Shown here in pieces: positions 1-64,000 of a DNA stretch of 64,000 nt. A model generated the notes under the pieces. That model worked only from the letters and a program-made list of their open reading frames with translations. It was not told the DNA's origin and ran no database searches. Origin of the DNA: Candidatus Bathyarchaeota archaeon. Its GTDB lineage: Archaea; Thermoproteota; Bathyarchaeia; 40CM-2-53-6; DTDX01. A program made the translations under genes and the position numbers. The DNA lies in the NCBI GenBank assembly GCA_018396775.1, contig JAGTRF010000004.1, positions 16,214-80,213 of the forward strand, given 5' to 3'. The stretch's first letter is position 1. Each line of letters opens with the position of its first letter.

Positions 1-445
1 CACCAGAAAGCTCGTATGGAGCTTTATCTTTTAAATCGTTTATTCCAATAACGTTTAAAGCCCAGTCTACTCTTTCTTTAATTTCTTTTTTTGGTATACC
101 TAGATTTTCTAAACCAAAAGCCACATCTCTTTCAATAGTTAAAGAAAACAATTGGTTTTCAGGATTTTGAAAAACAAAACCTACATGTTTAGCTAATTCT
201 GAAGTCGAATGCTCTTGTGTATTTAATCCGCAAACATAAACTTCCCCCCTCATTTCTCCAGGATAAAAATTAGGGATTAAACCGTTTAAGCATCTGCATA
301 AAGTTGTTTTTCCGCAACCACTTGGACCAGTTAAAACAATAAATTCTCCTTGAGAAGCATTAAAATTCACGTTTTTAATTGATGTTTTATTTAAACCAGA
401 ATATGTAAAAGTTAAATCTTTAATTAAAATTATTGGTTCATCCAA
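1..445 (-). CDS. ABC transporter ATP-binding protein (ECF/CbiO-like), C-terminal part runs off the left edge; probable TTG start at ~443-445 with GGAG upstream
   Basis: Minus-strand translation reads LDEPIILIKDLTFTYSG...GPSGCGKTT (Walker A)...FQNPENQ...ELSG (start of LSGG signature). There is no stop before the window edge. Confidence 0.75.
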   Translation of the reverse strand, partial: MDEPIILIKDLTFTYSGLNKTSIKNVNFNASQGEFIVLTGPSGCGKTTLCRCLNGLIPNFYPGEMRGEVYVCGLNTQEHSTSELAKHVGFVFQNPENQLFSLTIERDVAFGLENLGIPKKEIKERVDWALNVIGINDLKDKAPYELSG

Positions 446-464
446 TATAAACTTCTCCTTCTCA

Positions 465-1514
465 TCAAATTTTTAAAAGATTCATAAGTAAACTTATTGA
501 TTGATTGATTGCTTTATTTAAATCTCCATAACCGTTAACTCCAGCTGCTACCGCATGTCCGCTTCCAACACCATTTAAAAGCCTTCCTAATGGAACAGCT
601 AAATCTCTCCCTAAATGAATTCCAGTAACTCTATAAAATTCGTTTGCGGCTCTTAAGTTAACTTTAATTTTTCCTTTTTTTTCGCCACACACAATAGCTA
701 CATCAGCTCCTAAAGCTATTATAGCTCTAGCAGCAGAAGCTTGAAAAGAGCTTACAATTGAAGTTGCAACCATCCACCCCTCAACCTCTTTTATATCCAT
801 TCTTTGAGCTGCTTTTAATCTAGCAATTCTTTCAGGTCTTTCTAAGGGAATCTTTAACAATTCAATAACTTTTTCAGGTTGAGCTCCAAACTTGCATAAA
901 CCTACAGCTGTTTGAAAAGTGTGAAGGTTAGCTAAAATAAAATGTCTAGTATCAAATGTTAACCCAATCATTAACGCTTGAGCAGCGATTTTTAAAGGTT
1001 TAATTTTTAAATTTTGATAAAGCGTATATATTAGCTCGCATGTAGATGTAGCCTCTTCATTTACTAAAAACAGTTTTGCAATTTTCTTCATTTCAGGATG
1101 CTTAATGTGATGATCAATTATAATAACAGGTTTTTTTAATTTTAAAATTCTTTCTCCAAAGCCTCCAAGCTGCTTAACTGTGCTTGTGTCAACAAGAAAA
1201 ATTAAATTAACAAATTTTAAATCTAAATCATTAACAAAAAACGCTGGTATAACTTTTAAAATCTGCTTTGAAATTCGACTTATTCCTTCAGGTGCAATAA
1301 GCGAAATTTTTAATCGCTTATTAATTTTTTTTAAAAGCTTTAATAAAGCAAAAGCTGAGCAAACAGCATCCGGATCAGCATTTTGATGACATGCTACAGC
1401 TACGCTTTTTGAATTTAAAATATAATGCTTAAACTTAATTAATTGAAACCTTCTCCATTTATTCAGATTTACTCCCCTTTCTTCTAAAAAAAGATTGTTG
1501 TTAAGGTTGACCAA
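465..1514 (-). CDS. DHH/DHHA1 phosphoesterase (NrnA/RecJ-like nuclease or pAp phosphatase)
   Basis: DHH motif IIIDHH and DHHA1 glycine motif GVGSGHAVAAG; 349 aa. Confidence 0.75.
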   Translation of the reverse strand: MVNLNNNLFLEERGVNLNKWRRFQLIKFKHYILNSKSVAVACHQNADPDAVCSAFALLKLLKKINKRLKISLIAPEGISRISKQILKVIPAFFVNDLDLKFVNLIFLVDTSTVKQLGGFGERILKLKKPVIIIDHHIKHPEMKKIAKLFLVNEEATSTCELIYTLYQNLKIKPLKIAAQALMIGLTFDTRHFILANLHTFQTAVGLCKFGAQPEKVIELLKIPLERPERIARLKAAQRMDIKEVEGWMVATSIVSSFQASAARAIIALGADVAIVCGEKKGKIKVNLRAANEFYRVTGIHLGRDLAVPLGRLLNGVGSGHAVAAGVNGYGDLNKAINQSISLLMNLLKI

Positions 1515-1854
1515 GTTTTTCTTGAAGCTTTAATTGAGCCTCTTTAATTTTAGCTCTAGTACGCTCTTCTTGCTTGCTTAAAACAGTTACTCTAGTGTTT
1601 AATAATTCTTTACGCTCTTTTAACTCATTTAATAAAGATTGTTTATCAGCTTCAAGAAGAATGCTTCCAACAGATTTGTAAACAGTAACTTTCTCATCTA
1701 TTTTTTCTAATTCTGAAATTGCTTTTTCAGCTTCAGCTAACTCGAGTTCAAGCTGCTGTTTTTGAGTAACAATAGCTTGCAATGTTTGCTCCATTTGCTG
1801 AAGCCTTAACAATTGCTCTTGAATTTGAGGAGGTAACTCTCCTTCTTCACTCAT
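1501..1854 (-). CDS. pfdB: prefoldin beta subunit
   Basis: 117 aa coiled-coil protein with a QQLExLxxQKQQLELEL heptad pattern typical of archaeal GimC beta. Confidence 0.75.
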   Translation of the reverse strand: MSEEGELPPQIQEQLLRLQQMEQTLQAIVTQKQQLELELAEAEKAISELEKIDEKVTVYKSVGSILLEADKQSLLNELKERKELLNTRVTVLSKQEERTRAKIKEAQLKLQEKLGQP

Positions 1855-1946
1855 AAAATCCCCTCGAAAAACTTTTCATTTAATTAAAAGCTCTTAAATA
1901 TTGGTTACCTTTAAAATTTAAACATTTAGATTTAAATTTTAAAAGG

Positions 1947-1955
1947 TTTATATAA
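1947..1955 (+). promoter_or_regulatory. TATA box (TTTATATAA) about 26 nt upstream of the ATG at 1977; implies a leaderless transcript
   Basis: AT-rich box with purine-rich upstream flank (aaaagg) at the archaeal -26 spacing. Confidence 0.35.
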
Positions 1956-1976
1956 AGTTTATAAAAGTGTTTTAAA

Positions 1977-2816
1977 ATGGTTGATTTAAACTCTTCAATT
2001 AACGAAATAAAAAATCAGTTAAATGAAAAAGCTAAAATGTTTATTGAAGCATCTACAGTAATAATTAATGCAGGTGGTGAAGGCGTTAGATTAAGGCCTT
2101 ATACGTTAACTCAACCTAAACCTTTAATTAAAGTTGGGTTAACCCCTAAACCTTTAATGTATTGGGCTATGCTTCCAGCTTTGCTTAGCGGTGTTTCAAG
2201 CTTCATAATTACTGTTCGCTATGGTAAAGAAGCTATAGAAGAAGAGTTTGGTAAGGGAGAAAAATTAAGCAAGGAATTTAACAAACCCATTAAAATAGAT
2301 TATATAGAAGAATCAAACCCTCTTGGAAGAGCGGGGTGCATAAAGCTTGGTTTAGAGAAAGGGAAAATTAACGCTTTAAAACCAACAATAATTCTTAACG
2401 CTTCAGATATATTAGCTATAAGCTTTCTTGATTTAATAAAACATCATATTTGGCAGAGAATTGCTTATGGATTTGAAGTAACGCAAGTTTACGCTTCAGG
2501 TTATAAAGTGCAATATGGTATAGGTAAAATTCACCCAACTACAGGGCAAGTTTTAGAGTTTATAGAGAAACCTGAAAGAATAGAGCCTACAAACACTGCC
2601 TGCTATTGTCTTCAAGAAAGGCTTAACGATTTTAAGCATATTCATAAGTTGCCATCAAATCCTGAAGATGAATTAATTCATAAATGGATTAAAAAAAATG
2701 TTTTAGGCGCATACATAATTCCTTATGAAAAGCTTATTTCAATAAAATTTGAAGCTGATCTTAAGAGAGTAAATGAAATTGATTTGGAAAAATTTGTGAA
2801 AGCTGCTATCGGTTAA
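1977..2816 (+). CDS. sugar-phosphate nucleotidyltransferase (glucose-1-P thymidylyl/uridylyl or mannose-1-P guanylyltransferase family)
   Basis: N-terminal NAGGEGVRLRPYTLTQPKPLIKV matches the GxGxRLxPxT...KPxxP signature. Confidence 0.7.
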   Translation: MVDLNSSINEIKNQLNEKAKMFIEASTVIINAGGEGVRLRPYTLTQPKPLIKVGLTPKPLMYWAMLPALLSGVSSFIITVRYGKEAIEEEFGKGEKLSKEFNKPIKIDYIEESNPLGRAGCIKLGLEKGKINALKPTIILNASDILAISFLDLIKHHIWQRIAYGFEVTQVYASGYKVQYGIGKIHPTTGQVLEFIEKPERIEPTNTACYCLQERLNDFKHIHKLPSNPEDELIHKWIKKNVLGAYIIPYEKLISIKFEADLKRVNEIDLEKFVKAAIG

Positions 2817-2846
2817 ACTGACAGCTTAATCATGATGGAAATTATT

Positions 2847-3611
2847 TTAAATTAATTCTTTAGGTATGCTGTTTGGTTTATAAGCGATTAAAGGTTTAAT
2901 TCCAGCTTCGCTTAACCTTTTAATCACATGAGGATAAAGAAAAACATATTCTTCCTCAATTTCTAACGGTAATTTTTCGTCAACTTCTTTTAAGTGCTCC
3001 TTTAATTTTTCAAAGCTTTTTTTAGAGCTGAAAGAAAGCATAACAGCTGGGTGGCATGAAACACCAGCATCTAAAAGATTTTTTAAACTATTTAATTGTA
3101 AATTAAAAAATTCAGGTAGCGCGTTTGTAAGGTTAGAAAACTCTTCGGGTTTTGTTCCTTTAATTGAGATTCTAGCGTGAACACATTTAAACTTTGAAAG
3201 TTGTTTAGCATAATTGGAGTCTATCAATATTCCATTTGACTCTAAAATAAATTTGTAACGAGTTTGATCAATTAACTCAAGAATTTTAAGAAGATGATTT
3301 TTACCTATTGTTGGCTCATTTCCGCTAATTCTTAATAATTTATAACCAAATTTTTCAGCGCATTTTCTAAGCTTATCAAAAACCTTTTCTGGTGAATAAA
3401 ATTTTCCAATTTTATCAGGATTATCTCTAGGCGCTCCGCTCCAACAGAAAATGCATTTTAAACAGCATCCACAACAATCTGCTGTTGCAATACCACCATA
3501 CCATTTTCCAGCTCTAGCAACTCGATAATATTTTCTAGCAACTCCATTAACCACAATTTCTTCTATTTTTTCAGCAAGTTTTAAAGGATCATATAACATA
3601 TATGTTATCAC
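2847..3611 (-). CDS. radical SAM enzyme, function unassigned
   Basis: CxxxCxxC cluster in DCCGCCLKCIFCW and a glycine-rich SAM motif RISGNEPTIG; 254 aa. Confidence 0.65.
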   Translation of the reverse strand: MITYMLYDPLKLAEKIEEIVVNGVARKYYRVARAGKWYGGIATADCCGCCLKCIFCWSGAPRDNPDKIGKFYSPEKVFDKLRKCAEKFGYKLLRISGNEPTIGKNHLLKILELIDQTRYKFILESNGILIDSNYAKQLSKFKCVHARISIKGTKPEEFSNLTNALPEFFNLQLNSLKNLLDAGVSCHPAVMLSFSSKKSFEKLKEHLKEVDEKLPLEIEEEYVFLYPHVIKRLSEAGIKPLIAYKPNSIPKELI

Positions 3612-3643
3612 ATGATAATTTTAATTAAAATAAATAAAAGAGT

Positions 3644-4927
3644 TTATTCGATAGGCTTACCGAATTGAGATTCAATAAATCTTCTTAATTTTTCAACTTC
3701 ATCTTTTAATTTAGCTAATTCTTCAGCTTCCGATTTACCCGCTTTCAATTTACTTAGTATTTTAGGCTTTTTATAAAGCATAAACCCTAAAATAACTACG
3801 ATTAAAATGATTAATGCTAAAATTGATATTATTGGTTTAGATTCATCAACTACCCATTCTGCTTGAAGGTTTTTTGATTCTTCAACAATAAACTTGAAAA
3901 CCGCATTTTTTGATTCTAAACCTTTTTCACTATACCATCCATTAAAAACTCTTTTTCCACCTAAAGCTCCTTTCCACCCTTCTAAAGAAATTTCAGATTC
4001 AATTGAAACAATCGCCTCCTCGCCTTTAACATACCAGCCTTCAGGCTTATTTAAGGAGAGGTGCCCAAACTCTGAATAAACATTCACTTTATATTCAATT
4101 TCATGTTTATATTCAGCTATAGCTACTATAGGCTTATCTATTTTTAAGGGGATTATGTTGTTTTCTACAGGTACACCGTTAATAATCCAACTCTTGAAGA
4201 CAGCTCTTTCCTTAATGTTAGCTTCATCTTTAATTATAACAACATTTTTTGCAGATAATATTGTATCTGAACCCTCCTTAAACCATCCTGTAAACTTTAA
4301 ACCATAAGGATCCATAACATAAAGTTCATGTTCAATAAAATATTCAAATATATGTCCTCCTTCAGCTAATTCAGTTATAGTTCTAGTTCTATATTCATAA
4401 GTTAAATAGTAATCCCAATAATGATAAGAGTCATCTCTAACTAAAAACCAATACCATATAGGTACAAGTTCAGTCACATCTTTATATACAAGCTCAAGAT
4501 TCCATGTATTTCCAGGACAAATATATCTAGTTTCAACAATTAAACCTTCATAGTTAACAAGAGAACCTTTAACTTCTTTATTAACTTGAAAAACATGAGA
4601 AGATTTTTTATTAACTTCAAAACGTTTAACCTCACCTCCTTGAATAAACCCTACTGGCTTACCGTCTATAATAATCTCAGTTGAATAATCAGGTGGAAGA
4701 CCCTTAATAAAAATTGTAATAAGGGTTGTAGCAGTTGTGGGTTTCCATGGCTTAGAAATCCAAACCCATACACCAGAACGGGGATTATATTGATAATATC
4801 CTATTTCTTCAGCATACGCTTTTTGAGGAAGAGAAAACCATATACACAAAAGAATTAAAAGATTTAATAAAAAAATTGATTTAATTAATTTTCGTAACTC
4901 TATTTGAGTTAAATAATTTTTCTCCAA
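3644..4927 (-). CDS. exported, C-terminally membrane-anchored surface protein of unknown function
   Basis: N-terminal hydrophobic signal/TM (IFLLNLLILLCIWFSL...AYAEE); ~330 aa Tyr/Trp-rich ectodomain; C-terminal TM (ISILALIILIVVILGFMLY) followed by a charged coiled-coil tail. Confidence 0.55.
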   Translation of the reverse strand: MEKNYLTQIELRKLIKSIFLLNLLILLCIWFSLPQKAYAEEIGYYQYNPRSGVWVWISKPWKPTTATTLITIFIKGLPPDYSTEIIIDGKPVGFIQGGEVKRFEVNKKSSHVFQVNKEVKGSLVNYEGLIVETRYICPGNTWNLELVYKDVTELVPIWYWFLVRDDSYHYWDYYLTYEYRTRTITELAEGGHIFEYFIEHELYVMDPYGLKFTGWFKEGSDTILSAKNVVIIKDEANIKERAVFKSWIINGVPVENNIIPLKIDKPIVAIAEYKHEIEYKVNVYSEFGHLSLNKPEGWYVKGEEAIVSIESEISLEGWKGALGGKRVFNGWYSEKGLESKNAVFKFIVEESKNLQAEWVVDESKPIISILALIILIVVILGFMLYKKPKILSKLKAGKSEAEELAKLKDEVEKLRRFIESQFGKPIE

Positions 4928-5039
4928 TTTTATTCTTTCCCTCTAATAATAAAGAGGAAATTTCGTGATAATATAAATTTAAAAACCTATATAAAGGTTT
5001 TTAAATTAGCTTCGCTTGATTAAAAGAGATGTTAAAATA

Positions 5040-5978
5040 ATGAAAGCTGTTAAAGATTTTAAAATTCATAAAAAAATTACAGTAAACGAGTTGATTAATC
5101 AAATGATGGAGGGGGGAGGCTTTGCAGCTAAAAAATTAGCTGTAAGCATAAACATAATCGAGGGAATGATTAAAGATAAAGATTCATTAAATTTTCTTTC
5201 TTTTCCAGCTTGTATAATAGCCACAGGTGTTAGAGGCGTTATTAAAGATATGGTTAAAAAAGGTTGGTTTAAAGTTTTAATAACTACATGCGGAACTTTA
5301 GATCATGATTTAGCTAGATGCTGGAAGAAATATTATCATGGAAACTTTGAAATGAATGATAAAAAGTTGCATAAAGCTGGAATTAATCGAATAGGAAATA
5401 TTCTAGCGCCTAACGAGTCCTACGGGTTAATTATAGAAAATAAGATGAACCAATTTTTAAACGAAATTTATTCTAAAAATATAAGAGAATTATCTACTTA
5501 TGAGTTATGTTGGGAGTTAGGGAAAAGAATTAAAAATGAAGATTCAATTTTATATTGGTGTTGGAAAAACAAAATTTATGTAATTGTTCCAGGGATTACG
5601 GATGGCGCGGTAGGATATCAAATTTGGCATTTTTCTCAAAATCATGATTTTAAAATTAATGTATTAAAGGATGAAAAGATTTTAAATGATTTAATTTGGG
5701 AAGCAAAAAAATCTGGCGCATTAATAATTGGAGGGGGAATAACTAAACATCATGTAATTTGGTGGGCACAATTTGCTAAAGGATTAAATTATGCTGTTTA
5801 TATAACTACAGCTGTAGAATATGATGGAAGCTTATCTGGAGCTAGAACTCATGAAGCGATTTCTTGGGGTAAAATAAAAGAGAACGCTAAGCATATAACT
5901 GTTGAAGGAGATGCTACAGTTTATTTACCTATAGTTTACGCAGCGTTACTTGAAAGATTAAATAATAAAGTTGATTAA
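5040..5978 (+). CDS. dys: deoxyhypusine synthase (ORF track begins at TTG 5016; first ATG is 5040)
   Basis: Full-length DHS-like: ...GGGFAAKKLA..., TCGTLDHDL, ALIIGGGITKHH, GARTHEAISWGKI. Confidence 0.8.
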   Translation: MKAVKDFKIHKKITVNELINQMMEGGGFAAKKLAVSINIIEGMIKDKDSLNFLSFPACIIATGVRGVIKDMVKKGWFKVLITTCGTLDHDLARCWKKYYHGNFEMNDKKLHKAGINRIGNILAPNESYGLIIENKMNQFLNEIYSKNIRELSTYELCWELGKRIKNEDSILYWCWKNKIYVIVPGITDGAVGYQIWHFSQNHDFKINVLKDEKILNDLIWEAKKSGALIIGGGITKHHVIWWAQFAKGLNYAVYITTAVEYDGSLSGARTHEAISWGKIKENAKHITVEGDATVYLPIVYAALLERLNNKVD

Positions 5979-6065
5979 CGCTATGCAATTTACATAAAAC
6001 TTCATAAAAATATTGCAAAAAATAAGAAATAAGATTTAAATTTTATTTTATTAAAGCTCTTAAAA

Positions 6066-6512
6066 TTGCAGTGGTTGAACTTGTTTAAAATTAAATTAAA
6101 ATCTGAAGTCTTGCAAAAAATATTAAATTGCACTAAGAAACCTTATGAGCAAATTGGATTATTAATAGGTCAATTTGCTGGAGACGGGTTAATTATAACA
6201 GATGCTATCCATGGTGAAGGTTTTTCAACAGATTCATGCACAATTTTCCCACCTGAATCTTTAGCTAAAGTTATAGACAATATAGTTAAAGGTCAAATTA
6301 ATGGAAATATAGTTGGGTGGTATCATTCTCATATTGGATGCGGAGTTTTCATGTCAAATATTGATATTCAAACTCAATTAAAGCTGCAGCAATTTTCCCC
6401 ATATATAATTGCTTTAGTTGTCGATCCTATAGCTGGGGAATTTGGTATATTTTCTTATGATCACCAATATGGGTTAATTCAATTTTCTGAGGATCAAATA
6501 GAAATCTTTTAG
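6066..6512 (+). CDS. JAMM/MPN+ family metalloprotease (JAB domain)
   Basis: E...HSHIGCGVFMSNIDI gives the H-x-H-x7-S-x2-D JAMM zinc motif; ~148 aa. Start is uncertain because there are several in-frame TTGs and no ATG. Confidence 0.7.
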   Translation: MQWLNLFKIKLKSEVLQKILNCTKKPYEQIGLLIGQFAGDGLIITDAIHGEGFSTDSCTIFPPESLAKVIDNIVKGQINGNIVGWYHSHIGCGVFMSNIDIQTQLKLQQFSPYIIALVVDPIAGEFGIFSYDHQYGLIQFSEDQIEIF

Positions 6513-6964
6513 TTTTTAAATTGAATTTTCTCATCTTTCTTTATTGCTGGATGATGTGCATCAATCATTATAACTTCAAACCAAACGCGTTGGCCATCCT
6601 CCCAAACCCAGTAAGCGTTTAATGGAGTTAAATTAGGGAATTTTCTAGCAGCTCTTTCTATAGCAATTCTCTTTAAGCTTTTAGCTCTAGTATACTTTTT
6701 TACGCCCATAGCTTTCTGTCTTCTTCCAGATTTAGGCCTAGGTTTTCTAGCTCCCCCCCGTCTAACTTTAACTCGAACAATTACGAAACCTTGCTTAGCT
6801 TTATAACCTAACCGCCTTGCTTTATCAATGCGAGTCGGCTTCTTAACCCTAACCACCGTAGGTTCTCTTCGCCATTTAATTAAAAGCTCTCTCATCAAGT
6901 TTTTGACATAGCTTTCATTACTGCTTCTCCAAGCTGAAGAAAGATAACTATACGCGTTAACCAT
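6509..6964 (-). CDS. rpl15e: ribosomal protein L15e
   Basis: SYVKNLMRELLIKWRREPTVVRVKKPTRIDKARRLGYKAKQGFVIVRVKVRRGG is typical L15e. Confidence 0.9.
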   Translation of the reverse strand: MVNAYSYLSSAWRSSNESYVKNLMRELLIKWRREPTVVRVKKPTRIDKARRLGYKAKQGFVIVRVKVRRGGARKPRPKSGRRQKAMGVKKYTRAKSLKRIAIERAARKFPNLTPLNAYWVWEDGQRVWFEVIMIDAHHPAIKKDEKIQFKN

Positions 6965-7064
6965 TTTAAACCCCTTTTTTAAAGCTTAATTTTTCATTCC
7001 TAAATTTAAATTCTTCTCTAGAAAACTTTAAAGCTTTAAGTTAAAAATCAATTAAAGAGGAAAA

Positions 7065-8399
7065 ATGAATGATGAAAAAGAGTTATTAAAGAAAGCATCG
7101 CTTCCTGGGGAAATAGCTTTAAAACATCATGAGTTTTATCATGGAAAAATAGAGGTTATTCCTAAATGTTTGCTGCAAAACCTTAGTGACTTTTCAATTT
7201 GGTATACGCCTGGTGTAGCTGAACCATGTAAAGCTATTAAAGAAAACCCAGAGAAAGTTTATGATTACACTAATAAATGGAATAATGTAGCTATAATAAC
7301 TGATGGTACTAGAGTTCTTGGGTTAGGCGATATAGGAGCTGAAGCAAGCCTTCCAGTAATGGAGGGGAAAGCTTTATTATTCAAGTTTTTAGGTGGAGTT
7401 GACGCTTTTCCGATATGCTTATCCACAACCGATTCAAGTGAAATCGTTAAGGTTGTTAATTGGATTCAACCAAGCTTTGGTGGAATAAACTTAGAGGATA
7501 TAGCTCAACCTAAATGCTTTAAAATTTTATTTGAGTTAAGAAGAAACCTTAAGATTCCTGTATGGCATGATGATCAACAGGGCACTGGAACTGTTGTTTT
7601 AGCAGGTTTAATAAATGCTTTAAAAATTGTGAATAAAAAGATTAATGAAGTTCAAATAGCATTAATTGGCGCTGGAGCTGCTGGATTAGCCATAGCCAAT
7701 ATACTCACCAAAGCAGGTGCTACTTTAGGTAAATTAATTATTGTAGATAGCAAAGGAATTCTTCACCCAAGCAGAGTTGATCTTCAAGAAGAAAAAAAAT
7801 ATTGGGCTTTAAAAACTAATAAAGAAGATAGGGTTGGTGGAATTTATGAAGCTGTGAAAAACTCTGATGTTTGCATAGCTGTTTCAAAGCCTGGACCTAA
7901 AGTTATAACTGAAGATATGATTAAAAAGATGGCTGATAACCCTATAGTTTTTGCTTGCGCTAATCCAATTCCAGAAATATGGCCTTGGGAAGCTAAAAAA
8001 GCTGGAGCTAAAATTGTAGCTACTGGAAGATCAGATTTTCCAAATCAAATAAATAACTCTTTAGGTTTTCCAGGAATATTTAGAGGCACCTTAGATGTTA
8101 GGGCTAAAACTATTACAGATGAAATGTGTATAGCTGCAGCCTATGAGATAGCCAAAGTGGCTGAAGAAAAAGGTTTAACTGAAGATTATATAATTCCATC
8201 GATGGATGAATTTGATGTTTACCCTAGAGAAGCGTCTGCCGTAGCTGAAAAAGCTGTTGAAGAAAATATAGCTAGAATAAAATTAACTCGAGAGGAAGCG
8301 TATGAAAAAGCTTGCTTAATAATTAAGAAAGCTCAAGAAAAAGTTAAATGCTTAATGAAAATGAATTTTATTAAATCTCCTCCAAAAATTAATTTTTAA
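7065..8399 (+). CDS. NAD(P)-dependent malic enzyme (malate dehydrogenase, decarboxylating)
   Basis: WYTPGVAEPCKAI...VAIITDGTRVLGLGDIGAEASLPVMEGKALLFK...GGINLEDI...GAGAAG are malic-enzyme N-terminal and NAD-binding signatures. Confidence 0.8.
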   Translation: MNDEKELLKKASLPGEIALKHHEFYHGKIEVIPKCLLQNLSDFSIWYTPGVAEPCKAIKENPEKVYDYTNKWNNVAIITDGTRVLGLGDIGAEASLPVMEGKALLFKFLGGVDAFPICLSTTDSSEIVKVVNWIQPSFGGINLEDIAQPKCFKILFELRRNLKIPVWHDDQQGTGTVVLAGLINALKIVNKKINEVQIALIGAGAAGLAIANILTKAGATLGKLIIVDSKGILHPSRVDLQEEKKYWALKTNKEDRVGGIYEAVKNSDVCIAVSKPGPKVITEDMIKKMADNPIVFACANPIPEIWPWEAKKAGAKIVATGRSDFPNQINNSLGFPGIFRGTLDVRAKTITDEMCIAAAYEIAKVAEEKGLTEDYIIPSMDEFDVYPREASAVAEKAVEENIARIKLTREEAYEKACLIIKKAQEKVKCLMKMNFIKSPPKINF

Positions 8400-8465
8400 C
8401 TTTTATTTTGCTTATTGCATGTTTAAATAGCTAATATTCAAAAACTTGTTTTAATTAAGTAAAAG

Positions 8466-8473
8466 TTTATATA
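8466..8473 (+). promoter_or_regulatory. TATA box (TTTATATA) upstream of gar1-tfb-hypB
   Basis: aaaagTTTATATAtt lies 60 nt upstream of the gar1 start; the three genes follow co-directionally with gaps of 11-21 nt. Confidence 0.35.
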
Positions 8474-8532
8474 TTGCGCGTGCAATTCCAATTCTTGTAA
8501 AATTTTCCCTTTTGCTTGGAGTGAATTAAAAA

Positions 8533-8766
8533 TTGAAGAGGCTGGGCAAAATTCTTCATGCTTCAAAAAGCCGCAGCCTCATAGTAAAACTTGAGAAACC
8601 TAACCCTCCAAAGCTTGGATCTAAAATTTTTGATGAGAAACTTAAGGAAATAGGAGTTGTAACCGATGTTTTCGGTCCTTCAACTTCACCATATATTTCT
8701 ATAAAGCCGCTAAGCAGTAAGATTGAAAACTACATTGGAAAAGTTGTTTACGCTTTAAAAGATTAG
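8533..8766 (+). CDS. gar1: H/ACA ribonucleoprotein complex subunit Gar1
   Basis: 77 aa; LGKILHASKSRSLIVKLEK...KIFDEKLKEIGVVTDVFGPSTSPYISIKP matches the Gar1 beta-barrel. Confidence 0.8.
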   Translation: MKRLGKILHASKSRSLIVKLEKPNPPKLGSKIFDEKLKEIGVVTDVFGPSTSPYISIKPLSSKIENYIGKVVYALKD

Positions 8767-8777
8767 AGGGTTAAAAT

Positions 8778-9692
8778 ATGTATGAAAAAGAGAAGGCTCG
8801 TAAATGTCCAGAATGTGGAAGCGATAAGCTGATGCGAGATTATGATGCTGCTGAAATTGTATGCCTTTCATGCGGTTGTGTTGTAATGGATAAACTTACT
8901 GATTCTAGACCTGAATGGAGGGCTTTTGATAATGAACAAAAAGATAAAAGAACAAGAGTAGGCGCACCTTTAACTTACACTATTCATGATAAAGGTCTTT
9001 CAACAACAATAGATTTGCAAGGGAAGAGTTTAAAGGGGAACTCAACTCAAGAGCTTGAAGAAGCTTATAAATTAAGAAAATGGCAAAGAAGAATGAGAGT
9101 TTCTGATGCGACAGAAAGAAATTTAGCTGCAGCTTTATCAGAGTTAACTAAAATATCTTCAGCTTTAAATTTGCCTAAAAACGTTTTAGAAACGGCCTCT
9201 ATAATTTATAGAAAAGCTATTAAAAAACGAATTGTTAGAGGGAGATCTATTCAAAGTATTGCTGCTGCAGCAGTTTACTTAAGCTGCAGAAAATGCGGTG
9301 TTTTAAGAACAATAGATGAAATAGCTGATGCAACTAATTTGAGAAAGAAAGATATTGGGAGAAGTTATAGGTTTATGATTAAAGAATTAACTGATTTCGT
9401 TCCACCATTAACGATATCAAATTATGCTGCTAGATTTTCTAACAAGCTTGCTATATCTGGGAAAGCTGAAGCTATCGCGATAAGAGTATTGGAAATAGCG
9501 AAAGCTATGAGGTTAACAAGTGGTAGAGGACCAACTGGAATAGCAGCCGCTTCAACATATATAGCTTCAGTTCTCCTTAATGAGAGAAAAACTCAAAGAG
9601 AAGTGGCTGAAATAGCTAATGTTACTGAAGTTACTATAAGAAATAGGTATAAAGAGCTTTTAGAAAAACTTTTCATTAAAGTAAAATTGTGA
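8778..9692 (+). CDS. tfb: transcription initiation factor IIB (TFB)
   Basis: N-terminal zinc ribbon CPECGSDKL...CLSCGCV, B-finger, and two cyclin folds. Confidence 0.9.
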   Translation: MYEKEKARKCPECGSDKLMRDYDAAEIVCLSCGCVVMDKLTDSRPEWRAFDNEQKDKRTRVGAPLTYTIHDKGLSTTIDLQGKSLKGNSTQELEEAYKLRKWQRRMRVSDATERNLAAALSELTKISSALNLPKNVLETASIIYRKAIKKRIVRGRSIQSIAAAAVYLSCRKCGVLRTIDEIADATNLRKKDIGRSYRFMIKELTDFVPPLTISNYAARFSNKLAISGKAEAIAIRVLEIAKAMRLTSGRGPTGIAAASTYIASVLLNERKTQREVAEIANVTEVTIRNRYKELLEKLFIKVKL

Positions 9693-9713
9693 ATTAAATA
9701 AGGCGAAGAAAAT

Positions 9714-10388
9714 TTGGGCGAAGAAACTTTAAAGATTGAAGAGGGAGAAATGCTGGAAGTTGAAGTTCAAAAAGATTTGCTTGAAGCTAATAAGAATCTG
9801 GCTGAAGCAAACAAGAAAATATTCGATAAATATGGAGTGAAAGTTATAGATGTTATGGGTTCTATAGGCTCTGGAAAAACCTCCTTAATTGAAGAAATAG
9901 TTAAGAAAATTAAAAACAAGTATAAAATCGCTATGATCGCTGGAGATGTTACTACGCGTATAGATGCGGATAGAGTTTCAAGGCATGGGATTCAAACTTT
10001 ACAAATAAACACTAGTAAAGAATGTCATTTAGACGCTTTAATGATTAAAAAATCTTTAGAAAAACTCGATTTAAAAAATTTAAATTTAATCTTTATAGAG
10101 AATGTAGGCAATCTTATTTGTCCAGCCGACTTCCCTTTAGGAGCTCATGAAAGGCTTGTTGTAGTAAGCGTTACAGAAGGCCCATATACTATTAAGAAGC
10201 ACCCATATATATTTATGGATGCTAATGTAATAACTATAAATAAGATTGATCTAGCGGAAGCTATGGGCGTTAATGTTGAAGAGTTAATTAAAGACGCGAA
10301 ATTAATTAACCATAAATGTGAAATAATAGCTACAAGCGTTAAAACAGGTGAAGGGATAGAAAAATTGATTAAAGCGCTTAAAATTTAA
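9714..10388 (+). CDS. hypB: hydrogenase nickel-incorporation GTPase HypB (no His-rich tail)
   Basis: GSIGSGKTSL P-loop; CPADF nickel-site motif; NKIDL; 224 aa. Confidence 0.8.
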   Translation: MGEETLKIEEGEMLEVEVQKDLLEANKNLAEANKKIFDKYGVKVIDVMGSIGSGKTSLIEEIVKKIKNKYKIAMIAGDVTTRIDADRVSRHGIQTLQINTSKECHLDALMIKKSLEKLDLKNLNLIFIENVGNLICPADFPLGAHERLVVVSVTEGPYTIKKHPYIFMDANVITINKIDLAEAMGVNVEELIKDAKLINHKCEIIATSVKTGEGIEKLIKALKI

Positions 10389-10403
10389 GGTTTTACATCC
10401 TAC

Positions 10404-10412
10404 CATTTTTTT
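10404..10412 (+). terminator. oligo-T tract inside an imperfect inverted repeat just after the hypB stop
   Basis: ggttttaca...cattttttta...tgttaaaacc; archaeal terminators are usually T-runs. Confidence 0.3.
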
Positions 10413-10462
10413 ATTTAAACTCGTGTTAAAACCTTTTCTCTTTTATTTATAAGTTAAAAATT

Positions 10463-11347
10463 ATGACTCAATCAATCTTTTGCGTTGGAAATTTAGCTAA
10501 GCAAGAGTTTATTGTTAATGGTGAACCAAAAAATTTTATTTCTGGTTCAGCAGCTTTCGCTGCTTTATCAGCAAAAACTACTAGCGAGGAAGTTTTATTG
10601 ATTTCTTCAATTGGAAGAGATTTTTCTCAAGCCTGGCTTAACTTAATAGTTGAAAAAGGAGTTAAGTTGAAGCTGAAAATAGTTGAAGATAAACCTTCCA
10701 TATTCTTTAAATATTTAAATGAAGAGTTGATTGGAAAAAACATTAGTTTCCACGTAAAAAATTTACCATTTTTACTGAAGGATGCCTTAAATGAAGCTCA
10801 ACCAAATTTGGTTTATATCGCGCCTAATAGCTTTAAAATTCAAAAAACTCTTTTAAAATATGCTAAATCAACAAAAGCTATGATCGCTTTAGGCGTTCAT
10901 GAATTTGATTTAAAAAATATGAAATCTCCTAAAAAGATTTTAAATTTAATAAATCATGTAAATCTTTTATTTTTAAACGATTCTGAAGCTAAATTGATAA
11001 CTGAAGCCTACTCTTTTTTCGAGGCGATAGAAGTTTTAAAGCTTTATTCTATTAATAAAGTTATAGCGGTTACTATGGGGAGAATGGGGGTTCTTCTCAT
11101 TTATAATGGTGAGACAATTCATGTTCCAGCTTTTGTGATAAATGAAGTTGACTCTATAGGAGCTGGAGACTCTTTTGCTGGAGCTTTCTCAGCTAAATAT
11201 TTAATTTGCAAAAATGTTATTGATGCATGTAAATATGGATGTTTAATAAGTAGTTTAATTGTAGGAGATTTTGGGTTAAATGCTTTACTTAATTTAACCA
11301 AAAATAAAGTTGAAAGGTTAATTAAGGAAAAAGAGTTTATTGTTTAG
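10463..11347 (+). CDS. PfkB-family carbohydrate/nucleoside kinase
   Basis: C-terminal GAGDSFAGAF motif and an N-terminal GG dipeptide region. Its 3' end overlaps the convergent hmgA stop by 4 nt. Confidence 0.7.
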   Translation: MTQSIFCVGNLAKQEFIVNGEPKNFISGSAAFAALSAKTTSEEVLLISSIGRDFSQAWLNLIVEKGVKLKLKIVEDKPSIFFKYLNEELIGKNISFHVKNLPFLLKDALNEAQPNLVYIAPNSFKIQKTLLKYAKSTKAMIALGVHEFDLKNMKSPKKILNLINHVNLLFLNDSEAKLITEAYSFFEAIEVLKLYSINKVIAVTMGRMGVLLIYNGETIHVPAFVINEVDSIGAGDSFAGAFSAKYLICKNVIDACKYGCLISSLIVGDFGLNALLNLTKNKVERLIKEKEFIV

Positions 11348-12633
11348 GCTCTCTCCTCTTCCAAGTACTCTTTAATTATTTCTATTGCTCGATCCACTCT
11401 AATCTTTTTTTCTTCAATCATTCTTCTAGCGACTTTATCAATTAATTCTCCAGCAGCTCCAGCCATAACAGCTATGTTTCTAGCGTGAAGCTTCATATGG
11501 CCTTTTTGAATTCCTTCTGTAGCTAAAGCTCTAAGCGCTGCTAAATTTTGCGCTAACCCAACAGCCGCAATAACTCCCCCTAACTCTGTAGCAGATTTAA
11601 CTCTTAATATTTTTCTAGCTATTTTAGCTATTGGATGAGTTGCTGTTGCGCCTCCAATTAATCCTACAGCAACAGGTAACTCTATAGAACCAACTAAATC
11701 GCCTTTCTCACTCTTCTCCCAGCGGGATAAAGGTTTATATTTACCATTTAATGCTGCATAAGCGTGAGCTCCCGCTTCAACAGCTCTAGTATCGTTTCCA
11801 GTAGCTAAAACCACAGCTGTTACACCATTCATTATACCTTTATTATGGGTTGCACATCTATATGGGTCAGCTGCAGCAAACTCATAAGCTTCTATTACCC
11901 CATCAACAACTTCTTCTCCGCCTAAAACATCTTTAAATACGGTTGCTTTAGCGCGCATCAACCTTTTAGTAGCTAAGTTGGAAACTATTCTTAAAAGAGC
12001 TTTGCCGCTGGTAAGCTCCTCAAGAAGAGGTGCAACAGCTTCACACATTGTGTTTACAACATTAGCGCCCATCGCATCTTTGCAATCAATAATAATTTCA
12101 GTTATTAACATTTTTCCAATAGATGTTTCTAAAACTTTCGCTTTAACATCTACAGCTCCTCCACCATGAGCTATAAGAACAGGATCCTGTTCATTAGCTT
12201 TTTTAATTATCTCTTCTTTAGAAGCTAATATATTTAACCTAGCTGCGTAAGGAACTGGAACATTAATTAATTGAATTTGACCAATCATTAATGGGCCTGT
12301 GCTGCTTGTAAAGAAGCCTCCACTTTCTCTCACGATCTTCGCAGCATTGCTTGCAGCTGCGACAACCGAAGGCTCTTCTATAGCCATAGGAATTAAATAA
12401 TCTTTATTGTTTATTAGGAAATTTGTAGCTATTCCAAGTGGAATAGGCATAACTCCAATAACGTTCTCTATCATCCGGTTTGCTTGCTCTAAACTTAAAG
12501 CATTTGCAGATTGAAGAAGCTTAACTTCTTCATCTGTTAATTCAGCAAAATCTTTTATTATACTTAATCTTTCATTTATAGAAAGATTATAAAAATTTGG
12601 AATTCTAGAAGTTTTTTCCATAAGTATTTTCAC
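11344..12633 (-). CDS. hmgA: HMG-CoA reductase (class I, archaeal)
   Basis: ...EEPSVVAAASNAAK...DAMGANVVNTMCE...ATGNDTRAVEAGAHAYA... are HMGR catalytic motifs; 429 aa. Confidence 0.9.
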   Translation of the reverse strand: MKILMEKTSRIPNFYNLSINERLSIIKDFAELTDEEVKLLQSANALSLEQANRMIENVIGVMPIPLGIATNFLINNKDYLIPMAIEEPSVVAAASNAAKIVRESGGFFTSSTGPLMIGQIQLINVPVPYAARLNILASKEEIIKKANEQDPVLIAHGGGAVDVKAKVLETSIGKMLITEIIIDCKDAMGANVVNTMCEAVAPLLEELTSGKALLRIVSNLATKRLMRAKATVFKDVLGGEEVVDGVIEAYEFAAADPYRCATHNKGIMNGVTAVVLATGNDTRAVEAGAHAYAALNGKYKPLSRWEKSEKGDLVGSIELPVAVGLIGGATATHPIAKIARKILRVKSATELGGVIAAVGLAQNLAALRALATEGIQKGHMKLHARNIAVMAGAAGELIDKVARRMIEEKKIRVDRAIEIIKEYLEEERA

Positions 12634-13733
12634 CTAAACCGTTTTTTCGCAGTATAGTTATTAAACTTTATGCCTCTTTTAGAAAGCCAATTTAAACTTT
12701 CTCCAGAAATAACAATTGGAGTCTTCTTTAACTCTGCTAAATTTCTTGAACCTGTTAAAAACATTGCTGTTTTTAATTCTTCAATAATTACTTCTAGAAA
12801 CTTTATTGTTTGCTTTGCTCCTTTAACAGCGTTTTTTAATAAAGGAAGCGCTAAACCTGCAGCTTCAGCTCCTAAAGCTATGGATTTAGCTACATCAACT
12901 CCTGTTCTAACACCTCCAGAAGCTATTGCTTTAAGCTTTGTGTTTGATTTAACTTCAATCAAGCTTACAACTGTTGGGATTCCCCAATCCCAGAAAGTTT
13001 TTCCTAAAAATTCAAGAGTTTTATTTAAGCTTTCTTTCGCTCTATAATATTCAACACCAGCCCAACTTGTTCCGCCTAAACCAGCTACATCCACAAACTT
13101 AACTCCTATACTTTCTAATTTTTTAGCAACCTCCATAGATATTCCTGCTCCAGTTTCCTTAACGATTACTGGAACATTTAATTTTTTAACTATTTGAGCT
13201 ATTCCGTTAAGAATGCCTTTAAATCTTGTTTCGCCTTCAGGTTGAATCGACTCTTGAAGAGGATTTAAATGGATCGTTAAAGCATTTGCATCGATCATTT
13301 CAACAGCTTCTTTAGCGTTTTGAATGCCTTCTTCACCTAAAATTTGCGAGCACCCAACATTTGCTAAAACAAGAGTTGATGGAGCTTTCTCTCTAACAAT
13401 AGTATAAGTTTTCTTTAATGATGAGTCTTTTAATGCGGCTCTTTGACTTCCTACGCCGATACCTATTTTAAGTTTTTCTGCAGCCTCAGCTAATGAAGCG
13501 TTTATTTTTATTGTTTTAGAAGCACCCCCAGTCATCGGCTCAATTATTAAAGGCGCATTTAATAAGCATCCAAACAAGCTTATTGATAAATCGATCTCTT
13601 CCTTATTTACTTCTGGTAAAGCATTATGAATTAAAGTCACATCATTAAATCCTGAAGATTTGCGAGATTCAACTTTCTTTGTAAGGGCAATTATTAAGTG
13701 ATCTAATTTTCTTGCTTTAATTTTTTCAGCCAT
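12630..13733 (-). CDS. fni: isopentenyl-diphosphate delta-isomerase type 2 (FMN-dependent)
   Basis: RKLDHL...GFNDVTLIHNALPE...PLIIEPMTGGA...ASGGVRTGVD is typical IDI-2; overlaps hmgA by 4 nt. Confidence 0.85.
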   Translation of the reverse strand: MAEKIKARKLDHLIIALTKKVESRKSSGFNDVTLIHNALPEVNKEEIDLSISLFGCLLNAPLIIEPMTGGASKTIKINASLAEAAEKLKIGIGVGSQRAALKDSSLKKTYTIVREKAPSTLVLANVGCSQILGEEGIQNAKEAVEMIDANALTIHLNPLQESIQPEGETRFKGILNGIAQIVKKLNVPVIVKETGAGISMEVAKKLESIGVKFVDVAGLGGTSWAGVEYYRAKESLNKTLEFLGKTFWDWGIPTVVSLIEVKSNTKLKAIASGGVRTGVDVAKSIALGAEAAGLALPLLKNAVKGAKQTIKFLEVIIEELKTAMFLTGSRNLAELKKTPIVISGESLNWLSKRGIKFNNYTAKKRFR

Positions 13734-13747
13734 CTTAAACCCTTAAG

Positions 13748-14704
13748 TTAATCGATTTTTCCACTTTGAACACCGTAAAAATCAATTTTTATAGAGTAAA
13801 CTTCTTTAGAGACTTCTTGAAGCTTTTTATGAACTTTCTCTTTATTCTCATCTGTTATTAAAGCAATTATGGAGCCGCCGCCTCCAGCACCAGTGATTTT
13901 AGCGCCTAGAGCACCATTCTCAATTGCAACTTTAATTATTTTATCTAAAATATGGTTTGAAACTTTAATTTCTTTCAGCAACTTTTGGTTTTGACTCATT
14001 AATTTTCCAAGCATCTCTAAATCTTTATTTTTTAAAGCATCAATAGCAGATGCGATTACTTCTTTAAATTCGCTTAAAATAACATTTTTTCTTTTTTCAT
14101 TCTTATCCATATACTCTTTTACTTTAATTATTTGTTCTTTAGTTGCTTTAGGAATTCCGCTATAAGCTATTAACGCTTGAATTTCCAATGAAGTATTAAG
14201 CTTTTTAAATCCAGAGTTGTATTCATAATAAATTATTCCACCAAGTGTTGAAGTTGCATGATCGATTCCTGAGGGTTTTCCATGAATAAATTTTTCAGGT
14301 GAAAAAGCTAATTCTATAATTTTATCTTTTGTAAGATTTAAATTAAATAGTTCAGCTGTTGAAGCTATAGTTGATACAGCTGTTGCGGCTGAAGAACCTA
14401 GACCAGCAGCTGGAGGAATCTGAGAATCTATCGTTAAAGTTAACCCTGAACTTTGAGGTTTTATATTTAAAACTTCATTTACAGCTAGTTTTATTAATTT
14501 AAAAGCTTTATCGCCTAAATCTTTAGGAAGATTTTTTTCAACATTTATGTTTTTTGAGTAGATATGAATTTTTCCATTCTCTCTTTTTTCAGCTAAAGCT
14601 TTAGAATAAAGGTTTATAGCTATAGATAAAGCTGGACAACCATAAAGAATGAAATGCTCGCCAAATAATATAGCCTTTCCCGGTGCAAAAGCAAAGCTTT
14701 TCAT
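13748..14704 (-). CDS. mvk: mevalonate kinase (GHMP kinase family)
   Basis: APGKAILFGEHFILYG and the GHMP motif PPAAGLGSSAATAVS; 318 aa; sits in the mevalonate gene block. Confidence 0.75.
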   Translation of the reverse strand: MKSFAFAPGKAILFGEHFILYGCPALSIAINLYSKALAEKRENGKIHIYSKNINVEKNLPKDLGDKAFKLIKLAVNEVLNIKPQSSGLTLTIDSQIPPAAGLGSSAATAVSTIASTAELFNLNLTKDKIIELAFSPEKFIHGKPSGIDHATSTLGGIIYYEYNSGFKKLNTSLEIQALIAYSGIPKATKEQIIKVKEYMDKNEKRKNVILSEFKEVIASAIDALKNKDLEMLGKLMSQNQKLLKEIKVSNHILDKIIKVAIENGALGAKITGAGGGGSIIALITDENKEKVHKKLQEVSKEVYSIKIDFYGVQSGKID

Positions 14705-15558
14705 TGTTTCTCTCTAGTTACAGCTATTGCAGCGTATCCAACAACAGCGGTATAATCTTGAGTTATATCACCGCTTGTCCCGTAAGCTAAAAGCTTAGCT
14801 TTATTTGCCTCTAACATTTTAGAAGCTTTTAAAGCTGAAGCTACTGGCCCATGACCGCACATGGATATATTATGAGAGTAAACTGTTGACTCTAACTTAA
14901 CTTCATCTAAGTTTAATATAGCTTCTATTGCAAGCTTGTCTTTTCTTTTAGCTGATTCAGCGTTTTCATAATGAGTCATATCTGAAGAAGCTATTATAAT
15001 AATATTTTCTCCTCTACCAGCTTCAGCAATAGCTTTTCCAACTTCAATGCTTGTCTCTAAATCTTGCATCATCATGCATATTGGAACAATATTTAATTTA
15101 TTTTCATATAAATATTGAATAAAAGGTAGTTGAACTTCTATTGAATGCTCATAAATATGAGCTGAATCATCTAAATCTATTAAGTTAGATTTTTTATGAA
15201 TTTCTTTAGCTAATTCAGAGTTTACTTGAATCTTTCCTAAAGGTGTTTCCCAAAATCCTTCAGCCATTATTGAAACACCACTTCCCAATCCAGTATGGTT
15301 TGGACCAATAATAACAGCAGTTTCAGGAATACCATCTAAAGCCATAGTATAATAAGAGTGGGCTGCTATAGGTCCTGAATACATGTATCCAGCGTGAGGA
15401 CATATTAAAGCTGTTAATCTTCTTTCACCAGCTTGATTAACTTTAGGTATTTTCCCTGGACCAAGCTTATGGAAAAAACAATCTTCTATTTCTTTAATTA
15501 AAGCCGTTTTATTTCCAGCATAAAAAGCTCCAGCTTGGCATGGTTTTCTAATCTTCAT
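14701..15558 (-). CDS. MEMO1-family (Memo-like, AmmeMemoRadiSam system protein B type) protein
   Basis: QAGAFYAG and ICPHAGYMYSGPIAAHSY motifs. Overlaps rps2 upstream and mvk downstream by 4 nt each. Confidence 0.7.
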   Translation of the reverse strand: MKIRKPCQAGAFYAGNKTALIKEIEDCFFHKLGPGKIPKVNQAGERRLTALICPHAGYMYSGPIAAHSYYTMALDGIPETAVIIGPNHTGLGSGVSIMAEGFWETPLGKIQVNSELAKEIHKKSNLIDLDDSAHIYEHSIEVQLPFIQYLYENKLNIVPICMMMQDLETSIEVGKAIAEAGRGENIIIIASSDMTHYENAESAKRKDKLAIEAILNLDEVKLESTVYSHNISMCGHGPVASALKASKMLEANKAKLLAYGTSGDITQDYTAVVGYAAIAVTREKQ

Positions 15559-16217
15559 TCTTCTTCTCCAGCTTTTTGAGTTATTGAAATAAGCTTTGTT
15601 TCAAAATCATCCACTGTATAAGAAATGTTTCCATCAATAGGTATTTCACCGCGTTCTCTTAAAACTTGTCTAGCTAAAAGCCAGTAAACCATGGCTAAAG
15701 CTCTTCTTCCCTTATTGTTTGTTGGAATAACTAAATCCACATTTTTAAATGAGTTATCGCTATCGCATAAAGCTATTACAGGTATTCCAGCGGATGAAGC
15801 TTCTTGAACAGCTTGCCAATCTGCTCTTGGATCAGTTACTATAACAAGTTGAGGATCAAAATGCTTTGGGTGAAGCGGATTAGAAATAAAACCAGGTAAA
15901 AAGCGTCCAACTACGGGCACAGTTCTAGTTGCCTCACAAAACTTTTCTACAGGGGCTCTCCCATAAAGCCTAGATGAAACAACTAAAATTCTAGATGGGT
16001 CAAATCTAGAAATAAATTTAGCAGCCAACCTTATTTTTTTATCGGTTTCTCCAATATTAAGAATATATAATCCATCTGATCTAATTCGATAAATATACCT
16101 TTCCATATCTTCAGTTTTAACTCTTGTACCTATATGCAATCCTGCAGCTAACAATTCTTCAAGAGGAAGAAGAAGATTCTCATTCTCTTTTGTTTCTTTT
16201 CCCCCCATTTTAAACAC
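15555..16217 (-). CDS. rps2: ribosomal protein S2
   Basis: LLAAGLHIGTRVKTEDMERYIY...GLYILNIGETDKKIRLAAKFI is archaeal S2. Confidence 0.9.
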   Translation of the reverse strand: MFKMGGKETKENENLLLPLEELLAAGLHIGTRVKTEDMERYIYRIRSDGLYILNIGETDKKIRLAAKFISRFDPSRILVVSSRLYGRAPVEKFCEATRTVPVVGRFLPGFISNPLHPKHFDPQLVIVTDPRADWQAVQEASSAGIPVIALCDSDNSFKNVDLVIPTNNKGRRALAMVYWLLARQVLRERGEIPIDGNISYTVDDFETKLISITQKAGEEE

Positions 16218-16241
16218 CTTTTAATTTTCACTATTGAAATC

Positions 16242-16454
16242 TCATTTTTTCTCGAAAGATTTTTTTTGAAAGTAACCTAATAATTCATCTATAGCTTCCA
16301 CGTGAGAGATCAACATTCTTCTGCAACAATATTTTACGATTCCTAACTCATCTAAAACTTTTCCTGGATTTTCCCCTTCTTTAACCCTTTTAGAAAATTC
16401 TTCCCATTTATCTCCAATTAATTTTCCACATGTAAAACATCTAATTGGAATCAT
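16242..16454 (-). CDS. rpoN: DNA-directed RNA polymerase subunit N (Rpb10 homologue). The ORF-track entry 16242..16571 is over-extended through TTG/GTG starts
   Basis: [20 protein letters not shown]...[10 protein letters not shown] zinc-binding motif. A start at the internal ATG gives ~70 aa and removes the overlap with rps9. Confidence 0.8.
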
Positions 16455-16473
16455 CAATTTTAAATAACCCCCT

Positions 16474-16884
16474 TCACCTATAAGATTTCTGTCTTCTTCT
16501 TCTAGCTCCTGGGCCGCCAAACTTTTTCGGTTCAGTTTTTCTAGAGTCACCTGCAACCATGCTTCGATCATATATTATAAGCTTTTTTCTCAATTCACTG
16601 CTTTTCACAAAGTTAATTAAGCCTTTAGCTATAGCCATTCTAGCCGCATCAGCTTTACTCATTACGCCTCCACCAATAACATTCACATTTATATCAACTT
16701 CTTTAGCTTTATCTCCAGCAATTATTAATGGCTCCATAATCTTCATTTGAGCCATTTCCGGAGTTAAAACTTCTAATGGAATAGAATTTATAGTTACTTT
16801 TCCAGAGCCTAAGGTTAACACCGCTTTAGCTATAGCTGTTTTTCTTTTTCCAACAGCTACTAAAACTCTTCTTCTTTCAGGCAT
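16474..16884 (-). CDS. rps9: ribosomal protein S9
   Basis: Ends ...[14 protein letters not shown], the typical S9 C-terminus. Confidence 0.9.
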
Positions 16885-16887
16885 TAT

Positions 16888-17319
16888 TTACTTTAATCCT
16901 CCCACTTCTTTACTTAATTCTTCAACTTTAATTTTTTTGCATTTTAATTTAGATGAATCTACTTCAGGAATTTTAATTAATTTACCAGTGAAATCTTCTG
17001 GAATTCCAATATAAACTTTAACTTTTTTATAAGCGTTCTTCCCTTTTGGCTTCTTCCAAGGAAGCATTCCTCTAATCACTCTTCTAACATATAAATCTGG
17101 TCTTCTAGGATGCTTAGGAGATTTTTCAACAGACGCTAAAGTTCTAGTTTCAAGCTTTCGTTTAACTTCATTTACTATAGCCTTCTTTTTTCCTGAAATC
17201 ACAGCTTTTTCAGCATTAAAAATTATAACTTCCTTCCCCTCAAGAGCTAACTTAGCTGCTTTACTAGCTAACCTACCTAATATAGCGTCTTCAGCGTCAA
17301 TAAACACTTTGCCTTCCAA
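16888..17319 (-). CDS. rpl13: ribosomal protein L13
   Basis: IDAEDAILGRLASKAAK...ISG and C-terminal YIGIPE. Confidence 0.85.
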   Translation of the reverse strand: MEGKVFIDAEDAILGRLASKAAKLALEGKEVIIFNAEKAVISGKKKAIVNEVKRKLETRTLASVEKSPKHPRRPDLYVRRVIRGMLPWKKPKGKNAYKKVKVYIGIPEDFTGKLIKIPEVDSSKLKCKKIKVEELSKEVGGLK

Positions 17320-17326
17320 TTCGCTT

Positions 17327-17674
17327 TCACCCTAATATTTTAATTTTTGAACCTTCAGGCTGTTCTTCAGCAAGATTCTCTATAAAAACGCATCTTCCCC
17401 CAGCTTTCTCTATTTTTCTTTTAGCAGCTTCAGAAAACTTGAAGGCTCCAACAGTAATTTTATGGTTTATTAATCCTGAACCTAAAACTTTTCCTGGAAC
17501 AACAATTACATCTCCATCTTTACTCCATCTATTAATTCGACTAATGTTAACAGAAACCCTCTTTCGTCTAGGTTTGCTTAAAAGCTCAGCTACAGCACTC
17601 CATATTGGAGCATTATTTTCTTTAGCTTTCTTTTTAAGCAATACGATAGCATGTTTTAAAACTATGTTATTCAT
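17327..17674 (-). CDS. rpl18e: ribosomal protein L18e
   Basis: 115 aa basic protein; IWSAVAELLSKPRRKRVSVNISRIN matches L18e. Confidence 0.85.
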   Translation of the reverse strand: MNNIVLKHAIVLLKKKAKENNAPIWSAVAELLSKPRRKRVSVNISRINRWSKDGDVIVVPGKVLGSGLINHKITVGAFKFSEAAKRKIEKAGGRCVFIENLAEEQPEGSKIKILG

Positions 17675-17693
17675 TTTAAGCTTTTCCCTCTAT

Positions 17694-18503
17694 TTAGGAA
17701 ATAATTTTTAAAAATTCATCTGTTTTTTCATCAATTATTTTAATCGCTTCCTTTATTATTCTTTTTGGTGGTAAAGCTCCTGTAGATTCTAAATGGAAAA
17801 TAAATTTATTTTTTATCCAAGTTACTTTTATTGGTGAAGTCTTTTTTGGGCAATGGTTAACGCAATCAAGGCATAAAGTGCAATTTAACTCGTTTTCTAC
17901 AGTTAGCTTTCCATTACTCAATTTAAAAATGTTTCTTGGACAGAATTTAACGCATTCACCGCAGCCATCGCATTTTTTTTCATCAATAGTAATGCTTGGA
18001 TAATATTTATGGATGCAAAGGGAAACGGGTTGCCATTTAGCGTGTTCAACGCCTTTTCCAAGCTTAGCGTAAGCTTCAAGTTTTACTTTCTGTCTTGGAG
18101 CAAGCTTTAAAATTGGGATGTCTCCAGTTATAGGCTTTACATTAGGATCTTGAGGTTGCAAATCTTTAGAGTAAACAGTAATCGGCTCATCTTTAGCTTC
18201 AATATTTAACGTTAAGATCGTGCTGCATTTATTACAGCCTAACTCGCTTTTGCAAGAGCATTTTTCAGGTAAAATATAGCTGTCAAGATCTGTTGTAAGA
18301 GGAATAAGCCCTAATCTGTGAGCTAACACTTCATCATACATTAATGAAGAGTTTTCAAGAATCATAACATTTTCTATAGCCATCGTTGGGACTTCAGCTA
18401 TAATTACTCTTCTAAGAGCGTTAATAAAAGCGGTGGAAACCCCCTCAATTAAAATCTTTATTGAATCCTTATTTTCATGAAGAATTTTAACTTTCATCTT
18501 CAA
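17694..18503 (-). CDS. rpoD: DNA-directed RNA polymerase subunit D (Rpb3 homologue) with 4Fe-4S domain
   Basis: AFINALRRVIIAEVPTMAIE; ferredoxin-like CDGCGECVKFCP...CTLCLDCVNHCP. Confidence 0.85.
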   Translation of the reverse strand: MKMKVKILHENKDSIKILIEGVSTAFINALRRVIIAEVPTMAIENVMILENSSLMYDEVLAHRLGLIPLTTDLDSYILPEKCSCKSELGCNKCSTILTLNIEAKDEPITVYSKDLQPQDPNVKPITGDIPILKLAPRQKVKLEAYAKLGKGVEHAKWQPVSLCIHKYYPSITIDEKKCDGCGECVKFCPRNIFKLSNGKLTVENELNCTLCLDCVNHCPKKTSPIKVTWIKNKFIFHLESTGALPPKRIIKEAIKIIDEKTDEFLKIIS

Positions 18504-18595
18504 TTACCGTTAAATATTAACTTTTTGCAAACTGTATTCTGAAGCATTATAAAACTTAAATAAAAATTTATCTAAAACTTTAAATTGAATTAAAA

Positions 18596-18844
18596 TTGAT
18601 GAATGCTAAAATTTTTGAGTTAAGCATTATTTTAATATTTACTGGGTTAAGCATTATTTTAATAGGGTTAATTCTAGCTGCTACAAGATTTAAAGCAAAG
18701 ATTAATGGAGGAGGTATAATTTTTATAGGTCCTATACCCTTAATTTTCGGTTTAAACAAAGGGTTAAAAGGAGTATTGATTTTAATATTATTCATGTTAT
18801 TTCTACTGGTTTTATCGGTTCAGCTGCTTTTAACTTGGAGTTGA
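18596..18844 (+). CDS. small two-TM membrane protein (DUF131-like); paralogue of the C-terminal half of the next gene
   Basis: Entirely hydrophobic; shares GGGIIFIGPIPLIFGLNKG with NGGIMLFFGPIPFMLNFRDG in 18835..19248. Confidence 0.5.
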   Translation: MMNAKIFELSIILIFTGLSIILIGLILAATRFKAKINGGGIIFIGPIPLIFGLNKGLKGVLILILFMLFLLVLSVQLLLTWS

Positions 18845-19248
18845 AGCTTTTGAATGGGAAAACTTGTGAAGTTTGCTTAAGAAATCAAGCCAAATATGTT
18901 TGTGGGAAATGTGGTAGAAATGCATGCGAGTTTTGCTTTAACTCTCACTCTTGGCTTTGCTTAAAATGTGAAGAGCAAATGCAGCCTATAGCGAAAGTTG
19001 CAAGCTTTGATACATCTAAACTCATATTTTTAGGTTTTATATTGATTTTTATAGGTATGTTTATAATGTTCATAGCATTCTTATTAACAGGTGTAAGCAA
19101 TGGGGGAATAATGTTATTTTTTGGGCCAATACCATTCATGTTAAATTTTAGGGATGGAAACATTAAACATTTAATTTTAGTTTTTATAGCTTTTACTACT
19201 GTAATTCTTCTTTTTTTAACAATTCTCTTCTCTAAAAGAAAATATTGA
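18835..19248 (+). CDS. zinc-ribbon plus two-TM membrane protein
   Basis: N-terminal 8-Cys double zinc ribbon (CEVCLRNQAKYVCGKCGRNACEFCFNSHSWLCLKCEE), then a membrane domain homologous to 18596..18844. TTG start. Confidence 0.5.
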   Translation: MELKLLNGKTCEVCLRNQAKYVCGKCGRNACEFCFNSHSWLCLKCEEQMQPIAKVASFDTSKLIFLGFILIFIGMFIMFIAFLLTGVSNGGIMLFFGPIPFMLNFRDGNIKHLILVFIAFTTVILLFLTILFSKRKY

Positions 19249-19256
19249 TAATATTT

Positions 19257-19772
19257 TTAATTCTTTTTTAAAGCTGGATGATTTAAATTATTAAATGGGC
19301 TTTGAGGGGCATATTTAATTAAAGCTTCCTCTTCCTTGGTAACTAAGTATCCAGGAACAGAAACTATTTTATCACCTATCATTATATGCCCATGAGTTAC
19401 AAGCTGCCTAGCTTGATGAATTGATTTAGCTAAATTCAATTTAAAAACTAGAGTTTGCAACCTTCTCTCTAAAAGGTTTTTTACATCTAAATCAAGAACT
19501 TCATCTATTCCAGCATTTTCTGGGAGTAAACCTAGCTTTACAAGTTTAGGTATATATTCTCTTCGCAACTTTTCTCTCTCTTCTTCAGGTTTACCTAAAA
19601 GCGATCGAGCTATTGCTCTAATTTTAGAAAGCATGCTTTTATAACGCCAAAGCTCTCGTTTATTTCTCAACCCATACTCTCCTAAAAGCTTCAGCTCAGC
19701 CTCTAGTTGCTCTCTTCGCCAAGGATGCCTAGGCGTCTCATATTTTTTTCTTTGTTTTCTAGGATCACCCAT
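19257..19772 (-). CDS. rps4: ribosomal protein S4
   Basis: MGDPRKQRKKYETPRHPW...LGEYGLRNKRELW. Confidence 0.9.
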   Translation of the reverse strand: MGDPRKQRKKYETPRHPWRREQLEAELKLLGEYGLRNKRELWRYKSMLSKIRAIARSLLGKPEEEREKLRREYIPKLVKLGLLPENAGIDEVLDLDVKNLLERRLQTLVFKLNLAKSIHQARQLVTHGHIMIGDKIVSVPGYLVTKEEEALIKYAPQSPFNNLNHPALKKN

Positions 19773-19775
19773 AAC

Positions 19776-20246
19776 CTACTTGCCTCCCGCTTGCCTCGCT
19801 ACCAACGCTTTCTTTTTAACTCCAACAGCTATCCCCTTTCTTCCGGTAGTCCTTGTCTTTTGTCCTCTAACCTTTAATCCTAAAGCATGTCTTACGCCTT
19901 TCCAGCATTTTATGCTTTTCATCAACTCTACATTCATTTTCTCTTTTAACTCTAAATCTGAGCTTATTAAATGCATATCTTTACCTGTAGTAAGTTCTTT
20001 TCTTTGATTGAAAAACCATGCTGGAATATTATGTTTTGCTGGGTTATTGATGACGTCTTCTATTTGAGCTACTTGCTCTCCAGTTAACTCGCCGATTTTA
20101 AGATTTGGGTTAAGCTTTATCATGTTGACTATAGCGTTAGCGAAGCTTACGCCTATGCCTTTAATTTTTGCAAGCCCGTATACTATCTTTTTGCCTCCAT
20201 CAATATCTGTTCCAGCAATTCTAACTATATGCTGATACTCTTTCAA
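19776..20246 (-). CDS. rps13: ribosomal protein S13
   Basis: IVRIAGTDIDGGKKIVYGLAKIKGIG...VRGQKTRTTGRKG. Confidence 0.9.
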   Translation of the reverse strand: MKEYQHIVRIAGTDIDGGKKIVYGLAKIKGIGVSFANAIVNMIKLNPNLKIGELTGEQVAQIEDVINNPAKHNIPAWFFNQRKELTTGKDMHLISSDLELKEKMNVELMKSIKCWKGVRHALGLKVRGQKTRTTGRKGIAVGVKKKALVARQAGGK

Positions 20247-20391
20247 GTTTCATCAACCAAATTAAATCTTACTTCAAAATAATCTAAAAATAGTTGCTTA
20301 AAAATTGTTCGATTTATTTAGTAAAACAAAAGTTATGGCTTAATTTAAGCGCAACTAAAACCGACATTATTTACTTGATTTTATAGGTTTT

Positions 20392-20509
20392 TGGCGCCGG
20401 GAGTGGGATTTGAACCCACGAGGCCTCAAAAAGGCCACAGGCTTTCGAGCCTAGATCTCCAGGCTTAGGCTTTTTTAAACTGCCCCGTACCAGGCTCGGG
20501 AATCCCGGC
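20392..20509 (-). tRNA. type-II tRNA (Ser-like, long variable arm), 118 nt with CCA encoded. Holds ~28-30 extra nt in the anticodon arm, a candidate non-canonical intron. Anticodon is ambiguous (possibly CGA)
   Basis: Reverse complement: GCCGGGA-TT-CCCG-AGCCTGGTA-CGGG-G-CAG[TTTAAAAAAGCCTAAGCCTGGAGATCTAG]GCTCGAAAGCCTG-TGGCCTTTTTGAGGCC-TCGTGGGTTCAAATCCCAC-TCCCGGC-G-CCA. Acceptor, T-arm and 3' anticodon-stem half are identical to the tRNA at 36541. Confidence 0.7.
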
Positions 20510-20557
20510 TCATAAAAATAGTAATTAATAGAGAAATTTAAGTTTTTAATAACACCA

Positions 20558-21564
20558 TTATTTCTTCCATAGTTTTGGATAGGTTCCAGGAGGCATTATA
20601 ACCCTTTTAATTTCAACAGCTAATCCTTTATTTAACTCTAAAATTTGCTCTGTTGAAAGCAAAGCATTACCTAAAGCTACAACCTCATTTTTTAAAGTGA
20701 AAATAGCTACTATTTGTTTTGGTTGAATATTGGATTCTATCCTTACTATTCCTGGAACTGCTAAATAAGCTCCATGGCATATAGCGTCAACAGCCGAATC
20801 TTTTATGTAAATTTTCGGAATATACTCGAAACATTCTTCAATTGGGCGAATAATCTTTCTTAATTTTTCCTCGCCTCCAAAATTTTTATATTCAATTGCA
20901 GCTTCGAAAACTTCATGAAGAGTATGAATTTTTTCGTTTTCAGTGAAGGGCCCTGTTCTAATTCTTCTAAGCTCTTTCATATGAGCCCCAACACCTAACG
21001 CTTCACCTACATCAAAACAAAGTTTCCGTATATAGGTTCCTGCTTGACAAGAAACTTTAAATAAAACTCTTCTCTCTTCAACTTCAAGTAGCTTAATATT
21101 GTAAATTCTTCGCTTCCTAACTTCTCGTTTAACTGAAGCTCTTAAAGGTGGTTTTTGATATATTTCTCCAGTAAACTCTTTTAAAGCGTTAACGATTTTT
21201 TCTTCTGTCACATTACTATGTAATTGCATTAAGCATATGTATTCTTTACCGGAGTGAAGAAAAACCTGTAAAGCTTTTGTAGCATCCTCTAAAGCTATTG
21301 GAAGCACGCCAGTTACTTTTGGGTTTCCTCAGCTTAAGCTTCTAAGGTCCCGCCGTGACCAGCGCGCTTCACATCTAATATTTTTTTCACCCAAGCTGTA
21401 ACTTCATGGCTTGAGGGCCCTGGTGGTTTATCTAAATTTATTGCTCCAAAATTTATATAGTTTTGCATCGATCTATTTTCAGGGAGACAACCATATTTAA
21501 AATCTGTTTCACACTCTTCCTTCACTATAATTTCTCTTTTCAACATCCATGGCGGAATCTCCAT
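20558..21564 (-). CDS. cbf5: tRNA/rRNA pseudouridine-55 synthase Cbf5 (TruB family, PUA domain). The reading frame is interrupted by a 17-nt insert at the catalytic GTLD|PKVTG motif
   Basis: ORF track shows an N-terminal piece (21334..21564, ...LDKPPGPSSHEVTAWVKKILDVKRAGHGGTLEA*) and a C-terminal piece (20558..21307, GTG start). Conserved coding actually resumes at 21322 (PKVTGVLPIALEDA...) in another frame. Confidence 0.8.
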
Positions 21565-21661
21565 TTTTTAAACCTCTTTTTTTCATAATACCAAAAAGTT
21601 TTTTAATAAATAAATTCCATATTATAAAAGTTCTCTTTAAATTAAAAATTGAAAAATATTT

Positions 21662-22255
21662 GTGAATTTTCTTATGTTAAAAGAGAGAATTAAAGAGTTT
21701 AAAAAACTTTTAAAATTTTTTGAAGCTGAAGAAATTTATAGAAGATACTTTTTCATGAATATGTTTGACGGTGCTTTAACAACGCTTGGAATAATTATGG
21801 GCGCTTATTTCTCTGGAGCTTATTTAAAAGCGATTATTGGAGCCGCTTTCGGAGCTGGAATCGCGATGGGTTTATCTGGTTTTTCAGGTGCTTATATAAC
21901 TGAAAAAGCTGAAAAGCTTAAAAAGCTTAATGAATTAAAAAAAGCTATGCTCACGGATTTAAACAATTCCATTCATGAAAAATCAGTTGAGTTAACAGCG
22001 TTTGTCGCTGCGATTATAGATGGTCTCTCTCCAGTTTTAGCGGTAACGCTTTCTGTAACGCCTTTTCTTTTAACGCTTGTTAATTTAATATCGGTTCATG
22101 AAGCTTTTTATTTCTCACTTATTATAATTACAGGCTTGCTTTTTGCTATGGGGGCCTTTCTTGGAAAAATTTCAAAAGAGAGCTTTATTTTATCTGGAGT
22201 TAAAATGATGCTTATAGGTGCAGCTGCAGCTATTTTAATTATGCTTTTAATATAA
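21662..22255 (+). CDS. VIT1/CCC1-family membrane protein (DUF125-like)
   Basis: FDGALTTLGIIMG motif followed by multiple TM helices; 197 aa. Confidence 0.6.
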   Translation: MNFLMLKERIKEFKKLLKFFEAEEIYRRYFFMNMFDGALTTLGIIMGAYFSGAYLKAIIGAAFGAGIAMGLSGFSGAYITEKAEKLKKLNELKKAMLTDLNNSIHEKSVELTAFVAAIIDGLSPVLAVTLSVTPFLLTLVNLISVHEAFYFSLIIITGLLFAMGAFLGKISKESFILSGVKMMLIGAAAAILIMLLI

Positions 22256-22276
22256 ATTAGCAATGGCGTATTAAAA

Positions 22277-22555
22277 ATGGGTGGTGAAATCAAGTTTTTA
22301 ATAAAAAAGCTTGTTTTAGATGTTTTAAAACCTAGAGAGCCTCCAATTTATGATTTAGCAGCTAAATTAACCAGCTGCCAAGGTGTTAATGAAGTTAATA
22401 TTTTGTTAGCTGAAATAGACCAGAATACTGAAAGCATAAAAGTTTCAATTACCGGAGATGAAATTGATATAGAGACCATAAAAAAATGTGTAGAAGAGTA
22501 TGGCGCTAGCATTCATAGCATTGATGAAGTTACTGTAGCTAAGAGGAAGCGTTAG
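22277..22555 (+). CDS. DUF211-family small protein (commonly paired with VIT-like membrane proteins in archaea)
   Basis: [20 protein letters not shown]...[33 protein letters not shown]...[10 protein letters not shown]. Confidence 0.55.
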
Positions 22556-22796
22556 CTTTTTCAGGTTGTAAAGCTTTAAGAACAGCTTCATCAGAAGCAC
22601 CTTTTTTAATTTTTATTTTTTCTTCAGTTGGCTTTAAATGCTTTATATTCACTCTTCTTCTTTTAACTCCAGTTAAAGACTTTGGTCCAGTAACTAAAAC
22701 AAAATTTTTATCAATAACATCAATTATAACGCATTTTTTTCCCTTCTCTCTACCTGAAGTTTTTACGCATATGCGCCCTATTTCCATAGCCGTCAT
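22539..22796 (-). CDS. rpl14e: ribosomal protein L14e
   Basis: [39 protein letters not shown] is a KOW-type L14e. Confidence 0.85.
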
Positions 22797-22798
22797 TT

Positions 22799-23341
22799 TT
22801 AATTGTCCCCCTTAAAATAGCTTTTTGCAAATTTAACAATTTTCTCAAGGATTTTTATAGTTTCATCTTTACTAAATAAACCTGTATCAATTATTAAATC
22901 ATATATTGAAAGATCCTCAATGTTTATTCCATAATATTCTTTATATCTTTTTCTTTCTGAAGCTTCTCTATTTAAAGTTTCTTTTTCAGCTTCCTCAAGC
23001 GTTAAACAATCTCTTTTAGATATTCTTAATATCCGCTCTTTTTTAGATGCTGCTACATAAATTTTTAAAGCTTTATTTTTTATAAACCAAGGCGTTAACT
23101 GGCCTTCTAAAACAACATCACCTTCTTCAGCCGTCTTTTTTACTTCTTCATCAATAGCTAAATCAATAGATTTATCTACTTCAGAAAGCCTTGACAATTC
23201 CTCTATAGAAACACCTTTTTCATAAGCTATCTTTCTAAACATTTCTCCAGCGGAAACATATTTTAAATTAAATTTTTTAGCTAAAGCTTTAGCGCATGTA
23301 GATTTACCTGTACCATGTAAACCCCCTATAGCAATTATCAA
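22799..23341 (-). CDS. cmk: cytidylate kinase (archaeal type)
   Basis: [14 protein letters not shown]-loop; sits at the conserved position between the DUF106 gene and rpl14e. Confidence 0.8.
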
Positions 23342-23354
23342 TTGAAAACCTCCT

Positions 23355-23891
23355 TTAATCTTCAGGGTTAACGCCTAACAATCTAGATAAAGGAAGGCTT
23401 ATTCCAAAAGAGCAAATTATATACCATAAAAAGAATGATAATTTAAAAGCTTTATAAGTTTCATCAATAGCTCCAGTTAAGAGGAATGGGATTGAAAACG
23501 GCGTTAAAGCTACAGGTTGAGTTCCATAAAATCTGCTTAAAATCATAAACACAAGCCAGAAGGGCACGAGAAATAAAAGGCTTATTTTCATTCTATCCCA
23601 CATCATTTTTCCCTGAAGATTCATTATAGCTTGCTGCTTCTTCATAACTTTAGCAAGCAATTGTTTATTTTTACTCTTTTTAGCTTCTTCAAACTCTTTT
23701 CTCCACGCATTAACTTCCTTCATTACAGCCTTCATCTTTTTAATATCGACTAGAAACCTGTTAGATAAATTAGTTATTAATGATAATATCATAGCTACTC
23801 CTAAAATTAATAATGTTGAATTTGGAATTGAAGCGTAAGGCTGAAGGCTTCTCATTATTTGCTTGAATAATTCATCGATTAAAGCTACCAT
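23355..23891 (-). CDS. DUF106 / archaeal Oxa1-YidC-EMC3-like membrane protein
   Basis: Three TM segments with a central coiled-coil (KKMKAVMKEVNAWRKEFEEAKKSKNKQ); conserved position downstream of secY. Confidence 0.7.
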   Translation of the reverse strand: MVALIDELFKQIMRSLQPYASIPNSTLLILGVAMILSLITNLSNRFLVDIKKMKAVMKEVNAWRKEFEEAKKSKNKQLLAKVMKKQQAIMNLQGKMMWDRMKISLLFLVPFWLVFMILSRFYGTQPVALTPFSIPFLLTGAIDETYKAFKLSFFLWYIICSFGISLPLSRLLGVNPED

Positions 23892-23906
23892 TTTATTTAT
23901 TCCCCC

Positions 23907-25328
23907 CTATTTTTTACCCATTAAAGCGCTTAAAGCAGGGTACATTTCAAGCATTCTTTCTCTAGCTAAAATTTGATAATATTGTTCTAAAATTCCAACC
24001 ATTAATAATATTCCTACCCCTGAACCAAAAACACCGAAAAAATCAGCTGTAGCGGCTATAAAACCTATAAGCAAACCCCCAAGAATAGTAACTGCAGGAA
24101 TGTATCTTTCAAAAATCTTTTGTATTGGGATAGGGGAACGCCTAAACCCTCCTATTTGCATTCCTGAATCTAAAAGTTGTTTAGCCACAGATTTAGCATC
24201 CATTCCAGCAACTTCAATCCAAGTTATGGCGAAGAAAACACATGTGGCCATCATTACCATTATATGCATAATTGCTCTTATAGGATCGCTTAAAGCTTCG
24301 CTTAAGCTTTTTGGGGAAATTAAATAATATACTAATCCACCGCTAGGCTTATAGCTTCCTTCTTTAACTTCAAAAGTTCCAATCAAATTCAACCAAAAAT
24401 TTGAATTTGTTGAATTATATCTTGACCATAAAATTTGAGATATAAAATATATGTTTCCGAATAAAGCTGAAGCAAAAATAACAGGAATGTTAGAAACATA
24501 AAGAAGCTTTATTGGATATTTTCCTCTAAAACCTCTATATTTAGCGTATGACACAGGGACTTCAACTCTTAATCCATCCAAATAAATTATTACTAGAAAA
24601 ATAACGATTGTTGTTATAAAACCAATCATATCAGGTAAACCTTCAGATCTGTAAAAAGCTTTAAAAGCTTCGTTTAAGCTTCTAAACGATTGAGCAAATG
24701 CTACTAAAGCTCCTAAATATTTTCCATCCGACATAGGTCCAAGTGGAGCGACGCTACTCCACCAAATGGCTTGTGCAACACCTGCAGCTATAAATAAGCT
24801 TATTCCACTGCCAAAACCCCAACCTTTCTGCAAAAGCTCATCCATAAGCATAATAACAATTCCGGCAGCTAACAATTGAAGCAAAATTATTGCTTGAGCT
24901 TGAAAACTAAGCTTACCATACGCTCCACCTATTAAATAAGCTAAAGCTTCAAAAATTGTCATAAAAACTGCTAAAACTTTGCTTGCGCTTGTAAAAAGCG
25001 CTCTATCAGAAGGGTTTGTTAAATCTACATCTATCATTTTTGATCCTGAAAGAATTTGAAGAATTAACCCTGCTGTAACTATAGGGCCTATTCCAAGCTC
25101 CATTAATGTTCCTCTATGAGAAGCGAAGATAACTCTTAAGGCTCCAAAAGGATCTTGAGCTCCCCCCTTCCCAATACCGTATAAAGGAATTTCAGACATA
25201 ACAAAGTATATAATTAAAACTAACCCTGTCCAAAGTAATCTTTCATTAAATGAAACTTTCTTTTTTGGAGAGGAGATATCGGGAAAAAACCTTGCTAAAG
25301 GCTTAAATAATTCTATAAATCTAACCAT
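23907..25328 (-). CDS. secY: preprotein translocase subunit SecY
   Basis: 473 aa, 10 TM helices; ...ISPKKKVSFNERLLWTGLVLIIYFV... N-terminus. Confidence 0.9.
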   Translation of the reverse strand: MVRFIELFKPLARFFPDISSPKKKVSFNERLLWTGLVLIIYFVMSEIPLYGIGKGGAQDPFGALRVIFASHRGTLMELGIGPIVTAGLILQILSGSKMIDVDLTNPSDRALFTSASKVLAVFMTIFEALAYLIGGAYGKLSFQAQAIILLQLLAAGIVIMLMDELLQKGWGFGSGISLFIAAGVAQAIWWSSVAPLGPMSDGKYLGALVAFAQSFRSLNEAFKAFYRSEGLPDMIGFITTIVIFLVIIYLDGLRVEVPVSYAKYRGFRGKYPIKLLYVSNIPVIFASALFGNIYFISQILWSRYNSTNSNFWLNLIGTFEVKEGSYKPSGGLVYYLISPKSLSEALSDPIRAIMHIMVMMATCVFFAITWIEVAGMDAKSVAKQLLDSGMQIGGFRRSPIPIQKIFERYIPAVTILGGLLIGFIAATADFFGVFGSGVGILLMVGILEQYYQILARERMLEMYPALSALMGKK

Positions 25329-25761
25329 GAGACAATTCTACCTCTTTACTTTTAGCAAGCAAAACAACTTTTCCTCCTGCTTCTTCAATTTTCTTTTTAG
25401 CAGCATTAGAACACTTCTCAACAATCACTTCAACAGGCTTAGTTATAGTTCCTCCCCCAAGAAGCTTCTTATAACCTAAATCAACTAAATTTATTGAGGT
25501 TGATTGATTTAATTTATCTCTTATCAATTCCTCCAATTCATTCACATTTATAACATTTCCTTTACTTCTTAAAATTTTAAAACCTTTTTTCCCCACTTCT
25601 TTTTTACCATATGTAACCATATAACTCCATTTATGGTTAAATTTTCCAGCTTTTCCAAAACCTCCTCTCATCCCGCTTTTTCTATGTTGACCAGAAACAC
25701 CCCAACCGCAAGTTCTTGAACCACGCATTTTTCTACTCTTTTTTTTAACCATTTGAAACAC
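25321..25761 (-). CDS. rpl15: ribosomal protein L15
   Basis: KKKSRKMRGSRTCGWGVSGQHRKSGMRGGFGKAG. Confidence 0.85.
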   Translation of the reverse strand: MFQMVKKKSRKMRGSRTCGWGVSGQHRKSGMRGGFGKAGKFNHKWSYMVTYGKKEVGKKGFKILRSKGNVINVNELEELIRDKLNQSTSINLVDLGYKKLLGGGTITKPVEVIVEKCSNAAKKKIEEAGGKVVLLAKSKEVELSHG

Positions 25762-25777
25762 CTCTTTTCTCCGTTTT

Positions 25778-26218
25778 CTAGCTTTTAGTGTTCAATTCAA
25801 TTAAATTTTCACGCGTTTTTTTCAACTCTATTATTAAAACTCCATTTTTAAGGGTTAATGAAAGAGGCTTAGGGTTAACAGGTTTCGGTAAATCTAAAGC
25901 TTTATAATGCTGGATCTTTTCTTTTCTGGAGATGATTATTAAAGTTTTCTCTTGAACTTTAACTTCTAACTCTTCTTTTTTAACTCCTTGAAGTTCTGTT
26001 ACCACAATTATTTCATATTCTTTTTCAATAACATCTGTTAAAGGTTCAAATTCGCTAAATCTTTTAACACTCATCTTAAAATAGTTTCCTTTAAACTCAT
26101 GAATAGGCGTTTTTCCTTTAATTCCAAAATAAAAGCCTCCAGGTTTATATGAGAAAGGACCCTCAAAATCATCTCGCCAAGGTAAATTTCCTCGTCTTCT
26201 TTTAAACTCTTCACTCAA
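25778..26218 (-). CDS. small heat-shock protein (Hsp20/alpha-crystallin family)
   Basis: Alpha-crystallin domain EYEIIVVTELQGVKKEELEVKVQEKTLIIIS...ALDLPKPVNPKPLSLTLKNGVLIIEL. Confidence 0.75.
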   Translation of the reverse strand: MSEEFKRRRGNLPWRDDFEGPFSYKPGGFYFGIKGKTPIHEFKGNYFKMSVKRFSEFEPLTDVIEKEYEIIVVTELQGVKKEELEVKVQEKTLIIISRKEKIQHYKALDLPKPVNPKPLSLTLKNGVLIIELKKTRENLIELNTKS

Positions 26219-26296
26219 GCCTTTCGCCTTCCCTATAAGAATAAATTTAAGGAGAAAACAAATATATAAATAATTAATTCTGTCTGTAAAGGTTTA

Positions 26297-26785
26297 TTAA
26301 ACCATTCTAGCTATAAGCTTATTTATCTCTCTCCCTCTATACCCTAACTCTCCTTTAAGCTTAAATGGTTTTTTTATACTTCCTTTAAAACCTTTTGAAG
26401 GAGAGTTTAATTTAAAAGGGAGATTTAAATAACGCAGCTTTTTTAAAGATATTTCCCCATTAAATATCGCTTTAGCTAAATCTTTAATTGAGTTAAAACC
26501 GAATTTTTCTTTAACTTTTTCATCTGTAAGCTTTTCTCCAGTTATGGTTTTTCCTCTTTTAATTAATAAAAGGTAAATAGATTGTTCATCAGCTTCACCC
26601 CAGGTGATTAAATCTTTAACTTTTTCAAGCATTCCTTTAATGCTTGAGGTTTCATGAAAAATCATAGCATTATGCTTTTTAGAAAGCTTTAATAGTTTTA
26701 AAGTTGTTTTTGCTTCAGGGCAAGCTCTAGGCATTCCTCTAATTCTAACAACAATTAAACACTTTCCATTTTTAACAGAAACCAT
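26297..26785 (-). CDS. rpl30: ribosomal protein L30
   Basis: LIVVRIRGMPRACPEAKTTLKLLKL; archaeal long L30p. Confidence 0.85.
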   Translation of the reverse strand: MVSVKNGKCLIVVRIRGMPRACPEAKTTLKLLKLSKKHNAMIFHETSSIKGMLEKVKDLITWGEADEQSIYLLLIKRGKTITGEKLTDEKVKEKFGFNSIKDLAKAIFNGEISLKKLRYLNLPFKLNSPSKGFKGSIKKPFKLKGELGYRGREINKLIARMV

Positions 26786-26789
26786 TTCT

Positions 26790-27419
26790 TCACCTTGCCC
26801 AATCTTTTGAAGTAATAATTTTATAAGTGTTTTTTAAAGCGTCGTAAACAGCGAAAGCTGTTGAAGCGATCGTGCTTGTGGAACCGAAAGTTCTAGTCCA
26901 GCAATCTTTAACTCCAGCAAGCCTTAAAATTGTTTTAACAGCTTCTCCAGCAACAAGCCCTAAACCTCTAGGCCCAGGAATTATCTCTACAGTTACGCTT
27001 CCGCATTTCCCTGCAACTTTAAAAGGAATAGAGTGGGGAAGATCACATCTGCACTCCCAACTTCCACACCCCCTCCTAATAGGTGTTATATTCAGCTTTG
27101 CTTCAGCTGCAGCTTTTTCTATAGCTGTTCTCACCTGCTTTGCTTTTCCCGTGCCAACACCTATAAAACCCTCTTCATTTCCAACAGCTACAACAGCTCT
27201 AAATCTTGTTTTTTCTCCAGCATCAGTTTGTTTTTGAACAAGCCCTATCCCTAAAACTTCTTGTTGAAGATTAGGGAGAAGCGCATCAGTTATTTCAGGC
27301 TCCTTAATTTTTAATCCTTGCGATAAAATATCTTGAATTGAGACTATTTGACCTGAAAGAACCATTTCTCCCAACTTTGTTTTTGGAATCCATTTACCTT
27401 TAGATTCAGCTTTCTCCAT
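26790..27419 (-). CDS. rps5: ribosomal protein S5
   Basis: RFRAVVAVGNEEGFIGVGTGKAKQVRTAIEKA...GSVTVEIIPGPRGLGLVAG. Confidence 0.9.
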   Translation of the reverse strand: MEKAESKGKWIPKTKLGEMVLSGQIVSIQDILSQGLKIKEPEITDALLPNLQQEVLGIGLVQKQTDAGEKTRFRAVVAVGNEEGFIGVGTGKAKQVRTAIEKAAAEAKLNITPIRRGCGSWECRCDLPHSIPFKVAGKCGSVTVEIIPGPRGLGLVAGEAVKTILRLAGVKDCWTRTFGSTSTIASTAFAVYDALKNTYKIITSKDWAR

Positions 27420-27428
27420 TTTATTTTT

Positions 27429-27854
27429 TTACCTCTTTTTAATTAAATTGTGAGTTTTTATATATTCTTTAAGGTGGAAGGAATCTTTAAACGATCCGCC
27501 TTTAGCCATCATATATAATTGACGGTAAACTTTTTTTGTAATAAGTTTTTTATCTCTAAGAGTTTTAAGATGCTTTCTAATCTTTCTAATTTTATTTACC
27601 CAAAGCCTTTTTTTAGGTAAAGAGGTGCCTTTAACATTTCCCGGGGTCCTTCTTTTTTTAGAAGCTCGTTTTCTCCCTTTGCTAACTCCTTTAGCTTTAA
27701 CTTTTTTAATTACACCTTCATGAATAAGCTTTCTAACTTCTTCTCTAGTTATAGCGCCTTCCACTCTATCTATTTGTTCAGAATCGATTTTAATTCGGCT
27801 TTCACCACTCTTCAATATTTCTGCTGCAAGCCGCTTTTGAGTTTTTACACTCAT
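27429..27854 (-). CDS. rpl19e: ribosomal protein L19e
   Basis: [17 protein letters not shown]...[10 protein letters not shown]...[13 protein letters not shown]. Confidence 0.85.
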
Positions 27855-28228
27855 TCAGCTTTCTCTCCTTCAGCCTCTTCCACTACTGGTTTTCGGTTAA
27901 GAACTTTCAAGCCTAATTCTTTAGCTTTCTCTAAAATTTGAAGCCTCTTTCTTTCTCCTATAGAATGTGCTATTATAACTGCTTGAAATTCTTTATTTAC
28001 TTTTTCTAACTCTTTAACATTATGAACGATTACAGGTTTATAACCTGAGGGGTGAACTCCTCTTAAACTCCTTTTCCCTCCATAACCTACAGAAACAATT
28101 TTAGGCCAACCTTTTATTCTTCTTCGCATTCGGCTTGTTTTTCCTTTAGGTTTTCTCCAGCTAGATTTAACTCTAATATAACGCCAGCTTTCTTGCCTTT
28201 TGAAAACGGGTTTTTTACGGTTCACCAT
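27851..28228 (-). CDS. rpl32e: ribosomal protein L32e
   Basis: [40 protein letters not shown]. Confidence 0.85.
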
Positions 28229-28778
28229 TCTCTAAGCCTTCCTTCCTTTCATAAATGTAAATTCCATCTAAAAATACTCTTTGATCCTTCTTTTTGATTT
28301 TCGTAGCCTGCTCTATATTGCTTGCAGTTTGACTTACTTCCTTTAAGTTTACTCCTTGAACAATTATATCGTCTGCTTTAACTTTAACTTTAACGTTTCC
28401 AACGATTTTAGCTGTTCTAGGCGATTTTTCACCTATGAAGTTTTCGATAATTATTTTATTTTCACTTACTTTAATTGTTACTGGAAAATGAGAATAAACA
28501 ACCTTAAGTTTATATGTGAATCCTTTAGTAACACCTTTAATTAAGTTTTTAATAAGAGACGCGATCGTCCCAACAATAGCAGCCTGCTTTATTTTAGGCC
28601 AATAAGCATAAACAATCACTTCCTTATTATTGTTTAATTCGATTTTAACAGGTGCATGAGAAAAATCTTCTACTAAAGTTCCCAATGGCCCAGAAACTTC
28701 CATTAAATTATTTTTCAATGTCACATTCACGTTTTCTGGAATTGAAACCACTCTTTTCTCAACTTCTATCTCTTCCAT
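28215..28778 (-). CDS. rpl6: ribosomal protein L6
   Basis: Two-domain L6: IPENVNVTLKNNLMEVSGPLGTL...YSHFPVTIKV. Confidence 0.85.
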   Translation of the reverse strand: MEEIEVEKRVVSIPENVNVTLKNNLMEVSGPLGTLVEDFSHAPVKIELNNNKEVIVYAYWPKIKQAAIVGTIASLIKNLIKGVTKGFTYKLKVVYSHFPVTIKVSENKIIIENFIGEKSPRTAKIVGNVKVKVKADDIIVQGVNLKEVSQTASNIEQATKIKKKDQRVFLDGIYIYERKEGLENGEP

Positions 28779-28793
28779 TTAAAAGCACCCTTT

Positions 28794-28979
28794 TCAATTA
28801 TATTTTTTAAATCCGAGTTGCTCAGCAACTTCTCTAAAACATTGCCTACAAAGGTATAATCCATATTTTCTAATAACTGGACCATATTGACCGCATCTTC
28901 TGCAAGGTCTACTTCCTTTTCCAATTTTTCTTTCTTTTTTAGGCTTATGCTTCATTAAATTTTCATTCCCTCTTTTCAA
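28794..28979 (-). CDS. rps14: ribosomal protein S14 (zinc-binding Z type)
   Basis: 61 aa; [25 protein letters not shown]. Confidence 0.85.
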
Positions 28980-29518
28980 TCTTTAACTATTTCTACTCCA
29001 AAATTCGATTTAATAAACTGGATAGCTTCCTCTTTAGAGATTAAATGTTTCTTTCCAATTTTAGATTTTTTTCCAGCTCTTCGCTTTACTCTAAACCCTG
29101 GTCTCTCTAAACTAACGCATACATTCATCCCTATCATTCCAAGCTTTGGATCATATTTTACGCCGGGAATATCTATATGCTCTTTTATTCCAAAGGAAAA
29201 GTTTCCATACTCGTCAAAACTAGACCCTTTAAGCTTGTTTCCAACAGCTTCTAAAACTTTCTTTAAAAATGAGGTTGCAGCCCCTCCTCTTAAAGTAACC
29301 ATGCAAGCTATAGGTTCCCCTTTTCTTATACCAAAATCTTTAATTGTTCTTTTAGCTTTTCTAAAGCAAGGTTTTTGTCCAGTTAAGCTAGATAAAATTT
29401 TAATAGCTTTCTCCAAAGGTTCTCCAGACTCTCCAATACAAACATTAACTGAAACTTTTTCTATTCTTATTTTCTTCATTGGGTTCTCTTTTATTAAAAT
29501 CTCGCTTGTTGAACTCAT
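28976..29518 (-). CDS. rpl5: ribosomal protein L5
   Basis: [23 protein letters not shown]...[21 protein letters not shown]. Confidence 0.85.
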
Positions 29519-29529
29519 TTTTTACACCA

Positions 29530-29967
29530 TTAAATTATTATGTTAGCTACATTAGCTATTCTAGGCCATCTTTCAGCCGCTTCTTTAGCTACAGGTCCTT
29601 TAATTTCTGTACCTTTAAATTCTCCTTCAGCTGTCATTAATACTGCAGCATTATCCTCAAATTGAAGCCAAAGTCCGTCTCTTCTTCTATACGGTTTTCT
29701 TTGTCTTATTATTATTGCAGGAAAAACTTGTCCCTTTAACTCTGGTGTTCCCTTAACTACAGTAACACGAATCATATCTCCAATGCATGCTGCTGGCAGT
29801 CTTCTAAGCCTTCCCTTATAGCCTGTTACTGAAATTAACTTTAAAACTTTAGCTCCTGTATTATCAGCGCAAGTTAATCTAGCGCCTGTAATTAAACCTC
29901 TGGAGATACGTGGTCTATATTCTACTACTCCTTTAGCGCTTACAGCTCTAGTTTTTGGACCAGGCAT
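29530..29967 (-). CDS. rpl14: ribosomal protein L14
   Basis: [40 protein letters not shown]. Confidence 0.9.
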
Positions 29968-30010
29968 TTTACTTCACCATTTTAAGAATTTATTAAGGTT
30001 TAATTTTAAA

Positions 30011-30340
30011 TTAGCGTTTAATTTTCTCAACAACAACGAAAGATATGTTTTTGCTTATTGGTTTGCATTCAGCTATCTTCACTATATCGCCTTGCTTAGC
30101 TTCAATGCAAGGTGGATTATGAGCTAAAATTTTGCTGCGACGCTTTTCATAACGCATATATTTTCTTACATAATGAAGGTAATCCTTTCTTACAACAATA
30201 GAGTTTTTCATTTTATCGCTAGCTACAACTCCAATTATTATTTTTCCTCTAACCTTCAATTTACCATGAAACGGGCATTTAACATCGTCGCAAGTTTTTT
30301 CAGGAGCTGAAACATTTAAACCTATGTTTTTCGTCACCAA
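30011..30340 (-). CDS. rps17: ribosomal protein S17
   Basis: [30 protein letters not shown]. Confidence 0.85.
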
Positions 30341-30591
30341 CGTTTCAACCTCATTTTTAATCTATTTTCAGGTCTTCCAACTAAAATTTTTCCATTAACT
30401 TCAACTATTTTCCCATTTGGTAAAAAGATGTGAAAAATTGAAATATCCTTTGGAATAAGCTTTATTTTACCGTTTGTTTGAATACATAAAGTGTTTTTAG
30501 TTTCATCTATTATTAACCCTTCTAAACCGTTAAGCTGAAGATTTTTACAACATGAAATTTTAACCTTTAAGCCTATTAATTCATGTTTCAT
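30334..30591 (-). CDS. rnp1: RNase P protein component 1 (Rpp29/Pop4 homologue)
   Basis: 85 aa; [35 protein letters not shown]; conserved position between rpl29 and rps17. Confidence 0.75.
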
Positions 30592-30605
30592 TAAATTTTC
30601 TGGAG

Positions 30606-30827
30606 TTATTTCCGTGGTTTAACTCCCCCTTTCTTAGTTTCATTTTCAATAGTTAAAAGCCTGGCTATTGTTTTTTTAATTTCCCTTATTTTTGCAGGAT
30701 TTTCAACTGCTCCTCCAGCTTTACTCATAGTTTTTAACCTCATTAACTCTACTTTAAGCTCCTCTATTTTTTTTAACCGCTCTTCTGAACGCATTTCTCT
30801 CATTTCCTTCATCCTTAAAATTGCCAT
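30606..30827 (-). CDS. rpl29: ribosomal protein L29
   Basis: LRMKEMREMRSEERLKKIEELKVELMRLKT. Confidence 0.85.
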   Translation of the reverse strand: MAILRMKEMREMRSEERLKKIEELKVELMRLKTMSKAGGAVENPAKIREIKKTIARLLTIENETKKGGVKPRK

Positions 30828-31436
30828 TTAATCCCCTTCTTGCTTAACTTTTATCGCAGGTTTATCTGGAAACTTAGCATTTGGAAGAAGAATTCTAACT
30901 TTAATTCCATAAAGTCCAGGTTTTAATTGAACATACGTGACAGCGGTCTTCATTTGCTTTAAAACCGGATCACCGCACTTAGGTAAATATCCTGCACCAT
31001 ATTTTTCATGTCTTGCTCTTTCAGTTGTTAGTTTTCCACCAATAATTATTTCAGCTCCTAAAGCTCCAGCCTCCATTATTCTTTGAAGAGCCCAGTAAAC
31101 AGCTCTTCTAAAATGAATTCCTTTTTGAAGCGCAGCGACAATTTGAGAAGCGATAACTTGAGGGTTAAGCTCTGGATTTTCAACTGTAGCAACAGAAATT
31201 TGAGGATTTTCAATTCCAAACCTTTCTTCTAAAATTTTAGTTAACTCTCTTATGCTTTGCCCACGCCTTCCAATAACTACTCCAGGTCTAGCAACATAGA
31301 TGACTACCCGTGTTCCTAAAGGCGTTTTAGTTAATTCAGTTCCAACATATCCTGCTTTATTAAGTTCCCTAGCTAAAAACTCGTTTACTTCAGCTTTCCT
31401 TAAATTTTCTTTAATAAAATATTTATTTATAGACAT
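30828..31436 (-). CDS. rps3: ribosomal protein S3
   Basis: KH domain VVIYVARPGVVIGRRGQSIRELTKILEERFG. Confidence 0.85.
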   Translation of the reverse strand: MSINKYFIKENLRKAEVNEFLARELNKAGYVGTELTKTPLGTRVVIYVARPGVVIGRRGQSIRELTKILEERFGIENPQISVATVENPELNPQVIASQIVAALQKGIHFRRAVYWALQRIMEAGALGAEIIIGGKLTTERARHEKYGAGYLPKCGDPVLKQMKTAVTYVQLKPGLYGIKVRILLPNAKFPDKPAIKVKQEGD

Positions 31437-31595
31437 TATTAAGTTAACCTTCCAGCTTAATCTTTACTAATTAATATTGAGCATTATCCATTTGAAGCTT
31501 TACCTTATAAAATTTGCTTTTTTAAATATTTTAAAAGAAGCTTTCCATTTTTATATAATATCTAAAACTGAAAATTTTCGTTAAAACAATAAAGA

Positions 31596-32063
31596 TTAAG
31601 AAGAAGCTTCATAACCTACTAACTCTACATGAGTTAAAGTTTCAAATTTAGGGGTAGCTCTACCAAAGGCTCTTGGAATATATCTTTTAATTTTTCTCCC
31701 CCGCTGCGAAGCTGCATGAATTATAACCAAGTTTTCTACATCTAAGCCTTTATATTCAGCGTTTGCCTCTAATTCGTTTAACAATTTTAAAATTTTATCT
31801 GCTACTTTAACCGGATATCTTCCTGCATATCCTTTCTCATTCATTCTCCTATGAGAAACCTCTTTTTTATATCTTTTAAAAGGTATTGCTTTCTTCATCG
31901 CCTTCACTTCTTCCAAAAAGCTTTTAGCTTCGCTTACTTTCATTCCTTTAATCGCCTTGCAAACTTCAGTAGCAGCTTTCACGGAGATTCTAAGCTCTCT
32001 TCCAGCACATTTAACTGTTTTATCCGGGTCTAAGTTTTGAATTGAATATCCCCATTTAGGCAA
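31596..32063 (-). CDS. rpl22: ribosomal protein L22
   Basis: LRISVKAATEVCKAIKGMKVSEAKSFLEEV. Confidence 0.85.
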   Translation of the reverse strand: MPKWGYSIQNLDPDKTVKCAGRELRISVKAATEVCKAIKGMKVSEAKSFLEEVKAMKKAIPFKRYKKEVSHRRMNEKGYAGRYPVKVADKILKLLNELEANAEYKGLDVENLVIIHAASQRGRKIKRYIPRAFGRATPKFETLTHVELVGYEASS

Positions 32064-32083
32064 TTCGATTCCCCATTAATCTT

Positions 32084-32485
32084 CTACTTTAATGGAACAT
32101 ACATGCTTGATCTAGAAGCTCCTATGCCTGGAGTTCCGTGAACAACCCTCTTATTAGTTATAGCGAATTCTCCTAAATAATGTCCTATCATCTCTGGTTT
32201 AATTTCTATAGAAACAAACTCTTTTCCATTATGAACTAGAATTGTAAGCCCAATCATTTCTGGAAGAATAATCATATCTCGGCAATGAGTTTTAATAGGC
32301 TTCTCACTTTTTGAAGAAGAATGCTTAATCTTCCTTATTTTAGTTAAAAGAATTTTTTGCTGTTCAGTTAACCCTTTAAGCAGTGATCTTCTCTGTCGAG
32401 ATGGAAGAAGCTTGATAAATTCATCCATAGACATTTGCTGAAGTTGAGTTAATGTATATCCTCTATAAGTAAATTCACGAGGCAT
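32084..32485 (-). CDS. rps19: ribosomal protein S19
   Basis: [31 protein letters not shown]. Confidence 0.9.
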
Positions 32486-32558
32486 TTTTAACGCCTTCTC
32501 TTTTTATTTCTTCACCTTTATTTTTTAAGCTTTCTCTCTTTTTAATTTTTCTTAAATT

Positions 32559-33305
32559 TTATTGAGCCCCTCTCCCAGCTTTCTTTCCTCTTCCAGTTCT
32601 TCTAGCAGCTATTAAACCAACTTTTCTTCCTGGAGGAGCATGCCTAGAGATTGTTGTGGGCTTCCCAGGATGCCTATGTCTTCCTCCACCAAATGGATGC
32701 GAAGCAGCTATCATGGCTTGACCTCGCACTCTAGGATATTTCTGACCTTTAGAAGCCATTAAAGCTGCTTTAGCTCCAGCTTTCAGAAACGGTTTTTCCA
32801 TCTTTCCAGCTCCAGAAACAACTCCTATCATAGCTCTGCATCTACCATCTAAATATATTGATTTTCCTGATGGAAGTTTTAATTCAGTTCCCATAGGTGT
32901 ATGAGAAACTACAGTAGCGTAAGCTCCAGAAGCTTTAACAAGCTTTCCCCCATCTCCAGGAGATAGCTCAATATTGCATACAAGCGTTCCCTCAGGTACT
33001 TCCTCTAGGGGGAGAATGTTGCCAATTTTTACTGTTGCAGCTGCTCCCCTTAAAACTTCTTGGCCTACACTTATTCCTTCAGGAGCAGGAATATAACATT
33101 CTTCTCCATCTTCAAATTTTAAATAAGCTAAAGGAGTCCCTCTTCCAGGATCATGCACAAGATCTGCAACAACCCCTTTAATTAAACTTTTCGCTTCTTC
33201 CTCTTTAAGCGTTGGAAATGCTGCTTCGCTAACTCTTTTATGGGTTAAAGCTCTAAAAATTGAGCCTCTCCGCCCTCTTCTTTGAACAAAAATTCTTTTA
33301 CCCAA
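32559..33305 (-). CDS. rpl2: ribosomal protein L2
   Basis: HPFGGGRHRHPGKPTTISRHAPPGRKVG. Confidence 0.9.
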   Translation of the reverse strand: MGKRIFVQRRGRRGSIFRALTHKRVSEAAFPTLKEEEAKSLIKGVVADLVHDPGRGTPLAYLKFEDGEECYIPAPEGISVGQEVLRGAAATVKIGNILPLEEVPEGTLVCNIELSPGDGGKLVKASGAYATVVSHTPMGTELKLPSGKSIYLDGRCRAMIGVVSGAGKMEKPFLKAGAKAALMASKGQKYPRVRGQAMIAASHPFGGGRHRHPGKPTTISRHAPPGRKVGLIAARRTGRGKKAGRGAQ

Positions 33306-33350
33306 TTGTTAGTAACCTCTAATCGTAAGGAACTAAAGTGAGCTAGCTTA

Positions 33351-33358
33351 TTTTTATA
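33351..33358 (+). promoter_or_regulatory. TATA-like box (TTTTTATA) in the divergent rpl2 / PGI-PMI intergenic region
   Basis: Lies 39-46 nt upstream of ATG 33397; the same AT-rich 90-nt region must also carry the ribosomal-operon promoter on the other strand. Confidence 0.3.
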
Positions 33359-33396
33359 TGTTTCGTTTTCTTAACTTATTTTAAAGGTTTTGAAAA

Positions 33397-34503
33397 ATGG
33401 GTTCAAATGAATATCTTAAATTAAAGGATTTAGATAAATTTGGAATGTTAAACTTTATAGAGAAAGCTCCAGATTATTTACGTTTAACTTTAAATTTAAT
33501 TAAAAGTGGAGAAGTAAACTGGAGTAAAAACCTTGAGAATTTAGAGGGTTTAAAGGTAGAGAACGTTTTAATCTCTGGGCTTGGCGGCTCAGCTATAAGC
33601 GGGGACATAATTGTTGATTGGATTTGGGAAAAAAGCTCCATTCCAATAATAGTTAACAGAGATTATAAATTACCTCAATTTGCTGGAGAAAAAACTGTCG
33701 TTATAACGGTTAGCTATTCTGGAAATACATTTGAAACTTTAAATCAATTTTATGAAGCTTATAAAAGAAAGTGTATTTTATTCAGCGTTTCTTCTGGAGG
33801 AAAATTGATGAAAGCTTCTGAAAGGCTTAAGATTCCTTTTTTAAAAGTTAAAGAAAGTCTTCCACCTCGTGCAGCTTTACCATGCCTGCTTCCAGCTGTA
33901 ACATATATTTTATCAAAGTTTGAGCATTCAATTTTGATTTCTGAATTGGAAGCGGCGGCAAATAAGATGGATGAGGTGAAAAAAGAGGTTGGATTCCATC
34001 GTAAAGTTGAAGAGAATCCAGCTAAAAAAATGGCTTTAAACATTATTGGAAAATATCCAGTAATATATGCTTTTGCAAATATGGGAAGCGTTGCTAGAAG
34101 GATAAAAGATCAAATTAATGAAAATAGCAAGGTTTCAGCTAAATTTGATTTTTTACCTGAAGCATGTCATAATGAAATTGAGGGAACATTTTTTCCGGTG
34201 AAAGAAAACCTTTGCTTTCTATTTATTGAGCCTCAAGAAAAAATTGAAAAAGTTATAAGCGAGGAATTTAAAAAAGTTTTAAGAGAGAATGGCTTCATTA
34301 ATATTTATGATATTCCAGTGAAAGGAGAAACTAAAATAGAGAAGATTCTTACATCAATTTATTTCGGGGATTTTACTTCATTTTACTTATCTTTAGCATA
34401 TAATGTTGACCCAACAGTTACGAAGAATATTCAAAAATATAAAAATGGAGTAAGCGAAGAAGCTTCAAAATTAATTAATTATTTTGAAAGCCTTATCCTT
34501 TAG
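33397..34503 (+). CDS. bifunctional phosphoglucose/phosphomannose isomerase (SIS-domain, archaeal PGI/PMI family)
   Basis: VLISGLGGSAISGDII...VITVSYSGNTFETL SIS motifs; 368 aa. Confidence 0.7.
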   Translation: MGSNEYLKLKDLDKFGMLNFIEKAPDYLRLTLNLIKSGEVNWSKNLENLEGLKVENVLISGLGGSAISGDIIVDWIWEKSSIPIIVNRDYKLPQFAGEKTVVITVSYSGNTFETLNQFYEAYKRKCILFSVSSGGKLMKASERLKIPFLKVKESLPPRAALPCLLPAVTYILSKFEHSILISELEAAANKMDEVKKEVGFHRKVEENPAKKMALNIIGKYPVIYAFANMGSVARRIKDQINENSKVSAKFDFLPEACHNEIEGTFFPVKENLCFLFIEPQEKIEKVISEEFKKVLRENGFINIYDIPVKGETKIEKILTSIYFGDFTSFYLSLAYNVDPTVTKNIQKYKNGVSEEASKLINYFESLIL

Positions 34504-35959
34504 TTACACCTAATGGAACTAATCTAGCTACTTTAAAGGCCACTCCAACCTTATGGCTTACTTCAGCCACTCTATCTACATCTTTATAAGCGTCAGGGGC
34601 CTCCTCGCTTACAACAGCTATGCTAGCTGCTCTAATTAATATTCCTTGATTTTCAAGTTTTTGCTTAACTTCGCTTCCCCAAAACCTTTTTTTAGCTGCA
34701 GCTCTGCTTAAAACTCTTCCAGCACCATGCGCAGTTGAGCCAAAACTAACTTCCATAGCTTTTTTAGAGCCAACTAAAACCCAAGAGCTTGTTCCCATGC
34801 TTCCTGGAATAATAACTGGTTGACCTATGCTTCTATATTTTGCTGGCACATCTTTATGCTCCGGAGGAAAAGCTCTTGTTGCACCTTTTCTATGAACACA
34901 AACAATTCTTCTTTTTCCATTAACAACATGCTCTTCCTTTTTAGCTATGTTATGAGCAACATCATATACTAAATGCATTCCTAAAGACTCAGCTGATCTA
35001 TTGAAAATTTTTTCAAAAGCTTGTCTAGTCCAATGCGTTATCATTTGCCTATTAGCCCAAGCAAAATTACATGCAGCTGCCATAGCAGGTAAATAATCTT
35101 CAGCTTCAGGGCTTTTTATTGGAGCGCAAGCCAATTCTCTATCTGGAAGCTTTATATCATATTTTTTAACAGCTCTCTCCATAACCTTTAAGTAATCATC
35201 GCATATTTGATGACCGAAACCTCTACTACCTGTGTGAACTAAAACCATGATTTGCCCTTCTTCCTCAATTCCAAAACTTTTAGCTATATTTTTGTTAAAA
35301 ATTTTATCCACAACCTCCACTTCTAAAAAATGGTTTCCACTTCCTAAGCTTCCAAGCTGAGGGTAACCTCTACTCTTAGCTATAGAGCTGACTTTACTTG
35401 GATTAGCGCTGCTCATGCATCCATTTTCCTCGCAGTTTTCAGCATCTTCAGGCCAACCGTAACCCGCATCTATAGCCCAATTAACGCCTTCAGAAGCTAC
35501 TTTATCAAGCTCTGAAAGAGCAACCCTTAATTTTCCCCTGCTTCCTAATCCTGAAGGAATATAATTAAATAATACATCAAGCAGCTTTGGTAAAACAGGT
35601 TTAACATCATTAATTCTTAAGTTAGTTCTTATAAGTCGAACTCCACAATTTATATCGTAACCCACTCCACCAGGGCTTACAACGCCCTCTTCATAATCTG
35701 TAGCTGCCACTCCACCTATTGGAAAACCATACCCTTCATGGCCATCAGGTAAAGTAATAGACCATTTATAAATTCCCGGTAAATGAGCTACATTAGCGCA
35801 CTGCTCAATCGTTAAATCCCCCTTCATTTTTTCAAGCAAAACTTCATCGCTATAAATTCTTCCTGGAACCCGCATTCCAGACTTATAAGAAGTTGGAATC
35901 TCCCAAATACATTCATCCAGCTTTATTAACGGAACATGCTCAGAGCTTCTTCCAGACAT
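34493..35959 (-). CDS. rtcB: RNA-splicing ligase RtcB (tRNA exon ligase)
   Basis: ...NVAHLPGI...PDGHEGYGFPIGGV...DINCGVRL...HTGSRGFGHQ...GSTAHGAGR; 488 aa, no intein. Confidence 0.9.
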   Translation of the reverse strand: MSGRSSEHVPLIKLDECIWEIPTSYKSGMRVPGRIYSDEVLLEKMKGDLTIEQCANVAHLPGIYKWSITLPDGHEGYGFPIGGVAATDYEEGVVSPGGVGYDINCGVRLIRTNLRINDVKPVLPKLLDVLFNYIPSGLGSRGKLRVALSELDKVASEGVNWAIDAGYGWPEDAENCEENGCMSSANPSKVSSIAKSRGYPQLGSLGSGNHFLEVEVVDKIFNKNIAKSFGIEEEGQIMVLVHTGSRGFGHQICDDYLKVMERAVKKYDIKLPDRELACAPIKSPEAEDYLPAMAAACNFAWANRQMITHWTRQAFEKIFNRSAESLGMHLVYDVAHNIAKKEEHVVNGKRRIVCVHRKGATRAFPPEHKDVPAKYRSIGQPVIIPGSMGTSSWVLVGSKKAMEVSFGSTAHGAGRVLSRAAAKKRFWGSEVKQKLENQGILIRAASIAVVSEEAPDAYKDVDRVAEVSHKVGVAFKVARLVPLGVTKG

Positions 35960-36023
35960 TTTCTCATCTCCATTTAGAAATAACTTGAAACTTAGCTTTA
36001 AAGCTTTAAACGTGCTAAAAAAG

Positions 36024-36458
36024 TTATAAATCCAAAATAAACTTTGCTATAAATTTACCCGACTCTTGAGAAATACTCATCTTATGGTAAGTTACTGCTT
36101 TAACCTCTGTTTTAGATAAATGCTTATTTTTATCAAATGCTTCCCCAAAAACTTCAGCCTCTAAATAAAATAAATTATTTACCTGCGTTATTTTTTTAAC
36201 GTTAAAAATCGAGTAAAGCTTTAATTCTATTTCAAACTTTAAGAGTAAAGCTTCAAGCCAATTATGAAGAAGCACTATTTCATCTTCTCCTTCAACTTTA
36301 ATTTCATCCCTCAATTGAGGTTCAATTAATTTTGTATCCGTCATAACTTCGAACATAGCTAATCCAGCATTACTAAAAGCTTCTTCTAAGCTTTCACCAT
36401 AAGCAGCTATATAAGCGTCGCCCACATGCTCTAAAAACTCAAATTTTTTATCAACCAT
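36024..36458 (-). CDS. archease (RtcB activator)
   Basis: 144 aa; FEFLEHVGDAYIAAYGESLEEAFSNAGLAMFEVMTD; sits immediately downstream of rtcB. Confidence 0.8.
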   Translation of the reverse strand: MVDKKFEFLEHVGDAYIAAYGESLEEAFSNAGLAMFEVMTDTKLIEPQLRDEIKVEGEDEIVLLHNWLEALLLKFEIELKLYSIFNVKKITQVNNLFYLEAEVFGEAFDKNKHLSKTEVKAVTYHKMSISQESGKFIAKFILDL

Positions 36459-36540
36459 AATATTCCCTCTTTTTTCATTAAAGAAAGTAAAAGTTTTTTA
36501 TTAACCTTTAATTTTAACTATTTTACTTAAAAGTTTAAAA

Positions 36541-36664
36541 GCCGGGATGGCCGAGTGGACTAACCTTAAGAAGGGTTTAAAGGCGCAGGCCTTGAGTTAA
36601 GTAAGACAGGACAGCCTGTGGCCCTTTCAGGGCCTCGTGGGTTCAAATCCCACTCCCGGCGCCA
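36541..36664 (+). tRNA. tRNA-Ser(UGA)-like type-II tRNA, 124 nt with CCA encoded and two candidate introns: 18 nt in the D-loop and 16 nt at canonical position 37/38
   Basis: GCCGGGA-TG-GCC-GAGTGGACTAA[CCTTAAGAAGGGTTTAAA]GGC-G-CAGGC-CTTGAG[TTAAGTAAGACAGGAC]A-GCCTG-TGGCCCTTTCAGGGCC-TCGTGGGTTCAAATCCCAC-TCCCGGC-G-CCA. Confidence 0.7.
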
Positions 36665-37056
36665 AAAACTTATCTAAAGAAAAGTTTAATTTAAAATTGA
36701 AATTTAAAGGATTAATGTACAAGAAATACGGTAAAACTTAAACAGTTTCCTATGAAGAACTATTTGAGGTAAGCTTTTCTATCCAAAAGGTTTAGGTATA
36801 GTGAAATATGAGGAGAAATAGTAATTTTGTTAAATTTTCCTCCTGTTGAGTTTTTTATTGAGGCAATTGTAATTTTTATATCGTTTATAATCAATTATGC
36901 ATTTATTCTTCTATGAATAATTAATTGAATTTTAAAAGGAAGAATGCTGAAGAAAACCTTTAGATATTACTTATAACTGGAGAAATTTGCGATATATGCT
37001 TAATGACGTTAAAATAACATATGTTTTTATAAGGAAAAGAAAAAATTAATTTAAAT

Positions 37057-37410
37057 TTATTTATGAATGAGATTTGAGTCATTTTGGTTGATAAGCTCAC
37101 TATTCAGCCATTTAATATAATTATTATACCCTCCTATAATTGGGAAAGCTATTATTTCTGGAATTTCATAAGAATGGATTAATTTTACTTTGTTAATTAA
37201 TTTATTTAATAATGATGTTTTAGATTTAATTATTAACAAGGATTCTTGAGACTTTTCAATTTTTCCTTTCCACCAATAAAAACTTTTAATTCGAGGTAAA
37301 ATGTTAACGCATGCAACCAATCTTTTAGAAAGTAATATCTTAGCTATTTTTTCAGCTTCCTTAATGCTTTGGCATGTTATAAAAACAATTATGTACATTT
37401 CTTTTTTCAA
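37057..37410 (-). CDS. cutA: divalent-cation tolerance protein CutA1
   Basis: MYIIVFITCQSIKEAEKIAKILLSKRLVACVNILP...SYEIPEIIAFPI. Confidence 0.75.
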   Translation of the reverse strand: MKKEMYIIVFITCQSIKEAEKIAKILLSKRLVACVNILPRIKSFYWWKGKIEKSQESLLIIKSKTSLLNKLINKVKLIHSYEIPEIIAFPIIGGYNNYIKWLNSELINQNDSNLIHK

Positions 37411-37412
37411 CT

Positions 37413-39845
37413 TTAAAGTGTTACTTCAACTTTAATATCTTCTTCATCAATTAAAGATTTAACTTCAATAAAGTTTATGATGCATGTTTGAGCAATCAAA
37501 TCTAAATATTTACTTAAAGCTTCTTTCTCTTTAACATAAATTATTGCTTTGCTTAATGGAGTTTTTAATGAAACTTTTTTTTCAGCTTTCAGCCGCCTGA
37601 TAGTTGCTATAACGTTTACTATTAAATCACCAAGTTTTTCATCTTCATTTGAAATTAAATTTTTGTTTTGTGAAGGCCACTTAGTTAAGTGAATGCTTTG
37701 TTCACTTTTCCCATTAACTATTGGTTTAATTATTTGATAAATGGTCTCAGTTATATGAGGGCATATAGGAGCTAACAGTTGGATTATTCTATATAAAGTG
37801 TAGACTAAAGTGTATTGAGCAGCTTCCTTGCTTAAACTATCTTTCGGCAGCTTGAGTCGAAGCTTTACAGCCTCTAAATAATGATCGCAAAAAATATGCC
37901 ATGTAAAGTTTCTTATAGCTTCTATAGCTATGTTAAATTGAAAGTTTTCTAGCGCATTGGTTACCTCTTCTGTAAGCTTTTCAAGTTTGCTAAGAAGCCA
38001 TTTATCTAAAACCTCCAGCTTATATTGTTTATCCTCCATCTTAAAATTGTTTAAGTTCATTAGAATAAACCTTGAAGCATTCCAAAGTTTTGTTAAAAAT
38101 CTTTTCCCATACTCAACGTCACTCCACCTAAATGGCACATCGTATCCTGTTGAACCTCCGCCAGCAGCCCATTGTCTAAGCGCATCTGCTCCATATTTTT
38201 CAATAACAGCGTTAGCTTCCACATAATTTCCATAAGATTTATGCATCATTCTTCCATCTGATCCTCTTACCATTCCATTAATTAAAACAGTTTTATATGG
38301 AGCTATATTAAATAAAGCTAAATGTTTAACCATAAGATAGTAATCCCAAGTTCTAATTATGTCTAAGCCGTTTGGTTGAAGATCAGCTGGAAAAAGCTTC
38401 TTAAATGTTTTAGGGTTGTTTGGCCAACCAGCATGCACAGCGCATGTAATTGATGAGTCCATCCATGTATCCATCACATCGATTTCTCCAGTAAATTCAT
38501 TTGATCCACATTTAGGGCAAGAAGAAATTTTAGGTTTTTCAAATCTAGGATCTATTGGAAGCCACTCTTTTTCCGCAACAATAATTTCCTTGCATTTTAC
38601 GCAATACCAAACTGGAATTGGTGTAGCGAACATTCTTTGCCTTGAGATAACCCAATCCCAATCTAAAGATAAAGCCCAATCAATCATTCTTTTTTTAGCG
38701 AAAGATGGAATCCATTCAACTTTTTCAGTCCATTTAATAACTTCATCAGTCATTTCTCTAGTTTTCATAAACCATTGAGGTTTAGATAATATTTCTACAG
38801 GTGTATGGCATCTCCAGCATGTGCCAACGCTTTGCTTTAAAAACTCTTTTTTAACTATTAAGTTTTCTTTCTCTAAATCTTCAATAATCGCTTTTTTGCA
38901 TTCATGAATAAATAATCCAGCGTATTTTCCAGCTTTTTCATTCATTTTACCATCCTCAGTTATAACTATAATTTGCGGTAAATTATGTCTTTTCTGCCAT
39001 TTCACATCAGTTTTATCTCCATAGGTACAAATCATTACAACACCTGTTCCAAATTTTGGGTCAACTTCATCATCTGATATAATTTTAACTTTTTTATTAA
39101 ATAATGGGATTTCAACAAATTTTCCAATTATATTTAAGTATCTCTCATCATTTGGATTAACTGCTACAGCAACACATGCTGAAATAAGTTCAGGCCTAGT
39201 TGTAGCTATTAAAAGATCCTTTTCAGCTTCATCAATTAATTTAAATTTAATATAGTTTAAAATTGTTTCTCTCTCGATATATTCTACTTCAGCTTCAGCT
39301 ATAGCTGTTTCGCATCTAGGACACCAGTTTACTGGGTGCTCTCCTCTATAAAGCTTACCTTTCTTATAAAGAAGAATAAATGAGAGTTGTGTAAGCTTAT
39401 AATATTCCGGATCCATAGTTTTATATTCTAAAAACCAATCTATAGAATATCCTATTTTCTTCATTGTAGTCTTCATTTCATTAATATATTCTAGCGTTAA
39501 TTGAATGCAGAGCTTTCTAAACTCGTTTATTGAAAGATCTTTTTTTCTAACTTTAAATTTTGTTTCAGCTCTAACTTCTGTTGGAAGTCCATGGCAATCC
39601 CAGCCTTGAGGAAAATGAACGTTAAAACCTTTCATTCGTTTATATCTAGCTATAAAATCGAAGTAACACCAGTTTAAAGCGTTTCCCATATGAAATTCTC
39701 CGCTGGGATATGGGGGTGGAGTATCAATGGCGTATGTTGGTTTAGTTTCATCTTTAAAGTTAAATCGGTAGATTCCCCATTCTTCCCAAAGCTTTTGCCA
39801 TTTAGATTCATTATCTTTAGGGTTATAGGTTTTAGGCAGCTCCAA
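37413..39845 (-). CDS. valS: valyl-tRNA synthetase (class I; compact 810 aa form)
   Basis: YNPKDNESKWQKLWEE N-terminus; PPPYPSGEFHMGN (HIGH-type); editing domain; KMSKS-like MHKSYGN. Confidence 0.75.
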   Translation of the reverse strand: MELPKTYNPKDNESKWQKLWEEWGIYRFNFKDETKPTYAIDTPPPYPSGEFHMGNALNWCYFDFIARYKRMKGFNVHFPQGWDCHGLPTEVRAETKFKVRKKDLSINEFRKLCIQLTLEYINEMKTTMKKIGYSIDWFLEYKTMDPEYYKLTQLSFILLYKKGKLYRGEHPVNWCPRCETAIAEAEVEYIERETILNYIKFKLIDEAEKDLLIATTRPELISACVAVAVNPNDERYLNIIGKFVEIPLFNKKVKIISDDEVDPKFGTGVVMICTYGDKTDVKWQKRHNLPQIIVITEDGKMNEKAGKYAGLFIHECKKAIIEDLEKENLIVKKEFLKQSVGTCWRCHTPVEILSKPQWFMKTREMTDEVIKWTEKVEWIPSFAKKRMIDWALSLDWDWVISRQRMFATPIPVWYCVKCKEIIVAEKEWLPIDPRFEKPKISSCPKCGSNEFTGEIDVMDTWMDSSITCAVHAGWPNNPKTFKKLFPADLQPNGLDIIRTWDYYLMVKHLALFNIAPYKTVLINGMVRGSDGRMMHKSYGNYVEANAVIEKYGADALRQWAAGGGSTGYDVPFRWSDVEYGKRFLTKLWNASRFILMNLNNFKMEDKQYKLEVLDKWLLSKLEKLTEEVTNALENFQFNIAIEAIRNFTWHIFCDHYLEAVKLRLKLPKDSLSKEAAQYTLVYTLYRIIQLLAPICPHITETIYQIIKPIVNGKSEQSIHLTKWPSQNKNLISNEDEKLGDLIVNVIATIRRLKAEKKVSLKTPLSKAIIYVKEKEALSKYLDLIAQTCIINFIEVKSLIDEEDIKVEVTL

Positions 39846-39899
39846 TTAAAGATTTCACCTAAAGCTACACTGCACAAAATCTTTTTAAAATTTATTGAT

Positions 39900-40937
39900 T
39901 TAAAGTTTAAATCTCTTTATAAAGCTGGAGTTTTTAGATGCAATAAACCGCAAGCTTTTAGCCATAAAGCTTACTATAAAAAAGCCAATTGTTAAAATTC
40001 CTAAACCGAATGTAAACCAATTAATTAATGTTGAAATTATTGAATTTAAAAACTGTTTTTCAACAGCTAAATCGTAAATGTATCCGTAATAATTAAAAAA
40101 CCAGTGAAATAAAATTGAGGCGTGAGCGCCGTATCGAAGATAAACCAAACCAAAAATTAAGCCTGCTAATGAAGCTGAAGTTATTTTTCCCATTTCCCAA
40201 CCTGAACCGGCAAGATAATGCGCTAAACCAAAACCTAATGAAGTTAAAATTAACAGTAGCCATTCTCCAAGCTTTACGCCTTTAAACCATCCATTTGCTT
40301 CAATATTTTCTATACCAATAGTTTTTTTAGCTTTATCTGGATAAAGAAAGGCTAAAACTAAAGTTTTTAAAATCAAGGTTTTAGGAGCTTTAATTGTTTT
40401 AATTAAACAGGAAATTATTGAGGCTAACCCTATAAGGGATATTCTAAACCCTAACTCTTCAATTATAGGCGAGTAAGCTAAACTAAATAAAGCTTCATAA
40501 GGGTTTTGAAATTGAATAGAGCCTGTTGGAATGCCATGTGTTTCTTGAAGGCTTTGAATAAAAATTATTGCGATTAAAAGAGAGCTTGAAGCTAAAGGCA
40601 TAAGCGTTAACCAATTTTTAGAAAGTAATTTTGGATTCAAAACTGCTTTATGAAATGGTGTGTCAAGCTTCCATGAAGCAATTAAACATAATGAATATAA
40701 TAAGAGTAATATTGCGAATAAAAAACCTAAATTAACTCTTAATGGAGACCAAAAATCTATAGCGAAAAAAATTATTAAAACTTTAACTTTGCTAGCAATT
40801 AAAGCTGCGTTTTCTTTATTTAAAAACATTAAGATGAAACCTAAGGGAATAGAAAAAAAATATGTAGCTACTATAATTGTTATAGATGCGCTTAAACTTA
40901 ATTCTGCAACCTTAAAAAGCGTTTTAACAGCATTCAA
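39900..40937 (-). CDS. CPBP-family intramembrane glutamic endopeptidase (CAAX protease/Abi-like)
   Basis: PIIEELGFRISLIGL (EExxxR motif) and FGLAHYL (second His motif) within a polytopic membrane protein. Confidence 0.65.
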   Translation of the reverse strand: MNAVKTLFKVAELSLSASITIIVATYFFSIPLGFILMFLNKENAALIASKVKVLIIFFAIDFWSPLRVNLGFLFAILLLLYSLCLIASWKLDTPFHKAVLNPKLLSKNWLTLMPLASSSLLIAIIFIQSLQETHGIPTGSIQFQNPYEALFSLAYSPIIEELGFRISLIGLASIISCLIKTIKAPKTLILKTLVLAFLYPDKAKKTIGIENIEANGWFKGVKLGEWLLLILTSLGFGLAHYLAGSGWEMGKITSASLAGLIFGLVYLRYGAHASILFHWFFNYYGYIYDLAVEKQFLNSIISTLINWFTFGLGILTIGFFIVSFMAKSLRFIASKNSSFIKRFKL

Positions 40938-40952
40938 ATCTTCTTTCTTCTC

Positions 40953-42161
40953 TCAGCAAACTTCATAGCGTTCTTTAACTAAGCTTTCGCAAAACTGGTC
41001 GATTTTACTTAATTCCTCCTGAATTATTTCTTCCACCTGTTTTGAAATATTTGAAAATTTAATGTTAGATTCTAAAATTAATTGAGCTGAAGCTATTTTA
41101 GGTTGATTTATTGGTTGACCAATTTCACTTAAAAGCCATACGTAAACCTCTTTTATTCCAGGCGTTTCTTGATAAATTTTTTCAGCCATTTTATAGCTTA
41201 AAATATTATAGATTTTACCTATATGGCTTACAGGGTTTTTTCCAGCAGCTGCTTCTGAAGAAGTGGGCCTATTTAATGGTATTATGCCGTTAACTCTATT
41301 CCCTCTTCCAACTTGACCACAATCTCCATCATCAGCTGAAGTTCCAAGAACTGTTAAATACATTCCCCCCATTCCTCTACCTTTTCTATCAAGCGTGTTA
41401 AGGCTTATAGAAGTCTTCATATTTGTTTTTGAATTTACGAATTCTTTAACCTCCTCTAAGATTTCGCTTTTTCTTTTAAAATAATCATCTTCGCTTTCTA
41501 TAAATTTATCCACAAAAGCCATGGCTATAGTTAATTGAAGATTATTGTTCTTCCTTAAGCCCATGATTTTAACATCTTCTCCAGATTCAGGATGCTTTTT
41601 CTTAAAGTCTTTAGAGTTAAGAAATCTTTCAGTTTCAAAAACAATTTTTTCAGTTTCAGTCATTGGAAAGAAGCCTACAGCTGCTGAAGTATCATTTGCT
41701 CCTAAAATTTTTCCCCCTCTTTTAAAAATATCTGTAAGCGCTTCTGAACCTCTTTTAAGTTCAACTTGATATTTCACATGCTCTTCAGGATTAACAAATC
41801 TTAAGTTTCTTTTAAACCATTCTCTAGCTGTTTTAACAACAATTTCATTTACTGGAATTTCTTCTTCATCAACTTTAAATGTAGCTCTATCGCCGAAAAC
41901 CATAAGCATAGGGTTTAAAACTTTTCCGCCTCCAAATCTTCTTTCAACCTCTCCAGCTACTAGCAATCCTTTATCAATATTATGATGCATTATAGCGCCG
42001 AATTTTTTTAGATACTCTTTTGAAAGAGCAATTGAAACTTCGTTAGCTATAGCATCGCATATATAATCTGGATGACCAACTCCTTTTCTTTCGCAAATTT
42101 CTATTGGCTGGTTTTCTAATGGAATTTGTTTTAATTCAGCTACAACTATATTATTACTCAT
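40953..42161 (-). CDS. mat: S-adenosylmethionine synthetase, archaeal type
   Basis: ICERKGVGHPDYICDAIANEVS plus 400 aa of archaeal-MAT-like sequence. Confidence 0.8.
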   Translation of the reverse strand: MSNNIVVAELKQIPLENQPIEICERKGVGHPDYICDAIANEVSIALSKEYLKKFGAIMHHNIDKGLLVAGEVERRFGGGKVLNPMLMVFGDRATFKVDEEEIPVNEIVVKTAREWFKRNLRFVNPEEHVKYQVELKRGSEALTDIFKRGGKILGANDTSAAVGFFPMTETEKIVFETERFLNSKDFKKKHPESGEDVKIMGLRKNNNLQLTIAMAFVDKFIESEDDYFKRKSEILEEVKEFVNSKTNMKTSISLNTLDRKGRGMGGMYLTVLGTSADDGDCGQVGRGNRVNGIIPLNRPTSSEAAAGKNPVSHIGKIYNILSYKMAEKIYQETPGIKEVYVWLLSEIGQPINQPKIASAQLILESNIKFSNISKQVEEIIQEELSKIDQFCESLVKERYEVC

Positions 42162-42217
42162 TTTGCTTCACGTGAATTTCAATCAAATAAATTCTTATAT
42201 TAATATTATTATGTTTA

Positions 42218-42239
42218 TTTTATTCTTATAGGAATAAAA
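42218..42239. promoter_or_regulatory. perfect 8-bp inverted repeat with 6-nt spacer (TTTTATTC-ttatag-GAATAAAA) in the divergent mat / HTH-CBS intergenic region; candidate operator
   Basis: Centred ~43 nt upstream of the HTH-CBS start and ~68 nt upstream of the mat start. Confidence 0.3.
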
Positions 42240-42270
42240 TTTTTAAGTAACCAACTGCTAATTTAACTTT

Positions 42271-42831
42271 ATGCTTCCATCATTAAAGGAGATAGAGCTT
42301 AAAAGAAAAAGCTTAGGGTTAAATCAAAAGCAATTAGCTAAACTTGCTGGAGTAAGCCAATCTTTTATAGCAAAAATAGAATCTGGAAAAATTAATCCTT
42401 CATATGAAAAAACAAAAACGATTTTTGACGTTCTTGAAAGCGTAGAAAGGCGAAGAGAAATAAAAATTGAGCAAATAATGCATAAAGAGGTTGTAGGAGT
42501 TAATAAAAAAGATTCTGTAGTTAAAGTAGCTCGTTTAATGAGTGAAACAGGGTATTCTCAGCTTCCAGTTTTTAATGAAGAAAAAAAGGTTGTTGGAAGC
42601 GTAACAGAAAAAACAATTCTCGATCAAATTGTTAGAGCTAAAGATCCAAAAGAGCTTTCAAACCTTTCTGTAGAAGAAATAATGGAGGGGGCTTTTCCAA
42701 CTATAGATGAAAAATCGCCGGTAGAAACTGCTTCATTTCTTTTGCAGTATTCGCCAGCAGTACTTGTAGTAAGAAAAGGCGAAGTTGCAGGTATAGTAAC
42801 TAAAGCAGACCTGCTTAAAACAATTCATTAA
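42271..42831 (+). CDS. HTH (XRE/Cro-like) plus tandem CBS-domain transcriptional regulator
   Basis: N-terminal LGLNQKQLAKLAGVSQSFIAKIESGK HTH; then two CBS repeats (IMHKEVVGVNKKDSVVKVARLM..., VEEIMEGAFPTIDEKSPVETASFLL...). Confidence 0.7.
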   Translation: MLPSLKEIELKRKSLGLNQKQLAKLAGVSQSFIAKIESGKINPSYEKTKTIFDVLESVERRREIKIEQIMHKEVVGVNKKDSVVKVARLMSETGYSQLPVFNEEKKVVGSVTEKTILDQIVRAKDPKELSNLSVEEIMEGAFPTIDEKSPVETASFLLQYSPAVLVVRKGEVAGIVTKADLLKTIH

Positions 42832-42835
42832 ATAA

Positions 42836-44047
42836 TCATTTTCTTTTTGATGCTGCTACAATATGAATTATATCTCTATCTCTTAATGTATAATTTACTG
42901 GAAGCCTTAACCCTGTTCTAGCATCAATACCATAAATTAATGTTTGAGCAAGCTCTGTATGAATTTGAGCAGCTAAATCCTTAATTGTTGAATCTTTTGA
43001 AACTAAAAAAGCGTCAGGTAAAACATTTCCTTTTTTATCTGATAAATGCTCAGCATCCTCAACTGGATAAACAACATTCATTCCTAAAAGCTTAAAAACG
43101 CTTAAGTTTAAAGCAAATTGAACCCCTGTTCCAATAAATTTAGATAAAACCCTTTGCTGAACATAATTTAAAGCCCATTTCTGCTCTTTTGTAAGCTTGC
43201 TTTCATCCACCACTTTAAAAGCTTCCTCTCCAGGAATATATTTTATAAAACCTTTTTGCTCAGCTCTACGCAAGGCTAATTCAGCATCGCTAGAGCATGG
43301 AACAATAATAATTTCTTTAAATTCCTCACTTAACTTTTTAAAGTTTTCTTCAGCTGGCCCTATATCCATTTTATTCGCAATTATTATCGTAGGTTTAGAA
43401 AGCGATCTAAGCTCTTTAGCGAAATTTAAATAATCTTTTTCAAACCAATTCTCCATCCTTTTATTTTTTAAACCTGAAGCTTCTAAAGCCTTAGCTACAT
43501 GAGTTAACTTAATTTTTAATCCAGCTAAAACCTCAGCTATAGCTTCAGCTAAATCCCCACCTTTATCAACTTGCTTAATTATCTTTTTCGAGCTTCTCTC
43601 TATAGTTTTCGCAAACCATCGTGTTAACTCCTCCTCAACATCATAAACATCCAATATAGGGTTTCCAAATCCAGGTTTAGTTAGCCTACCCTCGCTATCA
43701 ACGCTTCCAGAAGCATCAACCACATGAAGCAAAACATCAGCTTGAGCTGCAATGCTTAAAAAAGCTGTTCCTAAACCTTTTCCAAGCCATGCTCCTTTAA
43801 TTAAACCAGGAAGATCAATTAATTCTACTGGGATAAAACGCCAACCATCAATGCAAAAAGAGTTTTGCGGATTATCTTTAACGCCAAGCTCTTTGCAAAC
43901 ACAAATAGTTTGAATGTAAGCTCTCCCTATATTAGGCTCTTTCGTTGTAAAAGGATAAGTGGAAACTTCAGCTGAAAGCAAGGTAGCAGCATTAAAAAAA
44001 GTAGTTTTCCCAGCGTTAGTTTTTCCAATCAAACCTATTTTAATCAT
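42836..44047 (-). CDS. Obg/DRG/YchF-type GTPase (ORF track starts at 44074; internal ATG at 44047 fits the P-loop spacing)
   Basis: IGLIGKTNAGKTTFFNA G1 motif; YPFTT G2; IDLPGL G3; NKMD G4. Confidence 0.65.
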   Translation of the reverse strand: MIKIGLIGKTNAGKTTFFNAATLLSAEVSTYPFTTKEPNIGRAYIQTICVCKELGVKDNPQNSFCIDGWRFIPVELIDLPGLIKGAWLGKGLGTAFLSIAAQADVLLHVVDASGSVDSEGRLTKPGFGNPILDVYDVEEELTRWFAKTIERSSKKIIKQVDKGGDLAEAIAEVLAGLKIKLTHVAKALEASGLKNKRMENWFEKDYLNFAKELRSLSKPTIIIANKMDIGPAEENFKKLSEEFKEIIIVPCSSDAELALRRAEQKGFIKYIPGEEAFKVVDESKLTKEQKWALNYVQQRVLSKFIGTGVQFALNLSVFKLLGMNVVYPVEDAEHLSDKKGNVLPDAFLVSKDSTIKDLAAQIHTELAQTLIYGIDARTGLRLPVNYTLRDRDIIHIVAASKRK

Positions 44048-44182
44048 AAGCCAAACCATTATAAACCTACACATTACTTAGATTTAAAAATTTAATTTTA
44101 AAAGCTTAAAAATAACTTTAAAAAATAAAATCAATAAAAAGAATGTAAATTTAAGAAAAATATTATAAAAAAGGGAATATAA

Positions 44183-44656
44183 ATGAATAAAATATATAAA
44201 AACATTATATGCGTATTTATTATAATTATTATTGCAATTATTTCGGTATTTGGCATACGCATTTTGCTTAAATCGACACCTGAAACCATATCTAATAACT
44301 CAACCTCGATATGCCCTATATGCACTTATTTAACGTCATATATGTTTTATCAAAATATAACTGTTAACGAGTTGAAAGCTATGCTAGATGAAGAAGCAAA
44401 CATAACTATCGTTGATGTAAGAATGCCTGAAGAATATGCAAATGGTCATATACCAAACGCCATAAATATTCCAATGCATAAAATTTCATCAAGAGTAAAT
44501 GAGATAAAAGGAAAAAATGTTGTTGTTTATTGCAATTCTGGTGCTAAAAGCAAAGCATCCGCTAGAATACTAGTTGTAAATGGTGTTCAAAATGTTTGGA
44601 ATTTAGCCGGCGGTTTAAAAGCTTGGATTGCTGCAGGTTATCCTATTGAAAAATAA
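44183..44656 (+). CDS. rhodanese-domain sulfurtransferase with N-terminal membrane anchor
   Basis: N-terminal TM (IICVFIIIIIAIISVFGI); rhodanese fold IVDVRMPEEYANGHIPNAINIP...VVVYCNSGAKS with active-site Cys. Confidence 0.7.
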   Translation: MNKIYKNIICVFIIIIIAIISVFGIRILLKSTPETISNNSTSICPICTYLTSYMFYQNITVNELKAMLDEEANITIVDVRMPEEYANGHIPNAINIPMHKISSRVNEIKGKNVVVYCNSGAKSKASARILVVNGVQNVWNLAGGLKAWIAAGYPIEK

Positions 44657-44747
44657 ACTTTTTCCTTTACTTTTAAGCTATTAAATATTACTCGACTATT
44701 TTAGACTGAGACTGGTTTAGGGGATCTAAGCAAAGCGTTAACTCATT

Positions 44748-44771
44748 ATTATAGCAAGCTTTTGCTATAAT
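44748..44771. other. 10-bp perfect hairpin (ATTATAGCAA-gctt-TTGCTATAAT) between the rhodanese gene and tRNA-Thr; possible terminator or processing signal
   Basis: Perfect inverted repeat with a 4-nt loop, ~45 nt from the tRNA 3' end and ~90 nt from the rhodanese stop. Confidence 0.25.
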
Positions 44772-44813
44772 CTGCTTATAATGCAAATCTCCCTTAAAAA
44801 TTGCATATACTGA

Positions 44814-44887
44814 AGCCCCGGGCGGGCTTCGAACCCGCGACCTGCGGCTTACGAGGCCGCCGCTCTACCAGGCTAAGCCACCGGGGC
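44814..44887 (-). tRNA. tRNA-Thr(CGU), 74 nt, no intron, CCA not encoded
   Basis: Reverse complement: GCCCCGG-TG-GCTT-AGCCTGGTAGAGC-GGCGG-CCTCGTAA-GCCGC-AGGTC-GCGGG-TTCGAAG-CCCGC-CCGGGGC-T. Very GC-rich stems. Confidence 0.85.
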
Positions 44888-44937
44888 TTAATTTTAAATT
44901 AAAGTTTAATTAAAGCGTTTAAAGAGGATGCTTAAAT

Positions 44938-45936
44938 TTGTTTACAGCTGAAAATTTAGGGGAGAGAGAAATTATAAAGCTTTTTCTTAAATTTTTTATT
45001 TCATCCCCTTCAGAGTTAAAGTTTTTTAATGAAGATGTAGCTTTAGTTAAATTGCCTAGGGGTAAAGCAGTTGTTTTAAAGTGCGATATGCTTGTTTCAT
45101 CTACAGATGTCCCGCCTGGAATGAGTTTTAAGCAAGTTGGTAGAAAAGCTGTTGTTTCAACAGTTAGTGATTTCGCTGCTAAAGGCGTTAAACCTTTAGC
45201 GCTTTTAGTTTCTGTAGGATTGCCTAAACATATGCTTAAAAATGAGTTGAAGCAATTAGCTTTAGGTTTAGCTTCTGGAGCTAAAGAATATAATGTTAAA
45301 ATCATTGGCGGCGATACGAATGAATCCAAAGAATTAATAATTGATTGTATTGGTTATGGATTATGTAATGAAAAAAATTTATTTTTTAGATGGGGCGCTA
45401 AACCGGGGGATATTTTAGCTTCAACTGGAGAGTTTGGAGCAGCTTCAGCTGGGCTTAAAATAGCTTTAAACAGTTTTAAAGCTTCAAAAAGTTTGAGGCG
45501 AAAATTGCTTAAATCAGTTTATATGCCTAAAGCTCATTTAAAAGAGGGGTTAGCATTATCTAAAGTTAAAGCAGCAACAGCTTCTATTGATTCAAGCGAT
45601 GGATTAGCTTGGTCTCTTTTCGAGCTTTCTAAAATGAGTAAGGTAGGCTTTATTATAAAAAATTTACCTATCTCAAAAGAGGTTTTAATGCTTGCTAAAT
45701 TAAATAAGTTGAATCCTATTAAGCTAGCACTTTACGGTGGAGAAGAATTCAATTTAATTTTAACTATAAGGCGGGATAAATGGAGTAAAGCTTTAAAGGC
45801 TGTAAAAGCGGTTGGAGGAGAGCTTTATTTTTTAGGTGAAGTTGTTAAAGAAAAAAAGCTTGTTTTAAGCTTAAAGGATAGGGGAGAAGAGAAAATTAAG
45901 CCTTTAGGTTGGGAGCATTTAAAAAAGAAGTGGTAA
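44938..45936 (+). CDS. thiL: thiamine-monophosphate kinase-like protein (PurM/AIR-synthase-related superfamily)
   Basis: GEREIIKLF...FNEDVALVKLP...KCDMLVSSTDV...VSDFAAKGVKPLALLVSVGLP...GGDTNES follows the ThiL/PurM pattern. Confidence 0.55.
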   Translation: MFTAENLGEREIIKLFLKFFISSPSELKFFNEDVALVKLPRGKAVVLKCDMLVSSTDVPPGMSFKQVGRKAVVSTVSDFAAKGVKPLALLVSVGLPKHMLKNELKQLALGLASGAKEYNVKIIGGDTNESKELIIDCIGYGLCNEKNLFFRWGAKPGDILASTGEFGAASAGLKIALNSFKASKSLRRKLLKSVYMPKAHLKEGLALSKVKAATASIDSSDGLAWSLFELSKMSKVGFIIKNLPISKEVLMLAKLNKLNPIKLALYGGEEFNLILTIRRDKWSKALKAVKAVGGELYFLGEVVKEKKLVLSLKDRGEEKIKPLGWEHLKKKW

Positions 45937-45992
45937 ATAAACTTTTTTAATAAGGAATTTTAGCTTATATGGTTAACGAACGGTGAAATTTA

Positions 45993-46892
45993 ATGACTCA
46001 AAAAAAGATTTTAGCTGCAAGCTTGCTGCTGAACTTTATTTTAGCCATGTTTATAGGTATTGTTTTTATTCAATTTTACTCTTTGAAATCCCAAATTGAA
46101 GCTTTAAAAGAGGAGAATATGCTTTTAAATAAGGAATTTAACGCTTTAAAACAGAAAAATGAAATTCTTCAAAGTCAATTAGATTATTATAAAACGCAAG
46201 CTGATTATTATTCTACTATTTATAATAAATCTGTTTTAATTGTTGAAGGAATTTTAGGCGAATCGATAGTAAATATAGTTGCTGTTAAAGAGGTTCCATT
46301 AAGCTTTTTTGAAGTTTCTTATGAAGGTGTAGTAATGAAAGTTAAAGTTGAGCTTAAGCAAGGGGAAGGACGGATTTTAATAAACACTCAACCTAGAGTT
46401 GGTATAGATCTTCAAACAAGCGCTAGAACAGCTAAATTGATTGCTGAAAACTTTACTAAAAAATCTTTAGATAAAACTGATGTGATTTTGACAGTTATAG
46501 CTGAGTCTGATGTTAATGTTGTTGATGGGCCAAGCGCTGGAGCAGCTATAACAATAGCAATTATTTCAGCTATTCTTAACAAAACTTTAAAAAACGATAT
46601 TTATATAACTGGAACAATAAATCCTGATGGAGCCATAGGGTGGGTTGGTGGAATACCTGAAAAAGCTGTTGCAGCCGCTAAACAAAACGCTATTAAATTT
46701 TTGGTTCCAAAAGGGCAAAAAATTATTTCTATATTAAAACCTGAAAAAAAAGAACCCATTCCTGGAGTAACAATAGTTACTTATAAAGTTGAAGAAATCG
46801 ATTTAAATGAGTATTTAAAGGAGTTTGGATTTAAAACTGAAGTAATCGAAGTTGAATCTATATTTGAAGCTTATAGAGAATTTACTTTATGA
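45993..46892 (+). CDS. membrane-anchored Lon-protease-like (S16 peptidase) domain protein without an ATPase domain
   Basis: N-terminal TM (LAASLLLNFILAMFIGIVFI), coiled coil, then S16 signature VVDGPSAGAAITIAIISAIL...YITGTINPDGAIGWVGGIPEKAVAAAK (Ser in PSAG, downstream Lys). Confidence 0.6.
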   Translation: MTQKKILAASLLLNFILAMFIGIVFIQFYSLKSQIEALKEENMLLNKEFNALKQKNEILQSQLDYYKTQADYYSTIYNKSVLIVEGILGESIVNIVAVKEVPLSFFEVSYEGVVMKVKVELKQGEGRILINTQPRVGIDLQTSARTAKLIAENFTKKSLDKTDVILTVIAESDVNVVDGPSAGAAITIAIISAILNKTLKNDIYITGTINPDGAIGWVGGIPEKAVAAAKQNAIKFLVPKGQKIISILKPEKKEPIPGVTIVTYKVEEIDLNEYLKEFGFKTEVIEVESIFEAYREFTL

Positions 46893-46917
46893 AAATTATT
46901 TTTCAAGGTTATTAAAA

Positions 46918-47607
46918 ATGTTAAAAATAAATAACTGTTTAAAAGGAAAAGTTAAATTAAAAAATCCAGTTTTAATTGAAGCTTTACCTGGAATAGGGCT
47001 TGTAGGTTATTTAGCTGGAGCTTATTTAATTCAAGAATTTAACGCTGAAAAAATTTATGAAATTATAACTTCAAACCTTCCAAACTTAACTTTTATAGAA
47101 AAGGGTGAAATTAAATATTCTTTTAATGCGCTTTACAAAATTCATAAAGCCAATTTAAATAGAGATTTAATGATTTTATTTGGTAATACTCAAGCTTCTC
47201 CTCCTTTAGATCAATATAAACTTTACAGCGAAATTTTAGATTTAACTAAACAAATGGGATGTAAAGAAGTTATATCAATTGGAGGCTTAAAAAGAGAGAA
47301 GCAACCTTTACAATTAAACATTTATTGCACAGCAACTAATAAAGAGATTTTAATGAAAGCATCAAATTTAGGTGCTAAAATTCTTTATGGAAAAGTTTTC
47401 GGTGCTGCCGGAGTTTTACCTGGGTTAGCAAAGCTTAAAGGTTTAAATGGTTTATGCATATTAGTGGATAGTTTAGGAGTTTATCCAGATGCTTCAGCTG
47501 CTCAAGCTGCATTAAAGTTTTTAAGCAGTTATTTAAATTTTCCAATATCAATTAAAAAATTCGAAAAAAGTTTAGAATGGGCTCAAAGCTTTTTAAGCAG
47601 CTTTTAA
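46918..47607 (+). CDS. PAC2-family protein (proteasome assembly chaperone 2 homologue; ORF track starts at TTG 46852)
   Basis: NPVLIEALPGIGLVGYLAGAYLIQEFNAEKIYEI resembles the N-terminus of archaeal PAC2 homologues. Confidence 0.55.
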   Translation: MLKINNCLKGKVKLKNPVLIEALPGIGLVGYLAGAYLIQEFNAEKIYEIITSNLPNLTFIEKGEIKYSFNALYKIHKANLNRDLMILFGNTQASPPLDQYKLYSEILDLTKQMGCKEVISIGGLKREKQPLQLNIYCTATNKEILMKASNLGAKILYGKVFGAAGVLPGLAKLKGLNGLCILVDSLGVYPDASAAQAALKFLSSYLNFPISIKKFEKSLEWAQSFLSSF

Positions 47608-47612
47608 AGCTT

Positions 47613-48062
47613 TTAAGGTTTGCCCCCCGCTTCTTTAATGAATTCTTCATAAACTTTCTTTGCTCTTTCAGCAGCTGGCCCAACCCCTTCAATAACACCA
47701 TTTGCTGTAACTCTTATTTTATCCATAACAATTATTACTCCGGCATCCTCCATAACTTTAACCATTTTTGGAAAAACTCTTTCTAATCTTTCAGCTAAAC
47801 CCTTTAAATCAAAAGGCTTCTCTATTTCTCTAATTTCCGAGATTACCCTCCCATAAATTATTATTCTAAATATGTTTTTACCATCTTGATCTTTAGCTTC
47901 AGTTAAGCAAACACTCATAGTATTAACTTCAACGCCAGATAAAACTCCAGTATATGTTTTTCCTAAATTAGTAGTTACAATAACGTTTTTTTGAATCATG
48001 GCAGCTAATTCTTCCATAAACCGTCTTTCACTTAATGTAGACAATTTTTTTCCTCTCTTCAA
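47613..48062 (-). CDS. Sm-like archaeal protein with C-terminal extension (SmAP3-like)
   Basis: Sm fold VIVTTNLGKTYTGVLSGVEVNTMSVCLTEAKDQDGKN...IIIYGRVISEI plus a ~70 aa C-terminal domain. Confidence 0.55.
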   Translation of the reverse strand: MKRGKKLSTLSERRFMEELAAMIQKNVIVTTNLGKTYTGVLSGVEVNTMSVCLTEAKDQDGKNIFRIIIYGRVISEIREIEKPFDLKGLAERLERVFPKMVKVMEDAGVIIVMDKIRVTANGVIEGVGPAAERAKKVYEEFIKEAGGKP

Positions 48063-48123
48063 ACTTTTCCTTTTTATTTTAAATTTATAAATTAGTAATC
48101 TTAATCAATAAAAATATTCTGTT

Positions 48124-48339
48124 TTAAATTTGCTTACGTTTAAAAAAAGCTTCCTTACTTTTTAAAATAATTTCTTTAGCTTCTCTAGCGGTTTCAGCTT
48201 CTCCAATTTTTCTTGCTTTATAAACGTGAATTAAAGCATTGCAATATGGGCATCTTTTAGTTTTCTGTTTCTTCATGCATAAAAAAAGTTTTCCGCATTT
48301 AATGCATTGAATCACCATAAAACTCATTAACTTTAACAC
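48124..48339 (-). CDS. small zinc-ribbon protein
   Basis: CIKCGKLF...x13...CPYCN; start is ambiguous and overlaps the upstream gene by up to 40 nt. Confidence 0.4.
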   Translation of the reverse strand: MLKLMSFMVIQCIKCGKLFLCMKKQKTKRCPYCNALIHVYKARKIGEAETAREAKEIILKSKEAFFKRKQI

Positions 48340-48934
48340 CTTTAATTAACTCTAAAAACTGTTTTAACTTACCTTCTTTATTCAACTCTTTTATCCAATC
48401 AACTTCTCCAAAAACACCTCTTCTTTTCTTAAGGTTTCTTAACGCTTCATTAATTAAGCTAGAGATGCCGCGTTTACTTGCGTTCAATTCGCATATTTTA
48501 TTTAAAGAATTTTTTCTATAACATTTTAACGCTTCAAATAAAGATGCATCAAGAAGTTCTGCAACAACATTTTCTAAAACTTTTTCGCTTGAGTATCCTT
48601 TAACCTCTAACCTCTTTTTTAAAATAATTGGATGACACCTTAAAATAAAAACTTTTTTAACTTGAGTTTTAGAAGCTATATAAGGCGTGTAATATCCATC
48701 CAATATAATTAAACCTTTTGTATGCTTTAAAAAAGAGTTAAGCCAAGCTTTCAATTTTTTAAAATCCACAATATATGTATCTCTTTTTGAATCAAAATCT
48801 TTTATAAAACCTTTTTTTAATGCTATTTCCCCAATATTCACATAGGTTGCTTTTAATTTTTTAGCTAAAGCTTTAGAAAACTTTGTTTTTCCAACACTTG
48901 GCACTCCTGAAACTAAAATTAAACGCGCCTTCAT
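48299..48934 (-). CDS. P-loop nucleoside/nucleotide kinase (AK6/Fap7-like adenylate-kinase-related)
   Basis: ILVSGVPSVGKTKFSKALAKKL Walker A; 211 aa. Confidence 0.5.
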   Translation of the reverse strand: MKARLILVSGVPSVGKTKFSKALAKKLKATYVNIGEIALKKGFIKDFDSKRDTYIVDFKKLKAWLNSFLKHTKGLIILDGYYTPYIASKTQVKKVFILRCHPIILKKRLEVKGYSSEKVLENVVAELLDASLFEALKCYRKNSLNKICELNASKRGISSLINEALRNLKKRRGVFGEVDWIKELNKEGKLKQFLELIKGVKVNEFYGDSMH

Positions 48935-49031
48935 ATTGAAAATCTCTAACTAATTAAACATAAAATTCTCAATTTTAAAATAAAAAATTTACTTTAAATT
49001 TAGTTTCATAAGCGGTTAAAGCTATAAAAGC

Positions 49032-50171
49032 TTAAATCCCAAAATTCTTTTTTATAATTGATTCATATATTAAAAGAGTTTCTTTAACAGCTTTATCCCA
49101 ATTGAAAAATTTTTCTATATGTTTTCTTCCATTTCTTCCCATTTTAATTCTTTCACCTTCATTTTCTAAAAGCCAAATTAAAGCTTCACCAAGTTTTTTT
49201 GAATTTTTAGGTGGAACAAGAATTCCTGTTTCTTTATTTTTTACTATTTCAGGTATTGCGCAATGGTTAAAAGCAACTACAGGTTTACCGCAAGCTTGAG
49301 CTTCAGCTAAAGGAAGCCCAAAACCTTCCCATAAGCTTGGAAAACAAAAAACATCGCAAGCTGCATAACATAAAGGCAACTCGTTTTCAGATGCATATCC
49401 AACAAATATTAAGGCTTGTTTAACTTTTTCATTTAAAATTTTTTCTATTCTTGGAAAATCGTATCTTGAAGCACCTACAATCATTAATTTAGCTTTAGGA
49501 ATTTGTTTTAAAACATGATTAAAAGCTTCAATAAGGAATTGGAGTCCTTTATAAGGGACTAATCTTCCAACAAATAGCACTATTGAATCTTGAATTTTAA
49601 ATTTCTCTTTTATAATGGAGCCATTAATGTTTGGATTAAATTTTTGTATATCTACCCCATTATAAACTACATGAATTTTTGATGAATCAATAAAATATTT
49701 TTTCTTTAATTCATTTTTAAGAAATTTACTTACAGTTATTATTTTATCAATTTTATTTCCTCTTAAAGAAAAAAATGTTCCTAAATTATGATCTATCATT
49801 TTAATTTTTTGTTTTGGGTTTACCCAGTATTTTATAGGTGCAAAACCATGATATGTAAATACATGAGGCGATTTATAAAAGGTTTTTAAATAATTTCCAA
49901 CGAAGATATCAGGGTGATATTGAGTGTGAATTAAATCAAAATTTTTAATTTTTCCGCAAGCAATCATAAATGTGAAATGTCTAATAAATGGAATATTCTC
50001 TAAAGAAGTTTTAACTTTAATTACTGGAATATTATTTAATTTAACTTCAGAAAACCTTGTAAAAATAAATACTTCATGACCAAGCTTTATCATTCTTTTA
50101 GCTAATTCTTTTATATGATTTGTTTGTCCAGAACCTGCGAGAAGAGAGCTTCTAACTATGGCGATTTTCAT
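49032..50171 (-). CDS. glycosyltransferase family 4 (GT-B, retaining)
   Basis: KIAIV...AGSGQTNHIKELAKRMIKLGHEV N-terminus; C-terminal EGFGLPLAEAQACGKPVVA (E-x7-E motif). Confidence 0.7.
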   Translation of the reverse strand: MKIAIVRSSLLAGSGQTNHIKELAKRMIKLGHEVFIFTRFSEVKLNNIPVIKVKTSLENIPFIRHFTFMIACGKIKNFDLIHTQYHPDIFVGNYLKTFYKSPHVFTYHGFAPIKYWVNPKQKIKMIDHNLGTFFSLRGNKIDKIITVSKFLKNELKKKYFIDSSKIHVVYNGVDIQKFNPNINGSIIKEKFKIQDSIVLFVGRLVPYKGLQFLIEAFNHVLKQIPKAKLMIVGASRYDFPRIEKILNEKVKQALIFVGYASENELPLCYAACDVFCFPSLWEGFGLPLAEAQACGKPVVAFNHCAIPEIVKNKETGILVPPKNSKKLGEALIWLLENEGERIKMGRNGRKHIEKFFNWDKAVKETLLIYESIIKKNFGI

Positions 50172-50176
50172 TTTAT

Positions 50177-51391
50177 TTAATTATAAATCTTTATTAAATA
50201 AGATTTTAATTTTCTAAATGTTTCAGCCTCCTCTTTTATTTTAGCTTCAGCTTCATCATTAGATAGGCTTGAAGCTTCTTTAATAAAGAACGCTACTTTC
50301 CCAAGCCATGCTGAATAAAAAGCTTTTAAAACGCTTAAAGAATCAAATTTTTCATTTAAATAATTAACTGTTAAAGAGTAAGCTATTTTCGCCCAGTTTT
50401 CATCTTCTAAATTCAGCTTTAATAAGTTTTTTAATAGCTTTTTTTCAAGAAGCTTTTTAAGAGTTAAAAAATTTTCTTTAACTTCTTTTTTAAATCTTAT
50501 TTTTTGAGTTTTAAAGTTTAATGGTAAAGCTTCAGGTTGCGGAAAAGGAAAATTTTCTTTTATTAAAATAGGCTTTAAAGGCTTTTTGATTTTCCACCAA
50601 AAATCTTTATATCGCTTTATGCAATCAAGCATTGAACCGGCCACTTCGATAAACATATTTTTAAGATGCACGCTTGGATCTTTAGCTTCATGAAGCTTTG
50701 ATCCTAAGAAAACTTCATAAACTTTATATCCTTTAGCTATAGCTGAGTGCGTAATAAAAATATCTATACCAAAACGTTGAGTAAAATTGGTTTTCCAAAG
50801 CGGGTTTTGAAGTAAATCCTTTATTAAGCTTTTTGAAAAAGCAAAATCGCCTCCAATAGGCTGCCTTATATCACATTCATAAACGCCTTTAGTGAATGGG
50901 TAACATAAATGATTTGTAATATTGCCGTCAAATTTATCTCTAATATAAAATGGTGCAGTTAAATCTCCATTTTTATTTATAATAGAGTTGAATAAAACTT
51001 TAATCCACTCTGGTTTTACACTTCTTAAATCTGAGTCTAAAATAATTACTGAATCTGAATTAAGGTTTATAGACGCCTCCATTATAGCTTTAACAGCTGA
51101 ACCTTTCCCAGAAACCCCTTTATATTTACCTAAAATTAAGTTAATTTTGCTTGGAAGCTTAAAAGCTTTAACTACATTTAAAGTTCCATCGTTTGATCCT
51201 CCATCAGAAACAAAAATTGTAAAAGAAAAGTTTGGAAAATAATTTATAAGACCTAAAGCAGATTGATAAATTACATAATTTATAGTTGATGCACAATTGT
51301 AAGATGGTATACCTATTAAAAGATTAGTTTGTTTAATTTTATTAAGTTGTTTCTCCAAATTTTTAGTTAATGAAGATTTAATAACATTCAT
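50177..51391 (-). CDS. GT-A fold glycosyltransferase (GT2/GT81-like, glycosyl-3-phosphoglycerate-synthase-like)
   Basis: LIGIPSYNCASTI...VSDGGSNDGT...SGKGSAVKAIMEA...ILDSDL (DxD). Confidence 0.6.
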   Translation of the reverse strand: MNVIKSSLTKNLEKQLNKIKQTNLLIGIPSYNCASTINYVIYQSALGLINYFPNFSFTIFVSDGGSNDGTLNVVKAFKLPSKINLILGKYKGVSGKGSAVKAIMEASINLNSDSVIILDSDLRSVKPEWIKVLFNSIINKNGDLTAPFYIRDKFDGNITNHLCYPFTKGVYECDIRQPIGGDFAFSKSLIKDLLQNPLWKTNFTQRFGIDIFITHSAIAKGYKVYEVFLGSKLHEAKDPSVHLKNMFIEVAGSMLDCIKRYKDFWWKIKKPLKPILIKENFPFPQPEALPLNFKTQKIRFKKEVKENFLTLKKLLEKKLLKNLLKLNLEDENWAKIAYSLTVNYLNEKFDSLSVLKAFYSAWLGKVAFFIKEASSLSNDEAEAKIKEEAETFRKLKSYLIKIYN

Positions 51392-52812
51392 ATTTTTACT
51401 ACACCATTTTTGCTTAAAAGCTCAAGAGTGTAAGCAACCGCTTTTCTTCTTAAAAAGTTTTGAAATTTTTGTCCTTCTAAAGTTTTTGTTAAATTTATCC
51501 ATGGAGACGTTTTCTTCACAGGTTTAACTCCGTGATTTAGCATAGTTAATTCTTTACGTAAAATTTCAGAATATTGAGATACTCTTTCTTTATCGCCTTT
51601 AATATCTTTATAAAATGTTCGTTTAACTTTATGGTTAACTTCAGTTTTCACTTCAGCTTTATCATATAAACTCTGAGAAGCCTCAATAATTTTATAAGCT
51701 TCTTGAAGATATTCCTTAACAATTTCTTCTTTATTAATTTTATAATCTTTAAATTCATACAAAATAAGGGAAGTTATTTCTTTAACCATTTCCCTCATTG
51801 CTTCTTCGTTTCGAGGAAAATGCTGAAACAAACTTAAATCTACTTCAACAATTTTATCAAGCATTTTTCTTTTCCATAATTCAATTAAAATACCTGCTTC
51901 TACGCTGTAATTCGCTGGAAAACTTAATGACTCTATAAGGCTTTTTTTTCCAGCATACTCTCCTGAAAGCGGATACTTAAGCTTATCTAAATCCGCTAAA
52001 ACTCCTTTTTTACTTAAAACTTTTAATAAAGGAATTAAAAATAACCGTGTAACTCTTCCCCCAATTTTATAGAAACCTTTTTCTGGAGCATCTATATTTA
52101 TGGATAACCTTGTGTAATAAGCTTTAGTTAATTCAACCTTAATTTTTTCATCTTTAAATGTTTTTAAAAGAGGTTTAATTAAAGAGGCTATTTGCCATTC
52201 CTCAAGATTTTTTATATCACTATCTAAAAAAACTATTATATCACCTGATGAAATTCCAACCCCAAGCCAAAGGGCTGCACCTTTACCAGCAGGAAAGGCT
52301 TCAGGTAAAATATTTAATTGTTTTATAATCGTGTTTACTTGAGAATCCAATTGATGAATTACTTTAAATACAAAATCATAAAGGCCTAGCTTAGCTTTAT
52401 CTTTTAAAGCTGGAAACTTATTTAACATATTTACTTGATCATGAAAGAGAGTCATTTTTCTATAAGCTGATAACACTAAACGCTTTACTAAAGATTCATC
52501 AATCTCCATTTTTTTAGTTCTGCTTCCATCAACAATAATTACTTCATCAATTAATCCTTTAGACAAAAGTTGATCAAGAATAATTAATTCATTCCTTATA
52601 ACTTCATATCTATAACCATAAAGGTCTTCTGGTGTTGTTAGAAAGGTTGGAATTACAACTGAAATATTTATTGGGCGGATAAAATTATATTCATCTTTTA
52701 TAAGAGTTGAGCGCTTAAGTTTTAAAGCTTCTTCAGTAACGCTTAACCGTTTTCTATAAGCAATTTTCTCTATAAACCTATAAAAGCTTTTTTTAAAAAG
52801 TTTCACATTCAA
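51388..52812 (-). CDS. GT-A fold glycosyltransferase, glucosyl/mannosyl-3-phosphoglycerate-synthase-like (GT81/GT55-like), with C-terminal extension
   Basis: ISVVIPTF...IIVDGS...PAGKGAALWLGVGISSGDIIVFLDSDI is the pattern of GpgS-type retaining synthases. Confidence 0.55.
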   Translation of the reverse strand: MNVKLFKKSFYRFIEKIAYRKRLSVTEEALKLKRSTLIKDEYNFIRPINISVVIPTFLTTPEDLYGYRYEVIRNELIILDQLLSKGLIDEVIIVDGSRTKKMEIDESLVKRLVLSAYRKMTLFHDQVNMLNKFPALKDKAKLGLYDFVFKVIHQLDSQVNTIIKQLNILPEAFPAGKGAALWLGVGISSGDIIVFLDSDIKNLEEWQIASLIKPLLKTFKDEKIKVELTKAYYTRLSINIDAPEKGFYKIGGRVTRLFLIPLLKVLSKKGVLADLDKLKYPLSGEYAGKKSLIESLSFPANYSVEAGILIELWKRKMLDKIVEVDLSLFQHFPRNEEAMREMVKEITSLILYEFKDYKINKEEIVKEYLQEAYKIIEASQSLYDKAEVKTEVNHKVKRTFYKDIKGDKERVSQYSEILRKELTMLNHGVKPVKKTSPWINLTKTLEGQKFQNFLRRKAVAYTLELLSKNGVVKI

Positions 52813-52984
52813 TTTACCACTAGTAAATTAAACTTTTATAAAATAAAAATGTAATGTTCGAATCAAAAGAAATAAGTTCTTTTATTAAATTTCGCTTTAA
52901 AAATTCTATATTATTAATTAATATTTAATAAAACATGGAGATTTCCTTTTTATTAAATGAAGTTAAAGTAAAAAGGTGATAAAA

Positions 52985-54247
52985 ATGAAGAGAATTGGAA
53001 TTGTTCATTATACTGCTCCAGAAAAAGAAGTTGGAGGAGTAGAAGTAGTTATAGATGCGCATGCACGTCACTTAAGTAAGAGAGGATTTGAAGTTTACTT
53101 GATTTATGGTAAAGGTGGAGGGTTGAATTATGAAAATTTAGTTGAGTATGAAGCGCCTTTGCTTTCACCTACGCATCCTTTAATAGAGAAAGTTCAAAGC
53201 GAAATTTTAAAAGAACAAAAAGAAACTTTAAATTTTAAAGAATTAAAAAACAATATTAAAGAAGAGTTATTTAAATTAATTTCTAAATTAAATGTTTGCA
53301 TAATTCATAATATTCCATCTATGCATTTTAATTTTGCAGTTACAGCGGCTATAAACGAGTTGGTTGATGAATTAAAAAAAGTTAAGTTTATTTTTTGGCT
53401 TCATGATAGCATATTGTTTAGAAGCGAATTTAAAAATGAAGTTGAAAGTTTTCCATTTACTCTTTTACATTATAAAAATCCTAAAGTAATTTATGTTACT
53501 CCAACAAGAGTTAGAGCAAACCAGTTTGCGCAATTACCTGAAAAATATAAAATTCAAGAAATTCATGTTATTTCAAATGGAGTTGATGTAGAAGAATATG
53601 TTAAAATAGATGAGGTTACAAAGCTGCTTATGAAAAAGCTTGGTTTATCTTTTGAAGATTATATTCTAGTTACTCCAGTGCGGGTTACACCGAGAAAAAA
53701 CATAGAGCTGGCAATTTTTGTAGTTGATGAATTAAAGCATTTAATGGGTTTATCGAAAATTGTTAAGCTTTTGATAACTGGGCCTCCAGATCATCAAGCG
53801 CGAAAAATGGGAATAGCATATTGGGATTATCTTCAAGAGTTAATTGCAAAAAGAAATCTTCAAGAAAACATAATTTTCTGTCATAATATTATTGCTCAAA
53901 GAAGAGAATATGAAAATGGAGAGATAAAAAAATGGAGTGTTGCAGATGTTTATAATGTAGCTGATTTAATTTTTATTCCAAGCAAAGAGGAAGGTTTTGG
54001 GTTACCTGTAATAGAGGCGGGCGCCTCTAGAAAACCAATATTTTGCTCTAGAATTCCACCCTTTCAAGAGCTTATAAGAGACGATATAGAAGGTTATATG
54101 TTTGATTTAAATGATGATCCGAAAAGCATAGCGTTTAGAATCTATAGGGAATTTTTAACAGATAAAGTGGAAACAAACTTTAATAATGTTATAAAAAGGT
54201 TTAGCTGGGATAATATAATAGAAAAAAAGATTATTCCCATTCTTTAA
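52985..54247 (+). CDS. glycosyltransferase family 4 (ORF track starts at GTG 52976; ATG 52985 has a GGTG ribosome-binding site 8 nt upstream)
   Basis: RIGIVHYTAPEKEVGGVEVVIDAHARHLSKRGFEV...EGFGLPVIEAGASRKPIFCS. Confidence 0.65.
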   Translation: MKRIGIVHYTAPEKEVGGVEVVIDAHARHLSKRGFEVYLIYGKGGGLNYENLVEYEAPLLSPTHPLIEKVQSEILKEQKETLNFKELKNNIKEELFKLISKLNVCIIHNIPSMHFNFAVTAAINELVDELKKVKFIFWLHDSILFRSEFKNEVESFPFTLLHYKNPKVIYVTPTRVRANQFAQLPEKYKIQEIHVISNGVDVEEYVKIDEVTKLLMKKLGLSFEDYILVTPVRVTPRKNIELAIFVVDELKHLMGLSKIVKLLITGPPDHQARKMGIAYWDYLQELIAKRNLQENIIFCHNIIAQRREYENGEIKKWSVADVYNVADLIFIPSKEEGFGLPVIEAGASRKPIFCSRIPPFQELIRDDIEGYMFDLNDDPKSIAFRIYREFLTDKVETNFNNVIKRFSWDNIIEKKIIPIL

Positions 54248-54926
54248 AAAAACGGTTAAAAACTAAGCTTTCTTCAAGAAACTTTATTGCTTCTTGAAAA
54301 CTTGAAACTATTTTATGAGCTTTCTCTTTTAACGCTAAACTTTTAGGTTTATAAGCTATAGCGATATTCGCTCCTGTAAAAGCGCATAAATCTGGGTCGC
54401 TGTCGCCTATGCAAATGGAAACACCATTAAAAAAGCGTTTAAGTTTATTTAAATACCATAGCTTACATACAGCAAATTCTCTGCATCCTTGAATCTTCAT
54501 GCAATGCTGTTTAGTTAAAACTTTACCTGTAGCCCTATCTCTTTTAAACTCAAGAATGTTTCCATAAACTTTATTTATACCAAGTCTTTTAGCCAGGTTT
54601 TCTCCAAGAAATTGAAAAGAATCTGTTGCAATAGCTACGATAAATCCTTGATTTTTAAGGTAATTTATAAATTGCTCTGCATTAGGTTCCAGGGGTATTG
54701 AAGAGAAAATTTCTTCAAGTTCCCTTTTTCTTTTACCAGCTAAAAGTTTAGCTATTTGCTCAGTTACCTTATATGCAGGAACTTTTAAAGCCCATTTATT
54801 TATTTCTTTAAGCTCTTGAGTAAAACCTAGTGTGGAGCATAAAACATCGATAGATCGTTTTGATAAAATTGTTCCATCCATATCTATAATAGCCACGCCT
54901 GTTAAATTATTCATTTCCATAATCAT
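54231..54926 (-). CDS. HAD-superfamily phosphatase (phosphoserine-phosphatase-like subfamily IB)
   Basis: Motif I IIDMDGTIL; motif II IATDS; motif III/IV K...GDSDPD. Confidence 0.7.
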   Translation of the reverse strand: MIMEMNNLTGVAIIDMDGTILSKRSIDVLCSTLGFTQELKEINKWALKVPAYKVTEQIAKLLAGKRKRELEEIFSSIPLEPNAEQFINYLKNQGFIVAIATDSFQFLGENLAKRLGINKVYGNILEFKRDRATGKVLTKQHCMKIQGCREFAVCKLWYLNKLKRFFNGVSICIGDSDPDLCAFTGANIAIAYKPKSLALKEKAHKIVSSFQEAIKFLEESLVFNRFFKEWE

Positions 54927-54985
54927 ATTTAAGTGGTAAAGCTTAAATATAAATTTAGATTATGAATAAAAGTAGGGGGAAATTG

Positions 54986-55717
54986 ATGAGTTTTATTCCA
55001 GAATTATGGGTTAAATTTATTGATTCAATAGTTGAGCTTCTTCCTAAAATTGCTGGTGCAATAATTGTATTAATTATAGGGTGGGTTTCTGGAAGAGCGT
55101 TTGGAAAATTAGCCTTAAAAATTACTGAAAAAACTGGTGTGAGCAAAGTTTTAAGAAAAACAATTGTTGGAAGAGCTTTAGAAAGCTCAGGTGTTACTAT
55201 GAGCAAATTCTTCGACATTCTCATTAGATGGTTTATATACTTAATCGCAATTTTAGCAGCTGTAGATATTTTAAAAATAGAGGCTTTAAGCAAAATTATA
55301 GGGTTAATTGTTCAGTATCTTCCAAGCTTTTTAGCTGGAATAGTAATCTTGCTTGCTGGTTTAGTTATCGCTGATTTTATTGGTGATGCTGTAGCAGCTA
55401 TTGGAAGAGAAGCGAAAATAGAGTTTGCAGGTTTTCTATCAATTATAACAAGATCAGTATTATATTTTGTTGTAATAATAATAGCTTTAACTGTAATGAA
55501 GATCGACGTATCTCTTTTATACATGTTTGCTAATGCTTTAGCTTGGGGAATAGCAATTGGCGTTGGAGCAGCATTAGGAATAGCGTTAGGTTTAGGGCTT
55601 AAAGATTACGTTTCTAAAAACGCTGAAAAATGGTTGAAAGGATTCGCAGAAACAACTAAAAAAACTGAAGATTTTTGGAGTTGGTATACTAGAAGAGAAA
55701 AAGAAGAATCTCAGTAA
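54986..55717 (+). CDS. membrane protein with tandem conserved-TM-helix repeats (MscS N-terminal-like)
   Basis: Internal repeat LPKIAGAIIVLIIGWVSGRAFGK / LPSFLAGIVILLAGLVIADFIGD. AGGGGG ribosome-binding site 8 nt upstream of ATG 54986 (ORF track starts at 54962). Confidence 0.55.
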   Translation: MSFIPELWVKFIDSIVELLPKIAGAIIVLIIGWVSGRAFGKLALKITEKTGVSKVLRKTIVGRALESSGVTMSKFFDILIRWFIYLIAILAAVDILKIEALSKIIGLIVQYLPSFLAGIVILLAGLVIADFIGDAVAAIGREAKIEFAGFLSIITRSVLYFVVIIIALTVMKIDVSLLYMFANALAWGIAIGVGAALGIALGLGLKDYVSKNAEKWLKGFAETTKKTEDFWSWYTRREKEESQ

Positions 55718-55864
55718 AAGTTTTCGCTCTTATTGCTTTTAAATTTAATATATAGAGGGCTATCGATATTTTTGAGTAAAGCACTCTCATTTATAACAAC
55801 TTTAAGTTTAATTAAGCTTAATTATCTAGTTATATTTATATATGAGCTTATTAATTAGCTTTAA

Positions 55865-56905
55865 TTGAAGATAAAATTGGTTAAATTAAAGGCTAGAGAA
55901 GGCGATTTTCTTTTAACAATAGATAAACTCTTCTTTGATGTTAAAGGCTATTTACATCCCCCTGATCGAATAATAAGCTTTATTCGTTATTATCCAAGCA
56001 AAAGAGGAGAAAGAATCGTTAATAAAGAAAAATACGCGAAAATTTACGAGTTAAAAAAAAGATTTAAATTTCTTAAGAAAAAATATCCAATTTACATTTA
56101 TTATGATGGCGTTTTCCACTCTATAATACAGGGCGTTCCAATAAATATGGTTAAGAAGCTTTATAATCCTAAAGAAAAAGTTAAGGAATTAATGAAAAAC
56201 AACAAATTTAAAGTTGAAAGTGAAGCATTAAATTTAATTCAAGCTTTAGGTAAAGAAGCTAATCAAGAAATAAATAGATTCGGGGTTACAGGCTCAATTT
56301 TAGTAAATTTATTTACAAATGATTCAGATTTAGATGTGATTGTTTATGGATTTAAAGCAGCTGTTAAAGTTTATGAAGCTTTAAGAAAGTTAATTCAAGA
56401 AAGAAAAGAGTTTAAACCATGCGATAAAAAAGAATTATATAAAATTTATTTAGCTAGAGGAATGAATAAAGCTTTAAGCTTTAAAGATTTTTATGAAAAT
56501 GAGAAGAACAAGATTCTTCAAGGAAAATTTCATGAAAAAAACTATTTCATAAGATGCGTTAAAGACTGGAATGAAGTAAAAGAAGCTTATGGAGATGAAA
56601 TCTATTATCCAATTGGATTAAGCAAAATTAAAGCTATAGTGATTAATAACGAAGAAAGCATTTTAACACCTTGTAAATATGAAGTTTCTAATATTAAAGT
56701 TTTATCTGGAAGAAAAGCATTAATAAAGGAGATCGTATCTTTTAGAGGAAGATTCTGTGAGGCAGCTTCTATTGGAGATAAAATAATTGCTAGAGGCAAG
56801 CTTGAGAAAGTAATAAATGCGAAAGACAATAGTGAATTTCACCGTTTAATTTTAGGAGAAAACTCTAAAGACTTCCTAATTGTTAAGGAGAAAAGTAAAA
56901 CTTGA
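55865..56905 (+). CDS. uncharacterised protein with central pol-beta-type nucleotidyltransferase motif (paralogue A of three)
   Basis: N-terminal FFDVKGYLHPPDRIISFIRYYPSK; core NRFGVTGSILVNLFTNDSDLDVIVYG (hG[GS]-x9-13-DhD); C-terminal ESILTPCKYEV...EIVSFRGRF...GKLEKV...FHRLILG. TTG start; overlaps paralogue B by 4 nt. Confidence 0.6.
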   Translation: MKIKLVKLKAREGDFLLTIDKLFFDVKGYLHPPDRIISFIRYYPSKRGERIVNKEKYAKIYELKKRFKFLKKKYPIYIYYDGVFHSIIQGVPINMVKKLYNPKEKVKELMKNNKFKVESEALNLIQALGKEANQEINRFGVTGSILVNLFTNDSDLDVIVYGFKAAVKVYEALRKLIQERKEFKPCDKKELYKIYLARGMNKALSFKDFYENEKNKILQGKFHEKNYFIRCVKDWNEVKEAYGDEIYYPIGLSKIKAIVINNEESILTPCKYEVSNIKVLSGRKALIKEIVSFRGRFCEAASIGDKIIARGKLEKVINAKDNSEFHRLILGENSKDFLIVKEKSKT

Positions 56906-57933
56906 GAAGATTTAGAGATAGAGATTATATTAAAACTTTTGATGAGTTATATTTTACAGTTTTAGGAAATACACATCCAAAAGATAAAGTTATAGCTTAT
57001 TTAAAATATGCGCCATCGAAAAAAGGTATTTGGGGTAAATATCCTCACCTTTATGATAGACCAATTAAGGAATATACGATTCATAACATTAAAAAAATGA
57101 TGAATTTCTTAAAAAAGAATTACCCGCATTATATTCATAAAATTTTTAATATAGATTTCTCAGCTGTACCATGCGAAAGCATAATGACTCATTATAAACC
57201 TGAAGAAAAACTTCAACAATTAATAAAATTAAATGTTAAAGATGAGCTCCAAAAGAAAGTTGTTGAGTTAGCTTTAACTTTATCTAAAGAGAGTAAAGTA
57301 GAGATTAAAGATTTTGGGGTAACAGGTTCTATACTAATTGATTTACATAAATTGAATTTTTCTGATATAGATTTGACAGTTTATGGAAAAGAAAACAGTT
57401 TAGCTGTTAAAAAAGCTTTAAAGAACATTTACTCTAAAGAAGGTGAAATTCAAAAGTTTTCTATTAAAGATTTTGAAGAATGGTATAAAATAAAAGGACG
57501 CCTTTACCCATTAACGCTTAAAGAAGCTTTAACTCTTTTTGAGAAAGCTTGGAATAAAGGAAAATTTAAAGAAACACCTTTTTCAATTCACCCTATTAAA
57601 ATTGAAAGCGAGATTAAAGAAGATTACTATAAAAGACAGTATTTTCCAATATCTTTAGTTGCAGGTAAAGCAAAAATTATTGATGCAAGCGAATCAATTT
57701 TTATGCCTGGGAAATACAAAGTTGAATGCAAATTAAAGAGAGAAGTGAAAGTAAATGAAATTGTAACTTTCGAAGGGTTTTATGCTGGAGTAGCTGAAGA
57801 AGGAGAAGAAATTTTATTTAAAGGAAAATTAGAAAAAGTGGAAGATAAAAACAAAAATGAAAGTTACTTTAGAATCGTTGTAGGTTCGCTTGAAGCTAAA
57901 GGAGAAGATTACATAAAGATTGTTAAGGATTAG
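56902..57933 (+). CDS. uncharacterised pol-beta-type nucleotidyltransferase-motif protein (paralogue B)
   Basis: YFTVLGNTHPKDKVIAYLKYAPSK; KDFGVTGSILIDLHKLNFSDIDLTVYG; ESIFMPGKYKV...EIVTFEGFY...GKLEKV...YFRIVVG. Confidence 0.6.
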   Translation: MRRFRDRDYIKTFDELYFTVLGNTHPKDKVIAYLKYAPSKKGIWGKYPHLYDRPIKEYTIHNIKKMMNFLKKNYPHYIHKIFNIDFSAVPCESIMTHYKPEEKLQQLIKLNVKDELQKKVVELALTLSKESKVEIKDFGVTGSILIDLHKLNFSDIDLTVYGKENSLAVKKALKNIYSKEGEIQKFSIKDFEEWYKIKGRLYPLTLKEALTLFEKAWNKGKFKETPFSIHPIKIESEIKEDYYKRQYFPISLVAGKAKIIDASESIFMPGKYKVECKLKREVKVNEIVTFEGFYAGVAEEGEEILFKGKLEKVEDKNKNESYFRIVVGSLEAKGEDYIKIVKD

Positions 57934-58831
57934 ATTCTAAAGCTTCTTTTAAGTTTATTTGAATAGGGCCCAATTTTCCACCAAAGTTAACTGCACTTAT
58001 TTTTTTAACTCCTTTAACCTGAGCTGCAGCTTTAATTCCAGCAGCGGTAGCTTTCTTTACAATTTTTGTTGTAACACCATTAAACACTATTTCGTAAACG
58101 CTGTTAACGCCTTCAGGAACTTTACTATCTTCAATTAAGCTTTTTAAAGCTGGACAGTAAGGATGATTTGTTGAAGCTGGAAGCTTATATTTTCTAGCAC
58201 CAACCTTAGATCCGGACCTGCATATTCCACCTGGAAAAGGAAGAATTACACCCTCAATCTTTTGAATAGCTTCAACAGCTTTTTCAGCAGCTTCTAAAGC
58301 AGCCTTCCTATTTTCAGCCATTATAAGAAAATTTCCTCCAGCTGCACATCTTCTAACCCCAAACCTATCTTCTATAATAAATTCGCCCTCCATCACTGGA
58401 ATTCTCCAAATTTTTCTTTCAGCTAAAACATCACTTTTTTCAAACCCATCTCCAAACAGTTTAATTGCTCTACCCACCTTCAATCTTTTTTTAGCTAAAG
58501 GCATAGCATCAAAAGCAGCTGTGGTTGGGCAAGTTAATACGCATTGACCTAACCTGCTTATCAATTGAAGCTTTAAAGCGCTTCCAAACCTATGGTAAAC
58601 TTGAATATAAACTCCCGGCCTGTTATCTGGAGTTTCATTTGGTGAAGCTATAGGCCCTTCAAACCCTGCTTCAGCTGGAGACATAATTATAGATGAAGCG
58701 AAGCCTGTAGCGGTTTTAGCAGCTGTTAAAGCCCACTTCTCGTTTTCAGCTGTAATTAAAACTCTTGAAGCCCACATTGGAAAAGCTTCAGCAAAATCAT
58801 TATCATCAATCTCCACTTCCCCAATTTTCAT
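57923..58831 (-). CDS. ftr: formylmethanofuran:tetrahydromethanopterin N-formyltransferase
   Basis: MKIGEVEIDDNDFAEAFPMWASRVLITAENEKWALTAAKTATGFASSIIMSPAEAGFE...; 302 aa, collinear with Ftr proteins. Confidence 0.85.
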   Translation of the reverse strand: MKIGEVEIDDNDFAEAFPMWASRVLITAENEKWALTAAKTATGFASSIIMSPAEAGFEGPIASPNETPDNRPGVYIQVYHRFGSALKLQLISRLGQCVLTCPTTAAFDAMPLAKKRLKVGRAIKLFGDGFEKSDVLAERKIWRIPVMEGEFIIEDRFGVRRCAAGGNFLIMAENRKAALEAAEKAVEAIQKIEGVILPFPGGICRSGSKVGARKYKLPASTNHPYCPALKSLIEDSKVPEGVNSVYEIVFNGVTTKIVKKATAAGIKAAAQVKGVKKISAVNFGGKLGPIQINLKEALESNP

Positions 58832-58881
58832 TTAAATCACCTTAACCCTTTTAATTATTCTTTAATTCTAAATTTAAAATT

Positions 58882-59940
58882 TTAGCTAATTGTTTTAAGG
58901 GTTTGCTCATAATATCTTTTACCATAAGTTAAAACAAGCTGGTAAAGCTTTTCTCTATTACTTAATTTAACAAGCTCTAGATTTCCCTCTGCATAAATTT
59001 TATCTCCCTCTTTAGCTTGCATTCTAAATTCTTCAATATAGGAAACTATAGCGTCAATTCTAGAAACTTTAAAACCTTTAATTTCTTTAGCTTCAATCCA
59101 ATAAATAGAAGGCATAAAAATTGATTCCGACTCATTAATAACTTTTCCAATAACTGATACCCATCCCAACTTCTTAATTTTTAAAGGGTAAATCTGTTGA
59201 TTAACAATTTCTTTATCGCTTTTAACAGGTTCAAACTCTACTTTTATTTTTCTATTAAAGCTTTTATCAATTAAAACACCGTAAACTAATTTTCTTTTTT
59301 GATGGGCGAAAAACTCTTTTAAGGAAAGCTTTTTAAATCTCCACTTTTCTTTAAATGGTAAAACTTCAAATTCATTAGCCATAAAGCTTTTTTCATTATA
59401 AAATTCTTTTAACACATCTTTTAACTCAAGCAACTGTTTCCTACCATAAATGATGAAATCTAAATCAGAGTAGCTTGGATGATAAAAATCATGAAGAATT
59501 GAACCGAAAACTCCAAAATCATTAATTGAAAGTTTTGAGCGATTTAAAATTTCTGAAATAACTTTGAAAAGAGCCCTTATTAATTCATTATTTTTCTCGC
59601 TGTAAAAAACAGTTTTTAATTTTTCTTCAGGAAACTTAATTTGAGAAATCTGGTTTTTCTTTAAACCAATTAAGTTAAATTTTAAATGTGGGTGCTTCAC
59701 TTTATATTGAGGAAACTTCTTTTCAATAAATAATATTCCTTCATGCTCATAAAATTTGTAATATTTTTCGCCTTGAAACCCCTCTCTAAAAGCTTTAGAG
59801 TTTTTAGAATTAAATATTTTTAAAGGCGCGTATTCAGCGTCGCAAATAAAACCATTCACTGGATGCGTATACCCTAAAACCCTAAATATTATTCCCTCTT
59901 TAGAAGTTAACGCATCTCTATCTTTAATAATATTTCTCAT
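58882..59940 (-). CDS. uncharacterised pol-beta-type nucleotidyltransferase-motif protein (paralogue C, opposite strand)
   Basis: IFRVLGYTHPVNGFICDAEYAPLK; NDFGVFGSILHDFYHPSYSDLDFIIYG; ESIFMPSIYWI...AIVSYIEEF...GNLELV...YQLVLTYG. Confidence 0.6.
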   Translation of the reverse strand: MRNIIKDRDALTSKEGIIFRVLGYTHPVNGFICDAEYAPLKIFNSKNSKAFREGFQGEKYYKFYEHEGILFIEKKFPQYKVKHPHLKFNLIGLKKNQISQIKFPEEKLKTVFYSEKNNELIRALFKVISEILNRSKLSINDFGVFGSILHDFYHPSYSDLDFIIYGRKQLLELKDVLKEFYNEKSFMANEFEVLPFKEKWRFKKLSLKEFFAHQKRKLVYGVLIDKSFNRKIKVEFEPVKSDKEIVNQQIYPLKIKKLGWVSVIGKVINESESIFMPSIYWIEAKEIKGFKVSRIDAIVSYIEEFRMQAKEGDKIYAEGNLELVKLSNREKLYQLVLTYGKRYYEQTLKTIS

Positions 59941-60028
59941 TATTAACTCAACCTAAACGCTTAAATACTTTTAAACTTGATTTAAAATTATTTTTGATTT
60001 TTAAAAGATTTAATTATTTAAAAAAAAG

Positions 60029-60871
60029 GTGATTTTAGTTTTGGCAGTTAAAATTGGGTTTATAAAGCTTGGAAATATAGGTTCAGCGCCTTTAATAGAG
60101 TTTCTTTTAGATGAAAGAGCTGAAAGAGAAGATTTAAATGTAAGAGTTGTAAGCTCAGGCGCGAAATTAACTGTTGAAGAAGCAGCTGAAGCAGCTGAAA
60201 AACTTCTTGAATTTAAACCTGATTTAGCTATTGTGGTTAGCCCAAACGCTTCTTTACCTGGACCTGAAAAGGCTAGAGAAATTCTTAGCAAAGCAGGGAT
60301 TCCAGTTTTAGTTGTTTCAGATGGCCCAGCTAAAAAAGCTGTAAAAAAGCTTGAGGAAGGGGGTTTTGGATATTTAATAATTGAAGGTGATCCAATGATT
60401 GGTGCTAGAAGAGAATTTTTAGATCCAATAGAAATGGCTTTATTTAATGCTGAAGTTATCAAGGTTTTAGCCGGGTCAGGAGTTTTCAATATTTTATTTG
60501 CTGAAATCGATAAAATTATAGAAAGCTTAAAAAAGAGAGAAAAGCCTCAGCTTCCAAAAAGAATTATTGATAGCGAAGCAGCTGTTGAAGCTGCTGAATT
60601 TCAAAATCCATATGCTAAAGCTAAAGCTCAAGCAGCTTATGAAGCTGCTAAAAAAGTTGCTGAAATAAATGTTCAAGCTTGCTTTATAATTAAAGATTGG
60701 CAAAAATACACAACTTTAGCTGCTTCAGCTCATGAATTAATTAGGGAAGCTGCTAAATTAATTGATGCAGCTAGAGAAATAGAGAAAACAAGCGATTCAG
60801 TAATTAGGCATCCGCATTATGATGATGGAAAAATTTTATCTAAAAGGCGTTTAATAGAAAAGCCTAGGTGA
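60029..60871 (+). CDS. mtd: F420-dependent methylene-tetrahydromethanopterin dehydrogenase
   Basis: VKIGFIKLGNIGSAPLIEFLLDERAEREDLNVRVVSSGAKL...VSPNASLPGPEKAREILSKAGIPVLVVSDGPA...GDPMIGARREFLDP is collinear with Mtd. Confidence 0.85.
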   Translation: MILVLAVKIGFIKLGNIGSAPLIEFLLDERAEREDLNVRVVSSGAKLTVEEAAEAAEKLLEFKPDLAIVVSPNASLPGPEKAREILSKAGIPVLVVSDGPAKKAVKKLEEGGFGYLIIEGDPMIGARREFLDPIEMALFNAEVIKVLAGSGVFNILFAEIDKIIESLKKREKPQLPKRIIDSEAAVEAAEFQNPYAKAKAQAAYEAAKKVAEINVQACFIIKDWQKYTTLAASAHELIREAAKLIDAAREIEKTSDSVIRHPHYDDGKILSKRRLIEKPR

Positions 60872-60881
60872 AACTTTAGCG

Positions 60882-61271
60882 ATGAAAGTTAAGCTTATAA
60901 CTGGAAGAAGCTTGCAGCAAGGCGTAGGGAAGGAAACTGGAAAATTTTCTATAGAATATTTTAATAATGTAGCCATATGCGAGCTTGATCCAAGCGATAT
61001 GGAAACCTTAAATATATCGCCAGGAGAAAACGTTGTGGTGAAAACAAAATTCGGCGAAGTTATTTTAAAAGCTGTTAAATCTATGCAAGCTCCTCATAAA
61101 GGTGTAATTTTTATTCCTTACGGTCCCTGGGCTAATTTAGTTACGGATCCTGAAACTCATGGAAGCGGAATGCCAAATTTTAAAGGAATTGAAGCTGAAG
61201 TTTCTCCAGCAAAAGAGGAAAAAATCTTAACTTTAAAAGAAGTTTTAGAAAAAATTTCTGGAGGAAAATGA
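60882..61271 (+). CDS. fwdD: formylmethanofuran dehydrogenase subunit D (molybdopterin dinucleotide-binding domain)
   Basis: MKVKLITGRSLQQG...PYGPWANLV...; 129 aa. Confidence 0.8.
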   Translation: MKVKLITGRSLQQGVGKETGKFSIEYFNNVAICELDPSDMETLNISPGENVVVKTKFGEVILKAVKSMQAPHKGVIFIPYGPWANLVTDPETHGSGMPNFKGIEAEVSPAKEEKILTLKEVLEKISGGK

Positions 61272-62578
61272 ATTTAATGGAAAAAACAATTTATAATGCT
61301 GTTTGCACAATTTGCGGGTGCTGCTGCGATGATTTAGAAGTTAAAGTTGGAGATGGAAAAATAGTTGAGGTTAAAAACGCCTGCGCTATTTCATTAAGTA
61401 AATTTCAAAATTATAATAGTGAAGAAAGAATTATTAAACCAATGATTAAAAAGAATGGGGAATTTAAAGAATGCAGCTTTAAAGAAGCTGCTGAAAAAGC
61501 TTCGATGATTCTTGCTGAAGCTGAATACCCCTTAATTTATGGGTTAAGTTTAACAAGCACAGAGGCTATAGGTAAAGCTGTAGAGTTGGCTGAAGTTTTA
61601 GGAGGCGTTATAGATAATACAACATCTGTTTGTCATGGCCCAAGTTTAATAGGGGTTCATGATATAGGTGTGGTAACATGCACTTTAGGAGAAATTAAAA
61701 ATAGAGCTGATTTAATAATTTATTGGGCTTCAAATCCTGTTTTCAGTCATCCAAGGCATTTAGCTAGATATACAATTTTTAGTAAAGGAAAATTTAGGAA
61801 GGAAAGAAAAGAAAGAAAGCTTATAGTGGTAGATGTTAGAAAAACAGCTACGGCTAAACTAGCTGATATATTTATTCAAGCTATTCCAAACCAAGATTAT
61901 GAATTGCTTTCAGCTTTAAGAATGGCTGTTAAAGGAGAAGAAATTTATTTGGATGAAGTGGCTGGTGTTCCCGTAAACAAAATTGAAGAATTAGCTGATT
62001 TAATGATAAGCTGCGAGTTTGGAGTATTGTTTTTTGGTTTAGGATTAACAATGTCTCTTGGAAAAAGTAGAAATATAGATGCCGCCTTATCTTTGGTTAG
62101 AGATTTAAATGAAAAAACAAAATTTTTAATAATGCCTATGAGAGGCCATTATAATGTAACAGGTGCAAATGAAGTTATAGCTTGGCAAACAGGTTATCCA
62201 TTTGCAGTAGATTTTAGCCAAGGTTACCCAAAGTATAATCCTGGAGAAACAACAACAATAGAGCTTTTAACTAGAGGGGAATGTGATGCAGCTTTAATAA
62301 TAGGTTCAGATCCAGCAGCTCACTTTCCAGTTTCAGCAGTAAAGCATTTAATGAAAATCCCAGTAATAACAATTGATCCTCATAAAAATGCTACAACATT
62401 AATTTCAAATGTTGTTATTCCAACAGCTATAACAGGTATTGAAGTCGAAGGGACAGTTTATAGAATGGACGGGGTTCCATTAGAGTGTAAAAAGCTTGTT
62501 GAACCCCCCTTAGGCTTAAAATCTGATGAGGAAATTTTAACTGAAATCTTAGCGAATGTTAAAAAACTGAAAGGGTAA
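61268..62578 (+). CDS. fwdB: formylmethanofuran dehydrogenase subunit B (Cys-type, not Sec)
   Basis: N-terminal CTICGCCCDD Fe-S motif; the active-site region TSVCHGPS has Cys with no in-frame TGA. Confidence 0.8.
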   Translation: MNLMEKTIYNAVCTICGCCCDDLEVKVGDGKIVEVKNACAISLSKFQNYNSEERIIKPMIKKNGEFKECSFKEAAEKASMILAEAEYPLIYGLSLTSTEAIGKAVELAEVLGGVIDNTTSVCHGPSLIGVHDIGVVTCTLGEIKNRADLIIYWASNPVFSHPRHLARYTIFSKGKFRKERKERKLIVVDVRKTATAKLADIFIQAIPNQDYELLSALRMAVKGEEIYLDEVAGVPVNKIEELADLMISCEFGVLFFGLGLTMSLGKSRNIDAALSLVRDLNEKTKFLIMPMRGHYNVTGANEVIAWQTGYPFAVDFSQGYPKYNPGETTTIELLTRGECDAALIIGSDPAAHFPVSAVKHLMKIPVITIDPHKNATTLISNVVIPTAITGIEVEGTVYRMDGVPLECKKLVEPPLGLKSDEEILTEILANVKKLKG

Positions 62579-62590
62579 GGCGGTTTCGAG

Positions 62591-64000
62591 ATGAGTGAAA
62601 TTTTAATTAAAAACGGCTTTGTTTTCGATCCATTAAACAATATAAATGGAGAAAAAATAGATATAGCTGTTAAAGATGGAAAAATAGTTGAGAAAGTAAG
62701 TTCTAAAGCAAAAGTTATTGATGCCTCTGATATGATTGTTATGCCAGGTGGAGTAGATATTCATTCGCATATAGCTGGGTCAAAAGTTAATGCTGGAAGA
62801 GTTTTAAGACCAGAAGATCATGTTAAAGATTTTGAAGTTAAAACTAAAATTACTAGATCTGGAGTTGGATATTCAGTCCCCTCAACCTTTACCACAGGCT
62901 ATAGATATGCAAAAATGGGTTATACTACTGTTTTTGAACCTGCAACTCCACCCTTAAAAACTAGGCACACTCATGAAGAATTAAGAGATATACCAATTAT
63001 TGATAAGGGTTGTTTCCCTCTTTTAGGAAATAACTGGTTTATAATGGAGTATTTAAAAGAAGAGAAGCTTGAAGAATGTGCTGCTTATATAAGTTGGCTT
63101 CTTAATGCAGTTAAAGGTTACGCTATAAAAATAGTTAATCCAGGCGGAACTGAAGCTTGGGGTTGGGGAAGAGAAATAGCTTATTTAGATGAGGAAATCC
63201 CATATTTTAATGTAACGCCTAAAGAGATTGTAAGATGGCTTTGCAAAATAAATAATATTTTAAATTTACCTCATCCAATTCATGTTCATACAAATAACCT
63301 TGGGAAACCTGGAAACTATGTTACTACTATAGAAACTATGGATGCTGTTAAAGACTTATCTAAAGATGGAGAAGTTTCCATTCATGTTACTCACGTGCAA
63401 TTTAATGGATTTGCTGGTACCTCATGGTTAAATCTTGCTTCAGGAGCATCTGAAATAGCAGATTATATAAATAAAAACACTCATGTTGAAATCGACGTGG
63501 GACAAATAACTTTTGCCGATACAACAACAATGACTGCTGATGGCCCATTTCAATACATCCTTTATCTTTTATCAAGAGAAAAATGGGTTAATGCTGATGT
63601 TGAAGCTGAAACTGGTGCTGGAATAGTTCCATTTAGATATAAAAAATCTAACTATGTAAATGCCATTCAATGGGGTATTGGTTTAGAATTAGCTTTGCTA
63701 ATAAAAGATCCGTGGAAAATCCATATGACTACAGATCATCCGAATGGTGGCCCATTCACGCATTACCCGAAAGTTATAGCTTGGTTAATGAGCGGAAAGG
63801 CAAGAGAGAAAACTATAAATAAAATCAACAAAAACGCTAAAAGAAGACTTGATTTACCCGGCATCGATAGAGAGTATACGCTTTATGAAATAGCAATAAT
63901 AACTAGAGCAGCTACAGCTAAATCTTTAGGTTTAAAAAATAAAGGGCATTTAGGTGTTGGGGCTGATGCAGACATAGCAATATATGATTTAAACTATAAA
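62591..64000 (+). CDS. fwdA: formylmethanofuran dehydrogenase subunit A (amidohydrolase), 3' end beyond the window
   Basis: MSEILIKNGFVFDPLNNINGEKIDIAVKDGKIVEKV...MPGGVDIHSHIAG metal-binding amidohydrolase motif; reading frame stays open to position 64000. Confidence 0.8.
   Translation, partial: MSEILIKNGFVFDPLNNINGEKIDIAVKDGKIVEKVSSKAKVIDASDMIVMPGGVDIHSHIAGSKVNAGRVLRPEDHVKDFEVKTKITRSGVGYSVPSTFTTGYRYAKMGYTTVFEPATPPLKTRHTHEELRDIPIIDKGCFPLLGNNWFIMEYLKEEKLEECAAYISWLLNAVKGYAIKIVNPGGTEAWGWGREIAYLDEEIPYFNVTPKEIVRWLCKINNILNLPHPIHVHTNNLGKPGNYVTTIETMDAVKDLSKDGEVSIHVTHVQFNGFAGTSWLNLASGASEIADYINKNTHVEIDVGQITFADTTTMTADGPFQYILYLLSREKWVNADVEAETGAGIVPFRYKKSNYVNAIQWGIGLELALLIKDPWKIHMTTDHPNGGPFTHYPKVIAWLMSGKAREKTINKINKNAKRRLDLPGIDREYTLYEIAIITRAATAKSLGLKNKGHLGVGADADIAIYDLNYK

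Follow-up and report, generated by a model that had tools for sequence, protein, structure and literature searches.

What controls the archaeal SAM synthetase gene (mat) carried by the 64,000-nt stretch of Candidatus Bathyarchaeota DNA analysed in this work (referred to as the window), and is the HTH-CBS protein encoded divergently from it the regulator? We are not aware of any archaeal transcription factor that has been characterised as controlling methionine or SAM metabolism. A full-text literature search returned neither a published description of an HTH-CBS methionine/SAM regulator nor an archaeal methionine/SAM transcription factor. An earlier reading of this DNA, made from the sequence alone, had proposed that the HTH-CBS protein is a ligand-responsive regulator of mat, and the conserved pairing of the two genes, together with the conserved core of the palindrome between them, supports that proposal. 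On evidence that is comparative throughout and drawn mostly from metagenome-assembled genomes, the protein is very probably an autoregulated transcription factor of a methionine/SAM regulon. That protein, operator and regulon belong together we consider likely; how the regulator acts is more tentatively assigned.

Features of the mat-regulator locus

The two genes were found to be divergent and separated by 109 nt, as first read (Table 1). The mat product matched the Pfam family PF01941 with an E-value of 1.8e-173 (577 bits) and scored above the cutoff of NCBIfam NF003363 (657 bits, cutoff 557). Homologues of metY, metX, HcyBio, NIL-ferredoxin, bacterial metK and cysK were absent from the window, as was a second HTH-CBS paralogue. 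Control of mat by a riboswitch or another RNA was considered and dropped, as a search of positions 30000-50000 with Rfam families gave a single tRNA at gathering score and no SAM riboswitch. ARAGORN found no gene in a tRNA-like sequence at 36537-36670.

Table 1. Positions of the genes, predicted protein domains and candidate regulatory elements in the window
Feature	Position	Strand	Description
Archaeal-type MAT (SAM synthetase), predicted target gene	40953-42161	-	402 aa; Pfam AdoMet_Synthase PF01941, NCBIfam NF003363
Divergent promoter region common to mat and the regulator gene	42162-42270	.	109 nt, 18% GC
O2, candidate weak second site AATTC-TTATAT-TAATA	42190-42205	.	Best secondary match beside O1
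Full 8/8 palindrome TTTTATTC-ttatag-GAATAAAA	42218-42239	.	Exact; outer 3 nt per arm not conserved in relatives
O1, operator core TATTC-TTATAG-GAATA (consensus TATTCY-N4-RGAATA)	42221-42236	.	Conservation in orthologue loci
TATA-like AT-rich stretch AATAAAATTTTTAAG, putative regulator promoter	42233-42247	+	Read from sequence
HTH-CBS protein, predicted transcription factor	42271-42831	+	186 aa; HTH_3 and two CBS stretches
XRE-type helix-turn-helix domain, residues 9-55	42295-42435	+	Pfam HTH_3, E 3.9e-12; family alignment
CBS pair (Bateman module), predicted adenosyl-ligand sensor	42466-42822	+	Pfam CBS, two stretches, E 1.6e-21

Conservation of the gene neighbourhood in Bathyarchaeia

The comparison set comprised 80 Bathyarchaeia loci with regulator orthologues (52-65% identity) and a locus GC content of 0.31-0.61. 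The divergent neighbour was a methionine/SAM gene at 66 of the 80 loci, which, because gene contexts in this set are largely clade-specific, amount to roughly five independent gene orders and not to 66. The pairing with archaeal MAT, on whose conservation the sequence-only reading had made its proposal depend, recurs at 13 of the 80 loci, and 53 others have a different methionine/SAM gene divergent from the regulator, namely metY-metX (O-acetylhomoserine sulfhydrylase and MetX; 26 loci), HcyBio(-CBS) with NIL-ferredoxin (18 loci) or a bacterial-type metK (9 loci). Bacterial MetK takes the exact slot of MAT, flanked by the genes for the CAAX protease and the regulator, and one locus keeps nothing of MAT except a 30-codon remnant; the linkage of regulator and target thus outlasted a non-orthologous replacement, and the swap of archaeal MAT for bacterial MetK would be a clean case of such survival. 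Both the motif and a methionine-gene neighbour are missing from a clade of four loci with a cyclase-family neighbour and from one further locus (L004).

The HTH-CBS family as a whole comprises 529 clusters at 50% identity (E <= 1e-30) and extends to DPANN archaea. None of three loci examined from distant homologues, apparently of DPANN archaea, had a methionine-gene neighbour, so the link to the regulon is one shown within Bathyarchaeia. Two of these three loci were also without the operator motif, and the third, that of a Micrarchaeota homologue, has it exactly.

Conservation and chance expectation of the candidate operator

The 8/8 inverted repeat described by the sequence-only reading is exact and is its sole occurrence at 0 mismatches in the window. 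Its significance by itself was rejected (P 0.13-0.17, ~0.15), since random 109-nt sequences of the same base composition (18% GC) contained a perfect repeat, with arms of at least 8 nt and a spacer of 0-12 nt, in 13-17% of trials. Enrichment of the extended pattern of 22 nt was likewise rejected, since with up to 3 mismatches allowed it was no commoner than in shuffled sequences. The exact core occurs three times in the window against 0.16 expected; the matches at 12430, inside the coding sequence of HMG-CoA reductase, and at 36904, in a noncoding stretch with no downstream gene, were set aside as probably due to chance.

O1 is counted as real because it is conserved in relatives, the window palindrome alone being within chance. 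In the 150 nt that precede the regulator gene, TATTC-N6-GAATA was present as an exact match at 61 of the 80 orthologue loci and at 73 when up to one mismatch was allowed. Matches to the core numbered 77 in 12 kb of upstream sequence and 29 in 594 kb elsewhere, a difference in density of about 130-fold, and in 74 distinct O1 sites the arms were invariant and the spacer variable. The conserved operator is confined to the 5-6 innermost nt of the two arms (TATTCY...RGAATA) and is not the full 8/8 repeat, the outer TTT/AAA lying outside the conserved part.

The core also occurs away from the regulator gene. A metagenome set centred on MAT included 28 mat genes that had 900 nt or more of upstream sequence and lacked an adjoining regulator gene. 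A core site was found upstream of 13 of these, at about -70 to -85 (-75 in the window), so that the core does recur upstream of orthologous mat genes, the second point on which the sequence-only reading had rested its proposal. O1-type sites further precede an unlinked metK (locus L033), metA (L032) and an OsmC-like/cysK operon (L051), and where insertions have split the pair the site stays with mat or metK (L013, L034). The palindrome thus lies upstream of the regulator's own gene and of related genes, as is expected of an autoregulated factor with a palindromic operator.

A paralogous subfamily with its own candidate operator

Bathyarchaeia also carry a second HTH-CBS subfamily (34-44% identity), in which the helix reads GVSQAHIAKIE in place of GVSQS[FLM]IAKIE. 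Its genes were divergent from MAT at 26 loci, and also in 3/3 regulator-centred look-ups. The subfamily is accompanied by a different palindrome, ATAAC-N5-GTTAT, in the same place as O1; of 27 exact matches to it in 360 kb, 26 lie upstream of MAT. Recognition helix and operator co-vary between the two paralogues.

These observations bear on a different explanation of O1, in which the palindrome would serve as a basal promoter element or be bound by another factor, and the HTH-CBS protein would be a conserved neighbour of unrelated function. In many loci the right arm of O1 and its spacer, which is A-rich, do resemble a BRE/TATA for the regulator gene, and such an explanation would suit both the chance-level score of the window palindrome and the homologues that have neither motif nor methionine-gene neighbour. 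Against it, the left arm TATTC is invariant while the spacer varies, the site is present at unlinked mat, metK, metA and cysK, where no regulator promoter exists, in the paralogue both the recognition helix and the palindrome found in the same place are altered, and a Micrarchaeota homologue retains the exact operator core 4 nt before its ATG. We regard a basal element or foreign site as highly improbable.

Domain architecture and predicted ligand of the HTH-CBS protein

The XRE-type HTH assignment rests on a match to HTH_3 (PF01381) at 46.5 bits (cutoff 23), and the CBS pair on two stretches matching PF00571 at 76.8 bits (cutoff 24). In the family alignment, the SQS..AK.E positions of the recognition helix GVSQSFIAKIE are invariant. 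An AlphaFold2 model of the protein had a mean pLDDT of 89.2, with helices at residues 5-14, 19-26, 30-38 and 45-62, and Foldseek aligned solved CBS pairs with it over ~124 residues at an rmsd of 2-3 Å. No PDB structure with the full HTH and CBS architecture was found; sequence, profile and fold matches in the PDB cover the CBS pair alone or the HTH alone, and fold comparison accordingly assigns no ligand.

CBS1 carries G-Y-S-Q-L-P-V and CBS2 carries G-I-V-T-K-A-D, the latter containing the ribose-binding Asp motif G-h-h-(T/S)-x-x-D of adenosyl-ligand CBS domains (here G174-I-V-T177-K-A-D180), of which G174, I175, T177 and D180 are invariant across 20 diverse family members. This motif aligns with GVVTAID of human cystathionine beta-synthase (human CBS), an enzyme in which F443, D444, Q445 and D538 are essential SAM-binding residues and whose FDQ motif was described as "fairly unique" to SAM-regulated CBS enzymes (PMC4276868). 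At 24% overall identity, these four residues align with Y95, S96, Q97 and D180 of the protein studied here; S96, Q97 and D180 are invariant in the HTH-CBS family, which keeps the aromatic residue and the Gln of FDQ and has an invariant Ser in place of the Asp ([YF]SQ). Judged by the content of the regulon and by this resemblance of the CBS-pair motifs to the human CBS SAM site, SAM is most likely the ligand.

CBS pairs are known to bind AMP, ADP, ATP, MTA and SAH too. It is conceivable that the CBS pair senses energy charge or an adenine nucleotide (AMP, ADP, ATP), as in CcpN, AcuB and MJ1225, and not SAM; expression of the costly methionine/SAM pathway, and perhaps of further genes, would then follow energy status. 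MAT consumes ATP, and the solved CBS pairs nearest in sequence and fold are AMP- or ADP-binding or lack an assigned ligand, the best PDB matches being MJ1225, AcuB with AMP/ADP, Sso3205 with AMP, and DarB (nucleotide-binding or unassigned). The recurrent neighbours and the genes with unlinked sites nevertheless all belong to methionine, homocysteine, cysteine or SAM metabolism, and the family keeps the [YF]SQ that aligns with the FDQ SAM-contact motif (PMC4276868); energy sensing thus seems quite improbable.

Promoter geometry and predicted mode of regulation

In the window, the start codon of mat is 75 nt away from the far end of O1. The other end of O1 lies 34 nt before the regulator ATG, a distance of 24-29 nt in most orthologue loci. 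The right arm is overlapped by AATAAAATTTTTAAG, which lies 24-38 nt before the regulator ATG and may be the promoter of a regulator mRNA that is leaderless or has a short leader. O2 is centred 31 nt from the centre of O1 and overlaps the TATA-like TTAATATA, which is placed to serve mat. An offset of -31/-32 gave the best secondary match in MAT, metK and HcyBio contexts (on average 2.4-3.8 mismatches, where background gives ~7), and an ATTC half-site is conserved just downstream of the target TATA, 31 bp from O1, in HcyBio, metK and some MAT contexts. Evidence for O2 is weak, since half of it coincides with the TATA box, and O2 was rejected as a general second operator because neither the metY context nor the sequence preceding unlinked mat genes showed an O2-like site.

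From sequence we infer binding of the protein at O1, its oligomeric state, its ligand, the sign of regulation and the positions of promoters and transcription starts. The preferred mechanism, a SAM-sensing repressor acting through occupancy of O1 and O2, is proposed as a tentative whole, at a little short of an even chance. The protein, joining an XRE-type HTH to a CBS pair, would bind TATTCY-N4-RGAATA, most likely as a dimer or dimer of dimers, and the CBS pair would sense one of the pathway's adenosyl metabolites, SAM being the most probable. At the divergent regulator gene, O1 would overlap the TATA box or transcription start, so that the protein is proposed to repress its own gene. When SAM is high, liganded protein anchored on O1 would also fill the weak O2 over the target TATA, the 31-bp separation of the sites corresponding to three helical turns, and would thereby shut off mat, metK, HcyBio and possibly metY-metX, in whose promoters an O2-like site is absent. 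At low SAM, O1 alone would be filled, leaving the TATA free and the pathway genes on, possibly with help from O1-bound protein.

O1 is wholly upstream of the BRE (TFB-recognition element) and the target TATA, a position that counts against the repression model. Archaeal factors sited upstream of BRE/TATA more often activate than repress, as with SurR, TrmBL1/Tgr and Ptr2.

The same regulator, operator and regulon could accordingly be read as mainly an activator, resembling the LysR-type MetR or archaeal Ptr2, that recruits TBP/TFB from O1 and represses its own gene only; its trigger would be scarcity of the pathway product or build-up of SAH, MTA or a homocysteine-related signal. Besides the placement of O1, activation would fit the spacing, as O1 lies 12-16 nt upstream of the putative TATA box in every target, unlinked ones included, and its distance to the regulator ATG varies from -1 to 34 nt. 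It would also fit the two settings that lack an O2-like site, metY and the unlinked mat genes, and a divergent gene with a strong distal palindrome overlapping the regulator's own promoter is the LysR-type layout. Activation would nevertheless leave unexplained the ATTC half-site that lies 31 bp from O1 in the HcyBio and metK contexts and in some of those with MAT; XRE-type HTH proteins are mostly repressors, and a biosynthetic regulon is most simply controlled by its end product through a co-repressor. We consider a mainly activating role unlikely.

Implications

The HTH-CBS protein is a strong, testable candidate for an archaeal methionine/SAM regulator, with a predicted regulon of mat/metK, HcyBio and NIL-ferredoxin, metY-metX, metA and cysK and a predicted 16-bp operator. 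Although the organisms are uncultured, a soluble protein of 186 aa and short DNA probes make the question testable, and a natural CBS-based sensor could perhaps be turned into a genetic switch that responds to SAM. A wider proposal, possible but somewhat doubtful at present, is that a broad archaeal HTH-CBS family of adenosyl-metabolite sensors forms the functional counterpart of MetJ and S-box riboswitches, with at least two Bathyarchaeia paralogues diverged in helix and operator, and maybe in ligand, each of which may both repress and activate. Were this so, paralogue ligands (e.g., SAM versus SAH or MTA) would split control of SAM synthesis from that of homocysteine/methionine synthesis, and the role as repressor or activator would be set by which of two phased sites is filled.

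Comparison with known systems

HhpR of Pyrococcus yayanosii is likewise an archaeal CBS-domain transcription factor that binds upstream of a TATA box, but it consists of four CBS domains, lacks an HTH, contacts DNA via an arm region and has hydrostatic pressure as its stimulus (PMC11705074). Membership of its family (NCBIfam NF053603) was rejected on score (29.5 bits, cutoff 520) and on architecture. The same 2025 paper calls the functions of archaeal CBS proteins unknown and mentions HTH and CBS combinations in Thermococcales merely as observed and uncharacterised (PMC11705074). The regulatory domain of human CBS (PDB 4UUU) and MJ0100 share with the protein described here a Bateman module with a ribose-binding Asp in G-h-h-T-x-x-D, and the FDQ SAM-contact motif of human CBS (PMC4276868) aligns with [YF]SQ; MJ0100, moreover, belongs to the HcyBio-CBS enzyme family that neighbours the regulator at 18 loci. 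These modules differ in regulating enzymes and not DNA binding, at 24% identity and with D444 replaced by Ser here.

In bacteria, SahR and SAM riboswitches perform the same task over the same genes (metK, metY, metX and others), SahR being an ArsR-type repressor that responds to SAH (PMC4239095). SAM riboswitches differ in acting in RNA, and no Rfam riboswitch was found at 30000-50000.

CcpN of Bacillus subtilis also has an N-terminal HTH followed by a CBS pair as adenosyl/nucleotide sensor; it differs in being bacterial, in controlling gluconeogenic genes and in responding to ATP/ADP, with an unrelated regulon and operator, and no CcpN model was among the NCBIfam matches listed for the HTH-CBS protein. 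MetR and other LysR-type regulators are similarly divergent from a methionine gene, with a strong distal palindrome over their own promoter and a weaker proximal site, and show the ligand-dependent switching proposed here. MetR senses homocysteine and activates. Fold and sensor differ, Pfam giving no LysR substrate-binding domain in the HTH-CBS protein.

With MetJ of Escherichia coli, the HTH-CBS protein would share SAM end-product control of methionine and SAM-synthetase genes, and metJ, too, is divergent from its neighbours (metBL) and autoregulated via common operators. MetJ occupies adjacent sites cooperatively, which is akin to the proposed filling of O1 and O2. Membership of the MetJ family was rejected, as there is no homology, Pfam finds only HTH and CBS domains, and the operator is a 5+6+5 palindrome and not met boxes. 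MetJ is a ribbon-helix-helix protein that recognises tandem 8-bp met boxes and binds SAM in the DNA-binding domain itself, whereas the archaeal protein combines an XRE-type HTH with a separate CBS pair as predicted sensor, and would act through a 16-bp palindrome on a TBP/TFB promoter.

Genes and local architecture of the mat-regulator region

The window is AT-rich (GC 27-36%). The sequence-only reading had placed the archaeal SAM synthetase gene (mat, encoding MAT) and a gene for a helix-turn-helix (HTH) plus CBS-pair protein (the predicted regulator) back to back across a 109-nt gap holding an 8/8 inverted repeat, and the divergent arrangement, the gap and the repeat were found in the window sequence exactly as claimed. 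The repeat by itself is unremarkable, as 13-17% of random 109-nt sequences of the same composition (18% GC) hold an 8/8 repeat. The regulator protein has an identical counterpart in GenBank, from a 'Candidatus Bathyarchaeota archaeon'. A tRNA-like sequence elsewhere in the window was called neither by ARAGORN nor by Rfam at gathering score, and is probably an intron-containing tRNA.

Features of the window and of individual comparison loci (L-numbers)
Feature	Sequence	Position	Strand	Remarks
mat (archaeal-type methionine adenosyltransferase)	window	40953-42161	-	Pfam PF01941, E 1.8e-173; NCBIfam NF003363, 657 bits vs cutoff 557
Regulator gene, 186 aa	window	42271-42831	+	XRE-type HTH (HTH_3, residues 9-55) and two CBS motifs
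YchF-like GTPase gene	window			downstream of regulator gene, convergent
CAAX-protease-like gene and valyl-tRNA synthetase	window			upstream of mat
Inverted repeat TTTTATTC-ttatag-GAATAAAA	window	42218-42239		8/8 arms
Operator core O1	window	42221-42236		TATTC-N6-GAATA
Candidate second site O2	window	42190-42205		xATTC-N6-TAATA
Further exact O1 motif	window	12430-12445		within HMG-CoA reductase coding sequence
Further exact O1 motif	window	36904-36919		in 600-nt noncoding stretch, no downstream gene
tRNA-like sequence GCCGGGATGGCCGAGTGG ... GGTTCAAATCCCACTCCCGGCGCCA	window	36537-36670	+	~130 nt
Bacterial-type MetK in MAT slot	L009, L018, L020, L024, L027, L030, L032, L034, L044	~2100-3900 in each
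MAT remnant	L033	3815-3901		~30 codons
Bacterial metK	L033	5546-6837		2.8 kb away
Cluster c4 gene	L037 (and 16 other loci)	4599-5000 (L037)		metY context
ATAAC-GNC-GTTAT	L037	~3925-3940		metY context
Second HTH-CBS subfamily	MAT-centred L104-L158 (e.g. L137); L164-L166	2401-2415 (L137)
Operator TATTCCTAAAAGAATA	L082 (Micrarchaeota)	3981-3996		exact; 4 nt before ATG

Gene neighbourhood of the regulator

Regulator loci (80) were fetched from species-representative genomes by alignment of 20 diverse homologues, flanking ORFs were clustered, and the clusters were checked with Pfam and NCBIfam. All were Bathyarchaeia-like, with 52-65% identity and locus GC of 0.31-0.61. A methionine/SAM gene stands back to back with the regulator gene in 66/80: the divergent upstream neighbour is O-acetylhomoserine sulfhydrylase/homocysteine synthase (metY), then MetX, in 26 loci; an HcyBio (PF01837)-CBS homocysteine-biosynthesis enzyme, then usually NIL-ferredoxin, in 18; archaeal MAT in 13; and bacterial-type MetK in 9. 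Another neighbour or a contig end was found in 10. These contexts are mostly clade-specific, so they count as about five independent gene orders; the regulator has a different partner gene in each, always one from this pathway.

The MetK loci belong to one Bathyarchaeia clade, in which a bacterial-type three-domain enzyme occupies the exact MAT slot, from the CAAX protease gene to the HTH-CBS gene. In L033, a MAT remnant persists beside the regulator gene and the bacterial metK carries its own operator, which looks like displacement of archaeal MAT by bacterial MetK, caught midway. The occupied slot and the remnant together indicate that the linkage outlasted non-orthologous gene replacement, and this is hard to explain other than by function.

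In the four remaining loci (L002, L003, L005, L006), from a sister clade of the window's lineage, a cyclase-family (PF04199) gene replaces mat as divergent neighbour, and the operator is absent upstream of the regulator gene (upstream of 4001 or equivalent). In the metY context, the regulator gene is usually followed by a gene of cluster c4, encoding a protein of 115-133 aa with an HTH-like segment, C-terminal cysteines and no Pfam match, which may be a second regulator.

The proposed O1 operator and its distribution

Regions upstream of the regulator gene share a near-universal palindrome, TATTC-N6-GAATA (consensus TATTCY-N4-RGAATA), exact in 61/80 loci and with at most one mismatch in 73/80 (within 150 nt upstream of the start codon). 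The 12 kb of upstream sequence hold 77 matches; the other 594 kb of these loci hold 29. A comparison of 74 distinct sites shows the ten arm positions practically fixed and the spacer and flanks variable. The inner core of the 8-nt arms is conserved; the outer TTT/AAA is not, and differs already in the closest relative (MAT 89% identical). The window contains three exact copies vs 0.16 expected, an excess beyond what one functional site accounts for; the two copies away from the regulator are probably chance. In most loci O1 stops 24-29 nt short of the regulator ATG, in the window 34 nt short, and in three loci it runs into the ATG. Such spacing fits overlap with a TATA box or with the point where a leaderless mRNA would begin.

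The motif also marks pathway genes away from the regulator. It lies upstream of the unlinked bacterial-type metK of L033, before metA in L032, before an OsmC-like/cysK operon in L051 and twice, the copies 31 nt apart, in front of a cysteine-synthase-like gene in L011. Where insertions separate regulator and target, the site remains with mat (L013) or is duplicated, one copy per gene (L034). Metagenome contigs were also scanned with a MAT alignment, independently of the regulator. Of 76 MAT loci whose upstream sequence could be used, 31 have a divergent HTH-CBS gene. Another 28 lack one although their upstream sequence spans at least 900 nt; 13 of these have the motif between -70 and -80 relative to the MAT start (-75 in the window). 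At all pathway targets, 12-16 nt lie between the end of O1 and the target gene's AT-rich, TATA-like element. The regulator gene, operator and pathway genes travel together. Recurrence of the mat pairing and of the palindrome in relatives was the point on which the original proposal of a mat regulator could fail; both recur, and the interpretation, first made for a single gene pair, now takes in a regulon and a second paralogue.

Paralogous HTH-CBS subfamilies

A second subfamily, likewise from Bathyarchaeia and 34-44% identical to the window protein, supplies the divergent gene at 26 MAT loci; regulator-centred look-ups found it divergent from MAT in 3/3. Its recognition helix reads GVSQAHIAKIE vs GVSQS[FLM]IAKIE in the window subfamily. 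TATTC-N6-GAATA is absent from these 26 loci; in its place ATAAC-N5-GTTAT stands shortly before the regulator gene. Of its 27 exact matches in 360 kb, 26 lie upstream of MAT. That helix and palindrome change together is, experiment aside, the strongest evidence at hand that these palindromes are recognised by the HTH-CBS proteins themselves. A third variant, with helix GV[ST]QAYIAKIE (L093, L133, L162), also adjoins MAT. Beside the metY TATA box, a perfect palindrome, ATAAC-GNC-GTTAT, sits about 33 nt left of O1 in 26/26 loci; its half-sites resemble the second-subfamily operator, with spacing 2 bp shorter.

The family is large (529 clusters at 50% identity, E <= 1e-30). The three distant homologues inspected, apparently from DPANN archaea, had no methionine-gene neighbour. 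One of them, the Micrarchaeota homologue of L082, about 45% identical to distant query P0270, carries the operator unchanged 4 nt ahead of its ATG, which suggests that the DNA specificity predates Bathyarchaeia. Methionyl-tRNA synthetase lies two genes upstream in L082.

Regulator structure and candidate ligand

The AlphaFold2 model of the regulator is confident (mean pLDDT 89.2); it places the HTH at the N terminus, joined by a long helix (residues 45-62) to the CBS pair. PDB sequence, profile and fold matches covered the CBS pair or the HTH alone, and no solved structure with both was found among them. The CBS2 motif G-I-V-T-K-A-D holds the ribose-binding Asp typical of adenosyl-binding pairs; the nearest solved pairs bind AMP or ADP or are without known ligand. 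The invariant [YF]-S-Q of CBS1 was aligned with F443-D444-Q445 of human cystathionine beta-synthase, a motif described as fairly unique to those enzymes, whose three residues are, with D538, essential for SAM binding (PMC4276868). As a lead, this alignment points to SAM as a candidate ligand.

Proposed mode of regulation

We consider it highly probable that regulator, O1 and methionine/SAM regulon belong together. The protein would bind O1 as a dimer and occlude its own promoter, its CBS pair reading an adenosyl metabolite of the pathway. As to the sign at pathway genes, a weaker O2-type site speaks for repression: where the neighbour is mat, metK or HcyBio it covers the target TATA box, 31-32 bp (three helical turns) away from O1. 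The metY context and unlinked mat genes have no O2, and O1 stands upstream of BRE at a fixed distance, a placement more usual for activator sites in archaea (SurR, TrmBL1/Tgr, Ptr2). Both points count against repression and for a pure activator at pathway genes, a reading we regard as rather unlikely. The two-state model, the preferred reading, would instead have high SAM fill both O1 and O2 and shut the target promoter, and low SAM leave O1 alone occupied and the promoter open; as a whole it is offered tentatively, as a possibility somewhat short of probable.

Comparison with known systems

A full-text literature search, with most subscription journals outside its coverage, returned no account of the regulator, of its operator or of any archaeal factor for a methionine/SAM regulon. 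Among archaeal transcription factors with CBS domains it turned up a single characterised case, HhpR, which carries four such domains and lacks an HTH, unlike the HTH plus CBS pair here; HTH-CBS fusions are listed as merely observed in that paper (PMC11705074). MetJ shares the proposed SAM co-repressor logic and the divergent, autoregulated arrangement, but the window protein lacks a ribbon-helix-helix and is not a MetJ member. LysR-type MetR is likewise divergent, with a strong distal and a weak proximal site, but the window protein lacks a LysR domain and is no member of that family either. Bacillus CcpN shares the domain logic of HTH and CBS pair but governs an unrelated regulon. The system is a new form of a known kind, the metabolite-sensing, autoregulated transcription factor; it would close an acknowledged gap and can be tested at once.

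Follow-up and report, generated by a model that had tools for sequence, protein, structure and literature searches.

A 64,000-nt stretch of a Candidatus Bathyarchaeota genome (hereafter, the window) carries three related genes around ftr, which raises the question of what a protein family without a described function does beside the C1 enzymes of the tetrahydromethanopterin (H4MPT)/methanofuran pathway. All three open reading frames that a sequence-only reading had placed around ftr, next to mtd-fwdDBA, were found. Paralogue A (346 aa, A-type subunit) occupies positions 55865–56905 of the + strand; its start was placed at the TTG at 55865 but is uncertain, as an in-frame TTG also occurs at 55877. 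Paralogue B (343 aa, B-type subunit) lies at 56902–57933 (+ strand, start TTG) and paralogue C (352 aa, C-type subunit) at 58882–59940 (− strand, start ATG). The ftr gene for formylmethanofuran:H4MPT formyltransferase (57923–58831, − strand) was identified by Pfam FTR/FTR_C and NCBIfam NF002554 (1.4e-121). Positions 60029–64000 of the + strand contain mtd (start 60029; Pfam MTD, 1.1e-118), fwdD and fwdB, both assigned through tblastn matches to related loci, and a partial fwdA that matches PDB 5t5i_A (1.3e-187). The gene junctions were also as previously described. The stop of A and the start of B overlap by 4 nt (in cTTGAg, with GGAG about 12 nt upstream), and the two genes are probably translationally coupled. 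B and ftr are convergent, with an 11-nt overlap at the ftr 3′ end, while C precedes ftr on its strand at a distance of 50 nt, is possibly co-transcribed with it, and is divergent from mtd, 88 nt away. Proteins B and C are identical (100% for B) to the NCBI entries KEJ50_02730 and KEJ50_02740 of Candidatus Bathyarchaeota archaeon, each annotated as "hypothetical protein".

The paralogy of A, B, and C was confirmed far beyond chance, with full-length BLASTP identities of 35% for A/B (4e-54), 30% for A/C (7e-27), and 29% for B/C (6e-30), slightly above the 25–30% first estimated. Each of the three proteins contains both the motif F-x-V-x-G-[YN]-x-HP and the GS...SD[IL]D core (FGVTGS...SDLDV in A); the spacer of the core is 7–8 residues rather than the 8–10 reported earlier, and C deviates at two of the C-terminal motifs (ESIFMPSIY and AIVSY). 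Each protein consists of an N-terminal domain, a pol-beta nucleotidyltransferase core, and a C-terminal OB fold, in agreement with the three modules first recognised; B was modelled with AlphaFold2 (pLDDT 93.4, pTM 0.90). The N-terminal domain of B (residues 1–112; 56902–57237, + strand) opens with a small SH3-like beta-barrel followed by an alpha/beta part, contains the invariant residues D8, F18, G22, H25, P26, Y77, and P100, and has no close structural match. The nucleotidyltransferase core (about residues 113–240; 57238–57621, + strand) carries G142-S143 at 57325–57330 and D155-x-D157 at 57364–57372, and the OB-fold domain (about residues 241–343; 57622–57930, + strand) carries the conserved F267, P269, Y272, G308, and E311.

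Among 51 sequences representing all four subfamilies described below, G139/G142-S143 and S154-D155-x-D157 are invariant, and the predicted catalytic G-S/D-x-D motif is intact in every subfamily. E237 is conserved throughout and is a candidate third carboxylate; on the strand before it, residues 228 and 230 vary between subfamilies. The family shows the pattern of the pol-beta superfamily, hG[GS] and then [DE]h[DE]h in the following strand, together with a profile match and the alpha/beta core fold. Pfam gave only weak NTP_transf_2 matches (residues ~130–185, E ~1e-4). NCBIfam gave no convincing match, with none for B or C and a single insignificant one for A (NF002332, MdcG-like, E 0.29), and a PDB sequence search with the paralogues gave none. 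No Pfam, NCBIfam, or PDB family spans the whole protein, no confident profile assigns all three to a housekeeping family such as the CCA-adding enzyme, and we found no paper describing the family. We conclude that A, B, and C form a new family inside a known superfamily, the pol-beta-like nucleotidyltransferases. Two known identities were considered and rejected: a CCA-adding or poly(A) polymerase-type enzyme (no PolyA_pol head, neck/body/tail, or PAP-associated Pfam match) and an MNT-HEPN toxin-antitoxin or defence module, which combines a nucleotidyltransferase of 100–150 aa with HEPN, whereas the present proteins have ~345 aa and three domains, with no HEPN among their 25 most recurrent neighbour families.

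We compared 80 related loci, with flanks of up to 10 kb, which were fetched by B-like peptide patterns and come mostly from Bathyarchaeia, so that the counts below are not phylogenetically independent. The family comprises four subfamilies, A to D, found as tight pairs: A+B is widespread, and D+C occurs in Bathyarchaeia. Family content was AB in 43 loci, BCD in 14, ABCD in 5, and BD in 5. A and B are co-directional in 28 loci (median gap ~10 nt) and convergent with overlapping ends in 14, and D precedes C co-directionally in 19. Paralogue A shares on average 42% identity with the A subfamily versus 30% with the B subfamily, and paralogue C 44% with its own subfamily versus 22–25% with the others. 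Subfamilies A and C have a common indel and the residues R44/K53/F294, and subfamilies B and D have W44/R53/Y58/Y294 in common. The functional unit is most likely one A/C-type plus one B/D-type subunit, A+B in the window. What had been read as a triplication thus proved to be part of four old subfamilies occurring as pairs; the window holds A, B, and C, with no D-type copy, the usual partner of C, anywhere in its 64 kb, and C would be an extra A/C-type subunit.

The neighbourhoods of these loci are dominated by genes of the same cofactor. An H4MPT-related gene lies within 8 kb in 68 of the 80 loci. The proposed linkage to ftr/mtd/fwd is kept in 44; ftr itself is present in 40, in 31 of them no more than 100 nt from a family gene, and the convergent B/ftr arrangement of the window recurs elsewhere. 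A CitG-family gene (PF01874, 1.8e-68) was found in 33 loci (≤100 nt away in 19), and DmrX, MptA, MptE, MptG, or MptH in 18. In Asgard archaea (L069, L056, L067, and L076), an A+B pair closes the operon MptG-DUF1464-DmrX-MptH-MptA-NTA-NTB, in which gaps do not exceed 75 nt. Bathyarchaeial clusters have the order NTB> <NTA <CitG <DUF447 MptE> DmrX> ... MptG MptH, and CitG is followed by two family genes in Methanomethylicia (L068) and in L002/L006. An adenine deaminase gene stands between the CitG-like and DUF447 genes in L019 (by Pfam) and, judged by an ORF of corresponding size and place, in L032, which fits the release of adenine by a CitG-type reaction.

Bacterial members are single-copy. 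HPPK (PF01288, 3e-40) and an A-type copy form one fused protein in at least 17 sequence clusters, and the fusion gene is followed by genes for a DmrB/AfpA-like flavoprotein and an MptH-like protein. Stand-alone bacterial A-type copies adjoin flavoprotein, MptH-like, DUF447, MptG-like, Mpt_N, and ATP-grasp genes. The family is therefore embedded in, or fused with, H4MPT-biosynthesis genes across several archaeal phyla and bacteria, and this clustering with characterised mpt/dmr genes is conserved across distant lineages. A distant full-length homologue also occurs on Streptomyces plasmids, beside an APH-type kinase and a phosphatase; these plasmids have no H4MPT, so the chemistry of the fold appears to be generic.

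Because family genes lie in mpt operons and beside CitG-family genes and are fused to HPPK, H4MPT biosynthesis is favoured among the functions initially listed; methanofuran, F420, RNA, and protein gained no support, and the suggested head-group activation by NMP transfer is still a guess. A, B, and C are probably transferase subunits that take part in making C1 carriers of the tetrahydromethanopterin type. Such a pathway has room for new enzymes: a published methanopterin list includes an "estimated 7 unknown proteins" (Kaster et al. 2011, PMC3087415). The conserved linkage and fusions make the family a strong candidate for a missing H4MPT-pathway enzyme. To our knowledge, no genes have yet been assigned to the ribosyl-phosphate and hydroxyglutarate steps in White's pathway. 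By analogy with CitX and MdcG, we tentatively favour a step in which a triphosphoribosyl intermediate made by CitG is converted to the hydroxyglutarate phosphodiester. The CitG-family neighbour would use ATP to place a 5-triphospho-alpha-ribosyl group on the pterin-aminophenyl-ribitol intermediate, at its ribitol, with loss of adenine. The nucleotidyltransferase pair would use the resulting triphosphate as it would an NTP: attack of the (S)-2-hydroxyglutarate 2-hydroxyl on the alpha-phosphate would expel PPi and create the methanopterin-tail phosphodiester. The OB fold and N-terminal domain may hold the aromatic pterin/aminophenyl part.

The proposed reaction would correspond to CitX/MdcG chemistry on a CitG/MdcB product, in which a hydroxyl attacks the alpha-phosphate of a 5-triphosphoribosyl adduct with release of PPi. 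As in the CitG/CitX and MdcB/MdcG modules, a CitG-family gene directly adjoins the transferase genes in related loci (in E. coli, the neighbouring genes citX and citG overlap), and the alpha-glycosidic ribosyl linkage made by CitG matches the alpha-ribofuranosyl linkage of methanopterin. The differences are nevertheless substantial. The family proteins (~345 aa) have extra N-terminal and OB domains and form heterologous pairs, and the proposed acceptor is a small hydroxy acid rather than a serine of a protein. Acyl-carrier protein, citrate lyase, and malonate decarboxylase are all missing from the 25 most recurrent neighbour families, and the score of the CitG-like neighbour falls well short of the CitG/MdcB equivalog cut-offs (48 vs 282 bits). 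E. coli CitX has no detectable sequence similarity to A1 (hhalign probability 0.1%), and Pfam CitX and MdcG gave no match at E≤5, which also weighs against the favoured step.

Further observations speak against this reading. The window itself contains neither CitG nor an mpt biosynthesis gene, its adjacent genes being C1 enzymes only, and the four subfamilies have no universally conserved basic residue except K/R at position 53. The best 80–150 named matches listed include no euryarchaeal methanogen and no classical methylotroph, and the family may be missing from the organisms that served to elucidate the pathway. The Streptomyces homologue, on plasmids without H4MPT, also counts against the reading. 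The HPPK fusion would place the family at the pterin-coupling end, not at the tail, and no CitG gene lies within 10 kb of the single-copy bacterial members. These two features would suit another step of the same pathway, a less likely alternative in which the enzyme nucleotidylates a different H4MPT-precursor hydroxyl near the pterin-coupling reactions. It might O-adenylylate the phenol of 4-(beta-D-ribofuranosyl)hydroxybenzene 5′-phosphate, which an amine then replaces (White's phenol-to-aniline conversion), or activate an intermediate, pterin or ribityl, for MptH, whose relative, with a DmrB-like gene, follows the HPPK fusion. Pol-beta nucleotidyltransferases that adenylylate small-molecule hydroxyls are well known, and the aminoglycoside (including kanamycin) and lincosamide enzymes have the same minimal core with G-S and D-x-D; a small molecule is the likely substrate of the family as well. 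The Streptomyces cassette with its APH-family kinase and phosphatase recalls them, whereas accessory domains and genomic context set the family apart, the archaeal loci having no resistance context. However, the commonest archaeal biosynthetic neighbour is the CitG-family gene, often immediately adjacent, and replacement of an oxygen with the help of both ATP and aspartate would rather be expected of PP-loop enzymes, argininosuccinate synthetase for example; a PP-loop gene of the Asn-synthase-like kind recurs near the family, in 10 loci. Neither point is decisive.

Explanations outside the pathway are weaker. Nucleic acids are the usual ligands of such OB folds, which counts against a cofactor substrate and would suit an RNA/tRNA 3′-end or base-modifying nucleotidyltransferase whose OB fold binds single-stranded RNA or DNA, the C1 neighbourhood being incidental. 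We regard such an RNA-directed role as unlikely: structural matches to RNA nucleotidyltransferases (GLD2/TENT2, TUT4, CutA, and the CCA-adding enzyme) cover the core only, about 100–110 residues, and the family lacks PAP-associated and neck/body/tail domains as well as a gene context related to RNA. The tight, conserved adjacency to ftr (the 31 loci above) and the position of C just upstream of it could instead indicate regulators that AMPylate Ftr or other C1 enzymes, or generic minimal nucleotidyltransferases of toxin-antitoxin or resistance type unlinked to their neighbours. This is highly improbable, since ftr is convergent in almost all loci and so not co-transcribed there, Asgard and bacterial members belong to biosynthetic operons that lack ftr, MNT proteins have only a third of the family's size, no HEPN (absent from the 25 most recurrent neighbour families) or antitoxin partner was seen, and PADLOC gives no defence match beyond the generic core (C, E 4.5e-4).

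In a more far-reaching and rather unlikely reading, A+B would be the long-missing enzyme completing the methanopterin side chain. A CitG-like enzyme and this nucleotidyltransferase-OB heterodimer would then make up a "CitG/CitX-like" module, taken over from prosthetic-group chemistry for assembling the cofactor tail, and the ribosyl-phosphate-hydroxyglutarate unit would be built from ATP in two steps instead of by the PRPP-plus-ATP route proposed from cell extracts. The Bathyarchaeia-specific D+C pair, with the Asn-synthase-like gene, would carry out a further, undescribed tail modification, and Bathyarchaeia would use a new methanopterin variant. The biosynthetic problem proposed for the family is the one solved in F420 by CofC and CofD, which join an alpha-hydroxy acid to a ribityl/ribosyl tail via a phosphodiester with nucleotide-type activation. 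Their proteins differ, CofC having a MobA-like fold and CofD an unrelated one, with no similarity found to the family. An F420_ligase-like neighbour, present in 10 loci, is a relative of CofE rather than of CofC or CofD.

The three genes lie exactly where the sequence-only reading had placed them, with A at 55865..56905 (forward strand, 346 aa), B at 56902..57933 (forward strand, 343 aa) and C at 58882..59940 (reverse strand, 352 aa). Their proposed paralogy holds over the whole length of the proteins, at pairwise identities of 35% for A/B (4e-54), 30% for A/C (7e-27) and 29% for B/C (6e-30). The motifs described in the same reading are real, but the spacer of the nucleotidyltransferase (NTase) core spans 7–8 residues, not 8–10, and C departs from two of the C-terminal motifs. 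B and C have identical counterparts in KEJ50_02730 and KEJ50_02740, each named "hypothetical protein" by NCBI in a Candidatus Bathyarchaeota MAG. Both Pfam and NCBIfam support the identity of ftr (57923..58831, reverse strand) and of mtd, and the ORF 3′ of fwdB matches FwdA of PDB 5t5i (1.3e-187). A ends and B begins within a common TTGA, with GGAG about 12 nt upstream, an arrangement that fits translational coupling. B and ftr overlap at their 3′ ends by 11 nt; C, on the same strand as ftr, is located 50 nt upstream of it, and 88 nt separate C from the divergent mtd. Scans of the locus for bacterial promoters and terminators and against Rfam were uninformative. A 159-aa ORF antisense inside mtd (60010..60489, reverse strand), with a low-complexity, Ser/Ala/Pro-rich translation, is almost certainly a shadow ORF and not a gene. 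Upstream of the locus, a cluster of long ORFs at 49032..54926, by eye resembling glycosyltransferases and a HAD-type phosphatase, is probably unrelated to the three genes, since it is kept alongside family members only in L001, a locus closely related to the window.

Pfam recognized the paralogues only through a weak NTP_transf_2 match at residues ~130–185, and NCBIfam, PADLOC and the PDB sequence library, the last searched with a single sequence and with a profile, returned nothing significant for them. Whether the query was a paralogue, one of 51 homologues of B or any of four subfamilies, Pfam, NCBIfam and PADLOC likewise detected the generic NTase core alone, in line with the earlier claim that the proteins fit no characterised family. 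In the alignment of the 51 homologues, D8, F18, H25, P26, Y77, P100, G139, G142, S143, S154, D155, D157, P269, Y272, G308 and E311 (numbered as in B) were invariant. Five of these homologues gave weak Pfam matches to DUF7932 (best 2.3e-5); this lead was dropped after the domain could not be located in 30 members scanned singly. Motif, profile and fold all identify the family as a member of the pol-beta NTase superfamily, and the membership tests place it outside the CitX/MdcG, CCA/PAP and MNT-HEPN groups, although it may work like CitX/MdcG. The combination of a small barrel, the NTase domain and an OB fold is a domain architecture new to the superfamily, and it probably acts on a small molecule. 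A full-text literature search, whose coverage did not extend to key J. Bacteriol. papers on methylotroph tetrahydromethanopterin (H4MPT) genes, turned up no paper that describes these proteins.

A real family of moderate size emerged when 1.84 billion representatives were searched with a profile: 538 clusters scored E<1e-30, and 1105 scored E<1e-10. Bathyarchaeia accounted for the great majority of the named members, which also included Odin-, Baldr-, Freya-, Jord- and Helarchaeota, Methanomethylicia, Nezhaarchaeota, Geothermarchaeales, some MAGs labelled Nitrososphaerota, one labelled Aenigmatarchaeota and a clade labelled Acidobacteria. They were annotated at source as "hypothetical protein", "predicted nucleotidyltransferase" or "nucleotidyltransferase domain-containing protein". 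Judging from the named matches and the lack of a Pfam or NCBIfam model, the family appears to be absent from classical methanogens and methylotrophs.

We compared 80 loci from one-genome-per-species contigs, in which ORFs were called and then clustered. A total of 176 full-length members, window copies included, fell into four subfamilies, B (81), A (50), D (24) and C (21). The loci contained A and B (43 loci), B, C and D (14), all four (5), B and D (5), B alone (8) or A, B and C (1, namely L001); because the loci were picked by B-like peptide patterns, the universal presence of B reflects ascertainment. A was followed by a co-directional B in 28 loci, at a median gap of ~10 nt, and the two were convergent with overlapping ends in 14, while D was followed by a co-directional C in 19. 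The genome of Ca. Bathyarchaeum tardum (L059) has B, C and D. The G-S and D-x-D motifs and E237 are kept in all four subfamilies. A and C have in common one indel and R44/K53/F294, whereas B and D have W44/R53/Y58/Y294, so that each pair brings together subunits of two different, old types, as heteromers would be expected to do. As the window carries A, B and C and lacks D, the triplication proposed earlier is more aptly called an A+B pair with an orphan C; no gene of type D, no CitG gene and no mpt gene turned up when the window was searched for them. In 14 Bathyarchaeia loci (L042:3721-7968 and 13 similar ones, e.g., L017, L026, L061, L065, L070 and L074), D and C form a co-directional pair of their own. 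Most of these loci also carry a CPBP-like membrane protease and an Asn-synthase-like PP-loop protein whose C-terminus has a zinc ribbon; in some cases, genes for creatininase-family proteins and iron-sulfur flavoproteins are present too. This set, which is gone from the C of the window, may mark a Bathyarchaeia-specific extra cofactor modification.

The sequence-only reading had tied its proposal to a neighbourhood with ftr, mtd and fwd in other genomes, and the link is present: ftr accompanied the family in 40 of the 80 loci, and fwdD, fwdB and mtd recurred. The association with H4MPT biosynthesis genes is the stronger signal. Recurrent neighbours were a CitG-family protein (33 loci; PF01874, 1.8e-68, with scores that fall far short of the CitG/MdcB equivalog cut-offs), DmrX (15; TIGR02700, 2.7e-86), DUF1464 (11), an F420-ligase-like protein and the Asn-synthase-like PP-loop protein (10 each), the RFAP synthase MptG and an MptH-like dihydropteroate-synthase-like protein (9 each), and MptE, MptA and DUF447 (8 each). 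At least one of the recurrent neighbours occurred within 8 kb in 68 of the 80 loci, and seven of the remaining twelve loci were on contigs of less than 10 kb. In 31 loci ftr lay no more than 100 nt from a family gene, and in 19 loci CitG did. Four Jord- and Freyarchaeial loci (L069, L056, L067 and L076) carry MptG-DUF1464-DmrX-MptH-MptA-NTA-NTB on one strand with gaps of at most 75 nt, where NTA and NTB denote the A- and B-type genes. The order in Bathyarchaeia loci L004, L008 and L015 is NTB (forward), NTA, CitG and DUF447 (reverse), MptE and DmrX (forward), then DUF1464, MptG and MptH (reverse), and in Methanomethylicia locus L068 both genes follow DmrX, MptE, MptA, DUF447 and CitG. Shorter arrangements include CitG-NTB-NTA (L002), CitG-NTA-NTB (L006), the pair followed by fwdD-fwdB (L044, L048 and L079) and a B-type copy at a contig edge followed by fwdD-fwdB (L018).

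Several other proteins recur in these clusters. A family of ~250-aa multi-pass membrane proteins without a Pfam or NCBIfam match, absent from the window, lies directly upstream of the A-type gene in 18 loci (e.g., L007:64-810, L009:6039-6785 and L063:6166-6936), often between the CitG-like gene and A, and could serve to transport a cofactor precursor. The membrane protein upstream of A in the window (54962..55717) is unrelated to it and conserved only in L001. A UbiX-like flavoprotein (PF02441, 1.5e-51) lies between the B-type gene and ftr at L013:3626-4183; its family occurs in six loci, and L016 and L027 have ORFs of similar size in the same place. FMN_red and Flavin_Reduct proteins are also recurrent, and all three flavin-related types may be linked to reductive pathway steps that lack assigned genes.

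In bacteria, the 505-aa protein P0249 joins HPPK (PF01288, 3e-40) to an A-type domain, a fusion kept in at least 17 clusters (P0249 and P0391–P0406) at 56–79% identity. On bacterial-looking contigs (with the fusion at L081:5626-7143, for example), the next genes are one for a DmrB/AfpA-like flavoprotein and an MptH-like one, and carriers of the fusion appear to combine a bacterial, FolK-type HPPK with archaeal-type downstream H4MPT genes. Stand-alone A-type proteins form a large clade, with one MAG labelled Acidobacteria. Their genes, a single family copy per locus, adjoin the same flavoprotein and lie within a few kb of MptH-like, DUF447, MptG-like, Mpt_N (methylene-H4MPT dehydrogenase), ATP-grasp and FhcA/FwdA-like genes. 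Methanotrophs also have a CitG-family gene in their H4MPT island; in Methylomonas DH-1 the order is mch, alpha-L-glutamate ligase and triphosphoribosyl-dephospho-CoA synthase (PMC11533326).

Taken together, the family probably functions in the biosynthesis of a methanopterin-type cofactor. H4MPT is the C1 carrier of methanogenesis, anaerobic alkane and methane oxidation, the archaeal Wood-Ljungdahl pathway and bacterial formaldehyde oxidation. The methanopterin tail is a ribitol-(5′→1″)-alpha-ribofuranosyl-5″-phosphate esterified to 2-hydroxyglutarate, and we know of no gene for several biosynthetic steps, notably the addition of the ribosyl phosphate and of hydroxyglutarate. Methylobacterium is known to produce dephospho-H4MPT. 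CitG/MdcB forms a 5-triphospho-alpha-ribosyl adduct from ATP with release of adenine, and CitX/MdcG transfers this adduct to a hydroxyl. In NTase-fold chemistry, a hydroxyl attacks the alpha-phosphate of a ribose-5′-triphosphate, yielding a phosphodiester with loss of PPi. For methanopterin, Kaster et al. (2011) listed an "estimated 7 unknown proteins" (PMC3087415). The step that we tentatively favour follows the CitG/CitX model: a CitG-like enzyme would place a triphosphoribosyl group on ribitol, and the NTase pair would then couple this intermediate to hydroxyglutarate. The NTase motif is intact in all subfamilies, the two subunit types are paired, and the genes are embedded among H4MPT genes and fused to a pterin/H4MPT gene. 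An adenine deaminase gene (Pfam) between the CitG-like and DUF447 genes at L019:3715-5499 fits adenine release from ATP by the CitG-like enzyme, and an ORF in L032 matches it in size and position.

Several observations pull the other way and make a different hydroxyl-activation step in the same pathway the main rival to the CitG-linked coupling. Homology to CitX was rejected at the sequence level; bacterial loci have no nearby CitG gene; HPPK, the fusion partner, is an enzyme of the pathway's pterin-coupling end; the OB fold is of a type that binds nucleic acids; and classical methanogens and methylotrophs seemingly lack the family. An AMP-phosphorylase/thymidine-phosphorylase-family protein (Glycos_transf_3 and PYNP_C domains with a CDC48_N-like N-terminus), divergent beside the B-type gene at L004:5810-7354 and in L005, L008, L010 and L015, is an alternative candidate for a step of ribosyl-phosphate transfer. 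RNA-directed or protein-AMPylating activity of the family finds little support.

The family offers a concrete candidate for the gap in H4MPT biosynthesis with an obvious partner, the CitG-like enzyme, and its practical value is that this long-standing gap becomes directly testable. Carriers include Bathyarchaeia, Asgard archaea, Methanomethylicia, Nezhaarchaeota and Acidobacteria-like bacteria, lineages in which C1 metabolism has been deduced solely from genomes. If classical methanogens truly lack the family, either non-homologous enzymes perform the step across lineages or its carriers make a different methanopterin derivative; either outcome would alter the use of H4MPT-pathway genes as metabolic markers in metagenomes.

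A distant full-length homologue was detected on 21 Streptomyces plasmids (hhalign probability 99.6%, E 6e-25); to our knowledge, Streptomyces has no H4MPT. It belongs to a conserved cassette (L088:5261-9038, NZ_CP108855.1; L089:5226-9002, NZ_CP109318.1) that had no PADLOC match and consists of a histidine phosphatase, a 384-aa protein without a Pfam match, an APH-family kinase and the homologue. The occurrence of the homologue in this cassette suggests a more general action of the fold on phosphorylated small molecules.
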